Of a stretch of 64,000 nt of DNA, positions 1 through 64,000 are shown one piece after another (within the stretch, counting starts at the first letter, position 1; the number at the start of each line of letters is the position of its first letter). Origin of the DNA: Raillietiella orientalis (taxonomy: Eukaryota); NCBI GenBank assembly GCA_036172245.1, contig JAYWIR010000006.1, forward strand, positions 4,340,001-4,404,000, read 5' to 3'. Position numbers and translations under genes: made by a program. The notes beneath the pieces were generated by a model that saw nothing but the letters and a program-made list of their open reading frames with translations, was not told the origin of the DNA and did not search any database.

Positions 1-1768
1 TTCGTCGCAGCGACGCTCCGGGAAGGGAGGGTGGCTTCCTGGAAGCATCCCGTTGCTTCCTTCCTTCCTTCCTTGTCGCATGCGCGCGCGTTCCTGCGCG
101 TTTATCGACAGGTGCGCACACACCCACGTGCGCGCATGATCGCCAGATAAGCCGTAATCGTCGGTCCGCGCCAGACGTTGGCTCATAGCTGATAGCGCCA
201 AAGATCACCAGGAGAGAGCAGGCAAGGCAGCGGCGCTCAGCTCCCCAGGTCGCTCCTCTTCCCGGGAGCGCGCGACCCGGAAGCAGTGGAGACACCACGC
301 GCTTCCGTAGGGAACTCGGTAGGCCCGCCGCCCACTGGCAGCTACGCTGGATTCCTCCCGCCCCCTAGCGCAGGGTTCCTCCTCCCCCCCTCTTTCCCAC
401 GAGGACGTGCGACCGGGCGGAACCGCGCGCACGCGAGCGAGAGAGGGTGACGGCGAGCAGCGCGTGTGTGAGGACGACCGAGAAGTCATCCCGGCCCCTC
501 GGGCAGCAGGGTCGAGGCCACGAAGGTTTTTCCGGGCCGCTCCCTCCGGAAGCGGGCGGCGTCCCTCGGGTCCCGCGCACGAGCATCTGGCGGGGGCGCT
601 CCCTGCTCGCGATTTTCGCGGTCAGTCGGGCCGTGGAGGCGCGGTGGAGCCTCCGGGCCGCAGGGCCGCGAGCTGAGCCGTAAATCTGTCAGGGAGAAAT
701 GCGCCACTCTCCACGCGGAGGCTCCTTCGTGGCGCCGCGCGTGGCCGGCCGCTCCCCGGAGGGAACGGCGAAAGCGCGCGCACTGGGGCAACGGGACGCG
801 TTCGGCCCGACCGTGGAGGGGCTGTGCCTGCGGGCGTCGAGCCGCAGCGGATTTGCACCCCGGGGGTCCCTCTTTCCAGGTCCGTCACGACAGAAGGAGG
901 TCGTCTCCATGGTTACTCGCGGGAGAAGGCGGGGGAAGGGAACCTGGGGAAGCGGACACCGAGAGCCTCCATCCAGCATTTCGCCAGGGGACGCCTGCGC
1001 GCCGTCAAGAAACCTACGCCATTGCTGACGAAATTCCGCGCCATATGTGCTGCTGCGGAGCGCGAGTCGATGCGTGCGCACCTCGGTCCAATCGCCCGCG
1101 GCGAGCCAGGGAAACGCGCGCCCCCGGCCGCTCACCAGTCGCGCTGCCCGCGCGAAGAACAGAAGCCTCGCCGGCTTCCCGGTTCGGCCGATCCCCGGGA
1201 CCGGGAGAGACGCGGGAAGCTTAGCTCCTCTACCCCGGGATGGAGGGAGGGGGGGAGACGAGGCGAGGCCGCTTCTTCGGCTCACAGGGCTCTGCGGAAG
1301 CCAGGACACCGTCGCCCTCGCAACCAAGGAGGGGCAGGAGGGGTTGAGGCCGACAGCGTCCTCGAGGATGTCGCGTGCGATGCGGGCAGAACGGGACGGT
1401 CCGCGGGAACTCTACGGAAGGAAGAAGGCGGGGAACGGGCGTGGCTCCTGCCGTCCCGCTGGAGTCACGAGATGCCCTGGGAGCGGAATCTTCCTGCCTG
1501 CTTTGGGGTGGCTGCCAGGAATTCATTTCTGTTCCCCATGGGGATTCCTGGCGAAAGTAACGGGGTGGAGTCACCTTCCTTTCTCCCCAGTATGCAAGAA
1601 CCCTTTGGCCCTCGAGCCACCGTTCTCACCTCCACCTGTCCGTGTCCTTGCGCGGTCAGGTCCGATCCAGGCAACTTCCGAAGACTGGCTAAAAGGAGAT
1701 ACGCAGCCATGCCCACCCTTGAGCCTGCCATCCGCTGCAGTCGTCAACGGGCGCTCTCTCCCACCCTC

Positions 1769-4700
1769 ATGCTGCTAGGCGGCGCGGCAGTCACCCGGAG
1801 AGGCCGGTGAGCCGGGCAGCTCAGCCGTGGGTCTGCGGACCGCGCGGCCATCGCCCAGCGGCACTCTCTCGCGCGCGCCTCGAGCCGCTGCGGGTGTTTC
1901 GGCCAACGGCTCCTCCTCCTCTTCCTCCTTGTGACCCCCTCCCCTCCCTCGCTCAAGTGTCGGAGGCTGACTCGAGCAGGCAGACGGCGGCGGTGGCCGG
2001 CCTCGACGCCGCCGCTGCTGCCGCTGTTGCTGATGCTGCTGCTGCTGCCCTGGGCATTCCTAGCGACCGAAAATTCCCTCCGGAAAGCGAGGCCCAAGAG
2101 AAGCTCCCTTCGCGGCCACCTCTTCAAGACCGGCCCCAGGCTCTCCTCTCCGCGCCTCCATCGAACGGTGAGTCACTGGGAAACCCGAAATGGCATGGCG
2201 CCAACTCGTCGGCCGCGGGGGGAGGAGAGAGCGGCCGTTCCCGCCTTCCCCCGGTTTTCCGAGACGCTCACATCCCCGGCGACCTCGCCTCCTCCCCCTC
2301 TTTGCATTTGCCAGGCGAATCGAGTGGTCGGCGGCACGCGCGGACAGGCTCTTGGGGGACGGTTTTCCCAACGGGAGGACTACCCCGCATGGGATTCCTC
2401 CCCCTTCCCCGCTTCCTATTCCTCCTCCTCCTCGGTTCTCCCTTTCGTCCCCGAAAACGGCGCTCTCCTCTTGCAATGCTTTTCTGCATTCATCTTTCGA
2501 AATAATTCACCCCAACGCCACTCCCGCTGAGGGACCTTCCTTCCCTCCCTCCCTCCCTCGACTGCCGATCTAAATCCTGATCTCCACTCACCAGTCGAGT
2601 CCAGAAAGAGAAGATTTCGTACTCTGCGGCGAGAGCCGCTGGCAGCGCGCAGATGGAGAGGAAGCTGGGCGTGAGGACGGCGACTCGTCTAGGGGCAAAA
2701 AGGTCACGACGCACTGCGGCGGGGGGTTCTTGAGACAGCCCTGCTCTCCGCGCGTCGGGGGAGCAGGGCACCTCCTGAACCTGGAACCGCGAGAGCTCAC
2801 GACAGACCAGTGGTCTCGTTTCCTGGATCTCCCGGCCCCATTTCTCCCGCGTGGCCCGGCCTTCGAGCGAGAGGAGGACCAGCAGACTTCGCTGCCTCAG
2901 CCTAGGATGTCAGCCAGTGAGACCACCGTGGAAAAGGGGGACGCGAGAGAGGAGGTGATTCGTGCTCCCTCCGCCGCCGCGGGACCTCGGCCGCGTTCTG
3001 GAGGGCTCAGCAATTGCCTGCGTGTTCATACGACTTGCTGGCCACGCTGCCGCCGCCCCTATCCCCCTCCTTCCTCCACCTTCTACTCTTTTCATCCTTT
3101 CAGAGGACTCGTCTGATCGACGCTTCCGACTCCCCAAGGCGCGTCTGACCACAGACGCTCCTTGGAGCGAAGGCGGTCTTCCTTCCTTTCTGTATCCTCA
3201 GATAGAAGATAGGGAAGGGAATCAGTCAAGGGTTCCGGGTGAAGACCTCGCGCTACACTCCGAGGCGTGCGATCGACCCTCGAGCCTTGCTCGCTCGGTG
3301 AACTCCACGGGAACCGCTCTCGCGCGAGCGTCCCTGAAATGTCGACTGCCGAGGGCTGCTAACCAGAGGAATGCCTGAGTCGGGATCGTCGACAGCCTTC
3401 CCCCTCCTCTCTCTGGGGCGCGCTGGCACGCCGCTGCAGAGAAAGAAAGCAAAAAAGGAAGCGAAGGAAGCAATTCGGTGGCTCAGTGAAAGCAGCGTAG
3501 AGGGCTCCACTTGGGCAAGAAAGTGGACCGTAAGGCCCCCCACCAATTAACAGTCCGTATCGCGTCTCTCTCCCTTTCTCGCTATGCACTACCATCCGGC
3601 AAATCAGGCGTCTGCATCCTCTCATTCCCCAGAATCCTCCCTGTCCTACTTTCGCACGGCTGTACCGGGCGAAGGTGCTTCAGCAGCGAAGGAACTGCCC
3701 AGCGGAAGCACTTCCTTTCGTTCGTCCAGAGGGATACTGCACGGCGCACAACTTCCAATCACGTGCCCTTTCGTCAGAAGCATTGTTGCGGGCGCCAGCG
3801 CGCTGCCGGGTAGTATTGTTGCGGACGTCGGAGCACTTTCCAATCAGATGCGCGTTTCCGCACGTCCTAGCTTTCCACGCGCCTCGGAATGCAGAATCAG
3901 ATGTTCGTTTGATCTCTCTCCCGATCCTCTGGTCCCTGCCGCATGCTCCTGAGGGAATCGGTCAGAAGTCACGAAGCGGTGGCTATACGAAACCACCCGG
4001 CACTCCCACGAACCCGCTGCTCACGGGAACGCGTCATACGGACTGCGGCGGGTTGTGGCGTGAGCTTGAGCAAAAAAAAACAAAGAACGAAAAAAAAAAA
4101 AGCTGAGAGAGGCGGCAGAGGAAGAACAGCCGGCTGAACGCGGGCTGGAAGCTATCAAAATGGAGATTGGTTCGATGGCGGCCGTGGATCTCCAAGAGCA
4201 GCCATATTCTTGGGCGTGGGGTTGCTCGCGTCTCCGGATACCGGTTGGGATGAAAGAAGGAACGTGGGGAGAGTCGACCCCCACAATTTCGCGTCCCATT
4301 CGACCCTCCCTTCCTCATCCTCTCTTGGATGCGTGTGAGAGGAGCTTCTTGCTTCATTCGCGCTCACCTCCTTTCTCTCGTGTTGAGCTTCGATTCAAAT
4401 TGGGGCACCACGAATGTTCAGCTAGGAGAGGCAGCGAGCGTGTACCTGGCCCAGGCAACCAAAACAGTTCCGGCCTTAGGCCAGAACATCTCCCCTCCCC
4501 GGGCAGCAAGCTTCTCTTCAATCCTCTGTCGCATCATCGAGGGTCCGAACAATGCCGACTACCATTCCAGGAGGACCTCGTTCTTAGCAGAGGCTACGAG
4601 TTTGAGAAGCATCGCCTGGTAACCTCCGACGGCTACGTACTTGGCCTCCACCGTATTCTGCCCCGGGCTTCCTCCCCAAAGAGACTACCCGTGCTGCTGA

Positions 4701-5974
4701 TCCACGGCATTATGACTTCGTCATCCATATTTGTTATTCAGGACCGCAATAACTCCCTGGCTTTCCGGCTGGCCGACCTCGGCCACAGCGTATGGCTGGT
4801 CAACCTGCGTGGTAATGTGTACAGCCGAGAGCACATCAGCAGCAGCGCCGAAGACGAGGCCTTCTGGCGCTTCAGGTTATCCCTCTAGGATCCTGTTTCT
4901 TCGGGCTCCCGAACATTCCAGGTAGCTGGGACGAGATGGCTAAATACGACCTTCCGGAGTCCGTGGACTACGCTCTGGAGGTCGAGGGCCTCACGGAAGG
5001 AATGATGGTGGTCGGTTACTCCATGGGCACCACCGTCTTTTACGCTGCCTGCCACCACCGACCTCTCATGCAGCAGAAGCTCCTCTTCTTCGTGTCCCTG
5101 GGACCCGTGGCGTACACGCACCACTCTTCCAGCCCACTGGTGCAGCTGCTGGTGATGCTCGCGACGGAACGAGAGGTTCGCAACGGACGGGAAGTGGGGA
5201 AGGGGGAGAGAGGCCAAGAGAGGACGAGGACATCGGCTTTCCTTCCTCGGCGCAGGACCTGGTCCGTCTGCTCTTCCGCGGGATCGTTCAGCCGCACTCG
5301 CTGGCCATGCGCACCATCTTCCAAAACCTCTGCGACCTGACCAAGATCCAGAGGTTCCTCTGCATGCAGCTGTGGTTCCTGCTAATGGGATTCGACACCG
5401 TGCAGCTGGACCCGGTGAGTTTTTCCGGGGGGTGGAGGAACGGGGAGCGAGTACGGGGTCCCTCAACTCCCACCTCACCCCACCTTGAGGCCCCCTTTTG
5501 AAGCTGCGTCCCCAGGAGCTAGTGCCCTCCATCGTCAACAACATACCCTCGGGGACTTCCGTGGACACAATCATCCACTACATCCAGTCGTTCCGGAGCA
5601 AGAGCTTCGCCATGTTCGACTTCGGAGCCGAGGGCAACAGGGAGCGGTACAACAGCACGGTGCCACCAGTCTACGACCTCGGGAAGGTCACCGTGCAGCA
5701 GACCGTCTACTACGCCGAGAACGACTGGCTGTCCCACCCGGCCGTGAGTGCTCACCGCCCCGGCTCGCCTCTTTCCCGTCGGGGCTCCCTCCAGGACGTC
5801 CTGCGGCTCGTCTCCGAGCTGGGGCGATTCCCGCGAGTGCGCAGGATGGAGTGGATCTTCCACAACCATGTTGACTACGTGTGGGCCCGGAACGTGGACG
5901 AGCTGCTCCTGGAGGACATCCTGCGGGAGATGGAGAGCCACGAGAGGACGCAGGGAGATCACTTCAGAGAATAA
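1769..5974 (+). CDS. Acid (lysosomal/gastric, lipase-3-like) triacylglycerol lipase, paralogue 1, ~447 aa. Exons 1769-1806?, 1984-2167?, 4571-4875, 4926-5175, 5256-5414, 5516-5743, 5795-5974
   Basis: The spliced translation has LIPA/LIPF-family motifs: VTSDGYVLGLHRI, PVLLIHG, VWLVNLRGNVYS, FWRFSWDEMAKYDLP, nucleophile GYSMG, NDWL (Asp) and NHVD (His). All introns are GT-AG and phase-compatible. The first two exons (signal-peptide-like LLPLLLMLLLLPWAFLA, donor GTGAGT at 2168) are less certain than the core from 4571. Confidence 0.88.
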
Positions 5975-8900
5975 AAGCAGCAACGGAGGAGGAAGAAGAG
6001 AAAGGAGGGGGCGGGGCGAAGACCTCCTTCTGGAGGACTCCAGGACTCCCGGAGTCCATCCATCCCGGGACACGTCAGGGAACGAGACGCCTCTCTGGGA
6101 TTGCCTGAGCGGACGTGATTGTGGAGGGGCTGAAGGGAAGGGGGTGAGTCAGCCACCCCTGCCCCTGTCCGCCGGGTGCCAGAACGGAACGCAGCGCGGG
6201 CCGCGCGAATCCCGGCGGGACGAGGAGATAGGGAGGCGCGCGGCAGCACGCCCCTTCCCCTCCCGCCCACGCGACCAGTCCTCACGGTGACGCACGGAAG
6301 TGTGAACTGCCTCCCCCGCGTGGGCTGCCCGTCCCGGGAGCTGCGGAGGATGGGCGCCGCACAAGCAGCAAGGAAATCCGACCGACCTCCCCAGTCGAAC
6401 TCTCCCGACGCACACAGCGGCCGGCGCGTCTCCGGGACGCGCGCGAGGCGCTCTTGCGGCGGTAGTCCCTCTTAGCCGCACGTTTCGTTTCCTTTGCTGT
6501 TTTTTTGTTGTTTTCTTTCCTTGCGTTCCCCTCGGAAGGAGGGAGGCGAAGAGGGGGAAAAACAGGCAGCTTGGGAAAGCGGCGAGAGTCCCCTCCAGCT
6601 TTACGTTCCCACTCCTTCCCTCCTTCTGTCGCGCTTCCTAAGCAAGAAGACGCGTCATTAGCCCTGAGAAATCGGAGGGGGGGAGGAGGGATCGCTCAGG
6701 CGAAGGGCAAGCGGCACACGCCTCCGTAGGCCCGGTCTCCGCGGAGACGGCGGAGGCCGCGTTTACGCAGGAGCGCGCGCGGCGGGGCGGAGAAGGGGGA
6801 GACGTTCGCCCTCGTTTGGCGTGGTTCCCCCCAGTTGCTCCCCTGATGTGACGTTCCCTTCACCCCCCTTCTACACTCGCTCGCGGCGGGTGGCGGCGGC
6901 GGCGACGACGGACGGCGCCAGACCCTCCGAGCGCGTTCTCGCCGGCGTGGCGTCTGCGTGGCCTAGCGGAACAGCCTCCCTGCGCACTCGTCGAGCATTG
7001 CTTCGCGTAGGCCCCGTCGCCATGGAGAGGCGTCCCCCGCTTATGGAGCGGCTCGGCAGCCATTTGCGAGGGGAATGGGGAGCAGCGTGGCTGCAGGCGG
7101 GCGGGCGTCTTTCTCCTGCACGCCACTGGAAAGTTTCGTTTCCTTGCGCGCGCGACGCACACGCCCCAGCGTGACGGTACGCCGAAGTGGCCGCCATACT
7201 GGCAGAGGCTATTCATGTGTTTCCACAAGGAGAGTCCCCAGCCAGTTTACCCTACCTACGGAAAGCACGGGTTTACAAGACGAGAAACTGGCAGTCGCTG
7301 ACCTCTTCCTCCCCCCCCCCCTCCCAGTCCTCAGTCCCCAGGTGAAGCGACCTAGGTCTCTCCCCTTCCCCCTTCCTCCGAACTACCCGCGAGACAAAGC
7401 TTCCAACCAGCTTCCGCGCGCTCCAAAATCCCGGACGTGCAGTAAGCACGGAAACACCCAGGATCCTTCCCTCCCCCCACCCACCCACCTTTTGCTGCAG
7501 GAGCTGTTGCTGTGGTACTCGAGAACAAAGGGATCGACTTGTTCGTACTCTCCTGTACCCTACCCAGGCGTAGGAACGGGAAGCCGTCTGGCGTACATTC
7601 AAAACATCCGACGCCAGTGTGCCGCCGTGTCCATCCCGCAGGAAGCCGTCCGCTTACGGGATGCTGGGCATCTCGCGCCAAACCGTGCGCGTGGCTACTG
7701 CGCTCTGTGAGAGGTTGCCGAGCTGCAGTTGCGGACTCCGCACCATCCGCGTGGCGGTGGCTCCGCCCGGGCAAGAAGGCATGGGAGGATCTTCCCTTCA
7801 CCGCCGGACGTGTCAGAACAGCGCCTTTGGTCAGTCCCCGCCGTCAGCTGGCGATCATTTCCGATCAATGCTTCCCCCGCGCCGCGTCTAAAAATAGATG
7901 GCCCGCCGCCTGCAGACGTCCCTGGCAAGCCGTTGCTAGCGCGGTGCCGCTGTTCGTTCAAGAAGCCTTCAGCACCTTCCCGAAGGGAGGCGCGAAGAGG
8001 GCGCCCGCGTGGGCGGGGGAGACGGAAGGCTGCTCGGTGGACCCGCTCGGGGGTCCCGGACGGACGGGCCGACCGCGCGCCACCACCAGGTCGCAGCCGC
8101 GAGGCGCGCGCCTACGTGTCCTTCCACGTACGCACTTGCTGACGCGCGCGCCGTGTTTGCTCTGTCTCTTTCAGCGCGGTGTGCAAGGAACGCCGCCGCC
8201 GGCGTCCCTTATCTGCCAGTGCCGCCTCCCACAGTAGCAGCAGCCCCTCGTCAGCAGCGGGGGAGGTCCGTCGGGACGGACGGAGCCGCGGAGGGTGGAG
8301 ACGACGGTGGAGACTAGAGGTGCGCCGGGGTAGGGAGTGCCCTCGAGGAAAACCTGCAGCAAGACCTGCACGGGGTGACCCCTTCGCTTTCCCCTGGACC
8401 CCGGAGTTTCCACTGTCACACACTGCGAAGCCATGGCTTGGAAACGCCATGCAGGGGACGGCGCTCGCCGACGGCATCCGCAAGGCTGCCACGGCCTCCT
8501 CGACGTCGCGGGAGGCGCAAGAGAAGGACCATTCTTCTCCTTTACCCAGGAAGGGAGGAGTGAGGAAGACGCGACCGTTGCCTGGGAACCCTCCGCTGGA
8601 TGGAGAGAACCCTCCCCTCTCCTGGCGAGGAGTCCTGGGTCTCCAAACGATTCCCGGAAGCCTCCCGAAGGCGGATGGCGCCCCGGATTTGATCGCCGAA
8701 TTGGTGCAGGGACGAACAGAAGGGCGCGCGCCGCCTGGCGCCACACGAACCTAGGCGGTGGCGCAGGAACGCGCGCGGCGGACCGAGAGCCGCTCTCCAA
8801 GCCCCGAGCGAGAGCTAGGCGCGAAGTGATCCCAGACGCCCCGGAGGCAAGAGTCGCGCTGCTGTCCGGGCGGCGGCTCCGCCCCGCCCTCGCGCCCCTG

Positions 8901-9072
8901 CGGGCGCATCCTCCGCCGGGAAGACCTCCCCGCGGGGGCCGCCGCGCCCCTTGCCCCAGCCAGAAGGATCCGACACGCACTTCCTCCCTCCCCTGACTGC
9001 ACTTCCCCCCGCGGAGCGGGCGAACTCCTTCCTTGCTTCCCCTCCCCTCCCCTTCCTCCCGTATGACCGGAG

Positions 9073-9176
9073 CGATAAGGCGGGGCCGTTAAAAAGGCGG
9101 GAAACCCACGGAGACAGCCGGAGCGCGCCAGAGGCGAGGAAGCTGCGCGAGCGACCTGCTCTGGTGTCAGGATAAC
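9073..9176 (+). promoter_or_regulatory. Putative lipase-2 proximal promoter (GATA sites and TATA-like element)
   Basis: GATAAG at ~9074, TTAAAAAG at ~9089 and GATAAC at ~9171, just upstream of ATG 9181. A similar CTAAAAG lies ~80 bp upstream of the putative lipase-1 ATG. Confidence 0.25.
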
Positions 9177-9180
9177 CGCC

Positions 9181-12100
9181 ATGTGCCGCCTGCCGCCGCC
9201 GCCTCGTACCACCAGCAACGGCGCTGCCGCCTGCGCCATCTTCCTCCTCTGCTGCTGCCTCTTCCCAGCCCGCGGAGAGGCCCGCCGTCTGCCCGCCGGC
9301 AATCCGAAGATGGAAACCACGGTGAGGAGCGATTTCGCCTGTGCATTTCGGGAGAGGGGGGGAGGGTTGACCCAGCATCGTGCACGCCCTCGGGGGGGCG
9401 CCACCGCCGCCGTTAGAGCCAAAACTCCAGGGTGAGAAAGAGGGGGTCCCTCCCGGTCAAGAATTTTCCACCCAGGGGTTTCGCGTTTGCTTGGGAGCGC
9501 ACGCGCTGGAGGGGGAGCGGAACGCCCGGGCCCGTCTCCGAGAGCGCCGTCGTTGTCTCCTCAACAACCGCGGTGTTAGCCCGCGGCGGCGGCGACTCCC
9601 CTCTTCTCTTGCTGAAGGCGGCCAGCGGGCTGCTGCTGTGTGGGCGGCAACCCTTCCGCCGCCAGAGGCTGCCCACGCGCTCTGCAAATGTGTGGCGGCG
9701 GGGGTGGGACCAACGAATGCCCCGCTCCTGACCTTCAACATTTTAACGGCCACCATCCGTTGGTTACCTTTTTTTTTTTTCAAAAAGAAAAAAGGGGGTG
9801 CATGTGGGGTGCCTTCCAGTCGTCCCCAGAAGCGGCCATCCGCTGCGCGTCCATTTGGGTCTCTGGGAATTCTGCAGTTCCGCCCGTTCTGCGGGTGCTT
9901 GGTATATCCCTCGTGGAGCCAGGGGTCGCCGGTTGCGTGGCACGGAGGAAGAGCCGTCGTCAGGCTGAGAGGCGTCCCTCCGGTCGAAGACGCGCGCCGA
10001 CGGTCGCGGGAGATGCGGCCGGCGGCCCCTTCCTACCCCTGGGGGGCCGCGCTACCCCAACGTCCTCTCCTCCTTCCCGGACCGCCCAACGTAGGTCGGA
10101 GGATGCCTCCTTCCCGCCGCGGACTGAGGCCGCGGCGACAGTCCCACTTGGCGACCGCGGGCATTGCTGCGCGCTGACGGTTGCGCACTCCGGGAGCGCT
10201 CCCTGTTTCTTTCCTCCTCGTCTCCCTTCCCTGCGTAGAGCGCCCTTTCGGCCGCCAAGCTCGAGTTCGCTGCTGAGACCGCTGCCTCCTGGCAACCGAG
10301 CGCGGGCCCGTGACCGTGACCTCGTCTGGTCACACGGCAGGCTGCGTTCCAGCAGGGGCCATCTTGACCCCGCGACCGAGAATTTCCCGCGTTGGGGAGG
10401 AAGAAATTCGACGGAGCGACCCGTCCTCTCCCGCGGCAACAGAGGGTGGAAAACCGGGTGCCGGTTGCCAGGCGGGCACGGAGGAGAGCACTGCACCGGC
10501 GACCCCTCCGAGAGAGCGCGCCCTACCCAGTCCGCCGGCTGCTGAACCGCCGCACCTCTAGGGGCGCGTCGGGTTTCCACTCCCCTTCTTCCCCCTCAGG
10601 GAGGGGGGGCAGGCACGGAGACGGCTCACCAACTTCCCCACCGACGCCCATGAAGGAAACTCCTCGGGCGAGCGAGGCACGCCACGCGGGCATCTTCCCG
10701 TCCCGTTCTCGGTCGCTTCCGGGAACGCGCACTCCCCTACCCGCACGTGGACGCTCGAAGCTCCAAGGGCCAAAGCAGGATGCCAAGCGGAGAGTCCCGG
10801 CGAACTCGAGTTCTCTCCTTCCAGCTTGGGACCTCGCGCTGCGCCCCCCGACAGGAGGAGGACCCTTTAGGGCAAAAAGGGGTCATGCGCGGTACTCCCC
10901 TCTCTGCGGGGCCGCGGGCCTCGTGAGGGGCGGGCTAGAAAGAGGAGCCACGGAAGGCAGGTGAGGGGACCCTGTAAGGAGCACCCGGAGGCCGCACGTC
11001 GCTGGAGGCGCACGCTCCACGCGGTTTCTTGGAAACGGGAAGACTCAGGAAGGAAACTTCGCCTGCGCACCGTCGGAGACGGCGCCACTGCATCCGCCCG
11101 GCTTTCGTCTTCCCCTCCTGTTCCTTCGGGGTGGTCCCTCCCTCTTCGCTCTCCTCCCCTCCCACCTCTGCCGTGCCCGCGCAACCACGGTGGTCCGCCT
11201 CTGCATAATCTCCCCAACAGGAGGAGCTCGTCCTCAGCCGTGGATACGAGTTCACCGCCGTCCGGGTCCAGACGGACGACGGTTACCTGCTGGAGCTACA
11301 CCACGTCGCCAGCCCCAACGTCAGCCGCCGCGAAGACCGCCTCCCGGTCTTCCTGCAGCACGGACTCCTCGGCTCGTCGGCCGACTGGGTGATCCAGGAG
11401 CCCTCCAAGTCGCTAGGTGGGCGGAGGGGCGGTCCGGTAGAATAGGGAGGAACCACTACCGCGTCCCGCCTTTCCAGCGTTTTCCCTTGCGGACGAGGGG
11501 TACGCTGTCTGGATGGGCAACTTCCGTGGGAACGCCTACAGCACGGCCCGACGACCGAAACACCCCGACAGTGACTACTGGAACTTCAGGTGAGAGGCTT
11601 CTACTGCCCACAGGAAAGCCGTGGAACCTCTCTCCTCCTCTTTCCTTCCTTCTCCTTTTCTACTCGTCCTCCCTTTCCTCCACTTCTCCCTTCCTCCTCC
11701 TTTCCTGCTCCTCAGCTGGGACGAGATGGCTGCCTACGACCTTCCGGCCGCCGTGGACCGCGTCCTGCAGGAAGAGAACCGCTCACAGCTGATTTACATC
11801 GGCTTCTCCATGGGGACGGCGACGTTCTGGGCAGCATGCCAGCTGCGCCCGGAGCTGCGGACGAAGATCCGCCTGATGGGGGCCTTGGCGCCGGTGGCCT
11901 ACCTGGAGCACACCAAGAGCTTCCTGATACGGGCGCTGGCCTACATCTCCAAGTACATGGCGGTAGGGAAGCGGCGGGGTAGAGGACGCTCCTGCGCCGA
12001 TACGCTCCTGACGCTGCTCCCCCACAGGCTCTCCTGACGCTCTTCGGGAATCAGGAGTTCCTGCCACACTCCGCGGGCATGAAGATACTCATCCACTACG

Positions 12101-12735
12101 CCTGCACGCTGCTGCGAGTGGAGGACAGACTGTGCCGGCAGGTGCTCTTCCTGATGGTCGGTTTCGACTCGGTGGAACTGGACCAGGTGGGAGCGCCCAA
12201 CCGCCGCCTCGTCAGGGAGGAGGAGGGCACTGCCGGGAGCGCGCCGGTTCACTTCCTCCCCCCTCCCCGCATTTCCAGGAGACGTTCGCGCTCATCCTCG
12301 CGACCACCCCCTCCGGAACCTCGCTCAACACGGTCATGCACTTCGCGCAGCTGTGCAACAGCGGCGGCTTCGGCATGTTCGACTTCGGCACGGAGGGCAA
12401 CCTGCTGCACTACAACCAGAGAGATCCCCCGGCGTACAACCTGACCACCGTGACGGTCCCTGTGGTCGCGTACCACTGCATGAACGACTGGCTCGCTGAC
12501 CCGAAGGTGAGCCGTCTCTCTCCCCGTCTCCTCCAGACGGCGCCTTCTCCCTGCATTCCCTTCTCTCCAGGACGTGTACCGGTTGAAGTCGGAGCTCGGC
12601 AGCTCAGTGACCTTGAAGACGATCGCGAGGACCACCTGCAACCACGTGGACTTGATGTGGGCTCGTGACATCCGGGAGCTTCTTCTGGACGACCTACTGC
12701 AGGTCGTGGAAGAGAACGCGGCGGTGATCCCGTAG
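9181..12735 (+). CDS. Acid lipase paralogue 2, ~415 aa. Exons 9181-9321, 11221-11416, 11478-11589, 11716-11962, 12028-12186, 12279-12506, 12571-12735
   Basis: Signal peptide (AIFLLCCCLFPARG) then NPKMETT|EELVLSRGY. Motifs TDDGYLLELH, PVFLQHGLLGSSADW, WMGNFRGNAYS, FSWDEMAAYDLP, GFSMG, NDWLAD and NHVDLMW. Intron phases are consistent, and the 159-nt and 228-nt exons match paralogue 1 in length. Confidence 0.92.
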
Positions 12736-12917
12736 GACACTGGGACCGTGCCCCCACCCCCTTCCCTTCTTCCTGCCGCGGCGACTCGGGGAAACGGCAG
12801 CGAAGACCGACGAAGGCCACCAGCCCCGCAGGCCATATGGCAGGGACCCCGGCTGCTCGTTCTCCGGACGGGACCCGCCTCGGGACACTGTCCCTTCCCC
12901 TCCTGTCACCCCCCAAC

Positions 12918-13265
12918 CCTATTATTTCTGCTATTACCACGATTGTCATTGCTACGGCTGCTATTCTGAATGCTGTTGCCATGGCTGCAGCTGCTGCTGC
13001 TGCATTCACCTTACCGCCGCCACCTCTGCTACAGCACTCTTACCTTTCCCACTGGATGGCGCCACCATTGACCGTCATCGCCAATGGCATCGCTACCGCT
13101 ACTGCTGCGAGCAGCACCTTTTTCTCGTTGCTGCTGCTGCTGTTGCCGCGAATGCCACGGCTGCTGCCATGGTTACGCTTCTGCTTTCTCAGTCTCCATG
13201 ACCGCCGCTACCACCCTCACCACTGTCGGGGATGCGTCCGTTACCAGAGCGGCCTGGGTGCTGCT
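12918..13265. repeat. Degenerate trinucleotide low-complexity tract (GCT/GCC/ACC/ATT)
   Basis: Runs such as gctgcagctgctgctgctgc, ctgctgctgctgttgcc and accgccgctaccacc, downstream of the lipase-2 stop. Confidence 0.6.
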
Positions 13266-14863
13266 TTCCAACCGAGAGGTCGCACACTCCCCACTGTCTC
13301 GCGCGCGACTGTGCCTGAGCCGCCCTCGCGGGGAAGCGCGATCCGGGCCGGGGCTCTGGACAGCTACTGTACTCGGAGGGAAGGAAAGGAAAGCAAGAAG
13401 CCGGGCAGCCCCTCCCCCTCTCTAGAGAAGGTGGGGAGACGAGAGGGTTGCTCAGCGGACTCACCCGGGACGGGCAGAACGGCCACGCGCGACCTCCAGG
13501 TCGCCGGGGGAGGGCCCCGTCTCCCAGACTCCGAGACCCCCCCTCCTGAGGAGCTCGCACACGCCCGAGGCTTCTCCTAAGATACACTTTGAACTTAGCC
13601 AAAAGGCCGAGAAGTGAGAAGCTTCTCCTGAGATGAGGCGGAGGTAGCTGCGGCTTTCACCGCCCTCCTGGTACACGCGCCCTCCGGGCACTGAGCTCCT
13701 CAGGGGAGCTGGAAAGCCGTGACTGAGAAGGAGGGAGAAGTACTATCCCTTCATCAGCGTGCGCGCGACGGGGTGGGACACGCGCACGTCCGCGACGTGC
13801 GGTGGCACTCGACTACCAACCCCTGCCCGCTCCTCCCCATCGCCCGACGCGGTCCGCCAAGCCCTGCGGCAAGCGAAAGGCTTGCCTGGCGCCCCCGCTC
13901 TCTTTCTTCCCTGACGGGGAATGGGGGGAGGATCCCCACGTGAGGATGAGGGTGGAACCCACTCTCAAGGAGCTCTCCCTAGGAGGAGACACCGGTGGGG
14001 TCCGTCGGCGCAAGCCACCCTGCCCGCCCTGCCTGGCACTCTGCACGCACGCAGCGTCTTCAGGTGGGGGAACGGAGGGTCAGGTCCGCGTCAGGGTCTT
14101 CCGGTTGCGCGCTCTTCCACTTCACGAAGGCAGGGAGAGGGGGAGGGGGAGGGCTGCGGCAGTGCCCCCCGACTGTTCCACTCAAATGACTTGCATCCTT
14201 CCAGGATGCATTCTGGTTGGAGGCGGAGATGGATGGATGCTGCTGCCAGAGTGTTCCATTCACACGCACTCGCCTTCTTCTCCCCCTTTCTCCTCTCCCC
14301 CCCCACGAGTGTGAGCGCCACCACGTGGCGAGAAAACAAAATCAGGAAAGGGTGGGGGCAGCCAACCCGTCAAAAGGTGACCTCCGCATACCACCGTCTC
14401 GCGAGTCGTTCTGTGCGAGAGCCGATAACGAGCGTCTCGGCGTTGCGATGCAACGCTCGGCCGCTCAACAATGAGAGGATCCGGACCAAAATAGCGGCAA
14501 CAATGACCGAAGGAAAACGCCGAAACTTCGTTTCGTTTGCTCGAGCGAACTAGGACGCACACCTTCCCGCGTCTACCGGAGCCCAGGAACGGGAACTGAA
14601 TCCACGAAAGAGAAGAGGGGAAGTGACGTCGCCTCGGGACTTTAGAAAGGGAATTTCGGGAGCAGACGGGCTGCCGTTCCCAGCGAGAGGGCGCTCCAGT
14701 CCTCCCCCGCTAGATGACGGAGGTGTTCCCGTCACGAGTCCGCCTCGCCCTTCCTCTTCTCCCTGCCCCAGAGCAGCGCGTGCTCAGGACTTTCCTCTGC
14801 AGCATCCCCGTTCCGAAGCAGCGGTCGTCCGTGGCAGTCGGAAGAGCACCCTCTTGATAGATC

Positions 14864-15207
14864 GTGGCTCGTACGAAACAAGCTGCCCGCAAGAGTACCG
14901 GTGGTAAGGTCGAGGAAGCGGTTGGAAGCTCAGGCAGCTCTCAAGAGAGAGGGTATGAAAAAACCCCAGGCCAAGCATGGGAGGTTCGTCGTTCCCAGAA
15001 GGGCAGGGAGCTGCTGGCCTTTCCAGCGTTTCGTACGCCGAGGAGCTCTGGATTCCCAGATGAATTTGCGTTTCTGAAGCCCGGCAGCGTTGGCTCTGCA
15101 AGAAGCTGATGAAGGCGGTTCGGTCGGTCTCCTCGAGCATACGAACCCGCGCGCTGTCCCGTGTGCCAGGCGTGCGGCCATCGTGCCGGAAGATGTTGAG
15201 CCAGCGG
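14864..15207 (+). pseudogene. H3: Histone H3 pseudogene (intronless, frameshifted, in-frame stop, start codon lost)
   Basis: Collinear H3 fragments across frames: ARTKQAARKSTGGK; RKRLEAQAALK (~RKQLATKAARK); GMKKP; EVRRSQKGRELL (~EIRRYQKSTELL); PFQRFVR...MNLRF*SPAALALQEADEGGSVGLLEHTN...RAAIVPEDVEPA (~PFQRLVR...DLRFQS..ALQEASEAYLVGLFEDTN...RVTIMPKDIQLA). GTG replaces ATG. Confidence 0.9.
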
Positions 15208-15400
15208 AAGTGTGGGCTCAAGACGGAACGAAAGCAAGAACCGCCGTTTCGTCTCCGGGCACGTCTTCCCCTGCGTCCGAGCGGCGCACGCGGTCGCCCG
15301 TCGGCCGCACCATCGCAGCGACCCGGGCTCGCGCCTGCTCCGCTGTCGCCCTGCCGTGGGGACTCGCTCAGGCATCGCAGGAAGTCCTTTCCCTTTCAAG

Positions 15401-16818
15401 ATGGCGGAGGCCGCAGGGAAGCGGGAAGTCTTCCTTCCGCTTGGGAGGGGTCCGCTTAACAGCACAGAATCCTCGTTTACCGAAGAAGAGCGACTGCCCT
15501 ACGATTTTTGGCTTTCCTCACCCCAGAAGTCTTCGGCGCCAGTTCCGTGCTGTTCAAGAGCTGCTCACGAAGTGTTGAGGGTTGGAATTCTTGAGGGCCT
15601 CTCTTTTCAGGATTCTGTTTTCAGGAGATCAAGTGTCGGATGCAGATGGGGTGTGCGTGTGCCCGGTTCCCTTGGCTGCGTGCGTCTCTGCGGAAGCGTG
15701 CTGCGTGGACCACTCCAGTCCCCCACGAAGTGCGCCGGAGCTCCGTGGCGCGCGCCGAACGTTAGCAGGTGGCATCTTCTGCGTTCGAAGAGGAGCCGAT
15801 CTCCGCCTATTGTTGCGCGAGCGGACGTCGCGTAGCAACACAGGACGCACGCTCGGAGGCGGATTGCGTGCAAGGCGGCATCTCGCGAAGGCTTCGGGCA
15901 TTGTCTGAGGCCGTCCCGTGGATTTTGCGCAGCGAAATCTATACGGAGAGTAAATCCTTCAGTGTGTCTGAAAGAACACAGATCCGCCCTTCTGGAGCAG
16001 AGGGCCTTCCTGCTCTGCAGAAGGCCAAGAGCTACGAAATTCCCGACTCCGTTTCCTTGGTTTCGTTTTTTTTTTCCTTTTCCTTTTTTTTTCTCCTCCT
16101 TTTTGGGGCTGCATTGGAATGCAAAACGGTTTACGTGGGAAACCATAAACTCACGGGGAAAGCGCAGTTTCGTAAAAGTGGATTCAGCTCAAAAAAAAGG
16201 AAAGAAAAGAAAAGAAAAAGAGAAAACAAGCAAAAGGAACGCACTCTGACTCGGTCATCCACGTGTCACGTGCCAGGAGCATTCCTCTCCGAAGGACGCT
16301 CTACGTATTGGGGAAGAGGGAAAAAAAACATACAACCCTCTCAAAAAGCAAGGCTTCTCAGAGATGCCCACACAGTCTTTGGGCGTAACAAACAACCATT
16401 TTCATCTGCACTCCCCCCCTCCCCCCAACAACTAGAGATCTTCAGAGGGAAGACGTGGACCAATTAGCGCAGGCTGGCTGGTGTCTCGGACTGCCTCGAT
16501 ACGAGCGAGTCCATCTGGTCACTCGGATCTGGGTGAGATGCCCATGGCACGGGCTTTGGCGCTGTGACCGTGAGTCATCGTCACTATGAAAGTAGGTGCG
16601 TCAGGATGACACTACACTAAGGCGACACGAGATGTGTTTTCAAGGTCAAGTAGTTTTCAAGCTTCTTTTTAGGAGGGATTGGGGTATTCGGACCAAAAAG
16701 TGGTGCTCCTGCCCCTGAACCTCGAGTTCCAGCTAAGGAGAAACGGCGAGAAGAAAAGAGCAGTCCTTCTGAGCCCTACGTCGCAGATGCGCCTGTCGCA
16801 AACCAATGCACTGCGTAA
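15401..16818 (+). CDS. Possible orphan gene, ~223 aa. Exons 15401-15580, 15625-15729, 15769-15949, 16473-16532, 16673-16818
   Basis: Good start context (caagATGG) and phase-compatible GT-AG introns, two of them 44 and 39 bp like the other introns here. No recognisable homology, and some donors are weak. Confidence 0.3.
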
Positions 16819-18926
16819 TGTGAAAGTAAGGACAGTACTGTCCTTCAGCACGCAAGGATTTTCCATTGCGGTTGAGGCTTGAAAACTGCGAAGGGAACCC
16901 AAAACCCCGTGAGCCACATTCATTAGCTGCTGCTTGACGCCTGTTCATCAGAGCAGCGAGTGAAGCAAAAATCCTCCGAGGAAGGACAAAAATCACAATT
17001 GCACGTGTTCTCCTCAGCATTCCCTTTCTCAAGATTTGCAATGCTTTTCACAGGGATTCAATGACAGTTAGTCACTGGTGGTCTGTAAGCAGGCAGGCAA
17101 TGTGCTGTCAGCCGATGTGTGCGTATCATTTACTTGCCATGCGTACATCTCTTGACTGCCAGGGAAATGATGATCAGCAAGCAGTTTATAAATAAGCAAA
17201 TGAGCAAATATCACCACTTATCCCTACCGACATTACAAAAGTTACCACCTGTCGCTTACAGGGATTTCCACCAGCAACTGATATGAGCAAATTCATACCC
17301 CAACAAATCATGAAAGTGCACAGTCGACGAATTTAAAAGATAAAGTTTTCCCATATTTTCAGTTTCCTCTTTTCGCTTGCGCACAGTTAAAGGACATTAA
17401 AAGATCAGTCTTTCCATGTTTTGATGATGGCATGATGCGTGCATTATTTTATATTATGACTGGGTGCCGTAACTGGGTTGGAACGTCTACATACACACAT
17501 TGTTTTGTATGCATTGGAATAACGTAATAGTATGACATTACAATAACATGTTGTTCTGCATACATTACACATATATACATATAAAATTATGATGTATATA
17601 AAATATGGCTGCATCTGCAGTTGGGTTCATAATGTCATACTTTAATCAATATGCCCGTTACTGCGTCTTATTTTGTGCGATACGCAATGATGTATCAATA
17701 CGTATATATTGATGTGATAGTCTAAACAAGGATGTAATGATATCTCAAATATCTCAAAACACATCAACAAATCCATCTAATGTTATCTGAAGTTTTTATA
17801 GCATTATTTTTTAGTTGTATAGGTTTCATCGTTTTTGTTGATGTTCTTCATAAGATCATAATTGCGCATGCACAAGACTGTGATTTGTTTTCATTCTATA
17901 AAATCAAGTGAAATACTATCCCATGAGTTGAAAATTAATGAGCTTGGTTCGTAATTCATTATATGTTTGAAATTATTATACGAAAAATTCTATGATAAAA
18001 AAAGTATCATTCTTTGAGCAGCTGATGCTAGGGCACCCTGCAAATTTTGCGATCACATGGCAGCTACGAGGTGCTGCCACCTTGAAAGCTTCCGTCATCA
18101 CACCGCATTCACAAGTTCTCAGATTGTGTTGTAGTTGTTGTCAGATCCGTTGTTTTATTGCGCCTATCTTTCATTTTAGAAACTTGCATTGAATCAGAAT
18201 TTGAAGGACGTTCAATGTTTCATTTATACATAGAAGTTCTTTAATCATACAGACGATAGAGATTTTTCACGCATTTAAGAATAAATTAAATTCAGCTTGC
18301 TTCTTTCGAACATTGAGGACTGTTGGCAAGTTCGTTGTTTTTTAGTGCTTATCTTGTAAAATCTTGATCATTATTTCCGGAATCAATTAACAGTAGTTTT
18401 AGGTTTTGCCTATAAATGGAATGTTATGAAACAAAGTGTTAATATGTTAAATTATTCATTCTCGAAAAAAGGAAGACATTGCATCTTATTTTGATTAAGG
18501 AATTAATCAGGTTTGAATCTGCTTTTAGGAACTATTAATTTGTTGTTGTAGAATATTTGTGTTGTATGCTAAGTAAGTGATGTGGATTTTGGAATGTCTA
18601 CCCATTATATCAAGTCAGAACCATTTCCTACTCTTATTCCACAGGTCCCTATACCCCCTAGGGGGTTACTTTGGATTGAAGCCTGTTGCCATATCTAGTC
18701 ATCTGCCGTCTGCCATCATAATTTGGGATTATCTCAAATGATTATTTTCATATGATCGTGTTTGTTCCTTTGTTTCAGCAAACCTAAGTATAGGTATTTG
18801 TTGTATTCCTCTGTTCATTTTTGTGATATTTTCTTTTGAGTGTGTACTACAAGTTTTTGATTCTCTTTATTGTTTAAGGAATGTTGAGAATTGGTCTGCA
18901 CGATCCAGTTTTCTGACAAAGTTCTC

Positions 18927-21900
18927 ATGTCCTCTGTAATGAGAGAAAATAACATAACATCTAAATCAGAAGTCTCCTATGCACAAATCTTAGGAGAAGA
19001 ATTAAATGACGGATCTGAAAAGACTTTCCAGTTTTCAAAAAATGATGAGCTTGATGAAAGTTTCATTTTGGTGGGCTGCAAAAGCCAAGATGATAAACGA
19101 AAAGGAAAGAGTGAACGATTTCGAGGTGGAAGAGTGTTTCATCGGACACCTCCAGTGCACGAAGAGCCTGCTCCCCTTGCATGTACTTCATCAGTTGTGA
19201 AAGAAAGTGACAATCCAATGCCCAAGTTTGTTGATGCTCCAGTACCAAAAACAAATCCCTGGAAGAAAAGTGACCCTGACAGCGTGCAGCCTTTAGGTGA
19301 GTGAGATTTGAGTTTCATTGTTGGAACTGCTTGCAGATTTGAGGGAAACGTGTGAATCTGTTCATACTGGGAATGTTAAACAAGCTGCTCCACCTACAGA
19401 TGAGGTAAAATTTGCAAAAGAATTGCATAAATTTCAAATACTTTTGTAGGTATTAGACTTGATTTTTCAGGATTGGCCATCCTTATCTGAAGTGGAAGAA
19501 AGAATGTTGCCAAGTAAAGAAGGGGAAGAAGTTGCTTCAACTGATGATGATTGCCGAAGTGCACAGTCAGCAAATGGGGATACAGGGGAATCCCATTCTC
19601 GCAGAGGTAAGGTGACTCCTGTAAATGCTAGCAGCACTTTTCTAGTAGGACGAGGAGCAGCTCGTCGAAAGTGGGTCCCTGTAGAGATCAGTGTTGGTCA
19701 CCCTCGTTCACGTCGACCTGGGGGAAGACACTGGAGACATCCAAGAGATCGTTCTCTTCCAGACAGTGAAAATCATTGGCATCGCACAAGGGAAGAAGGC
19801 CATGGGTGGCATTCAGATCGCAGTGAACCAGATGTTGTTTCACGAGAAATGAGGCGTGGCTCAGACAGTGCTCATGAGCAAACTCCTCCTCCTGAACTCA
19901 ACAAGCGTTTAGGTATTTCTGTTGAAGGTGCTCCTCTGTACATCACCCCTTACATGGGTACCTGCTTCTTTGCTCCTCCTGCCCTGACACATACATCCAC
20001 CATTTTGAGAGAGAGCTTGAAAAAGCAAATGTAAGCAAAGAATGCAAGGTTTGCATAACTTTGGCATATGTTTTCCAGTGAATATTATTTAAGTGAAGAA
20101 AATCTGGAAAGGGATTTCTTCCTGCGCCGCAACATGGATTCGGAAGGCTGGCTTCCACTAACTTTGATCAGTGGTTTCCCACGAGTAGCTGCTTTGACCA
20201 GTTCTCAGGATGCAATTGTGCATGCACTTCGTGACTCCAAGACTATCGAGTTGAAGGACAATACCCACTTGAGACCTGTAGCAGATCCTCAGAAATGGCC
20301 CATTTCTCAGACATTTTCTGCTACTCATCCTTCACTTACCCTCAATCCGGAGGTGCCTGAATTTGTGCCTGCAGTTATACCTGCTGAGGACAGTGATCAT
20401 GGGGCTGAGGGAGACACAGAGGAGGATGCATGTTTTGGTGAGCAGAATGTGCGCTTTGGATTCAATTTTTGGGTTAGACTGTGCAGCTGCTGGTGGTGGT
20501 GATGCTGACAAGGATGTGCTCAACAGACTTCTGTCCTGCAGTGCTCCAGAATCAGAGCACTTATGGAGAGAAGTTCATCATCGTCGAAGGCGCGAACGCC
20601 TTCACAGTTCCCATGCAACTCGCCAGTTGTCTATTTCCCTTGAAGAAAGGGCATTCCAGTTTGATGAAGAGCTGGAAGGGCAGTCTCTTCCTCAAGGACG
20701 TCAAAACACATTTACTGATCTATCAGAAGATTCAAATGCTGAATTTAGTGACAAAGAAGTGGACAAGCTCATGATTGTTTCCCAGTCTCCAGGGAGGTTA
20801 CCTAAGCATGAAGGGCATGACAGGACTGGAGATTGGACGTCCCGTGTGAAGCTCACACAAGAATTGGCTCAAGTTATCAATGATGGACTGTTCTACTATG
20901 AACATGATCTGCATAAGGAGCATCGGGTAAGTGCACTTTCCTTAAAAGAGCTCAGGGTTACAAGTGTTCTCCAGGGTAGCCTGGACCAGTTTCGTACTGT
21001 GAATGTAATTTCACAGGAAGACTTTGATCGCATCGCCCCTTTTGTTTCTTCACAAGCACCAGTCAAGACTGAATATTCACGTTCCCTACCGACCATGAAG
21101 TACATCCCGAGGCGAAGCCAGTCCTCCAACAGGTTTTATCCTGTTGTGAAAAAATCTTCGTGTTCTCAACCATCTTGCCACAAGTGCAAACATCGCCCTG
21201 ATGCTCCCCAGGAGCATCATGTGGGCTGGGTGCTAGCAGCAGGAGATATGGCTGCACAGTCATCTATTCCAGAGTTTCACCATCCTTCACATTCACTTCT
21301 GACACACTCTGGCTTCACCCAGCAGGCCTACCATGAGTTCCGCATGAGGTGTTTAGAAGGTGGGTAGATTGTGACTGCATTCCATGACATGATTTACCGT
21401 TTTCTTACAGAAAGAGTTTGCCTGGGTTGTGGCAACTCTCCCCAGATGAACACACTGTTTCGTTTCTGGTCGTTTTTCTTGAGAGAGCATTTCAACCGTT
21501 CCATGTATTTGGAATTTAGACGCTTGGCACATGCTGATGCATATGAGGATGCACGCTATGGCGTAGAGTGCTTGTTTCGTTTTTACAGTTACGGCCTGGA
21601 ACGCCATTTCCGCTTCGATGTTTACCAGGATTTTGAAGAGGACACAATCCGGGATTATGAGAGTGGTACGTGGAAGCTACCAGTGATATGGGTTGTGTGT
21701 TGCTCTGGTGCTGGTATGGATACGGTGATGAGATCACATGTCCAGTTCTGCTACTGAATGCCTCACTGATGCATTTTTCCCTCTGAGTTCCAATTTCCTG
21801 CCAGTACCGCCCCAGCAAGCCCTCTCCTTCACCTCCCATTACTCTGATTCGTTTTCATTTTATCTTTAGGCCAGCTGTACGGATTGGAGAAGTTTTGGGC

Positions 21901-22195
21901 CTTCTTGAAATACTACAAGTCGAGCTGGAGGTTGAATGTAGCTCCCACGTTGAAGGAGTATCTGTCCAAGTTCAAGACCCTCGAAGATTTTCGCCATTAC
22001 GTTGTCGAAAAAGAGCACACCCGCAAGGGCGTAGATAAAGTACATGTGTGGATGCCTTCATTCCCCGCTGGGAGAACTGTTATGGGCCATCAGAGATTCC
22101 GTCATCTCTCTGAAGGTGAAGGCCTTCAGGCCGAGAAGCAGGAGGCGCCGACACGAAAACGCATCATTTCCGAGTGTGCCGACAAGAGTCGTTAG
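18927..22195 (+). CDS. LARP1: La-related protein 1, ~909 aa. Exons 18927-19296, 19337-19404, 19471-19606, 19649-20030, 20079-20437, 20478-20926, 20975-21359, 21411-21665, 21870-22195
   Basis: [10 protein letters not shown] and DWPSL N-terminal motifs; La motif [30 protein letters not shown]2-like [22 protein letters not shown]15 repeats [32 protein letters not shown] and [21 protein letters not shown] at ~22295 and ~22595. Confidence 0.95.
21720..21791 (+). ncRNA. SNORD38: Intronic C/D-box snoRNA, SNORD38 (U38)/snR61-like
   Basis: C box GTGATGA 21725-21731, D' CTGA 21754-21757, C'-like TGATG ~21767 and D CTGA 21783-21786. The guide CCAGTTCTGCT is antisense to the conserved LSU rRNA segment AGCAGAACUGG, and the D'+5 rule points to an A. 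TGTCCAGTTCTGCTACTGAA matches the U38 core as I recall it. It lies in the only enlarged (204 bp) coding-region intron of LARP1. Confidence 0.88.
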
Positions 22196-22607
22196 CATAT
22201 TTAGTGTGTTCCAAAAATCCATGCTTCCATTTTATTTGAGTGAGCAATTTCGATGGTTTCTTTTTCTTTTTCTGGTTTTCCTGCTAATGGGAGCAATAAA
22301 ATGAGCAAGGGAATCTCCAGTTGAGTAGTGGGAAGCAAGTTTCCTTGCGTCAACAGCAGTCGAAATGAAGGTTGGAGCTATTCTGGTGCTGAAGAGAAGC
22401 CTTTGAGGGAGGGCAAGAAGCCCCCCCATCGCATCGGCAAGCACGGTCCATTCCGAACACGTTTGGATTGTAGACTCTTGTTTGTGAGCGGGCTGCATAC
22501 TTTTGGAGTGGTAACCTGTAAACTTATTGGTGTTGCCTCGAGAATTTTCATGCAAGAGTACAATTTATAAGTATATTTAATTCATTTATTCAAAAATAAA
22601 AGTGTTC

Positions 22608-22648
22608 ATATATATATATTTATATATATACACACACACACACACACA
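22608..22648. repeat. (TA)n(CA)n compound microsatellite at the AT-to-GC domain boundary
   Basis: atatatatatatttatatatatacacacacacacacacaca directly after the distal LARP1 poly(A) signal. Confidence 0.85.
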
Positions 22649-25600
22649 TCGATATATGCTTGTATGTGTACGGGTCCTTGATTATGTCGTCCAACAGTGC
22701 ACGCGTGTATGCATCGCAGCCCAACACACGATGCCAGCTGAAGACGGTCGGAGGTCTGTGGGAAGCAGCAGCAGGCCTGTCGCTGCTGCATGTTGGATTC
22801 CTATGTCCCGTGGTCTTCCGGTCCACGCGATTCGCGACCTTCATGTTCTCTTTTGCCGCTGAAGCCGGTGGTCCCCACCGTGGCGCACGCCATTTCGCCT
22901 TCTGGGGCTAGTCAGCAAGCGCTGGCGCCAGAGAGAGCTGTGTCATCGCCGGCGAGCGGTCTTTTGCCCATTACTCCCGGCAGCGACCACACGGGGCGGG
23001 CATCCCCATTTCCACTGAGCTGAGCGACATCGGCGCGCGGCCGGCCGTCGCGCCTCCGACAGGGTGCGGCCCTCGGGCGGACGGCTGCCTTCGGAATGAA
23101 CTCGCAGCAGACGGAAAGCCACGTGGGCAGAAAGTCGCTTTCCTTTGTTTTGCGTTTTCGCCCTTCGCCTCCTATCGGCGCACCGCTCGCACTGCGGCTC
23201 ATCGGCGTCCCACGCATCCCTTCCTAAAGGACTCACGCGTTCCCCTCGTCTCGCCGGAGGGTCCTTCCGGGTCGTTCACCTCAGGGATTCCTAGCGTGTA
23301 CCTCACTCGGTGTTTTCCGGCGCCGGTGACCCATCAGGGTCGCGTCTTCCTCCCCTTGCCCTCCGGCGGATGCCCTGGAGCTAGCGAAAGGAGCAAGTGC
23401 AGCCACCAGCCACCTCCGTAAAGACGCGAGGACCCCGCATGTCGGGGGCGTGCTCCATGAAAGTGTTCCCTGTTTCGTGCTCCTTAAAGGGAAGGAGGAC
23501 ACGAAACTTCGAGGGAGGGCAGGGGAGCGGAGCAACTCTCCCGCTGTACCCATCTGGGGCATTGCGGAAGCTCACGCCGGCTGTTCCGGGGGCTGGGCGC
23601 GGACGACGTCGTAGAATATCCTCGTCTTTCTGGAACCCCAAGGAGGGGAACGGAGGTGGAGGAATCAGGGCGAAGGCCCGCCTTCCTCCCGATCGTCTCG
23701 TTCGCGGTGTTCGTTGCCGGCCAACTCCTCCCGAGAAGCCGATCGGTCAGGTGGCGCACCAGCGGCGCCCGCGAGCTGCACCGCAGTTTCCAACTCCCCC
23801 ACGTTGCGCGCGTACACGTAAGCGGCGGACCACGCACTTCCTCCCTGTCTCCGCGCGCGCGCCGTCGCGACGCCACTGGCGGCGGGCAGGTGCGCAGCGG
23901 ATTGGGAGAGGAAATCGCTTCGCTGCGTCACTGGCGGGCAGGTGCATCACCTGGTCTGATTGCCGCCGCGGGTGAAGGGGAATCCCACCCTCCCGACTTG
24001 AACCGTGCCCCGCTGCGCGTTCGCGATGGGCGTCGTCGCTGGCGAGGAAGGGCTAAGCTCCCCCACGGGCCGCTGGCGTCGTCGACCTCCCGTCCGTGTT
24101 TTGCCCCTCCGCCACCCTGAACCTAACAACCTGGCGCTCCACTTGCCGCCCACCATGGTGGAGCGGGCCGGAGACGAGTGGAAAACCTCCTCACTCACCA
24201 AGCCCCTCCCGAGGGAAGCCACGAAGAATCGCTCCATGGCGGTGGAGCCTGCAGGAATCCCCAGCAGGTGGTGCGCGGGGCTCGTTCGCTCGCTTCGACC
24301 TTCGCCCGGGGTCACTGGAGCCCTCACTGAAGCTCGACAAAGGATAGGGCCATTGGCCCTCTCATCTACTGGCATTTAACACGGCTTGCCAGGCATCCGG
24401 TGTGCAGACCGGGGAGGGAAGATGACCTCGGCAGCAGAGGGGGTGGGAAATGCCTCCGGGGGGGATGGGGGTGCAGCCGCGCAGCGCAACATTGGATTCT
24501 AGCTGGGGGGCGGCCCTCCACATCCTGTCGAGGATGCCGACACGTTCACGGGTGCGCATGACCCAGGGTGTGACCGGCTCGGTGCCCTCCGTAAAGAGTA
24601 GGGCGAAGTGGATGGCGTTCCCGCCGCTTCTTCCTCCACTGGCACACCTCGCTCCAGGCCGCCACCATCCCGCGTGAGTGAAGAAGAGCGGCTGGAGATG
24701 CAACCGGCGACAATGCACCGCTCGAGCAAAGAGGGGGGGAGGGGTTCCCGTGCGTCTCTGGAGTCGCCACAGGGGGTCGTTGCCGCGAAGCGTCCCTCCC
24801 ACAGCGGTCGCACTGCAACGCAGTCCACGAGCAGGTGCAGGAGGGATTCGCGTTCCCCCGCACCTGCTGGAGTTCGGGTTCGCCCCTTCCCTCTGGGATT
24901 CGGTGACGTCGGCGCTCGTTGCGCGGGAGGGAGGGTGCGGTCATTGGAGAGCACCGGGAGCCGCCCGAGGCCCTCACGGGGAACCCTCAGCGGCTCTCCC
25001 CAGCGCACAAGGACTCGGGGTCGCGGGGTCGGTCTGCTGGCCTGCGGCCGTCCGTGCCAGGGGGAGTGTCCCTTTTCTGGAGGAGATTCCACAGCAAGAG
25101 GCTTCCCGTTTCACCATCAGGTTGCTGCTCCCTCAGGAAGGGCAAGGGAAGCTCCCCCCCCTACGCACGCTTGGTGGGACGCTACACGATCTGACCTCCT
25201 GGAGCGGGCAACCGTTGCGGAGGCTCGCCTGCTTCGAGGTGCGGCGAGCACCCCGAGCGCTTCCACGGCATCCCATTCCGGAATCCCCTGTCCCCTCCTG
25301 CCTTCCCAGGAAGATCCTCGCTGCTGCCACCTTCCCCTTCCCTCTGCGGAGACCTGACCTTCGGACGAGAGGAAGGCCGAGAGCGTTGCGGCTTCTTGAG
25401 CACCCGGAAACCCCGCGGTGATGCGTTCCCTGAAGGCACCAGGAGGTGCCGACGCACCTGCAAAGGCAGCCACTCCACGTCGGCTCGCAGTCGACCCTGA
25501 GGTGCCCGGAAGAAGCGTCCTGCGAACTGGTCGCCTCTTCCCGACCTCAGCTGCCTCATGGGCTTGAGGATCAGCGACCATAGGAAGCTCCGACGAGAGG

Positions 25601-28600
25601 CCTCCAAGAGACACGGGAGCCCCACGACACCAAGAGCGGTTCCCCCCGTATGGGAAGGGAGGGAGGGGGAAGGGGCAGTGGGCCATGCCTGCCTGCGGCC
25701 CGGCGGAAGGGGGGAGTTCGCCATTCCGAACGAAGGAGGCGGCGCGGACCGTGAGCTGCTGCTGCTCGGTCTGTGTGCCGGGCTAAGCCGCACCCCCTCT
25801 CCCGGTTTCCCTGGCAACCTCACGAGGCGGGGTTTTCCAGGGTAAACGTGGCCGTCCGTCGCAGCCCCCTTCCATGCAGCGCGCGCGCGTGGCGAGGGCT
25901 GGCGGAAAAAAAAAACTTCGGGCTTTTCCGGTTTATTTCCAGCCGTTTTTTTTTTCATTCTTTCTTTTACTCCAATTTTCCTCTTGCAGCTTCTGTTCCT
26001 CGCCTAGGAGGGATTGGGGAGGGGGGAGGGGGACGGTTGCGCGTCTCCTCGGGCGAAATTAAGCAAGGGGACCCGAGAGGCGACGAAACCCAAGTCGGCG
26101 AGGAGGCGGCTGTTCCCGTTTCCCGGGTCACTCGATACCGGGGTGCGGCGACGCTCCCAGCGCGCCTCGGTGCCGCCGCCAATTACGACTCCCCCTTCCC
26201 GGCCGGCATTGTTACGTCACGTGACCGCGCCGTTCGCGGGCTTTACGAGAGGACCGCCAGTAACGCGCCCTCGCGCCGCCGAGCAGCGTTGCGGTGCAGC
26301 GACCCTGCTGGCTGCCCGTCGCTGGAAAATCCCGGAAGGAAGGGGAGGGGATGCGACGCGCCCGCGCTCTCGGATGCCGGGGAGGAGCACTTCCTGCAGC
26401 CCCGCGACGGGAGAGAGGGGAGGCGCGTTTCCGCGGCGACGCGGTCCCTGCATCGGAAGCAGCAGAGGCGGACCGTGCGTCGTTGCCGCCGCCACGTTTC
26501 GCCCGCCCGGGTCCCTCCCCCCCTCCCTGACCTAAGGGATAGGGACGGGGAGGCAGGCGAGCGTGAGGGAAGAGGGTGCCTCGCTCCCCGGATGGTCGCC
26601 CTCACCCGCGGGGAAATTCTTGCCTTTGCCTGGCGACCGCATGCGGGACCGCCCGGGTCATCTCCCCCCCCCCCCCCCACCTCCTTCCTCGCTCCCGGAA
26701 GGATGCTCAGGCGTGGCTCTCGCCCGTCCCATGCCCGACGAACTTCGAGGCCTTCGGCGACGCACCCGGCTCGCGAGCGCAGCAGCAGCGCCGACACTTT
26801 CCCTGGCGGGGCGAAGTGCAGTTGGCGGCAGCGTACGACCAGCGGGCGTCGGCGTCCAGACCTGGTTAGTTGGGGAGACGGGCACCCAGGTCGCTACAGC
26901 GTTGTCAGGGTCGTTGTCTCTCCAGGCTGACGAGGGCCTTCCTCCGTCATCTCCTACCCCCGTGGCGAGGTCGCGAGGGGCTGTCCTGCGAGACCCCTCA
27001 AGGACGGCGGCTGGCTACGAGGATGGTCTACGCAGGGATTTCATTTTCAGACTACTACGATGGGGACCGCGGTCGAGAGTGGGTGGAAGGATGGAGCCGC
27101 TACGAGGAGGAGGGAGAGCTGCCGCCGCTGCCATTTGCTCCTAGAGGGCGGCGGTCGCCGTGCGCGCCACTCTGGACGCGCCGCCTTTGAGGTCGGGCCG
27201 AGGGGGGAGATGGCCGATGCCTGCTTTCCCACACGAGGCCGGCAAAATGGGAGGCTGGGAGGGGGGGGGGGAGAGACAACCCGCTCGATCCTCCGCTCCT
27301 GGAACCTCGTTCCCTCCCTCGTAAACACTCCCCGTCTCTGCGCCCGCACTCTGCGCAGGAGAGCGAACGACTGGCGCATCTCCTGGTGCATCGCGCCATC
27401 TGTCCGCAGGAAAGGCTAAATTCGCCTGCAGGACGCCGTCCCCGTCTTTCGCCCCACGGGGAGGACCCTCGCACGTCCTTCGGATTGCTCGCAGCGACCT
27501 CTTCCTTTGTTTGTGCCACTCCTTTCGGGCCGTTTTCCACGCTTCCCCTCGCGATGCGACGCACGCCATCTCGCGACGCGGCAGGGCGGCCTGCTGGTGC
27601 CGTCGACAGTTCCGTTGCCAGGAGACACGACCGATTGTTGCCGAGGCAGTCGGGGCTCAGCGGGCGAAGTGCGCCGTGTGAGCGCACACTCGTCGTGACG
27701 GGGCGAAAAAGAGATTTGGCGGCCGCTGCAGCTGTGGATCGCGTGCAAAAGTCAGGTCGTTATTGTGGAGAGGGTTAGGAGGTACTCATCTACAGGCGAC
27801 GGGCGGCACGATGATGAGGAAGGGGAGGAGGCAGCTTCAATGTCCGGGTGGATGGTGACGCGTGGAAGTTTCATTCGTGGCTGCTGCTGGGTCACAGTCG
27901 ATGCACTGAACACGGGGGTGGAATGGCAGCGGAGCAGGGGTAATGAATTATTTCATAAAGGGTGAGGTGGAAATGTGATCAGAGTTCCGTGGACCGTGGC
28001 TCACGACATGCGTCGTGGTCACGACGCACCTCGTGAGCCTACCCACTTGCTCTCAACGAAATGCTTCTCACAAGGCGTTGATGCGACGATGCCCTTGGCC
28101 TTCTCCGAGACAACGAACCTTGTGGATAAGTGGTACGTGGTTCGATATGGGGGGACCGTAATCGTGGGATGATCGCCGATTTCCCCAGGACCGCTTTGAT
28201 CCAGCCGAGATGGGTCTTCGCCTCGTCAGACGAATGCGCTTTCCTTGGCCACTTTTTGGGTGTGATGAAATCGTGTGTACACGTGGGGTGTACTGACCTT
28301 AGTCCTTGTCGCAGGCCCGAGGAGCGTTCGGATGTCTCCACGGACAGGATCTCGCCGGGCTTCGGTGTTGGGAAGTTTCCGACTTCGCCTCGAGCCGGGG
28401 CGGCCCTTTGCGAAGGAATCCCTGCCGCGTGGAAGAAGCAGCAGCAGCAGAGGAAGGGAGGAATTCCAGGTGACGCGAGCTCGCCTGGAGAACGGCGCGA
28501 GCGTTTTGACCCGGTGGCGCCGGGACGTCGATTTGAAAACAAGCAAACCCACAAGTCGCTAGAAACCGCGTTCCTGGTAAACAGCAGCGGGGTGGGTGGG

Positions 28601-31600
28601 GGGAAAAGGGTCACAGGGAATGATCACCGGCACCTGGCAGACCGGCTTTCGAGGAAGGGAAGTCCACAGTGGGCGGGAGGGGGACTATAAATGACGGAAA
28701 AAGAAGGGAAGGTAGGGGAAGGGGGGGTCTTTGGGGTTTGAGGAATTCTCCTTCGTTCCTCAAACTGGTCCTGTGCGGTGGCTAATTCTTGCTCCGGGTT
28801 TTCCACCCCGTGCTGCCGGGGCATTCATTATGGAATAATGAAAAGAGTACACTCAAATGTCCAAGTATGGTGAAACACTTCGTTACACCACGTGCTTGCC
28901 ATGACCGGTACGTAGACCGACGAGGTCCGTTTCCACAGCAACGGGGAAGGGAAAAACCGGCAAAGAAAAGAAAAGAAACAAACAAAAAAGAAAGATGGGA
29001 GGACTTGTACTGAAGGGGGAGGGAGGAGGGAGGGGACTAGGAGACGTTTTTTTGCATCTCGTCCAGGAGAATGCTGGCAAGTTTCGTCCGTGTCTCGCAC
29101 CCAGGGGAGACCATCTCGAGGTGACCTTCAAGAAGATAGTGGATGGCGTTCCTGCCATTTCGGCCTCTTGCCGCGTTTCCGACTGCCGCGGTTTTGCGGA
29201 CGCAGCAGGGAACTGCGAGGGCTGGTGGGAGTGCGGCACCGCGCGTGAAGAGGCCTCTGGAAATAACCCCCTGCGGCAGCCAACCGGGATTCCTAGGGTA
29301 GTCGCTAGGCGACCTCATAGGGCGGCACAGTCCAGCAGGAGGTGAGGGGGTAGGCCTCCCACTCCTCCTGGCCGCGCCTGCCTCCGCCTGTGGTGTCCAT
29401 GCTTCCCACCCTCGCGTCCAGGAGCGAAGGCGCGCCTCGCTCCAGTGCACCACCAGTATGGTCTTCCTCCGGGCGAGGCCACTCGTCAAGCCGTCCAGGA
29501 GAATGACCTCCCTTCTCTGCTTCCTCCGGGACTCCGGCGGGCGGCGACGATGGCGCAGATACAACGCATCGCTGGGGCCGCCCGTGAGGCGGCGACGCCT
29601 CCGCAAGTCCGTCGCCGTGCCCTCCGGGCAGCGGCAGAGCACCGGGGACGGATCCTTCCGTGGTCTCCGAGATCGCCGCGTTCCATCAGGGAGAGTTGAA
29701 GGAACGAACCCGCCCCACAACACCCTGGAATCCCGGGAAAACGGACTCTTGCTCTGGGCGCGCTGGAAGACCCCTCGTGTAAACAGCGGCCAGCGTGGCA
29801 CCCCGTTTCCATGTCGACGGGAACAAGCGGAGTGTTCGCGTGCACGGGGGAGGAGGATCTGCGGAATCTTCGATAGGGACGCGCCAAGCGGGTGGTGCCA
29901 CCGGAAAACTCCCCCATCCTGGGAGCGAGGGGCGGTGGCCAGCCCTCTCGCCCATCGAGTAGTTTGCCGACTCCTGAAACGGTGCTGGAGAACTTCGGTC
30001 CCGCCGGTCGGCCGCTGCCCCGTTTGCCCTCAGAGAAAAAGGTGACGCCTTCCATTACCCAAAACCACCTGGTCGTCCCCCGCAGGTTTCCGCGGCGTGG
30101 GCAGAAAGTCCGCCGCGATGGGCGTCCTCGTTGGCCTGAACGCGGACGGAAGATACGGGGCGGCCGTCTGATGCAGATTCCTGCGGAGGAGACGGAGGCT
30201 GGAGCCGGAACACTCACCACGTTCACTGTCTGCACGCTGCAATCAGGAAGGTGGATTCTCTCCCTCCTCCTTCCCCTTGGCTTCCGGTTCCGTTCGAGGC
30301 ATCGCCTGCTGAGCTGAGAAACTCTCCTGCCGCCGCGGGAGCAGAAGGGGGGAGAGAGCCAGGGGAACGGGGTGCGACCTCGCTGACCCGCGCCTCGGGG
30401 CGGGAAACCGGGGAAACGCGAGCCACCGTCTCAGCCCGACGGAGACTTCCGGCAGTTCCCCCTCCTCTCCCGGAAGGGAACAGGCGGCCCCGCCTTCCCC
30501 CTCGGGATCCCGTTGCCGCGCGACCCGAGGCACCTCTCGGGCCGCCGCCGCGGGTTCCCCCCAGCCAGCATCTCGTGTTCGCTCCCGGCGAACGTCGGCG
30601 TATCCCGTTTCCCGGGACGACGAGCGGATCGCGCGATTTCTTCCCTTCTTCCGCAGGTGGCGCCCGGGACAGAGAGCGGACGTTGCTCCGGAGGGTGAGG
30701 CAAAGGAGCACTTGCGGACGCGCTCCGAAAGTGGCGCCGCCCCGTCGGCAGAAAAGTCAGGCAGGCAGGGAAGACCCTCGAAGCCGCCGACGCTGCGAGA
30801 TGGAGCCACCGCCTCCGTCTGTTCCCCTGGCAACTTCCTCGCGATCCTCGCACGAGAACGTGGCAGGATGCCCAGGCTTTTCGACGACGCGACCTGACCA
30901 GGGAAGAAAACTTGACTGACTGTCCCTCTACCCCCCGGACGATCGAAGCGCCTTCCCCCTATCGCTTGTGAGAACGGAATAAAAACCGACGGGCGCCGCC
31001 GCCGTTGTCCCGAGCGACAGCGAGAAGGTACTGCTCGCATAAGATGCGCGGCTGGGGTCGGCGGGGGTCCATGAAGCTCTCTGCATTGGTTCCCTCCTGC
31101 GCCCTCCAGGGATTGTCAGGGTCGTTCTCGTCGCCCGGCGGGAATCACCGGCCCACCAGAGGTCCTAGAAGATGGGGCGGCCCTTCGGGAGGGACCTGAG
31201 GGACGCGCATACCTCGGCACGCTCCTGCCCGTGTTTCGTCCCCCGTGGGGTCCTCCACGAAGGTGAGCACGCGACGCATGTGCGTTCCTAGGCGACCGGC
31301 CCTGTGCTCGTGGGAGCGCTCCGGCGGCAGTCCTTTCCTGCCCTTCGACATTGCTTGCCCTTTTGCGCCGCGCTTGCGAGCCGCGGAGACGAGGGAAAGC
31401 TCCTGTGTGCTCCACAATGACCTCTCGGTCCGTGGACCCTGCACCTGGTGCAGGAGCTTCCCGGGAACGTCCGCTTTCCACGCCCGGAGTCCAGGAAAGA
31501 AGAGGGGAACCGGCAGTTCGCCGGCCCTTTCTCTTCCTCCCCCTTTCGGGTCTCGTCGGTCCTCCTCCCCCGCGGCGACGGCCGCCGCCCGTCTCTGCGA

Positions 31601-34600
31601 GGCCCGGCTAAAGAGTCGCTATCTTCTTGTCGTGGTGCGGGCGGATGCTTCTGGGGCGTTTTTGGCAGGTGCCGTGGCGCGTGGAAGCCGGGAGGCGGCG
31701 TCCTGGAATCGCGCGACCCGCCTCTGCGAATGGCGTGCGACCCGCTTGTCCCCGGCACACGCCTCCCGAGCCTATAGGCGGCGGTCAGAAGGTCATCCGT
31801 CCGGAGGAAGTGTGGCCTCCACCGCAAGGCTCCTGAGAGCAGCCGGCCAAACGTCTCTGCTCGAGCCCCCGACGGGTGCCAACGGCAGGCAACCCCGTCG
31901 CGAAGGCAAAGGAGGGTCCTCGCCGATGACCCGAGGGAGTGTCACCCCCCGAGAGACACGGTTGCCGGTCGCCTTCATGGGTCCTCGCCGCAGCTGTTGG
32001 CGGCGACGGCTGCGAGTGGGCCCCCTCATGGGTCTCGGAACGACGCCTCCTTTCGTAAGCAGGCCTTCTTGAGACCATCCCGCCGACCGTGTGTCCCTTC
32101 GGCTGCAGCCAGACGCACGCGTCCGCTGGGTGCAGGGAGCGGTCTGTGCTCCCTGTCGGCTTACGCATGGACGGCGTCCGAGCTACTTTTGACATAGTGC
32201 CCTCTTCCAGGGGCAGAGGGCAGGCGGAAAACGAAGAAGGGGACCTCGGTGGCTCGGCTCTGGCGGGCGTTGCTGGGAAGAGCAGCCCGCCCCTCAATGG
32301 GTCCCTGCAGTAGGAAGATGGGCACGCCGCTGCTATGGACGTTCCCGTGCGTGGATCTCTCCCTTCCCAAGGTCTGGAGCACGGCAGAAGTTCACTTAAG
32401 GCGGGCGAGGGAGGGAGGACGTCCCAGACGGGCCTTCCGAATGGACCACAGACGATGTGGTCGCGGAGCGCAGAGCGACCCTCGATTCCCCGTGCCAGCG
32501 CGAACCGCCGCCGCACGGCGACGCGCAGCCAGGCGAGCAAGGCGCGCGGTGAACAGCTTCACCTTGAGGACGGCGGCTGAGGACGACCGGAAGCAGAGCT
32601 CGCGTACCAGGGTACCAGCGAAGCTCCGGTTGCTTAGCGACAAATGGAAGCGGCGGCCGGGAGGCGATGGAGGGGGGGGGGGGGGGGGCAGAACAGACGA
32701 AGGCGAAGTTGGAAGAGCAGCCAGAGTGGATCCGAGCGTCGGTATGGCCAGAAGTGGACTCGAAAGAGTGGGCGTCTCCCGAAGTTCCCGGTGTGAGCAG
32801 TGCTTTTGCAGTGTTTGTGAGTCTGAAAGGAGGGGGAGGGATGCGCGCGCCTTCTCGATGCTCGCTTCCCTTCTCATGGGGCGTCACAGCACCCCGTTCC
32901 GTCGCCCGGACCCGCCCCCGCGGCAACGCCTCCCGAAGGCCGCTTTGCCTCCTCCTCTCGCGGAGGTCCTCCTGCTCCTTCGCACGAAGGCCCCAGTTCG
33001 ATGGACTCTGGCCCGGTTCCTCCTCTCGCCGGGGGCAGTTCGCGTCTCGCGGGGGAGGAGCGCTAGGAACCGGCAGAGAGGGTGGAGATGACCCTTTCCT
33101 CCTTCTTCTTCTCCGTGAGCGAGCGAGGAGCTGGGGAGGAGTCGGAGGACGGCAACCACGGAGTTCCCTCCTCTCAGCAGCAGGAGGATCTGCAAGCTGG
33201 GCACCGTCGCCGTCCGCGTCCACATGCGCGTGCAGGCCGACCGAAGGGCAACCTCCCAAGGACGGGGTCCACGCCGGTGATTCCTCGGCGCTGGCACCCT
33301 GGCAGTTAGCACGCGCACTGGCGACAGCGTTGTTGAGGGCTGCATGCGGCACCAGCGGGACGGACGAGTTACGGGACGACGAAACCCTCGCGAGCGTTTC
33401 CACAGGTGCGGAGGCCGAACCATGCCCACCCCCTCATCTTCCCTGACCATCTCTGAAGGCGCTCCCCGGACGACCCTGCACTGGGAAGGACCTAAGACGG
33501 TCGCAGGGAAACTCTTGGAGAAGGCCAAAAGTGCCCCTGTTTTCTCGTAGGTCCAAGGGAGGTGGACAGGGAGGAAGTGTTCTCCGTCTCTTCCCTTCAA
33601 AAAGGGGGAGATCACACTGATGAAGAGGCCACTCCCTGGTTCTGAGCCTTCGAAGGCGGGCGCATTGGGGTCGCCTGCCTCCCTCCGTTTGCCTCATCTT
33701 CGCGAGGGAAACAAACCCTATCAGGAGATGGAGCTCAGAGACGTCCTTTGTTAGCCACCCTCCTACCAAGATCCTGACCCTCCCTGTGGCAGTCCTTTCC
33801 TTGACCCTCGAGAGGTCACGTGGTCTCCGTTTCGTCTTAACTCGGGCGAAAGACGAGTTCGCGCCACGCGCAGGAAGAAACGGAAGTTTCTTTCCGCCTC
33901 CGCGAAAGGCGCTATCAGCGCTTCCTTGGCGATCCTTCACCTCGCCTTCAGTTCTGGCAAAGAGCCATGCACTTCCTTTCTGGAGGCATCAGGGGAGGAG
34001 GGCGGAAGAGGAGGAGGAAAAGCAGGGAGAAAGGACGGCTTGGGATCGTCATGGAAGCAGAAGAAGGCAATCGAAAGAGCATTTTCCTGTGGTCTGATCT
34101 TTTCACCCTCTCACGGATGCTCTTCCTACTCAGGAACGCCTGCCTCTCCTTCCTTATCCTGATCCCCGGAACGAACACGCCTTCTGACCGTCAGGAGTCT
34201 CGGCAGCGATGGAGAGAGCTTTCTGTCCCCCTCTTTTGGCGTCCCCTCGGAGCCACTCGAAACTCAGCACCCGACACTACGGCGGAGGCCGAAAGCGATG
34301 GCAAGGAAGGTGGTAGCCATTGTCCAATCGTTCCCTTCCTCGCTCAGAAGACGCGTCGCTCCGCCTTCCGGGATGGGGCAGCGTCCGAGCAGGATTATTC
34401 GCGCTCCCCTTCCTCCTCCTCCCCCTTTCTCACTCCCTCCACGCACGTCTGCGCACTCGAAGCTCGCAGCGTACGGCCTTCGTCCAGCGCGGTTGCGGTA
34501 GATGTGGAGCTACCAACGCGGCCTTAGAAGAGAGGTGAAGAAAGATCCACGAAAAAAGCTTCAGCAGCGGCAGTCGTGGTAGCAGGCGGGGGACTGACAC

Positions 34601-35546
34601 GTAAGAGCTGTGTTCCCGCATATCCCAAGGAAGAGGTCCCAAGCAGGAGGAGAGCTCCTCTGACTGCTGCAGGAACAGGCGTTGGGAGCAAGGCACTGGA
34701 TTCGAGACGTGCTTCCGGGAAGAAAGGGAAAAAGAATCGCTCTCTATTCTTTTCTGGAAAAGAGGGAGACGTACCTTCCTCCTCATTGACACCAGTAGAG
34801 AGAGAGTTCGTGAGAGCTGCTATAGCGACTGCAGAGTTCCCTTCCGCTATCCGGACTTCCTTTTTGGATTTCCCGTGGAGGAGGAGAGGCTGGTGGCGGC
34901 GGATTCTTCCAAAAACTCGTTTTTCCCCTCCCCTCCTGCCGATTCCGGTGCGACGGCACCGCCTACCCGATAGGAAGTCCCCGTGCGCGCTCACAGCGCG
35001 CCGGGCTTTCGAGACGCGGCTACCGCCCTCTCGCGCCCATCTCCTGAGCTACTTCGTCCTCCAAGGAAAATTTCCTCCTTCCTCCCCGGTCTCTTCCTCG
35101 GTGGGCAAAGAGGAAGAGGTGGGAACAAAGGCTTGTCCTAGGGAGCACTCCAGCGCACGTGACTGCCTGTCTCCTGCCGTCTCCCTCTCTCGCATCCCTG
35201 ACTCGGCTGCAATGCTAACTCCGCGTCTCCCGATAAAGGCTACCTGGGACGTGCAGAGAGGATGATCACCTCCTCATCCTCCTTACTCCCCTTCCCTATG
35301 CTCCTTCTTCTGGAGAGACGGCGGCTACGAGAAGCGGCCGCTGTGCGCGAGGATCCCGATAAAAAGAGGGAGGGGAAAAACTCAGCCGTTCCAGAAAAAG
35401 CGAGCGAGCGTGTCGTCGCTTGGGTGTGGGCGGGGCAGCGCCGCCCTTCCCAGCATTCCGGAACGACGACGACGCGGATCCCTTTCGGGCTCAGTTTCTT
35501 CCGGGAGGGACCGTCGATCGCTCGGTGCCGTGCTGCCGCCTCTACG

Positions 35547-38500
35547 ATGGATGCAACGGGATGCAGCTGCTGCTGCTACCTGTCGCCGTCGTCGTCGTCA
35601 GACCCCGCTGACCTCCCCACCGTGATGCCCTGCTCGAGATCACTGTTCCCGGAGACCACTGCCGCCAGCTGGACGCTCTTGCCCAACCCGGACCATCACC
35701 ACCACCACCACCACCACCATCACCACCACCACTCGCATCACTCGCACTGGCCGGGGTACGCTTACAACCCCTCTTCCTCCTCCTCCTCCGAGCTGGGACC
35801 CCCCCCGGACTGCGTTCCGGGCTTCTGTTCCCCCGGATCGCCCCCCGAGTCCTCGTCGGCCACACCGGACGCCATGTTCAGGCCCCGGGGAAAGCGCAGG
35901 AACACGGCCAACCGGAAGGAGAGGCGCCGTACCGAGAATCTCAACTCGGCTTACGCCCTCCTGCGCGAGCACATCCCTAACGTGCCCCCAGACACGAAGC
36001 TGTCCAAGATCAAGACGCTGCGGCTGGCCATCCACTACATTGGTCACTTGCTGACCGTCCTCCGGGAGAACGAGACCGTCCCGTTTCGCGCCGTGGACGT
36101 TCGGCACAACGGCACGGTTAGGAAGAAAGAGTTCATTAAGGTAAGGGGACTCGGGGCGTTCCTCCCGGCACCCCTCTGCTGGGTGGCGGCGGAGCCACTC
36201 GTCCCTTTAGTCTCTGTCTTCCATTCCCTCACCTGGTTCCACCGACCTCCGAACCGTCACTATACCATCTCACCAACGCCCCCGTTCTCGATACCCTTTT
36301 CACGTCCCTTCGCTGCCCCAGAAGGCGATAGTGCCTCTCTGGAATCTTCGAACTGAGTTCTGGGACCTCGTTCCTCCCCCTTGCTGGTCATGTGGCCGGT
36401 CATTTTGGGTGCGAAGTGAAACGTCCCGTCGCCTACGCTGTTCGCTCAGGGCGCCCACTGTCCCCATCTGCACAGCTCCACCGTTTGCGCCATCCTTTCC
36501 CCCTCTCTCCCAAGACCGAAGAGGCCACACCCTTTCTCGGCTAAAGGAGCCGAGAGAGGGTGCTGCTCCAGTAGCTTCCGCTGGTCCTCTGAGCTGCTCC
36601 TCCCCTCATACAAGAGTTTCCTGGTAGAGTGAGCGTCTTCAGAGGGACAGCTAAAGACCGATCCTCTGCTCCCGGCTGGGTCCGAGTTGCCCCGGGAAAA
36701 CTCCGCCTGCTGCCTGCTCCGCGTGCGGGTTGACATGGAGCACGCGCGCGCGCTCGTGCCACTCCGTCCAATCCATCAAACCAATGGAGGGAGACGTCGA
36801 AAGGCTTCTCCTTCCAAGCAGCGCGGGCTCCTACCGAGCGGACAAACGAGCCAAGGATTGCAGCGGGAGGCGGGTCAGGTTCGTAGACCTGGTGGGTGGT
36901 CCCGTCCAGAGGAACAAGCCCAGGTGCAAAGGCGCGCGTGCAGTGTTGTCGCTCGGAGGAGGAGCACCGTCCTGCAGCGGTTCATGCAGCGTCCATGGAG
37001 GAACTTCACAACCGGTCCGGCCCAGCAGCCGTGTGGCGGCTTCAGATGGGGTGACTCGAGATCGAGGAGCAGCGGCGTGGCTTTGCAAAGGTCCTCCCAG
37101 TGAAACGTAGCGGAAACACCTCCCGAGGAAGGACCAGAGCCTCTGCCGAGAAATCCTCAAGAGTTCCACGGTCAACTCCAAAAATCCAATAGTCCCGATT
37201 ATCCTTGAAGTATGGATCATTGGAATCGAGCTTCAGATGAAAGATGAAAGAGAAATTAGAAAGTTGCAAGATGGGTTCGCCAGTCTGAAAAAAAGTGCGT
37301 CACCTGGTTGGTATTCCACTGAGAGCTAGAAAAGATCAGTGAATGAAGAGAAAACAAGAAAGACGGATGGAAGAGGAGGTTGCCATTCCTTCGTGGGATC
37401 GCCCTTGAAACCTAAAGGGTTACATGGGAAGTATGAAATAAAGGCAGACGGAAAAGAGCAGGGAGGGAAGAGTCAGACTGATTGAAAATCGCCAACGGAT
37501 GATATTCAGGAGAAGAGTTTTCAGCTTAACGATGGCGATTTGTTACGCAGACCAAAGAGCATCCGTAGAACCGCGGGGGATCTCTGTCGCGTTTACGCAG
37601 GCCAGCGCAGGATGCAAGGCACGCACTCGGGAACGGGAGTCTTCAGCGCTGGGGGGCAGTTTCTGATGGTTTCTTGAACTGGATTCTCCAGATAGCCAGT
37701 CTCATTTCACACGTATAAGAATGCTCTTACCATTCATCGATGCATCCATCGCAAGCAGCTATAGGAAGAACTTTGTGAAGAATGACTTCATGAATTAGAA
37801 AGTTACTCATGAGAATTTCGACTGCTTAAGAGCAGCAACGTTTCGTGCTCCATGAGTACACCTTGTATTTCTGATCATTTGCACACACGGTGCAGTTATA
37901 AACGGGAGTTACTTGCAAATCTGTCAGCAGTGAGCCTACTTACCAGCTGTGGGAAGTCTTTCTGTTGTTTTCGGGGAACACATCTCACAAACGAATGCGT
38001 ACGTGTACGGTACAGTCGTTTCGAACGGGCTCACACTGCACGTGGTGACCAACCTTAATGGATGCAACACGCCAAATCCAAGCGGTGTCAACAATGCCCA
38101 TGAAGACGGTTGTGACGTAACTCAAGCGGTTTCTATTTTTGCACCACGGTATCGATCTGTCCCGAGGACGCCGATATCACCCAGGTGACGAACTGGTGGC
38201 TACGAAACGGGGCAGCGAGAGGGGCTCGGCAGGCCATTTGCGTTCGTGGCTACCGAAGCGCTCTGCAGGCTGCCATATGCTTTTGGTTCGGTGGTGCCTG
38301 CAAACTGAAATGGTTTGCGTTTACGGAACTTTGCCATGTTCGTATTCCCAGTAGGCAAACTGTTGCAAGATGGGGGGGAGGGGGAGAAAAAAAAAAAGCA
38401 GAACGATAAGAAAAGTAGCAGGAAAGGAAGAGAAACGTTCCGTTGTCGTTTTGAGATCGCGCTTCCCCACCTCCCTGACGAAGCAGCAAGGAGTGTTTTC

Positions 38501-41500
38501 TCCCAGAAGAGCAAGTATTTTATTTCACTTTTTTTTCCTTTTTTTCTTTCCTTCTTTGACCCAGAAATCGGACTGAAATGGAGAATTCGGAAAGAGAATT
38601 TGCATGCGTGTTGCTGCCTGCGCCCCTCCCTCCGAAGAGCGCGAAAACTGTTTGCATCAGCGTTTGCATCCGGTAAATTTCGAAATTCGGTCCGTCTCCG
38701 AGGAGCTCCGGGATCCGTTCTGGGAGCCCGTCCGGGTCCGAGGGCGACGTCGGCGGCAACAATCGGGCCTGGCGCGCGGTTGCCATGAGGATTCTGGAAC
38801 GGGGATGTTCGTTTGGCGGGAAGGGACCCTCGCTTGAAAAACGCAAGCGTCATCTCAAGAGATTGCGCCTTCCTAAAGAAATAAAATGGCGCCAAATGAC
38901 GATGTCGACACGAAATGGGCGAGAAGGCCAGAAAAAAAACCGCATGATACACGGCGTGAGATGAGAGCTTTATTTATTTTTTTCTTTTTTCGTTTGTTCT
39001 GAAAGAACAGCTGGAACGAATTCTAAAGAAGAAACGAAAGAAGAGGAGGCCAAAAGAGAGAGAAAAAAAAAATTCTTTTGAGCTGCGGAGTGCAGCATGG
39101 ATCTCCGCCCCTGTTTATTGCTTTTTTATTATCTAAACAAAAATAAGGTGGAGTCAGGCAAGCACGCTGAGGGCGAAATCTGGGAAGACTTTCCGAAGGT
39201 CAACGAGAGCTCCCTCGTTCTCCCGAGAAACGCGTCATCCTCGGATCACCCGCTTCGAGCGGTCATCTTCCAGGAAGAGCGGCGAAGGAGGCAGGACCCC
39301 CTCTCCGACCCCCTTCCTTCGCACGAAATTCGTGCGTTCCTCCCCGGCGGGCGGGAATCTGCCGATGCGCTCTTCTTCCCTCGTGCGTCCCTTCCTCCCC
39401 CTGCGGGAGCCCTAGTCGGGCAATACGGCTCTGCCGATGACCCTCTCCCGCTGTTCTTTCCGCGGGAACATCCGAGGGGAACGAAAGCGGTGGCGGGCGC
39501 GCATCCCTGGGACTCCTCTGCTTGCGGGCCGGCGCCAAACCTCGGAGATGCCGCGGGAACCATCCCGCTTTATGGCTTTTGGTGACACCTGGAAAGCGGA
39601 GACGGAGGCAAACCGAGCCGCCTCCGCCTCTCTGTGCCTTCGCGAGGACGAGGCGGGCCAGAGGTGCGCAGCCTTCGCCTCTCGAAGGTGGGGAAAGTTG
39701 TGGTCGCTCGCTCTTGCAGGCGGTGGACCTTGCGCGCTGCACCTGCGCAAGGTGCGCAAGCACTCGTTGGTTTCCAATCGTCTCTCGGGACCCGCCCATT
39801 TCCCCGCCCATCCCGTCCCGCGAGAGCCACGTCCTCAAACTCGCTCTCGCGCGCACACGCGGAGCACACACGCGTTCGTGCTTGTGCACACGTGTGGGCC
39901 CACGTGAGCATGTGCGCGAGTGACTACGTTCCGCGAACGCGCGTTTCGCGCACCTGGGCGTGTACCTGTACGCTTTCACATGCATGAATGTGCACCGCTC
40001 ACACATGTGCTTGGACGTTCACGTGTGTCGCAGGCTCGCGTACGGTACACGCACCTGCAAGTGAGAGAGCATCTACGCACTCGTTGCTGGCCCCTGCGCT
40101 CGTCCGGGCGCACGTGGGATGTTCGCGCTGGCCCGCACACGATACACACACGTGTGTGTCTCAGCACAGAAGTGCACACTTGTGCATGCATGTGCGCGCT
40201 CTGCCACTTGTCCACTAGTGCACGGGCATTCCTGTCGACGCGTGAGGGCGTGTGCTCTAAACATTCAAACAAGAGTGACGGTGGGCATTGGTGTGCCAGC
40301 TGCAAGAGCGCTCCTCAGGTGTGGTGGCCGCTCCTCGTGAGCAGTGCACCGGTGTTCGCAGCGGTGTACTGGAATGCCGCGCAGACGCGTTGCGATCACC
40401 GCCCTCATGGCGCAGCGGCGCCAACACACGTGCAGCCCTATAACGAAGGTGCACACTCGCGTGCACGCACATGCGCGCGGTGCACCAAGAGCGCGATGCA
40501 GCTCGCACGCGCGTTCACCGTGCGTGTAGCCGTCTTTGCTCGGAAATGCACGCGCGTGTCCGCGCGCGATCGGATGCTGCGTGTGCCACCGCAGCGCCTC
40601 TGGCACGCCGCGAGTGTGGCTAGCGCGCGGCATTTCTTGGCGCGCCACGCGCTCGTTCTTCGCCGCTTTTCTCCGGGACGTGGCTGTCATCTACACAGTA
40701 GGAGGGCGATGCCATCACTGCCGTCGTCGTCCTCAAACTGACGTCTGGTCTTCCCCCCCCCCCTGCCCCCCGGGGGGTTCGCTCCCCTCGCCGTCTTGGT
40801 GAGCTCCCCCGCAACGTCCGCCTCGATTGCGCACCGGTCTTGCCACTCGGCACGGAGCCGTGGCTCCTCCCCTTTTCCTCCCTCCATACTTGGCGGGCTG
40901 GCGCGGCGGTGGAAACTGGCTGAGCGATCGGGATCATTCGAGAGAACCCAAGCAGCTATTTCCCGGGGGCGCTGCGCCGCCTTTCCTTCTCTGCCACACA
41001 GTCAAGATGGAGGCGGTGACGGTTCTTCCTGCTGATGGCGTGGGTTCCTTCCGCTTGACCAGAGCGACTCATTCGCCGGAGCAGCTCCTCGCGTAGTCCC
41101 AAACGATTCTTCGAGTAGCGCCTTTTTTTTTTTTTTTTCCGGTAACGTGCAGTGAGAGTCCCGTAGTTTCTTCTCCCTTCCGCATCCCATGCAGTCGGAG
41201 GAGCAAGAAAACGAGGATGCTGATCCCTTCACGAGCACTCGTCCTTCTGGAAAGCGTTCCTTTTCCTTTCCTAAAGCGGGTGAACGGGGTGCGACACGTA
41301 ACTTCACTCTGGGAAGCGAGGATAAATAAACGGCAGCTTTGAAGGAACGATCTTAGGGGATCTTGGAGACGAAAATGAAGAGGCGAACGGAGTTTCGTCT
41401 GCCGGAGACGTTTCTCACCCCTTTCGCCTCTTTCCTACAGCCACTGAGGGCATTTCGCGCAGGCCATCGATCGGGCTGTATCAGAGAACTCTGGGTGCAT

Positions 41501-44500
41501 CAGATGTCTGCTCTAAAAGCTTCTAGGGCAGCCCTGGGAAACGCTCCTCCAGTTAATCACACTTCGTAAATCATCACCGAAATCAACCTGCCCGATGGGA
41601 GAAAACACGATTCCCGTGTCAAGGCAGTGTTCGCCGACATGTGAATCACTTCACTTTTTAGCGCGTTTTTTTTTTTTTTTCTTTCTTCTTCTATGCTAAG
41701 TATAAATGGCGAGCTGTTTATCCTGAGCCGTGATTCTATGTGGGTGTCTTTTCCTTTCCTTTATCCTCTCCTGAACGCGGGCAAGCGTTTCTGCGCCGCA
41801 AACACATGTACGTTTGGAACATCCATGTTTGGAATGTGTACGCAGTCTATCAAGAAAATCACGAATACGTGCTGAAGTCTGACCCATCGTACACTGTAGG
41901 CTCATACGGGCTGCGGCCACAGCATTTGGCGTGATTAAGCGTGCAACCTCTGCCCCGCATATACCCTCTCAAACACTTCTCCTGTGTTTGGAAGGACATT
42001 TTGGACTTTAGGCTTTGGAATCGTCGCAATTTCATTGTGTCACGCGATTAACGCTTGGCCTTCGTCTCCGCCATGCTCGGCCACATCCGCTCGCTCGTTG
42101 TTCACAATTCTCACAGGTCGTCGGAATTCGGTGCGTCCAAACTCTCACATGCAGAAGGCGTCGCGCAGCAACCTGCGGGCAGCGCGTAGGCAACAATCAG
42201 AAACGCGCCCAGCACGACCGGCTAGGCTAAGTATCGATTCAACGACCGCACGTTTTGCGACGAGGTAGGCAGACTCTCGCTCGCGTTCTCCCGTGGCTGC
42301 CGACGAGGTCGGAAGTTTGCCTGCGCGCGTGTGGATCGACGGCAGGCGGAGACGCGCGGGGAGCGAGCCGTAGCATTCTCGAACTACGTGAAAAAATAGG
42401 GTGAGAATAGCCTAGCACCTTGCGGATCCGGAACTGTTGCTAGTCTAGCTGCGCAGTTGTAGCTTCACGAGTAGGCTGAGATGCGCGCGTGCGTGCTTCT
42501 TGGTCCTCGCACTTCCCGATTCTCTCCCGCCTGATGATGCGATGTGTTTCCTCTCCACCGAGGTGGCACGGTGATCCACCACCAGCCACGTTTACGGAAG
42601 CGTTGGGCGAAAAGTACGGACCTGCTTGACTTGGAAGGACTGCTCATGACTGGGTGGATGCAAGGTGGCCGGAGGGAGAGAGAGTGAGTGAGAGAGAGAG
42701 AGAGAGAAGACGTCCGGACGCTGAATCGCGGGTGACGCGGTGGGAGAGAGCAGGCAGGCGCGACCACGTGGGTGCGCTCCGGAGATTCGCACCCTAGGGA
42801 CCACTCCTCTCCGAACCACGTTGCCCTCTCCAATCGACACGTGTCGATCCGTCTCCCAGCACCGGGGATGCGAGGAAAGGGACACTTTTTTGCGCTCGCC
42901 TGCGTGTTGAACTGCAGACTCTTTCGGGAAGATCTGATGGATCCAGGTCCGATGACAGATCGTGTGCGTCGCTGGGGCGTGTTCCGTGAGTGGTGGATTC
43001 GTGAAAGCAGCTACGCGCTTTCTCATGAGAATCTCATCGCGATGGAGGACTCCGGGGGAACCCGATACAGGAAACTGCAGGACTCGCTGCGATAACAGGA
43101 GATGAATGGATCTCCCGATGATGCGAGCCGCGCGTGAAACAGTGCAGGCCGCCGCTCCATCATCCTTCGCGGCTCGCTCGCTGCTCTCCGAAGGAACCTT
43201 TCTCTCCTCTCCCCCTCTGCTGTTCCTCCCCCTCCTGCTGCTCCCCTTCCCCCCCCCTCCTCCTTGCTCTTAGTGCACGTGCAGGGTAGCCGCCGGCTTC
43301 GACCTCACAGTGATCCTTTTGCTTTTGAGGAAGACCCCGCCTTCCGCAAAACCCTGGGGCGCCTGCAGCCTCCGAAAAGCATGGCAGTAGAGGGTGGCGG
43401 CGTCCGGGCTAGTCGTCGGGATGGCCAGACCGGGTCAGCTCCCGGGGAGCCGGAGTCGGCTAGGCAACGCACCGGAAGCGTCCCTTGTGGGAAGTGAAAA
43501 TCCGGTATTGCGCCGTAGGGAAAGTAGGGTCGAGGAGGCCGCCTCATCTGCAGGATTTTCCTCCCTCTTCCGCAGACCCCGAAAGCAGGCGCGCCCGAGC
43601 TCTCTTCGGTTCCCACGAAGCCTCCCGATCCCCTCTGCCTTCTGTCCGGCTCGGGCGTTGCAGGAGCCGGCTCGCTCGGACGGACAGGCGAAGGGAGAGT
43701 CACGGGTCTGGTTTGCTTCGGACCAGTTCCGAGGGAAACGGGGAGGAGGAGGACGAGACGCTCCTGGACGTGGAGGTAGATGCCCGCTTGGCTCCCTCCC
43801 GGGTACCCTTCCTTCCCTGTCCTTCACACACGCACGCACGCGCGCAAAGCACCTCCGCGATTCTCGTTTCCTCGCGAGCTGCTGTCGCCTGGGAGTCCCG
43901 GCGCCGGCGCACGAGGGAGCCAACTCGGCGCGCTCGCCTAGGTCCTCCCCTTCCCTCTTCCTCCTCCCCTTCGCGAGGCGTCCCCTCCTCGCTTATCGAA
44001 TCAGCGTCCGATCGAATTTTCCTCCAGGAGCGAAGGCGGTTTTTAATCACCGCTAATTGACGGCAGCAGCAGCCTTCCGGCAGGGGGCTGAACGGTGGGG
44101 GAGGAGGGGAGGAGAAGGGGGTGAAGGGGGGGGGGGATAGGAAGGGAGAAAGACCTCGGTTTTCCCCCGTTCCGTTCGATCGGTCTTCGGGCAGGTGGCT
44201 TACGTGCGCGCGCGTCGCACGTGGAAGGAAGAAAAATAAAATAAAGTAAAATAAAATGAACAGGAATGCTCGCCTGTTGCGCGCAGCGCTCACACAATAG
44301 GGAAGGAAGGGGGGGGGGAGGGAGAGGGGACGACGCCCTCGAGAGAACTTTGGGAGAAAGCCCTTTGTTCCCTACTTCCGGAAAGCAACTGCCGATGTCA
44401 CCTCAACCCCTTCTCCTGGCTCCTCTCCTGACCATCCGTCTCGGACAGTCCTCTCCGCTCCCTGCTCCGCAATGACGGGTCTCCCCCCCCCCCCCTTCCA

Positions 44501-47500
44501 TGGGCTCCCAGGGACTCCCACGCGGTCGTCCGTCCGCGGCTTCGGCTGCCCTTCCGTCCCACGGCGGGACCCGTCCGCCCTGCGCGCGACGGCGACGAGC
44601 GCGCGTAACCGCAGCAACAGCGACGGCGATGGCGTTCCCTGAGGGAGGAAGTGCCTTCTCCCGCTCCCTCTTCCTCGCGAAAGCGCGGTGCGGGAACGTG
44701 GGTCCCGGACTTTCCGGGAGAGCCGCAACGGAGCGGCTCTCCCCGTCTTTTTCGCGCTTCGCGAAGAACCGGCCGGCGGAGAGGACGACGACGGGAAGGG
44801 GGAGGAGGAGGAGGGGGGGGGAGGAAGCGCAAATTAGCGCGGTATTTTCGGAACAATGCTGCTGCCGAGTGCCCGAGTGATTGGTGGGGGCTCGTCTTTC
44901 TTGAGGAAGAGGTCACAACCTGCTTCCGGTAAGTGTGCAGACGAACAATATACTCCCTCCCTCCCCCTTGCCGTCTCCTCCCCCCCCCCCCCCCGGCTTG
45001 TCGCGCACAAAGAACGAGAAGGGGAGCGCAAAAGCAGCGGCAACAGTGCGGCTCTGCCGAGGAGCCACCGAGCCCTCGGTCGCTGCTTCCCTCTCCCGCG
45101 CAACCACGGAGGGACCTCCTCCTTTTTTTCCTTTTTCCCCGTTCCCTGGGCTTGCGCGGGGAACGCGATGTGGCGAAATTTGCCAGCTGAACGAGAGGGG
45201 GGGGGAAGGGGGGGGCGCAAAGGAAGGAAGGGGCAACGCGTGACACAGGGGTCGCCCAATTAGCTGCTGCTCGGCGCGCGCGCGCGCTGGGGCGTTTTTC
45301 TTTCCCCCCCTTCTTATTCCCTCGTCCTCGGACGGGGGTGGGAGGTGGGGGGTGGAGGTGGCGCAGGGGCCTCCCCCGCCTTCGAGCCGTTCATCTGCAC
45401 CTCATTGTCTCGTGGGGGCGCGCGTGTGCGATTTTTTCTTCCTTTTTTTTTTTTTCCTTCACGCGCGCGTGTTTTTTCTGACTCGTCCGAGATCTGCGGA
45501 GAGGGCGGGAATCCATGGCTACGCGATCAATCATCCGCGAAGCGAACGTTTGGGTTTCGGTTTACTGAAAAGTTACTCTCGAGTTTATTTTTCCTCCGGG
45601 AGATCCTCTGGAACCTGGAAATTCTGTTTATCCTGACCTCTACTTCGCGTCGGTAGGATGACGCGCCTTCCAAAAATAACCGCTGCGGGAACAGGGTGGT
45701 TGGCGGAAGGGGGGGAGGAGGGGGGGGGGAGAATGGACGAGAACGGGAGAGCGCCCACCCGCGGTCCCGGTTCCTTCCGTTGGCGCACGGGCGAATCGAG
45801 CGTGCATGTTCCCTCCGTTCGTTCGTCGCAGGGGTCATCCCGGAACTCGCCCGCTTTGGTCGGTGCCGGTGGACAAAAGACGAGACAGACGAGGGTGCTC
45901 CGACGACGCCCCTGCGTTCGCACGCAGGTGGGCCGCCCTTCCTGGAGTGTAGCCCTCATCAGGGAACCTCCGCGGTTCCTCGGGAACGACTCGAACGTCT
46001 CTGGGAAGAAGCAGCTCCCGACCGACCACGCTTTCCCTCTGCAGAAATCCCTCTGTGGAGCCCCAAGGAAAGAGAAGGAGGAGGAGGGACCTCGGCCGCT
46101 CTCTCCACGCACCCCCATTCCCTTCCTCCTCGGGGCCGGACGATCCGAAAAATAGCCCGCGGAGGCTGCTGAGGATAGCCGCATCTCTCTGCAGCTTCAC
46201 AGCAGCGACTCTGGACTCAGCCTCCCTCCCGCGATCGGCTGGGGGTCTTTCGGATGATCGCTCCCGGATCGGAAGCTGACTGTTCCCGTGCCATCACGGC
46301 CGCGCTCCGGCGAAGCAAGCGAACGTTCCAGAATCGAAACTGTGCGGGCGGGCGCCTCCGGTGCCATGGGAACGGAGGGAGGGGAAGGCGGGACGTTCTG
46401 ACGTGGAACGGCAGCGGGCCAACGCGGAGCTGAAATCCTGCGACGTGAGCCGGCGGCAAGCGCGGAGAATCCCGGCTTTCCCCGCGAAGATGCGTCTGGG
46501 GGTGGGGGGGGGGGGGGGAGAGCGGTGCGGGTGCTGCCGCAAGGACGAAGCCGGGATGGCCCGCCCCCTTCCGGGGACACTGGGAGGCTCCTGGGACGCT
46601 TGCAGCAACCAACACCGGCGACAGACCGTCCGGCTTCCCGCACGCCCTGGACCGATGAAGGGCCACAGGACGGGGCGACCTCTCTGAGAAGCGAAGCTGC
46701 TGGCGTGCGAAAAAGTCGCGGGCTGCGAGGATTCACACCCTCCTCCCGCGATTCGTGGGGCCCCGAGGGGCTGGGGATGTCCGATTCCTGCGTCAGCGAC
46801 AGGCGAGCGAGCCCGTGCCAGTGGAGATTTCGACGGAATGGGACGGGGGTCTCGGTCCGTGCCCAGAGCGAGCAGGGGAAAGGGAGGGATGAGAAAAGAG
46901 GAGGGTGGAACGTAGGTCCCCCCCCCCCCCTCGCCGTTCGGCGAGCGCTCAATCGCCGGCGAGTCGCACGCACAGGAAAGCGGGCGTCCCACGGAAGCGC
47001 GCGCGCACAGCATGCAGTCGCGGGGGGGAAGGCCCAAACGAGCGGACAAAACGTTTTCACGGAGCCCTCCCTTCACCCCCCGCGCCCGGGTGGGTCGGCG
47101 CGCCCTGCCGAAGAGCAACATCGTCCGCATGAAGGGAGTGTGAGGTCATCGCGGCGCGCACCTTCCCTCCGCGGAACTCGAGTGGCTGCGATCGGGATGG
47201 CGGTCGTCGACGCTCCGCCCTGCGAAGCGCGCGGGCGAACATCTAGATCTCGGGAACGGCAGCTTTCTTATGCGTGCGACTCCCCGCAGATCGGGGAGGG
47301 GGAGGGGAGGAGGAGCAACCCTGCGACAGGCTCCGCATTGTGCCGCAGGAAGGGACGTCGCCCCGACACGATCAGCCTTCCGACGCGTGACTCCTGCGAG
47401 GAGGAAGCGCCAACGCTGTCGCAGCGAAATCGCCAAGTTCCCGCCTTCCGGGATTCCCGCTCGCGCCTCCGTCCTCCGCCTACCTGATGGGAGCGCGCTG

Positions 47501-50484
47501 TTCGGAAGGAAGACGTCCGGCATCCCTGCTCCCTCGCCCCTTCAAACAACCGGAAGCAGATCGTTTTCGCCGGCCGTCCCGGATGGGCACCGCATCTTCT
47601 CCGCGCCACTCTCCCCCCCCCCCCCTCTCCTTCCCCTCATTTTTTATCGAACGGGGGACCCGAGGCAGACCTCGCGCGCCTTCCTCCGACCTGCCCCTGC
47701 CCGGTTGTCCGCTCCAGTGAGGGCTCCGGGTTTGGATGAAGAGCAGGATCCGTGCTCCCGGGAGCCCTCGCCACAGGATGGCGGCAGCCGGTGCCGAGGT
47801 GTCTCCAGAGCGATCGATATAAAGACCTGTGCGTGGCCGCGTCCCCGTCCTGGAAGGGGGAAGGGGGGAAGCGAAGATGCCGGACGAGCTCCGTAGCTGA
47901 CCGGGCAACGCGTTCCTCAAGGGTCTACCTCTCCCCTTCCTCCCTCTTCGTTGGGGAAAAAAGTCCTATTTCGGAGCCCCGGGCTGCGAGCCGAGTCTGG
48001 ATCTCCCTCTCGCGCAAAGGGCGCTGCCATGGAAATGGGAACTTCCACGGGGGGCCCGCCGGCGAACCGCCCTACGGGAGGGGACCTCCTTCCGCAGCGC
48101 GCCAGAAACCGCGGACGACGGCGGTGCCGCCGGCTGCACGCGTTGCTGTGTGCGGCTTCCATGCAGGCGCCTCTCCGCCGCCCGTTTCCGAGGTTTCCCT
48201 TCCCGGCGGCAGCCCCTGATTGGTCGCCGGGGTGCGCCGCAGTCCGCCGCGGATTGGTCGACCCGAGCAGCACGGCGAACGACAGCGCGGAGATGCGGAC
48301 CGGAGCGTGCACGGCTGCCGCTCCCCAAATGGTAGCGGTCCAGATAGCTGGAAGCTGCTCATGTGGAGCCATTTCGAACGCCCTGGAAAGTTCACTTTTC
48401 TGAGAAGTTTCCCGGAGTCTGGAAAGCTTTAAAGGGGGAGGGCGAGCTCCTGTGCGCAATCGGTCACCGGTGGATGAGAGAGTGGACGGATCGGCGAGCA
48501 GCGCGTTGCCTGGTTACGCCCCGGGAAACGCACGCTCGCGCTGGAGAGGACATCTTTGCCAGTGCGAGGGGTTCAACCAGCTCCGTCCGCCCGCTTCCCG
48601 GCGGAACCCGCTGCGCGGCGTGGAAACGAGGGAGGAAGGGGGAAGACCGGGAGCGGCTGCCCGCTTTCCCCTCCCCTTGCGCGCGCGCCCGGCGCCGCTA
48701 CCGCTTCTATTTTTTCCCTTTCGCCCGCGTTTGTTTGTTTGTTCTTTCCCGGGGGGATTTTCCCGCCCTCGAGGTCGCTTGGTCCGGTGGGTGGGTCGCC
48801 GGAATACGCGCGGTTTCCAGGCTCCCGAAGGGGCCTGCGAACAGATGCGTCGGCAGCCTCATTTTTCACAAGGACTCGCTCGGGCGGGTCGCAGCCGACG
48901 ACCCCGGCGAGCCCGGAGGAGAGCGACGGGAAAGGAGGCGTCACAGAGCCGTCTTGCTGCCCCAGCGGCCTCCGCCTCGGCAGCGGTGGTTCAACAGCAG
49001 AAGCGGCCCGCGAAAGGGCCGCAAACACACTGTGCCTGCCCGCCCAGCGCTCCCGCGAAGGAAGGGCGGCAGCGCGCGGTCGGGAAACGGCGATCTTCGG
49101 GAGCTGCCGCCAGGGCGGCGCCGCATGCCGTAAGCGCGCGCGCGCCCACGCGCGGCGGCGACGGACTGCTTCGTGCGTGGCACTCGCGACCGACCGCCAT
49201 CCATGCCTCTGTCTTGAAAAGTGAAAGATCTGCATTTGAGAGTCCTTTTGGAGCGTTACGCATCAATGAATGAGCACGAGCGTGCGCATATTGCACGTAA
49301 AAAATAGGATTATCTTTGACTGCTCTTTAACTTTTGGCCTGCCGCTTCGACGGGAGCGGAAAAGCTGTGAAGGCAGGCGAAGGAAGTAGGGACGAAGGGC
49401 GAGGCGCCCCACCCTCACCAGAGTTCCGGGGTCGACATCGACATCCTCGCGAGGTGCCCACCCTCGTAGATGCGGCGCCGTCTCTCGCGTGGCCGGTCGA
49501 CGGAGAGGGCCGGGAAGCGGGATGGAGGCAACGCTGCGGGGAGCCAAGACGCGTCCCGGAGAGGTGCACCCAGGACCCCCTGTCCTTCCTCCTCCCCACG
49601 CAGGGAGGCCAAAGGTCGAGGAAGGGGGGGCGGCCCACGACCTAGCAGCTTCCGAGATGCTGCTGCGCGGATCCGACACCCTGAGGGAGTCCAGCGCGTT
49701 CGAGGTGCGCAAGGAACGGGCGAGAGGTTCGTTCTGGATGCTTCCGGCAGGCTCGGGATCCCGGAACGAGGGGCGCCGGTGCCCGTGGGCGCCTCCCGCT
49801 CGGGACGCCACGCCTGGGGGTCTTCGAGGGTCGGGCAGTCCCGACAGCAAGCGGGCGGCTCTCTGGGCGCGCCCGCGCGGGAGAGGGAGAAGATCCAGTC
49901 CCAGAGTCGGGCGCGCACGAGCAGCCCCTGGAGCATCGGCGCCCGCCGAGCTGCTTCCAGCATCGCCCCGGAATGCGCAGCCATCTTCGCCCGCACATGC
50001 GGGGGGGGAGGGGGCTAGACCATTGGAGGCTGCGGGAGCCGCTTCCATCCTCCCGGTGCCCGAGTGGCCGTCGGCGACGTTCCCGGGGACACGGCCGGCC
50101 TTCCGGGACGGTCGTTCGGCACGCGTGCCGCTGGGCCACCAGGGGTGGGGCCCCCATGGACGGGAGACGAAATTCCCCCCGCGCGCGCCCCTTCCCTTCT
50201 TGCCTCTCCGGTGCCCACGCGCTGCCCAGCGGAGAAACACGGAGCAGCAGCGGCGGCTTCCATCCTTCCTCTGGCGCCAACCGCGGCCTCCGCGCCGCTT
50301 CCATGTGCGTCGAGGGCCATGCGCGGGGGAGGACGTTGCCTTGAGAACGGCTGACTGGGAGGGGCCGCGCCCTCGCTCCCTAACCGTCTTCTTTCTCTTG
50401 CAGAGCGAAGAGTCCACCAGGAAGCACCGCGGTCGTACGGGGTGGCCCCAGCAGGTCTGGGAACTCGAACTGCAGCCCCAGTGA
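35547..50484 (+). CDS. Hand: Hand (heart- and neural crest derivatives-expressed) bHLH transcription factor, ~224 aa. Exons 35547-36140 and 50404-50484
   Basis: b[49 protein letters not shown] and N-terminal poly-His. Donor AAG|GTAAGG at 36141 and acceptor tttctcttgcag at 50403 join in phase 0 to [26 protein letters not shown], the Hand-specific C-terminal GRTGWPQxVWxLEL motif. Confidence 0.93.
39845..40650. repeat. Purine-pyrimidine-alternating (CA/TG/CG) low-complexity tract in the Hand intron
   Basis: Dense gtgcac, cacgtg, cacacg and gcgcgc words over ~800 bp. Confidence 0.6.
42675..42708. repeat. (GA)n microsatellite
   Basis: ggagagagagtgagtgagagagagagagagagaa. Confidence 0.8.
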
Positions 50485-50668
50485 AGCTCCCCCTGGCGGT
50501 ACGCCGCCCTCCCCCCCGCCCTCCTCCGCCAGCCCCCTTTCGTCTTCTTGTTCTCTTCCTTTTTTATTGCCGCTGTGCTCAGCCCAAGGTTGCCCGGTGA
50601 CACCGTGCGCCCCCGATCCTCCCGGTCGGCTAAGGCACGGTCAAGGCACGATCGGCGGTGGGCCGCCC

Positions 50669-53600
50669 TCAGTGCATGGAGACGTCCTGGTTGGATTCCT
50701 CGGCCTGCAGAAGAGAGAGAGAAAAAAGGAAGGAAATCAACGGAGGGATTCCGGGAGGGAGGGCGGCGCCACCCTCGCCGCCCGCCCCCAACCAAGAGCG
50801 TGGCGCCTTTGCTTACGTTGTTGGACGCACTTCCGGATTCGCTGGCGGACGAGTCGTCGCGCACGTGCGTGTTGAGGTGCCGCTTCATGTCGGAGCGCAC
50901 GCGGAAGGCCTTGCCGCACACGCGGCACGGGTAGGGGCGCTCGCCTGTGTGGATGCGGACGTGGTTGGTGAGGTAGCTGGCGGCCCGGAAGCTCTTGGCG
51001 CAGTGCGGGCAGCGGTAGTCGCGCTCGCCCGTGTGGATGCGGCGGTGCACTACCAGGCTGTACTTGCGAGCGAATGCCTTCCCGCAGAACTCGCACTGGA
51101 ACTGCCTCTCCCCGCTGTGGATGGACACCGTGTGGTACTTCAGATCAGCCCACTGGCGAAACCGCAGGCCGCAGTGAGGGCACGGGAAGGGTTTGTCCCC
51201 CGTGTGCCGGCGCAGGTGCACCTTCAGCGCCCCCGAGGCCAGGAACTTCTTGCCGCACACCTGCAAAAGGACGCAAGCAATAAACGAATGTTCCGGAAGC
51301 CCTGTGAAAGCGGCGTCTCCGAGCAGCCACCTACGAGCCGGAGACGAGGGATCGCAGCTTCCCTCATCCCTGGCTCGGCAGAGATCTCCCCCGCGCGCGC
51401 GCGTCGCGGGACAGACGCGGGTCCAGGAAGGCCCCGCAGCCCGGTTGGCTACGTGAACACCCCGCGCACCGATGTCTTTCCTTCCCGGGTGCTTCCGCTC
51501 CGCGCAGGCGCGCGCCACCTGGCACTTCCTCGAGAGAAGCCTCAACTGACGACCCCCGCGCCGACCTCCCGACGGTACCCACGGGCAGAGGCTTCCCCGA
51601 GCACGCGCGCACGCAAACCCGGGAACCAGGAAAACCACGCGGCCCGTCGGGAGAGGAAACCGGGATTTCTGCGGCTCCCTTCGCAGTCTGGAGCAGCGGG
51701 AAACGAAGAGCCGGCCGCAAAGGATCGAACAAACGGCTGCTGCGGCGGCGGCGATAGGAAGCCCGGAGACGGAAACCTCCACAGAGCAGTCGACCCTCCG
51801 GGTCGACTTCCGGTGCCACACCTCGTTTCCGTGCATCCGCATCACCTCAGTTCACAAGTAAACGCGCACGTGATGTCACACGCTTGCAGGAGAACACGGG
51901 TGGCAGAGGGAAACACTGGACGGAAGACACCCCTGGATGGATACACTTTCGTTTCTGCTTCTTCTCGAGATCCTGGATAAGCAAAGAGATTCCCGAAAAG
52001 ACTGCACCACCACTCCCTCCCTGTTTTCAGAGGGATTCACGGACACCTCTGTTTCTTTCGAATCCCTTGCTCGAGGGATTTGTCCGCCATCCGGTGAACC
52101 AGTGGCAGTCTCTCAGCACCCACTTGAAAGAGGTTTTGCAAGACCATCCGTCCGTCCGTCGAAGACTTCGCCTCAGTTTCCGGGCTATGCCCGCCGCGGA
52201 ATGAGAATGCGATGCTGAACACCTCGCTGCTCATACGGAGCGAAACAAGGCTTCGACTTAACCTGCTAGTTACCCTCCGCCCCCCTCCCTTCCCCAATTC
52301 CTTCCCTCTCTCCTCCTCCTCTTCCTCCTCGACAACCCAACAGTGCGCTCACAGATCCCACAAAGTGCCTCCTCGAGGTTCCACACGAGGTTCGGGCGGA
52401 GACGAACCCGCGAGCAGAAACGAAAGAGTTTCGTCTTTCGTTTCGTCGGTGCACGTGGAACGGCGTCGGACGTCACCGGCTACGACAGAAAATTCCCTCG
52501 TGTGGTGCCACTTCCGGGAGATCCGGGCAGGCAGACAGCGTCCATTTGCAAGGGACCAGTTCGCCGAACGGTCCGATCGGAAGGAACGCCGGCTGGAGAC
52601 TGGTCGCCGGCACTCAGGATTCGCTGCAAGAGGTCGCTCGCCCTCAGCACGGAGTGCCTTGAGGGCGACCCTGCACTAATGAGTCCACGCTCTTCCAGCA
52701 ACAAGAGTGGCAGCACCGGTCGCACTCCCCGCGCTTCGGAACCTCTCCAAGGAGGGAAGGAACTTTCTCGAGGGAACCACAAGAAAATTCGCCGCGTTTC
52801 CCTCGTTGGACGCCCCGGACCGGACTTCCCGATTTCCCTTCCGAGGAGAGCGGGACACTTGGTCCGCACGAGTGATGAATTCTGGATTGGGAGCGCGAGA
52901 ATCGGACAGCTCCCGGCAATCGAGCTCTTCTTTTGCAAATCCCACGGCGCCCCCAGCTGCTGGAGGAAGGCGAATCTCCCATCATTCGGGCGGGTCGCAG
53001 GAAGAAGAAACCAGTGCGTTCCTGGTTTCCCTGGTGACTCGGCACCCCGCATCTAGAGGTCAGCCGGTACCCGGAAAGCAGCCTAACGATCCACCTGACC
53101 TCGTTCGGACTTGAGAACCACCGCGGAAAGCAGCCGCGCGATTTCTTCCGATGCAGAGGTCGCTCCCGCGTGCGACTTGCGCTCGGGAGCGCCCGTTCCG
53201 CGGAATCCACTCCGCGCACCGTTCTTCCACCCACTGCTCGATCACCGCGCCGCCGCTCTTTGGATCCACCTGATGCCTTCACGCGCCCTCCCCAAGCCAT
53301 CTCTGGGACACGGACACGGCAGCACGGAGTGGGGAGAGGGAGGGTTCCAAGTCGGGCCACCTCGTTCTGGCCCCCACACGGGACTCCGGCAGCAGCTCTT
53401 GTCGCTGATGGACACGAAAACGGGAGATGCTTCCCTGCAGCTACCGACATTGCATTCATTTACTCCTTGCATTCACGACGATGACGCGCGGCCGATCCCT
53501 CCGCAGGAATGGAAACGGAAACACCCTACGGCCCACAGAATCCTACAGCCGCTGCTTCCACGCAAGGAGTCCTCCTCGTCTTTAAAGATACACGGGTGAC

Positions 53601-56600
53601 TCCTTCACTTGCTGTTGCTGCTGCATCGGGAGCAGCAAAACCATGCCAGCGCACACAGGCAGGTGGCCTTGCTGCTCCCGATGGTCGCCACCCTCCACTG
53701 AGAATCGCGGGAGAACTACGCCTCACACTTCCTGCTTCGCCGATTTCTACGTGTTCCGTTGTCCTCCAGTTTTGAAGCTGACGGGTCCACGCCCGCGAGT
53801 GGACCGTGAAAAGGAATGAAATCTCCTCTCGCTGACAACCATCCTTCGATGTAAAAATAATCCCTACGGTCACGGCGGACGAGCATGCAAGAAAGCAGCC
53901 GACTTACTGAAGGCATCAGTCGGTGTTTACCATGACAATACGTTGCCCTCATGACTGCTGGTAGCGTTTCCGATCAAACCCAACGCCGCCTACCAATCGT
54001 CAGCCCTTGTAATACATTGTATTACTATCTCGACGAGATGTGCGTTCTCATGTGCAGTTTTTGTTCCGTTTGGACACTGGTCTCCGTGTATAAGAAAGAA
54101 CCCCAGGTTCAGGTGCCAAGCCAAGCGCAGGCAACGTTTTCCGAAATACGGCACGTCCGAATGCCCCACAAAAAGTATAACTGGCAACGCAAGAAACGTT
54201 AAGGAAATTTCGCTTTCGGCGATATGAAAATAGTAGTGTCAAGTTATTAATAAAAAAAAAGAAGAAAAAAAAGAGGATCATTTGGGTCAAACTGGCGGCC
54301 TCTCTCATACCATTTTCGATCACACTTCAAAAAAAACAAGTCCTCAATCTGTAAAGGTGAATTTCACAATATATGCTACACATCCATGGCGACTGGACCT
54401 CTAAACAGCTATGGGAAAATTGTCTTACGTCTTGCACGGAATTCCCCCCTGCCAGGTCCTCGAGTGCCCAGTTGCTCGAGCAACCTGTTCACCTTTTGCT
54501 GGGCGTCCGACCCCATCACTTTTCAAATAACTTTGCAGGCATTTGGCTTGGCACTTGAACCTGGTGTTCCTCTCAAATATGGATATTGGTGCTTTTTCGC
54601 CTGCATCTCAGCAGGTATGCCTTTTCAGATCGATGATCAGCGCGCAAAGAAACATCTTCCAGAAAGCTGTAAAGACCTCCCAAGCAACAGATTACGGTAT
54701 GTTCATATCGAGATTCAATCTTGGAAGTTCAGCTGGGAGATTACAATCCCTAGGATCTCCTACACATGCTTTTCCTGCAGCACAGATGAGAGCTTCACAG
54801 TTTAAAAGACAAGTTAAAAACAAGCAACTTATGTCCAATACTCTAAACGACCAGTTTCGGTAAACATGCACACAGTCTCTCCAGCAGGCTGAGGATTTCT
54901 CTAAACAGCCGGAAGTTCCTTCCATCTCCAACAATCTCCCATTCACATGTTAAATGTAAAGTATGCCTCCTCCTTCGTGGTTCCATCAACCAGAATCAGC
55001 CCGAGTTCATCAGCCGTGTGAAACATAACTTAAAGTTGACCAGCATCGATCCACTATTGTCCACTTGATAACGACTGTCCAATGCAAAATGGCCAACCAA
55101 TTCAACTATTAGTGACCTATACACCGTCTGCTCGCCCTAATAATCTAAAATCGGAATCTTGCGTTTGCATTCACCTTCGAGAATACATCCAGCAGTTAAA
55201 GACTGTTGACGCTTTCATGCAAACTCAAAGTACGCTCCCATTAAATTCAGAGTCCTTTTTGCTCTGCTCAGCAGCAGTAGTTTGCTTTTGTTTGGGCTCA
55301 CTCTTAGGACCTTCTGTAGCAAATGTTCACAGCAGCTTTACCAAAAATGTGCACTTCTGTACGCTCATACTCTTCGGTGGTCAAAGCACCTGAACTTCTA
55401 TGCAGTCAGTCATTTTCTTCAAAAGAATTATTGTGCAATCTTGCATTGTTCTGATTTTTCCTTGCAGCCCCATTTAAGCGAATGTTTGTGCACGAACTCG
55501 AAATTCGGCACATGTTTTATACCTAAAGGAAATCACAACACACAAGCAACTGATTGCTCCATGAATAGATGTCCATGGAATACCTGTCTAACCAACCCTC
55601 ACCACTCCAAGATTCCTACACTGGAAGGCAAAGAAATGCAAGTGAATGACAGACTTGAGGAGTGAAGCTTTCATGTTCCACACCTTTCATTGCATCATTT
55701 CATTGCTAAGAAACTACTTACAACATCAACATTACAGACAGATCCTGGGTCTCACTTTGTATCCATTTTTCCTTTTGTAACTTTGCATAATCGATTATTT
55801 ATAGTTGCAAACCTTATAAGTACACCCATTTACATGGTAAATTTTAATTTTTCATATGTTTACAAACTACATGCACAATCTTAAATTAAGCACACTGTTA
55901 GTCATCGTCTTTCACCTCCATAGAAACAAAAATCTCCCATACCATGAAATCGATTACGGGATTTCACACTACACACATTAGGAATAACATGGAATTCACT
56001 TTACTTTTGGCTATGAGAATCATTCATAAATAATGCACGAAACAAAGGCTTTACTATACTAACAGGAAGTACTATACCAACAAAACACACACATAGTGTA
56101 AAGACTCATTATGTCATGGATTATTCCATGCTTACATCACTATGTGCAGAAAGAGCTCTTAACAAAACATGTATTCACAATTTACACCAATATGCAATTC
56201 AAGCTGTTCTCAAAGAAACTTAAATAAATAAATTGATTTTGTTATTAATTTGAAAGCATTTGCAAACTTCTGAACCAAGGACAATTCACTGAAATTTTGT
56301 GAAAACGTTGTAGTTTTGTGAATACATACTTTGAACTTTGAAGTTTCATTCTCAAATTTTCACATAATTAGCCACACATGAAAGTATCAATTAAATACGC
56401 CTTCGCAAATCCGAATAAAAACGTCTTCTAATTTAGGACTCTTTGAAGAACTACAAAGTGCTTGCTGAAAACCTTATAAGTAAAGTTCTCTTACCTCACA
56501 TTCATGTGGACGATGATTAATATGAGTTCGTAAATGATACATAAGAGAGTTTCGATATGTGAACACTTTGGAGCAAATTTTGCAAGCATGAATTTTCTTA

Positions 56601-58276
56601 GTTCCTAAAAGCATATTGTGGGAACTTTTAATGTGCTTTAACAAATCCTCTTTTTCTGCAAAAGTTTTACTGCATTCCATACAGGCATGAATTTCATCAG
56701 ATTTGTGAGAGAGCTCTTTAGAACTATCGTGGAAAAGATCATTTTCTGTTTCAAAAACATTCGACTCTAGTTTCAAGTTACAAGCAGGTTCATTATTTGC
56801 ATTATTCCCCACACCTGCATTGCTCAAGGAATCATAGGTATGTGGAGAAACTTTACTTATAGTTTGAATAATTGGTGTTTCTGTTGGAGAAACCTCTTCA
56901 TCTAGAACTCGTGGTTTTTTCCTAAATTTAATAGGTTTGTGAGTGTCTGCAATATCCAAGTTATCTCCTTCAGAACTATTGGGTTTCTTATTCTCCAAAA
57001 CTTGCTCAGCTTCATAATGGAGTTTAAGATGGCCAAAAAACTTAATCTGTTCATCAAAAGAAGAATCACATAAATCACAAATGAACCTTTTCGCATCAGA
57101 ATCTTCTTTAGAATTGTCAGAGCAGCTTACAGTCGCATCTTCATTTTTGCTGTCTGAATTGGAGGGCAAAGCCACTTTCCATTTAGGAGGATTTTTTATT
57201 TTTCTTTGTATACGTTTTTTGTGAGGCAAGCTTCCATTCCAATCTTCCTCACAGTCTGGATTTAAATCTTCACTGCCTGCTCCTATATAATCGGGCATAC
57301 AAAATTCTGGAAGAGATTTCTCCTGAAAAAGTTTTTCTGAAAAATCTTGGGTTGATGTCAGCAGTGAACTATCTGCATTAAATGACTGTCCTTTAAACGA
57401 AGTATCAAGATTGTCTTTGATGTTGAAATTCAGTGAATCAACTAGAGAGCCTTCACACAAATACGTATTAATAACACTGGACAATTGGGATTCTGTCTGG
57501 GAATCAAGCAGTTTTCGTTTTTTCGGAACATTAGGTCGGAACAGGGTTTCATGGGAGAGCAGATCACACTTGGCTGCAAACTGCTGGGAATCATTAGATG
57601 AAAAGTATTCTTGCTTATAAGTACGGAAATCTTGTTGCTCCAGAGTATCATTATTAGTACAAGTAACTTGTGCTGAGTCAGAAGGTAAGAAATTCTCTGA
57701 TGATGTGTGCAGCTGATTGCTAAGATCCAGTCCAGTAAACTGGAATGGCATACGAGATGCAATCAGTGCATCAGATACTTCTCGATCCAAATCTTGCAAA
57801 GAGTCTACAGTCAGTTGTTGGGCAGGCACAAAAATGACTTCAGATCCATCAATATCCAACACATAATTCACTTGTTTATGTGGCATCCTCAGATAACAAG
57901 AACGTGGTTTGACACCATACACATCCAGTAAGCCACCATCACAGGGATTGTACACAAAAGAATTGCGCCCTTTACTCCCATAATGCTCTGAACTGATATC
58001 ATAATCCATATCCAATGTTGTTTTCCCAGAGAGTACACTCTGCATATAACTGGCTTCAACTTTACCATCACTGAGGGCCAAAGAATGGAACTCAACATCA
58101 TCAGCTATGTCAGAAGGGAAGAAGTCCTGGGGAGCAGGTAGAGCAAGCATGGAGGAATGTGTCAGGAGAAGAGTCTGATCCACATCTATATGAGATCCAT
58201 AAGTTAAATCATCAGCCAATGAATCCATGGATTCTGCTGTATGCAACAAGATGGCATTATCTGCCAGGCAGGCCAT
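50669..58276 (-). CDS. C2H2 zinc-finger protein, ~753 aa, 8 fingers. Exons 58276-56495, 51260-50817, 50704-50669
   Basis: Exon 1 has three fingers plus HRPHECE| (donor GTAAGA), joining |VCGKKF...HLRRHTGDKPF in phase 0 to rebuild a CxxC. TGE[KR]P-type linkers follow. The last intron is GTAAGC...ctgcag, and there is a minus-strand AATAAA at 50568-50563. Confidence 0.9.
54098..54569. repeat. 27-bp inverted repeat pair (54098-54124 / 54543-54569)
   Basis: gaaccccaggttcaggtgccaagccaa versus the reverse complement of the second arm, gaacaccaggttcaagtgccaagccaa: 25/27 identical. Confidence 0.75.
54600..55500 (-). mobile_element. Highly degenerate Bel/Pao-type LTR-retrotransposon pol (integrase-region) remnant in the ZnF intron
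   Basis: Collinear broken fragments GALTTEEYERTEVHIF, KIPIL..SLIVE, FWL...C...CWRWK, FTETG.L.Y, CLFLTCL and LGGLY. These resemble Pao motifs (LTxEE..AE, PIILP, FWI..C..CRR, PFxxTGxDY, CLFTCL, GGFYE). Many stops and frameshifts. Confidence 0.45.
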
Positions 58277-58383
58277 GCCCTAAGGCAGTGTTTGTGGGTG
58301 GTGCCAGTCTTCTTTGAAGACCCAGCACTAAATGATACAGAAAAAGAATGCTCAGATATTATTAGCTCAAGCCCAACCCATCA

Positions 58384-58436
58384 AACTCGGGAGAGGAGGT
58401 TTGTCAGGCCCCACTGCATCACTGCAGCTCCCTGCT
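58384..58436 (-). ncRNA. Intercistronic structured RNA element B (xrRNA subclass-1b-like three-way junction plus pseudoknot)
   Basis: AGCAGGGA-GCUGCA gUGA UGCAGU-GGGG-CCUGACAAA-CCUC-CUCUCCCG-AGUU; homologous to element A. Confidence 0.6.
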
Positions 58437-58493
58437 CTAAAGACATGCCAGAAGAAATACTGTACAAACTGGTACTATTGGAGAGAAGATACA

Positions 58494-58887
58494 TTACAAA
58501 GGCCATTTCCACTGGTTAGCAGGGGCATCACTCAACAGTGGTTCCCAAGGTTTCCATTTCAGCATACTCCTAGCCAGGATGAGCTCATTCTCTGCTTGCA
58601 AGATAAGCTCTTCAATCTAAAATGCTACTAACAAAAGCAAACAAAATGCCACAGCCCACCTGCCCACCCCCAATGCGATGCTCAATGTGAGCCAAGTTAT
58701 TAGCCTCTTCATTGACAATAGCCTTTCGATGTGAAACCAATTGCTCAGTATGCTGTCTATATGCAGCATCTGCTGGCATCTGCTGTAGTACTCGAAGGAT
58801 TTTATTGTAAACAACATTAAGGGAGGAAACGGGACTATGGGCTACTGCCAGACCTGCCAGTCGCGTTGTTGTTTTTACTGCTACCAT
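58494..58887 (-). CDS. NDUFA5: NADH dehydrogenase 1 alpha subcomplex subunit 5, 116 aa. Exons 58887-58660, 58616-58494
   Basis: [11 protein letters not shown]...[25 protein letters not shown]...[17 protein letters not shown]...WKPWEPL...NQWKWP; 43-bp GT-AG intron. Confidence 0.96.
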
Positions 58888-58926
58888 CTACGGCTGTAAG
58901 TGAGAAAAAGGTTGCTAAGTTCAGCA

Positions 58927-59019
58927 GACTTGGGATAGGGAGGTGCGTCACACCCCACTGGTCAGGGCTGAGCCAGCATGTTCTTCCCTGGCAATAGTTA
59001 TCCCTGACCAGTCCCTGCC
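58927..59019 (-). ncRNA. Intercistronic structured RNA element A (xrRNA subclass-1b-like three-way junction plus pseudoknot)
   Basis: GGCAGGG-ACUGGUCAGGG...CCCUGACCAGU (perfect 11-bp stem)-GGGG-UGUGACGCA-CCUC-CCUAUCCCA-AGUC. Confidence 0.62.
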
Positions 59020-59051
59020 TTGCAGGGAGAAGAGCTCAAGTATCAAACCCT

Positions 59052-60776
59052 TCAAGTTTTTCTTTCCAACTGATAGGCTTTGGTTAGCTGTTGAGCAACC
59101 TCCATGTATTCCCGATGGAACTCATGCAGCTTCTGCAGGGCAAACTGCAGTTCGGCCAGCTTGCTTGTTTCCTGCTGCATATGTGCTCGATTCTTTTCCA
59201 GATTCTGCACTACTTTCTGTAAGACTTGTGTTAAGCCATTCACTAAGTTGTTCCAATTTTTCCTCTCACCATTGCACTCCCTGTGAAAACTGAGGTCATT
59301 TGTATTTAAATGTTATTACTTACTTTTCAAACACTTCAAGAAAAGAGTCCACAAGTGTAAGCTCTCTCTCCTGGCAGCTCTTGACATCACACAAGGTGTT
59401 GTACTGGGAATAGGCTCTTTTGACATAGCGGGTTGTGGCTGCACTCTCTAAAGCAAGCTCATGAAAGCGAAGTCGGTACTGAGTCAGCTCAGCACGACTG
59501 GGGATGGCATCTCGCTGAAGCAACGCGCTTTGCAACTGTTGGGTGAGTGCAGTGTGGAGGTGTTGCTTCTGTTTCAAATCCTGCAAGATTCCCAAGAAGG
59601 CAGAGCCTGTGAAGGCAGTTTGTATTAAGCCTTGCAACTCTTGATGTAGTTGCTGCTCTTCCTGCTTCTGGGTTTGTGAAAGTGCTCTTTCCTGTTTGCA
59701 CAAATTCTCTTGTTCTTGAAGAAGTGCTTGCATTTTCTTTTGATGGGTTTCATCCATCTGACAAATATAGCTCTGCAACTCTTTCATCAGCTTCTGAATG
59801 TTGGCTGTGGCTTTCTGCTGTTCAACTTTCAATTGTTCATATTCTTGTTTAGAAGAAGCTAACTTATTCTGAGCCTCTTTAACTGCTTGATTGCATACTT
59901 CCAGTTGACCTGCCACTGTCCACAGCATAGGAGCATGGCAACTCTAATGGGAATTGAAACACATCCATCACTCAAGGGGGCAAACTGATTACCACAGTGT
60001 CATCTGTTTCCTCCAGAGCATCTGGATGAATGAATGTCTCTACAATATCTTTCTTCAGCACACTAGCAGGTGATTTACATACAAGGAATTCTTCTCCTGA
60101 TGAAGGTTGCACATACAACGAATGCAAGCATTCTCCAAATTCCATCAGGATAGAAGCCACCCAATCCTCCTCTTTCATATTCTGTAATCTTTGAGTGCGA
60201 CGGCACTGTCTTATGTGTAATGTTGGTTCCTTAGAAGCAGTACATGGAACAGAAAAGAATGGCACGTAATCTTTCAGGTGCAACTGCGCACAATGTTTCA
60301 TGAATGCTTCCATCTCTGCATGGCGATCTGTGCTTTTCCTCAAGAGCCACTGAAGAATAAAAACTAAACTTAGAACTTGATGGAAGAGAAGAGGAAAAAA
60401 AAGAGGCACACCTGAACAACAGGGATAATATGAACACAATCCGATCCCTGGATCTGGTGAGGCTCCAAAGAATATGGACATGCAAGTTTTCGTAGCTGCA
60501 GAACCAGTTTCTCCAGGAAAATACTACAGCAAATGGACATTGGATTATTTCAGCTACTCACATTCTTGATCCCAATGAACACTGCTCCTCATATACAAGG
60601 GCAAAATCGAGATCAGCAGCACACAGACTTAAGCACCAACATAATCCACCAGCTACCCTCTCAAACAGGCATAATCCTGGTATGCGAGCACGAAAATAAC
60701 CACCAGCCAAAAGCAGCTGGAGTAATTCCTGCTCATGTTTATCAGCTGGTTCTGCATCTATCGTGCTGGACGTCAT
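59052..60776 (-). CDS. CCDC93: Coiled-coil domain-containing protein 93 (CCC/Commander complex), ~510 aa. Exons 60776-60562, 60523-60412, 60349-59993, 59943-59324, 59280-59052
   Basis: [48 protein letters not shown] and [15 protein letters not shown], with a coiled-coil C-terminal half. Introns are 38-62 bp. Confidence 0.93.
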
Positions 60777-60851
60777 GGCTACCTACGAAACACACACTGA
60801 AAGAAAATGAAGTCACAAAATGGTCACATGCATCCTGTATTCCCACACAAA

Positions 60852-62320
60852 CTATTTCTTAGATGACCGAAAACCCGTAAAACCCATAACAGATGCCATA
60901 TCAGGATCAATTGCTTCATCCCCCAAATCCCCCTGAGCTTTTCGTTTTTTTTCCTTCTTCCGTTCCCTTCTGTACTCCCGAAGTTTTTCTTCCTAATGTG
61001 AAATTACACAAAATGATGCAGTTTGAGAGAATATTGTCAATAGACCTCCTCCCTGATTTCCTGCATCCTCTGCTCTAAACTGTATTCCTGCCTTCGTTCT
61101 TCCTTCTTTCGCTTGTTTGATTCCAGTCTGGTACGTACTTGATCCAGAGAAGAACGTTCTATACGCATAGACATTCCCAAATTTCTCTGATCTGTGAATG
61201 AGAACAGTAAAGAGAACTGTCACCATGTCACCTTACGTTTCTTCCCATTGATATGGTCCAGAAAATTAATTGAATCTTTAACCACACAATCACAGACATT
61301 GCAATAATACCTAGAGATTTTCAGATTGATAATTGTCTGGTGAAAAGACTCACCCTCCAGTTTGAGAGGCAGGTGTAGTCTTTGTTATGATAAGAGATTT
61401 TCCTAACTTTGAATTTAAATCAACCTTGTAATCCCTTGGTTTGAGAAGCTCTCTTTGACCAATATCTGCAAGTGGATCCTTAATTGCAGCAATTTCTGCA
61501 CGAATTCTATCATATGCAATTCTTTGGTATTCATTACGATCCCACTTCCTTCGATGATCTTCTGGTCTCTAAAAACACATTTAATTCTCCTAGAACATCA
61601 TTTCTGCAGTAATCAGTATTAAAGTTGAAATAAATGTTTATCTGAAAATGAGAGTCAACTTTTATTGGCTTCATTTATAATCTAACAATCTAAGATATGA
61701 GTTTCACCCATGCTTCATGACAGAAAACACAATTTATTATGACTCTATTGACGCTTCAATTAGTTAACGGTTGTAGCTCGCTATTTACTTGCATTGAATG
61801 CTATAGTCCAATGGTTCCGTTAATCATCCTCATTTCTCATTATCAAGTATACTGTTTATTACCAAAACCTAGTTTTCTAACACTTTGCAATCAAACTTTG
61901 CATTAATATTCTGCAATTTGTATTTTGTAAATTTTAACAACTAAAACCGATATTAATACGATTTTCATAAACGGTGTATCTGTACAACTTTCAGAACGTT
62001 ATTGTACCGACAATAACGCTACTACTTGATGCAGAAAAAAAAAAAAACAAGCACCTCACAACTTAAAAGTACTACACAACGAGTTTGCCAATTTTCAAAA
62101 TTACCAATTAAGCTAATGTAGCGAAGTATTCCCTACCGGAGACTTTCTTAGTCTACACAATAAGCAAACACCCTAGAGTTTTCAAGTTTCGGAGAAGAAA
62201 ACAAGAACTATCAGACAGTGTCCATAATTATAAAAATTTTAAAGCAGAAATACTTATATGAAATTATAAACTGAAACATGTCAGTGTGAAAGGAGGGCAA
62301 CTTACATCCAAATCCATCAT
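60852..62320 (-). CDS. ZMAT2: Zinc finger matrin-type 2 (Snu23 spliceosomal B-complex protein), ~196 aa. Exons 62320-62306?, 61568-61354, 61310-61237, 61191-61046, 60992-60852
   Basis: Not in the ORF track. [58 protein letters not shown] and [10 protein letters not shown]. The first micro-exon (MMDLD|GTAAGT) is tentative. Confidence 0.94.
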
Positions 62321-64000
62321 TATGTAGCAAACGAATCGTTACTTGGAACGACACTTTAGGAAGTAAACATCATATGTTCATTATCTATTTAGGATTACCA
62401 ACATCATTTTCACTTAGAAGTTTTGCCCTTGATTTCACAGCAGAAGAAGATGGCGATATTTTTTGAAAAATGGAATTAAATTACAAATGCAAGGGGAAAA
62501 TATTTTGTATATTTAACGACATTTTAGATAGAATTACTTCACAGAACATTATGATTGTTCATTCTATTATATGAGCAAGCAGTACGTTACACGTGTGCTT
62601 GCATACTTCTGCCATGCATTCTTATAAATGAATACTTGAGTCGATGAATCGTATACGTTGGCGATATTCTTAATATCTATGACAACTGCTGACAATTCAA
62701 GGTCTCACAGGGGCTATCATAATGAAATGATAGGTCAGAGAGCGGATAAAACGAAATTAGTTTCAATATTAAATTGTATATTCAACTTCAATGAAAGTTA
62801 CTTAGTAATCAGTATAACGAAGTGTACAAGAAAAGAATCATATCGATCTCTCAAAATTTAACTTCTTTTTCAAATATAAATATTAATTTGAAGACGCAAC
62901 TCAAAGATAGTAAGAATGATAAATTAATTACGCTTCACAAGGATGAAGACGAAATGAAATTTTTGCGTGTGAATCTTCTGCAAATTTTATAATTAAAAAC
63001 AGAATAATTGTAATTGGTTAATTGTATAAGATGAATAGAATTTCTCATGAAAATATTCTTCAAATGATAAATATTTCTGCCATACATTGTAGTTAATACG
63101 GGAAAATCTTGGAGCAAGATGTTTTTTTGTTGGCCTAAGGAAGGAATCATCTCTAAAGCGTAGTAAACAAATGTAAAAAAACAGAAATAAAGTGACAACC
63201 TGTTTAGTAAGATTTCATTCTGCTTCGAAAGTGCAATACATGAAATTCTTGCAGAATCGACAGTTTTGAGTATTTATAATGAAATCACCATATTGCGGCA
63301 ATATATAATTATTCTCATCCTAAGAGATGTATGTTATGAGAAAGCATTTGCTATCTATGAAGAACAAAATGTTCAAGGGAAAGGGAAAGGGAACATCAAG
63401 GGAAAGAAAAAAAAGGTAGGATTGGATTCCTGCTTTCTGTATGTAGAATCCAATTAATGATCATTTATTCTGCTTCTTCAATGCAGATATGAGTAAAGAA
63501 ACATATTTACAAAACTAATCTATATGATTCTTTTTCTTGAACTCCATTGCACTTGTACATGTATTTTCAACAAAGAAATAAAAATTCCCTTCCGTTTTGA
63601 ATTTATTTCAATTTCATAATTCTTTCGTCATAATATCTTCTCATGCGTATTTCCTGAAATGTGAGGTTTCTCGTAACGGGATGCTTTTGAAATCCATTAA
63701 GAATATTCCCCTTACTTCGACAATTCACAAAAAGAAAAGAACACAAACTTTGTGTTTCGATTGGAAAAGGTGTGACCAAACAAATCTTATTTTCTTGTGT
63801 AATCACCGTCCTTTGCACCCGTCCATCGCTCCACTGACTTTTGCGTGCCTGCTGAGACAAGTTTCCGTCCTGTGCATTTGAAGGATTTCGTTGCTTCGCC
63901 ATTCAGAATTACATCTGCTTCAGGTTATCCATAAGTGGTTCGAACAGAAAGTTGCATGATGGCGAATCGGAGTTGTGTGCGGGTTGTTGCAATGTCTCAA

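Follow-up and report, generated by a model that had tools for sequence, protein, structure and literature searches.

Acceptor-like sites precede the downstream start codons of a tight head-to-tail cluster of three housekeeping genes and a zinc-finger gene

Within a 64-kb window (the whole stretch of DNA that was analysed), exon models placed four genes head to tail on the minus strand in the order ZMAT2, CCDC93, NDUFA5 and a C2H2 zinc-finger gene. The cluster comprises three housekeeping genes and one zinc-finger gene, all co-oriented, with the four start codons inside 4 kb. Stop-to-ATG gaps in these models are 75, 164 and 217 nt, which are very short intercistronic distances. An earlier reading of the locus, made from the letters of the sequence only, had described four unrelated genes on one strand with these same gaps; the exon models reproduced them exactly, and exon-by-exon matches to Pfam families or homologues back the gene names it had given. 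The features of the cluster are as follows.

60852..62320, minus strand: ZMAT2, the first gene; ATG at 62320, stop codon 60854-60852; modelled exons 62320-62306, 61568-61354, 61310-61237, 61191-61046 and 60992-60852 (with stop)
60777..60851, minus strand: spacer 1, 75 nt; AATACA at 60841, donor-like GTGGG at 60846, GTGTG at 60848, CAGTG at 60799; three acceptor-like sites with the AG ending at 60797 (12/15 pyrimidines), at 60783 (TAG, 6 nt from the ATG) and at 60779
59052..60776, minus strand: CCDC93; ATG at 60776, stop codon 59054-59052; modelled exons 60776-60562, 60523-60412, 60349-59993, 59943-59324 and 59280-59052
58888..59051, minus strand: spacer 2, 164 nt; perfect 11-bp hairpin (59012-59002/58967-58957), then, at 58960-58922, a motif shared with spacer 3; GTGGG (donor-like) at 58958; two acceptor-like sites with the AG ending at 58894 (13/15 pyrimidines) and at 58888 (TAG adjoining the ATG)
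58494..58887, minus strand: NDUFA5; ATG at 58887, stop codon 58496-58494; exons 58887-58660 and 58616-58494
58501..58951, minus strand: RNA contig over NDUFA5 (run X1, record 1), with a length of 408 nt and a depth of 7.1; 58951-58658 joined to 58614-58501
58277..58493, minus strand: spacer 3, 217 nt; at 58416-58379 the motif shared with spacer 2, GTGGG (donor-like) at 58414, AATAAT at 58363; two acceptor-like sites, one with its AG ending at 58328, 51 nt from the ATG (12/15 pyrimidines), the other a TAG ending at 58280, 3 nt from the ATG
56495..58276, minus strand: exon 1 of the zinc-finger gene; ATG at 58276, 594 codons, GC3 0.31, donor GTAAGA at 56494
50817..51260, minus strand: exon 2 of the zinc-finger gene; GC3 0.93

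The introns of ZMAT2 measure 737, 43, 45 and 53 nt and are GT-AG throughout; its exon 1 (15 nt, MMDLD) is a prediction. Exon 3 matched zf-met (4.3e-07), and exon 2 gave 169 matches at E<=1e-5 to 'zinc finger matrin-type protein 2' proteins, the closest of which, at no more than 69% identity, came from ticks, a centipede, gastropods and Daphnia; searched singly, exons 2 and 4 had no Pfam match. CCDC93, with introns of 38, 62, 49 and 43 nt, matched CCDC93_N (2.2e-13) and CCDC93_CC (3.1e-19) exon by exon. NDUFA5 has a 43-nt intron with the donor GTGGGC and matched the Pfam family ETC_C1_NDUFA5 (6.4e-22) as well as complex I B13 subunits in the PDB (4e-13); a homologue search with its exon 1 for candidate relatives returned none. 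Exon 1 of the zinc-finger gene matched zf-C2H2 (7.9e-09) and, in an Atlas search, generic C2H2 clusters only. Its exon 2 extends the finger array in frame (...HECE/VCGKKF...) beyond a 5234-nt intron (56494-51261), with a 3' end putatively placed by a GTAAGC. The eight verified short introns are 38-62 nt long with a GC content of 0.28-0.43; across the nine verified introns, the consensus GTRAG fits just 5 donors, and TAG is the preferred acceptor (6/9).

The flanks of the cluster are gene-poor. Only 3 of 149 ORFs of at least 150 aa at positions 1-54000 had a Pfam match, and none of five ORFs in the 1.68 kb upstream of ZMAT2 had a match. With these few Pfam-positive ORFs, no match in the 1.68 kb and a 5.2-kb intron in the zinc-finger gene, the surroundings of the cluster are not compact. 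The gene-poor DNA beside it includes a Hand-like bHLH gene.

The sequence-only reading had stated that the gaps hold neither AATAAA nor a GTRAG donor. Both points were borne out: ATTAAA is missing as well, no GT[AG]AG occurs in any gap, and a scan of the three gaps for 15 poly(A) hexamer variants found only AATACA at 60841 and AATAAT at 58363, with none in spacer 2. Each spacer does contain one donor-like GTGGG, the pentamer with which the verified NDUFA5 donor begins, and a strong acceptor follows 50-87 nt further downstream; this gives substance to the caveat in that reading that tiny cis introns might exist. Spacers 2 and 3 have in common a 39-nt motif, identical at 29/39 positions (CAGTGGGG..TGAC..ACCTCC..TCCC.AGT.TG.TG), whose copy in spacer 2 lies close to the start of the NDUFA5 RNA contig. 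Metagenome scans gave 0 matches for the degenerate motif and, for relatives of CCDC93 exon 4, 178 pattern matches with 0 confirmed. Folding of whole spacers was no better than that of shuffled sequences (z -1.5, +1.7 and +1.7); the hairpin of spacer 2 alone stood out (z -2.2), and a small hairpin within the 39-nt motif is not kept in spacer 3.

The acceptors proposed at 60783, 58894 and 58328 (each coordinate being the G of the AG) were all found. With a strong acceptor defined as YAG with at least 12 pyrimidines in the preceding 15 nt, the minus strand of 54000-64000 contains 11 such sites. Each of the three spacers, which total 456 nt, has one of them, with the first exon nucleotides at 60796, 58893 and 58327. 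Six of the 11 have at least 8 T, namely the three spacer sites, two sites in verified introns and one in the zinc-finger gene intron. On the same strand of these 10 kb, a TAG within 9 nt upstream was found for 19/235 ATGs (8.1%), as was a strong acceptor within 60 nt upstream (19/235, 8.1%). Both features are found at each of the three downstream start codons, and neither is found at that of ZMAT2. By these counts, for tests chosen post hoc after the sequence had been seen, acceptor-like sites before the downstream ATGs exceed chance; as splice sites they are candidates. A weight matrix built from the nine verified acceptors was overfitted (leave-one-out scores of -5 to 8), and simple pyrimidine counts were used instead.

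The only public RNA consisted of four metatranscriptome contigs of run X1, from a relative 91-99.6% identical; the share of words for this run was 0.06, and ZMAT2 exon 1, spacers 1 and 3 and the zinc-finger gene had no cover. ZMAT2 intron 2, CCDC93 introns 1, 2 and 4 and the NDUFA5 intron are spliced out in these contigs. On the 5' side of the ATG, the NDUFA5 contig stays colinear with the genome over 64 nt, running through the acceptors at 58894 and 58888 without an unaligned end, which indicates that a sizeable share of the RNA is unspliced there (k-mers of abundance at least 2, mean depth 7.1). Its first base, 58951, lies 8 nt past the A of CAGTG (58959), and the 64-nt stretch before the ATG differs from the relative at 1 position, against 12/228 in the coding exon. 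Because its other end stops inside the coding sequence at 58501, the ends of this contig are unreliable as transcript ends. The common leader and the read-through RNA predicted by the sequence-only reading did not appear: the four contigs, a data type that drops rare variants and short tips, have no loose ends and cover one downstream 5' end, and none bridges two genes, the furthest reaching 64 nt into spacer 2. Neither was an SL RNA gene found in the 64-kb window, where no Rfam family passed gathering thresholds; three weak matches in 58200-61000 (E 0.16-0.39, far below gathering) were treated as chance.

Our preferred reading, held tentatively and at less than even confidence, is that the cluster is resolved by SL-type trans-splicing of one polycistronic RNA. 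ZMAT2 would carry the main promoter, RNA polymerase would continue through the short spacers, each upstream message would be cut and polyadenylated within the spacer, and the downstream message would be capped by the leader, its 5' end arising when a genuine 3' splice site 0-51 nt before the ATG is used. We think that a trans-acting SL RNA is the most likely splicing partner of the downstream acceptors, and we infer co-transcription, use of these acceptors and existence of a leader. A variant inseparable from this scheme here would have extra start sites within the spacers, as in the 'hybrid' operons of nematodes, with the spacer RNA removed as an outron. The structural part of the operon signature claimed earlier stood, as it is real, non-random and fits; the leader, an SL RNA gene in the window and bridging RNA were not found. 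Gap sizes within the range of published operons, the tight packing amid surroundings that are not compact, the excess of strong acceptor-like sites in the spacers and of TAGs just before the downstream ATGs, the preference for TAG in the verified introns and the lack of AATAAA in the gaps count for trans-splicing, and against it counts the absence of the canonical poly(A) signal expected in an intercistronic region, for which only the variants AATACA and AATAAT are present. Two further results speak against it, namely the colinearity of the NDUFA5 contig across both acceptors and the GTGGG in each spacer; because contigs drop rare variants, neither refutes it.

Where a 5' splice site lies upstream, cis-splicing is expected to be favoured over trans-splicing. 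Each spacer might hold a short cis intron of 50, 65 or 87 nt that runs from GTGGG (60846, 58958 and 58414) to the strong acceptor, a reading that we regard as rather unlikely, if a serious one. Two kinds of upstream exon are conceivable, namely a short non-coding first exon begun in the spacer or the preceding gene, and, where transcripts are conjoined or read through, the last exon of the preceding gene. The donor for CCDC93 would lie only 5 nt past the ZMAT2 stop codon, so that its leader would have to overlap ZMAT2. GTGGG occurs eight times on this strand in the 10 kb, three times in the spacers (one each) and a fourth time as the verified NDUFA5 donor at 58659, and the absence of GTRAG does not exclude donors because just 5/9 verified donors fit it. 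The predicted lengths lie near the 38-62 nt of the verified short introns, and the branch-point-like sequences CTGAA, CTAAT and GTGAC are found 17-37 nt before the acceptors. However, GTGGG was picked post hoc as one of four donor words tried, the candidate introns have a GC content of 0.40, 0.51 and 0.45 against 0.28-0.43 in the verified ones, and the 29/39 identity following the 'donors' of spacers 2 and 3 is not explained by a 5' splice site alone. Moreover, the NDUFA5 contig, a single one of low depth from a relative, keeps 58951-58894, nearly the whole predicted spacer intron, while the next intron is spliced, and it does not reach the supposed upstream exon. A further cis arrangement, in which the phase-0 exon 1 of ZMAT2 (15 nt) would be alternatively spliced to all four gene bodies, would be consistent with TAG acceptors 6, 0 and 3 nt from the ATGs, all in frame (chance 1 in 27); it is a speculative possibility that we do not favour.

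Four ordinary, tightly packed genes that are transcribed separately, each spacer providing a TATA-less core promoter with an initiator-like CAGTG, seem unlikely to us. The 39-nt motif would then represent an initiator together with elements of the 5' UTR or of a downstream promoter type, and unspliced 5' UTRs or poly(A) downstream elements would account for the pyrimidine tracts and AGs; the GU-rich and U-rich tracts could serve the poly(A) site of the upstream gene. The resemblance to the fly Inr/DPE is imperfect, as the spacing is off by 1-2 nt. On this strand CAGTG occurs 17 times in 10 kb, four times in the spacers and at least once in each, and no ATG intervenes between 58959 and the NDUFA5 start. 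The NDUFA5 contig, of a kind that cannot show a cap or true start, begins just after this CAGTG and includes the whole stretch to the ATG with no loose end, and the single change in these 64 nt likewise agrees with a 5' UTR begun there. Yet the unreliability of contig ends applies here too, a zinc-finger gene leader begun at 58415 would contain an upstream ATG at 58381, and the 75-nt gap could scarcely accommodate a promoter along with the 3' UTR of one gene and the 5' UTR of the next. Separate promoters also leave unexplained why each of the three downstream ATGs, unlike the first, has a TAG within 9 nt as well as a top-ranked acceptor.

Compared with known systems, the locus resembles SL2-type operons of C. 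elegans in its co-oriented unrelated genes, intercistronic distances of about 100 nt and acceptors just before the downstream ORF. It differs from them in that its spacers lack AAUAAA and contain the donor-like GTGGG, no leader or SL RNA gene was seen in the X1 contigs or the window, and its proteins are not nematode-like. The succession of a hairpin and a motif some 50-90 nt upstream of the acceptor, seen in two spacers, recalls the nematode Ur element. It is improbable, in our estimation, that hairpin and 39-nt motif form an element devoted to processing between cistrons in a bilaterian lineage with undescribed operons; such an element would mark the cut site in the polycistronic RNA and bring the leader snRNP to an acceptor lying 65-87 nt further on, and would be an independently arisen functional analogue of the Ur element. 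Leaderless di- or polycistronic and conjoined genes of insects usually comprise two ORFs, and a strong acceptor per ORF is not defining for them; like these, the present locus has unrelated ORFs head to tail on one strand and possibly one spliced transcript.

Operon gaps measure about 100 bp in C. elegans, less than 100 bp in Ciona and up to 60 bp in Oikopleura (PMC7986045). The very short gaps and the acceptor adjoining an ATG are shared with these tunicate operons (PMC7986045), whereas two of the three gaps, at 164 and 217 nt, are longer than the cut-offs of 60-100 nt applied to them. In further contrast to tunicates, the proteins here are slow-evolving and 5-kb introns are present. For chaetognaths, operons are defined by gaps below 250 bp and consist of housekeeping genes, with developmental genes excluded (PMC12460157), in the non-compact genomes of Paraspadella gotoi and Spadella cephaloptera (PMC12460157, PMC2481426). 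Similarly, a tight housekeeping cluster lies here beside gene-poor DNA with a Hand-like bHLH gene. Unlike in chaetognath operons, no leader was seen in the X1 contigs, and whereas only 3 nt separate poly(A) site and acceptor in S. cephaloptera, the RNA contig here extends at least 57 nt upstream of its acceptor.

SL trans-splicing and operons are patchily distributed across animal phyla, and their origins are debated. If confirmed, an operon at this locus would add a data point from a slow-evolving bilaterian with large introns, gene-poor flanks and strong GC domains, would indicate that operons need not accompany genome compaction, and would make the shared spacer motif a candidate signal for processing between cistrons. 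Should separate promoters or cis-spliced leaders prove correct, the locus would be an ordinary one, and a warning that acceptor-like sites before ATGs are insufficient for calling an operon.

Elsewhere in the window, ARAGORN predicted 0 tRNAs and no tandem repeats were found. A LARP1 DM15 exon is 60-71% identical to its counterparts in vertebrates, arthropods and molluscs alike.

Exon models of the four genes, which lie head to tail on the minus strand, were drawn by eye, and their frames and splice sites were then checked by script:

62320-60852, minus strand: ZMAT2, five exons
60776-59052, minus strand: CCDC93, five exons
58887-58494, minus strand: NDUFA5, two exons
start at 58276, minus strand: C2H2 zinc-finger gene

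These models bore out the stop-to-ATG gaps of 75, 164 and 217 nt proposed by the sequence-only reading (spacers 1, 2 and 3, from ZMAT2/CCDC93 to NDUFA5/zinc-finger gene). All nine introns of the modelled cluster genes were GT-AG; ZMAT2 intron 1 measures 737 nt and the other eight 38-62 nt. The proposed gene names were likewise supported by domain matches of single exons (CCDC93_N, CCDC93_CC, ETC_C1_NDUFA5 and zf-C2H2), by the similarity of NDUFA5 exon 1 to animal complex I B13 subunits in a PDB search and, for ZMAT2, by a zf-met finger in exon 3 together with matches of exon 2 to proteins named ZMAT2 (identity at most 69%); the encoded proteins are animal, and the protein collections searched include none from a near relative of the organism. 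Exon 1 of the zinc-finger gene ends at 56495 (...HECE, then a GTAAGA donor), and exon 2 continues from 51260 (ttttgcag, then GTGTGC) after an intron of 5234 nt, with the finger array in frame.

The cluster is located at the window end in an island richer in AT, with 33-45% GC; the rest of the window has 55-68% GC. Pfam searches of the 149 stop-to-stop ORFs of at least 150 aa in positions 1-54000 gave matches (E<=1e-4) for only three, namely the fingers of the zinc-finger gene, an HLH domain and a fragment of a lipase; nothing matched in the five ORFs of the 1.68-kb stretch preceding ZMAT2. Because recognisable genes are this sparse in the rest of the window (about one per 10-15 kb), the density of the cluster, with four start codons in 4 kb, is conspicuous; the genome around it is not compact.

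Acceptor sites before each downstream ATG had been claimed as well, and these exceeded chance in counts of both YAG sites and ATG-proximal TAGs. Among the 289 YAG sites on the minus strand of 54000-64000, 11 had at least 12 pyrimidines in the preceding 15 nt, and three of these strong sites fell inside the 456 nt of the spacers, one per spacer (first exon nucleotide 60796, 58893 and 58327). Six strong sites also carried at least 8 T: the three in the spacers, two in verified introns and one in the long zinc-finger intron. In addition, a TAG, the commonest acceptor of the verified introns (6/9), lies 6, 0 and 3 nt upstream of the ATGs of CCDC93, NDUFA5 and the zinc-finger gene, respectively. 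Across 235 minus-strand ATG triplets, a nearby TAG was found in 8.1% and a strong acceptor within 60 nt in 8.1%; both features occurred at all three downstream starts and neither at the ZMAT2 start. Since these counts were settled on once the sequence had been inspected, their nominal odds of about 5e-4 each err on the optimistic side; despite this post hoc choice, we provisionally accept the spacer sites as real 3' splice sites. The TAG acceptors (60782, 58887 and 58279) would all be in frame with a phase-0 upstream exon or a codon-ending leader (chance 1 in 27), and ZMAT2 exon 1 (62306-62320), which is 15 nt long, ends in phase 0.

As proposed, GTRAG donors were absent from all three spacers, and the accompanying caveat that donors are degenerate in this genome proved apt, with GTRAG fitting just five of the nine verified donors. 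GTGGG, which opens the verified NDUFA5 donor, occurs eight times on the minus strand in 10 kb, including once in each spacer (60846, 58958 and 58414), 50, 65 and 87 nt upstream of the strong acceptor. These distances are similar to short introns, although two candidate spacer introns exceed, with GC contents of 0.51 and 0.45, the range of 0.28-0.43 in verified short introns. Spacers 2 and 3 also have a 39-nt motif in common (29/39 identical in blocks, CAGTGGGG..TGAC..ACCTCC..TCCC.AGT.TG.TG):

58960-58922, minus strand: motif copy in spacer 2
58416-58379, minus strand: motif copy in spacer 3

The first copy directly follows an 11-bp perfect hairpin (59012-59002/58967-58957; z -2.2, equalled in 3 of 200 shuffles) and the second is preceded by a hairpin of 6 bp whose loop is GUGA; no match to the motif was found in Rfam or metagenome contigs. 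CAGTG, with 17 minus-strand copies in 10 kb, is present four times within the spacers. On these features, the motif start could be an initiator, a 5' splice site, a cleavage site with a GU-rich downstream element, or an intercistronic element. Known points of reference for such spacers are the Ur element of nematodes, hybrid operons and the core-promoter motifs of flies.

RNA came from one public metatranscriptome stored as contigs (run X1; 0.06 share of sampled words), in which four contigs from a relative matched the cluster at 91-99.6% identity. They lacked NDUFA5 intron 1, CCDC93 introns 1, 2 and 4, and ZMAT2 intron 2 as modelled, with substitutions allowed at two junctions; none of the four bridged two genes or had an unaligned end. 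The NDUFA5 contig (record 1; 408 nt, depth 7.1), from which the NDUFA5 intron is absent, begins 8 nt past the A of the spacer 2 CAGTG and is colinear with the genome up to 58951, 64 nt before the NDUFA5 ATG and 57 nt before the proposed trans-splice site. As it runs unbroken past 58894 and 58888, the relative makes processed RNA left unspliced at these sites, which speaks, though not decisively, against efficient trans- or cis-splicing at the NDUFA5 acceptors. Contigs lose rare variants and assemblers often clip short leader tips; moreover, the other end of this contig falls inside coding sequence, and contig ends are therefore not transcript ends. It differs from the window at one of the 64 upstream bases and at 12 positions in the 228-nt coding exon (six amino-acid changes), a non-significant hint of constraint on the spacer. 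Identity across 58501-61543 was uneven (99.6% in ZMAT2 exons 2-3, about 95% in NDUFA5 and about 91.5% in CCDC93 exons 1-3), and the source could be either a sister species or a population of very high polymorphism.

Taken together, we tentatively favour a polycistronic RNA resolved by spliced-leader (SL) trans-splicing at the spacer acceptors, with or without internal starts. This reading best accounts for the tight packing in a roomy genome, for acceptors at all downstream ORFs and their absence at the first, and for the missing AATAAA, but it is weakened by the read-through NDUFA5 contig, by the donor-like GTGGG sites and by the failure to find a leader in the contigs or an SL RNA gene in the window. 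As a rule, an upstream donor makes an outron behave as an intron. Short cis introns in the spacers, which would supply cis-spliced leaders and explain the pairing of GTGGG with acceptors, are somewhat less likely; this reading is weakened by the NDUFA5 contig, which retains the predicted intron, and by the conserved 39 nt. That same contig and the shared motif would be expected if the genes were separate unspliced units with their own promoters; this is less likely still, as the acceptors would be left without explanation and 75 nt would have to accommodate the 3' UTR of one gene together with the promoter and 5' UTR of the next. What probability remains goes to other readings. A hybrid is possible, in which transcription starts within spacers and the outrons are afterwards trans-spliced. 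For the SL-resolved operon of the sequence-only reading, the structural signature is thus confirmed and the interpretation plausible but unproven, with the NDUFA5 contig as one contrary RNA item.

If it is an SL operon, the cluster would work as the operons of nematodes, tunicates, rotifers and chaetognaths do, by a mechanism already known, and would be a further example. Its layout agrees with published operons; membership among SL operons, whose defining features are a leader, an SL RNA gene and a polycistronic precursor, is putative. In roomy genomic setting and housekeeping content, it would be closest to the operons of chaetognaths (PMC12460157, PMC2481426).

The zinc-finger gene (50817-58276, minus strand) spans a sharp GC boundary, with GC3 rising from 0.31 in exon 1 to 0.93 in exon 2; around 53.5-54 kb a regional GC of about 0.36-0.45 gives way sharply to 0.59-0.67. 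A domain change of isochore-like kind therefore falls within a single gene, in an animal with 43-nt introns. The long intron of the zinc-finger gene contains an inverted repeat (54098-54146/54521-54569; 49-nt arms, 80% complementary, 374 nt apart), possibly a small element of foldback or MITE-like type. Many frames are open in the about 45 kb at 55-68% GC (1-16000 and 22500-53500), and long ORFs there mostly result from the high GC content itself; in an 862-aa ORF at 49266-51851, genuine coding sequence is confined to the surroundings of its four zinc fingers. An ORF in GC-rich DNA at 4070-4885 (plus strand) with an Abhydro_lipase N-terminal region (5.3e-15) probably represents a single exon of a lipase gene. 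A second AT-richer island harbours a LARP1 gene of several exons (about 18888-22195, plus strand; DM15/HEAT exon 21368-21757, 1.5e-40). A lone developmental gene within GC-rich DNA (35202-36353, plus strand) encodes a bHLH domain (HLH, 1.7e-18) preceded by a histidine run; its nearest PDB matches are Twist, TAL1 and ASCL1 (Twist/TAL class), and by eye we take its basic-helix region to be Hand-like.

Follow-up and report, generated by a model that had tools for sequence, protein, structure and literature searches.

Two homologous RNA modules resembling subclass-1b xrRNAs in consecutive spacers of an operon-like gene cluster

Two consecutive intergenic spacers of a same-strand cluster of cellular genes carry related modules, here referred to as element A (positions 58927..59020, minus strand) and element B (58384..58437, minus strand), which resemble the subclass-1b exoribonuclease-resistant RNAs (xrRNAs) of the Flaviviridae. 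Judged from their sequences, A and B are homologous copies of one RNA module that is real and probably structured, and a function of this module in the spacers as a structured RNA is considered probable. The narrower reading, in which both copies adopt the ring-forming subclass-1b-type fold and block a 5′-to-3′ exoribonuclease, is put forward as a tentative proposal that may be correct but falls short of being probable. All positions refer to the window, i.e. the whole 64-kb stretch of DNA that was analysed, and features of the minus strand are given in sense direction, from the higher to the lower coordinate.

The cluster (56474..61600, minus strand) consists of four genes arranged head to tail, all on the minus strand from approximately 61600 to 56474, in the order ZMAT2-like > CCDC93 > NDUFA5 > C2H2 zinc finger (ZnF). 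The ZMAT2/SNU23-like gene was identified by eye and has its 3′ limit at 60853. CCDC93 was recognised by Pfam families PF21673 and PF09762 and ends with a stop codon at 59054-59052; readthrough of this stop codon was considered and dropped owing to an in-frame stop two codons after the TGA. NDUFA5 (Pfam PF04716) extends from an ATG at 58887 to a stop near 58495 and contains a single 43-nt intron, and the ATG of the C2H2 zinc-finger gene is located at 58276. The three spacers of the cluster have lengths of 76, 164 and 218 nt, and its introns of 43-53 nt. The first spacer (60777..60852, minus strand) leads from the ZMAT2-like gene to CCDC93 and contains an acceptor-like site before the ATG, at 60800. 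Spacer A (58888..59051, minus strand, 164 nt) reaches from the CCDC93 stop to the NDUFA5 ATG and has its acceptor-like AG at 58895-58894, while spacer B (58277..58494, minus strand, 218 nt) reaches from the NDUFA5 stop to the ZnF ATG and has its acceptor-like AG at 58329-58328. Each ATG of the cluster is preceded, 6-51 nt ahead, by a pyrimidine tract and an AG, an arrangement that looks like the trans-splice acceptors of operons.

The base composition of the cluster block sets it apart, with a GC content of 33-46% and a CpG observed/expected ratio of 0.17-0.59 in genes and spacers alike, while approximately 80% of the window has a GC content of 56-70% and a CpG ratio near 1. The depletion of CpG may be read as the germline-methylation footprint of transcribed housekeeping units, and since the spacers are depleted to the same extent as the genes, it would fit a single transcription unit. 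A second low-GC island of the window contains a LARP1 gene, the 3′ UTR of which has two AATAAA hexamers. The LARP1 domain showed an identity of approximately 57-71% to vertebrates, ticks, insects, molluscs and a flatworm, and a search with CCDC93 gave no hit. A HAND-like bHLH gene points to an animal of bilaterian grade. A chaetognath is an unlikely source, as chaetognaths are described in part of PMC12460157 as devoid of gene-body methylation, while the genes of the cluster are depleted of CpG.

Elements A and B were delimited by sequence, minimum free energy (MFE) structures, pair counts and a structural descriptor, and in the case of A additionally by an inverted repeat (I2). Read in the 5′ to 3′ direction, both begin with three purines, CA, GGG(A), a hairpin and GGGG, and continue with a 9-nt loop with a central GAC, CCUC, a C/U-rich linker, (U)CCC and two purines; the 3′ terminus is GUC in A vs. 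GUU in B. In element A the 5′ side of the first pseudoknot (S1/Pk1) is located at 59020-59018, followed by C 59017, A 59016, the 5′ strand of P1 (59015-59013), the hairpin P2 (59012-58957, an 11-bp stem with an inner 5-bp stem), the 5′ strand of P3 (58956-58953), the loop L3 (58952-58944, with the GAC at 58949-58947) and P3′ (58943-58940). The 3′ side of Pk1 (58939-58937), two free nucleotides (58936-58935), P1′ (58934-58932), a linker (58931-58930) and the 3′ side of the second pseudoknot, Pk2 (58929-58927), complete this copy. The corresponding parts of element B, likewise on the minus strand, are S1 at 58437-58435, C 58434, A 58433, P1 at 58432-58430 plus A 58429, P2 at 58428-58413 (6 bp with a GUGA loop), P3 at 58412-58409, L3 at 58408-58400 with the GAC at 58405-58403, P3′ at 58399-58396, the 3′ side of Pk1 at 58395-58393, U 58392, P1′ at 58391-58389, a linker at 58388-58387 and the 3′ side of Pk2 at 58386-58384.

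An identical 7-nt 5′ block, a hairpin in the same place and a 39-nt block of approximately 72% identity are common to both copies. The P2 hairpins are unrelated in sequence and differ in length (56 nt in A vs. 16 nt in B), and both are base-paired, in A as the perfect 11-bp stem of inverted repeat I2 plus the inner 5-bp stem and in B as 6 bp closed by the GUGA loop. The next acceptor AG follows 32 nt past element A and 56 nt past element B. The first-pass annotation of this DNA had described the same architecture on the minus strand of both spacers, 11-bp and 6-bp hairpins that keep their pairing while stem length and sequence change, and acceptors at these approximate distances, and on all three points the present analysis arrived at the same result.

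In order to judge the similarity of the two spacers, their local alignment (score 31) was compared with dinucleotide shuffles, which scored 17.2 on average and reached 31 in 3 of 2000 cases, and with natural pairs of low-GC segments, which reached it in 2 of 2000. A 19-nt core pattern has exactly two zero-mismatch matches in the window, a count that is circular as the pattern was derived from both sites. A structure-only descriptor, fixed after the elements had been seen, returned three sites in 128 kb (both strands of the window), namely A, B and one GC-rich site at 43333-43425, compared to a mean of 0.45 matches in 60 block-wise shuffled windows; when the published sequence features were added, A and B were the sole matches in the window, and 400 shuffled windows gave none. 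As the two copies are homologous, such comparisons should treat them as roughly a single event together with its maintenance. The view that two G-rich/C-rich spacer segments are similar by chance and have been over-read as a fold would profit from the shortness of the helices (3-4 bp), from the ease with which a purine-rich 5′ half pairs with a pyrimidine-rich 3′ half and from the missing thermodynamic signal of element B, but both the alignment and the descriptor controls, as well as the identical 7-nt 5′ block and the hairpin at the same relative place in both copies, make this explanation very improbable.

The hairpin changes its length and sequence and stays paired all the same, which argues for an RNA structure and not for a DNA site with fixed spacing. 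This bears on the possibility that the conserved blocks are internal promoters, composed of a core promoter or initiator (CAGT) and a leader exon of approximately 30 nt with a splice donor (A/GUCUGC in A, A/GUUUGA in B) that would be joined to the acceptor before the ATG with removal of introns of 36 and 59 nt. Both copies do have CAGT ahead of GGGG and a conserved block that terminates in GU and then YUG; the ZMAT2-like gene uses a GUCUAU donor, and the element is limited to the two longer spacers. However, a hairpin that is still paired, and for which a promoter would have no need, makes the distance between the 5′ block and the rest differ by 40 nt, a TATA-like box is absent, an intron of 36 nt would fall below the range of 43-53 nt observed here, and the spacers are as depleted of CpG as the gene bodies. 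Internal promoters are therefore regarded as a decidedly unlikely explanation.

With regard to the fold, one and the same set of five helices is possible in A and in B, and together these helices amount to a three-way junction with two pseudoknots. The pairing of the loop GAC with the downstream GUC or GUU, as put forward in the first-pass annotation, involves standard pairs in both copies. In the MFE structures of A (98 nt) and B (58 nt), a common P1/P2/P3 junction is accompanied by an outer stem of 4 bp; the closing pair of P2 is A-U in A (probability 0.76) and G.U in B (0.49). The thermodynamic significance is weak. Compared with shuffled sequences, the stability of element A corresponds to a z-score of -2.56, which is due to its long hairpin, and that of its opposite strand to -2.33; element B, with a z-score of -0.09, does not exceed its shuffles in stability. 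In the pseudoknotted model, the 13 pairs outside P2 are standard throughout (26 of 26 cells); Pk1 has two pairs in which both partners changed, and Pk2 has one in which a single partner did. When the partners were slid by 1-3 columns, pairing fell to 48-72% of the cells. The corresponding shuffle control on pair counts (123 of 500) is not significant, and it cannot reach significance with two sequences only. A nested, pseudoknot-free model is standard in 22 of 22 cells, with one compensatory pair and one single-sided change, so that the nested fold and the pseudoknotted model are equally compatible with the covariation.

The nested fold leads to a reading as a Y-shaped RNA without pseudoknots, in which the 5′ purines and the C would pair with GUYU as a closing stem stacked on P1. 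A protein or snRNP would then bind to the exposed GAC loop, which would possibly recruit the spliced-leader snRNP or 3′-end factors, similar to the Ur element, and any block to a nuclease would be caused by the bound factor and not by the fold. The MFE structures of both elements are exactly this nested fold, all of its 11 pairs are standard in both copies, including the compensatory and the single-sided change, and the elements precede an acceptor-like site by 32-56 nt, much as Ur elements do as far as these are described in part of bioRxiv 10.1101/642082. On the other hand, the Y-shape does not explain why the 5′ purines covary with the residues that immediately follow P3, nor does it explain the many single-stranded positions that match the feature list of xrRNAs, and the UAYYUU motif is absent after the hairpins. 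The Y-shaped RNA is accordingly rated as a rather unlikely competitor of the xrRNA-like fold.

The comparison of this xrRNA-like fold with known RNAs concerns the subclass-1b xrRNAs of Tamana bat virus (TABV), the classical insect-specific flaviviruses and the pegi-, pesti- and hepaciviruses. As far as can be read from the sequences, A and B share nearly every published defining feature of subclass 1b, and the resemblance is real and detailed. In the predicted fold, both contain, in the same order, the 5′ side of Pk1, a C, a P1 led by an A, a variable P2, a P3 of 4 bp and a 9-nt loop that can be divided 3-3-3. In the 3′ half, the 3′ side of Pk1 adjoins P3 and is followed by an unpaired U, P1′, two linker nucleotides of which the second is A, and the 3 nt that would pair in Pk2. 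According to the portions of PMC7527734, PMC7749634 and PMC8632102 that deal with the viral fold, Pk1 of subclass 1b joins the 5′ end by 2-3 bp, among them a conserved G-C, to the residues that come immediately after P3; in A and B it has 3 bp, of which one G-C is invariant and two pairs are changed on both sides. The same portions describe that the C after the 5′ side of Pk1 joins the second P3 pair in a base triple, given as C-G-C with U-A-U and C-G-U as known variants, and in the part of PMC8632102 on these variants C-G-U is reported for GBV-A and others. Both A and B have the C and, as a departure from the usual form, a G.U as second pair of P3, which would correspond to the C-G-U variant as a predicted triple.

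P1 is described there (PMC7527734, PMC7749634, PMC8632102, in part) as 3-5 pairs that open with a non-Watson-Crick pair of an A; in 28% of the sequences an A opposite A or G is followed by a third Watson-Crick pair. Both elements correspond to this variant and read C-A-GGG before P2, with the A facing an A in element A or a G in element B, and then have three G-C pairs. It speaks against the assignment that in TABV an A-to-G exchange at the second P1 adenine position abolished resistance, as stated in part of PMC7749634, although natural variants carry a G-C pair at this position, as stated in part of PMC7527734. Dilweg et al., in the section concerned, used 'CAGG or CAAGG' 5′ of a tetraloop hairpin as search anchor, and likewise CAGG stands ahead of P2 here, a tetraloop hairpin precedes a GC-rich hairpin, and two copies lie near each other. 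P2 is free to vary between 1 and 21 bp in subclass 1b (PMC7527734, PMC8632102, in the portions on this helix) and contributes 11+5 bp in A and 6 bp in B to the three-way junction.

For P2 and P3, the three sources (PMC7527734, PMC7749634, PMC8632102; relevant portions) give zero nucleotides between the helices and 4-5 bp for P3. In A and B this junction would be free of nucleotides if the closing pair of P2 forms, in which case B would have either an A between P1 and P2 or a P1 of five pairs; this additional A, or the five-pair P1, is a departure from subclass 1b. The viral loop is described in the same portions as 3-3-3, with pyrimidines including a U before Pk2 and two purines plus a pyrimidine after it. 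The loops of A and B have the U before GAC (UGU on the 5′ side in A, CCU in B) and a purine after it, and differ from the viral consensus in that the last nucleotide is A in both and not a pyrimidine. Furthermore, subclass 1b has a flipped-out nucleotide after the Pk1 partner, and two nucleotides, the last of which is A, between P1′ and the 3-nt Pk2 partner (PMC7527734, PMC7749634, PMC8632102, in part). Element A departs from this by two free nucleotides after the 3′ side of Pk1 vs. one in the TABV structure; the linker is AA or GA, and GAC can pair with GUC in A or GUU in B. The layout of the TABV xrRNA as outlined in the first-pass annotation agrees with every residue identity named in the portions of PMC7527734, PMC7749634 and PMC8632102 considered here.

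Unlike in subclass 1b, the setting is cellular, with the intron-containing CCDC93, NDUFA5 and ZnF genes and without viral sequence on the flanks, and the xrRNA models of Rfam match neither A nor B. At the gathering threshold, Rfam gave no match in the whole window; no xrRNA family was found at E-values up to 10, whether 1 kb of sequence or the isolated elements were searched, and for the isolated elements the weakest matches listed scored 7.6-9.2 bits. Rfam holds four flavivirus xrRNA models (RF03547, RF03541, RF03539 and RF03536; table 1 of PMC7779021, in the part considered). The negative result is a weak test because a validated subclass-1b xrRNA of Rana tamanavirus is likewise without a match in Rfam, as described in the corresponding part of PMC10770923. 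The 1b reading of the first-pass annotation thus held with respect to the architecture, including features that it had omitted; covariance models, a kind of check that it had proposed, gave no xrRNA match in Rfam. The plant-virus xrRNAs and the coremin motif are likewise short pseudoknotted RNAs that stop 5′-to-3′ exonucleases, but they differ in that they lack a three-way junction of the form seen in A and B, and their Rfam models gave no match. Other structured RNAs were also considered: the core motifs of hammerhead, HDV-like, twister, pistol, SRP/Alu-like and tRNA-like RNAs were absent by eye, the Rfam ribozyme models had no match, and ARAGORN found no tRNA in the window, so that these candidates were rejected.

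A search for further copies, also suggested by the first-pass annotation by means of a covariance model built from A and B, gave none in the 64-kb window. The model (R1) was built from the two copies and contains P1 and P3 only, since MAFFT cannot align both P2 hairpins structurally; its best other matches (14.7 and 14.2 bits) have the whole core deleted. A third copy was likewise absent from the window according to the 19-nt pattern and the descriptor. Sequence inspection and the covariance-model scan found no element in the 76-nt spacer between the ZMAT2-like gene and CCDC93. A composite pattern matched 12 loci in metagenomes, which were rejected as chance matches as they are without the hairpin and the downstream block; they are located on GC-rich contigs (0.48-0.75 GC) that read as prokaryotic, and 6 of the 12 are the antisense of a ribosome-binding site plus ATG start. 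The viral contigs searched gave no matches.

These searches are relevant for the view that A and B are copies of a dispersed repeat without host function, either a small mobile element or a remnant of a flavivirid-like 3′ UTR, with a structure that would stem from its earlier existence. The 3′ UTRs of flavivirids typically carry xrRNAs in tandem, and host genomes are known to include flavivirid sequences, both according to part of PMC8374639. Such an origin would, however, have to be reconciled with flanks devoid of viral coding sequence, of terminal repeats and of target-site duplications, with the sense orientation of both copies at the same place in consecutive spacers on either side of an intron-containing cellular gene, with the absence of a copy from the other 63 kb of the window, and with the lack of matches beyond the chance matches in metagenomes. 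A repeat or relic of this kind is considered improbable.

The position of the elements in their spacers invites comparison with the Ur element of nematode operons. The nematode Ur element consists of a stem-loop followed by UAYYUU upstream of the SL2 acceptor. A and B are similarly intercistronic, precede the acceptor of the next cistron by some tens of nucleotides, include a stem-loop and are proposed to define where the part of the downstream RNA that survives begins. UAYYUU is absent after either hairpin, the sole TAYYTT on the minus strand of the spacers being located upstream of B at 58491-58486, and by sequence A and B are for this reason not Ur elements. In addition, Ur elements recruit SL2 RNA to downstream pre-mRNAs, as set out in part of bioRxiv 10.1101/642082, and this action through SL2 snRNP recruitment differs from a self-contained knotted fold. 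The pattern of CpG depletion, which suggests DNA methylation, is a further point of difference.

Since only 31 nt (A) and 57 nt (B) without an AATAAA separate the stop codon from the element, A and B could also belong to the 3′ UTRs of the CCDC93 and NDUFA5 mRNAs. In this case cleavage and polyadenylation would take place between the element and the next acceptor, and the target of the fold would be the upstream message, through its stability, its localisation or its decay intermediates, instead of the downstream cistron. Tunicates are known to have operons in which intercistronic RNA is almost absent. In spacer B, an AATAAT (58363-58358) follows 20 nt downstream of the element as the only hexamer there that resembles a poly(A) signal, and it would place element B in the NDUFA5 3′ UTR and not on the downstream RNA. 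Spacer A, in contrast, has no signal-like hexamer downstream of its element, and the host genes CCDC93 and NDUFA5 are functionally unrelated. Moreover, AATAAA is absent from the minus strand of all three spacers and also 3′ of the last gene, and hexamers are for that reason poor guides here. Residence in the 3′ UTRs of the upstream messages is held to be improbable as well.

The proposal of a subclass-1b-type exonuclease block builds on the homology of A and B, their shared foldability and the feature-by-feature match. According to this proposal, A and B would be transcribed in sense direction within an operon-like unit ZMAT2-like > CCDC93 > NDUFA5 > ZnF, and the downstream cistrons would receive their 5′ ends by trans-splicing. 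Each element would fold to a three-way junction in which P1 is short, P2 varies freely and P3 has 4 bp; pseudoknot 1, formed by the 5′ purines and the nucleotides just 3′ of P3, would lock the junction, and pseudoknot 2 would join the GAC of the P3 loop to the downstream GUC/GUU. XRN2 or XRN1, entering from an upstream cut, would be stopped mechanically at the resistant fold, and the next acceptor and cistron, 32-56 nt further on, would survive until processing. A protective role of this kind would require that the upstream cistron is cut 5′ of the element. An exonuclease stop in the spacer belongs to the classical Ur-element model. In Caenorhabditis elegans, XRN2 acts on downstream operon genes via the intercistronic regions, as reported in the relevant part of PMC5025045. 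With respect to the need for such an element, the 76-nt spacer of the same cluster works without one. Taken to its full extent, namely that metazoan 1b-type xrRNAs in operon spacers stop XRN2/XRN1, prevent torpedo termination and keep the uncapped downstream pre-mRNA alive, with a fold that is either convergent or captured from a flavivirid, the proposal is possible but doubtful.

As stated by Vicens and Kieft in 2021, in the part of PMC8374639 concerned, xrRNAs had been characterised in viruses only, and the authors asked whether eukaryotic genomes hold any. No report of a cellular xrRNA was found among the best matches of a literature search ranked by title and abstract, in which one may have been missed. 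A and B are concrete and short candidates that are cheap to test. Even if they should not be resistant, a conserved structured module in operon spacers needs explaining; if they resist Xrn1, the ring fold would not be a viral monopoly. The escape of the downstream RNA from the torpedo nuclease is a long-standing puzzle of eukaryotic operons. If the proposal is true, the elements would represent the first xrRNA of a cellular genome and would parallel the nematode Ur element without a protein, and they would provide a mechanism by which downstream operon RNA evades this nuclease after 3′-end cleavage of the upstream cistron.

Besides the two xrRNA-like modules themselves, namely element A in the CCDC93>NDUFA5 spacer (59020-58927, minus strand) and element B in the NDUFA5>ZnF spacer (58437-58384, minus strand), further sequence is common to both spacers. 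A pyrimidine motif, UCUUCUC(U)CC, is located between stop codon and element in each of them (59036-59028 and 58489-58480, minus strand), about 15 nt past the stop codon and 7 nt ahead of the element in the case of A, and 5 nt past the stop codon and 42 nt ahead of the element in the case of B. On the other side of the elements, 17 nt at 58919-58903 share 82% identity with 58355-58339, in the branch-point/pyrimidine-tract region ahead of both acceptors, and therefore the two spacers may be homologous past the element as well. Since a third, weaker copy of this similarity is present within the NDUFA5 coding sequence, it may also merely mirror composition.

At element A, a 7-nt stretch just upstream, UCCCUGC, is perfectly complementary to the conserved 5′ block, GCAGGGA, and the resulting hairpin (59031-59012, minus strand) has a loop of 3 nt. 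This hairpin would compete with P1/Pk1, the junction stem and 5′ pseudoknot of the proposed subclass-1b xrRNA-type fold, for as long as its 5′ arm is present; a nuclease coming from upstream is one example of what could remove that arm. No counterpart of this hairpin is found at element B.

The 76-nt spacer between ZMAT2 and CCDC93 (60852-60777, minus strand) holds no copy of the element. It includes two GUGAC motifs as well as GUGUGG 3 nt past the stop codon; the latter could be the donor of a 52-nt intron, with the acceptor being that ahead of the CCDC93 ATG.

When both strands of the window were covered with the structure-only descriptor of the xrRNA-type architecture, the sole further site was 43333-43425 (plus strand), which is GC-rich, fails the sequence features (the published 1b residues) and is without sequence likeness to elements A and B; with 0.45 matches expected per window, it is probably a chance match. 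The same probably applies to a 12-nt inverted repeat of 92% complementarity (58272-58261 and 59025-59014, 741 nt apart), one arm of which lies in the first codons of the ZnF gene and the other at element A's 5′ block.

The base composition of the window is sharply mosaic. Across approximately 80% of it the GC content is 56-70% and CpG o/e is near 1, and developmental-type genes are located in this GC-rich part, i.e. a HAND-like bHLH gene (35262-36356, plus strand) and a C2H2 gene (around 50400-51200, minus strand). Two low-GC islands (16500-22500 and 54300-62000; 31-49% GC, CpG o/e 0.17-0.6) coincide with housekeeping genes, LARP1 in one and the ZMAT2-CCDC93-NDUFA5-ZnF cluster in the other. 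At the border of the LARP1 island and its GC-rich flank, a (TA)n/(CA)n microsatellite (22610-22650, plus strand) directly follows the second AATAAA of the LARP1 3′-UTR. The mosaic GC/CpG pattern resembles a pronounced footprint of gene-body methylation.
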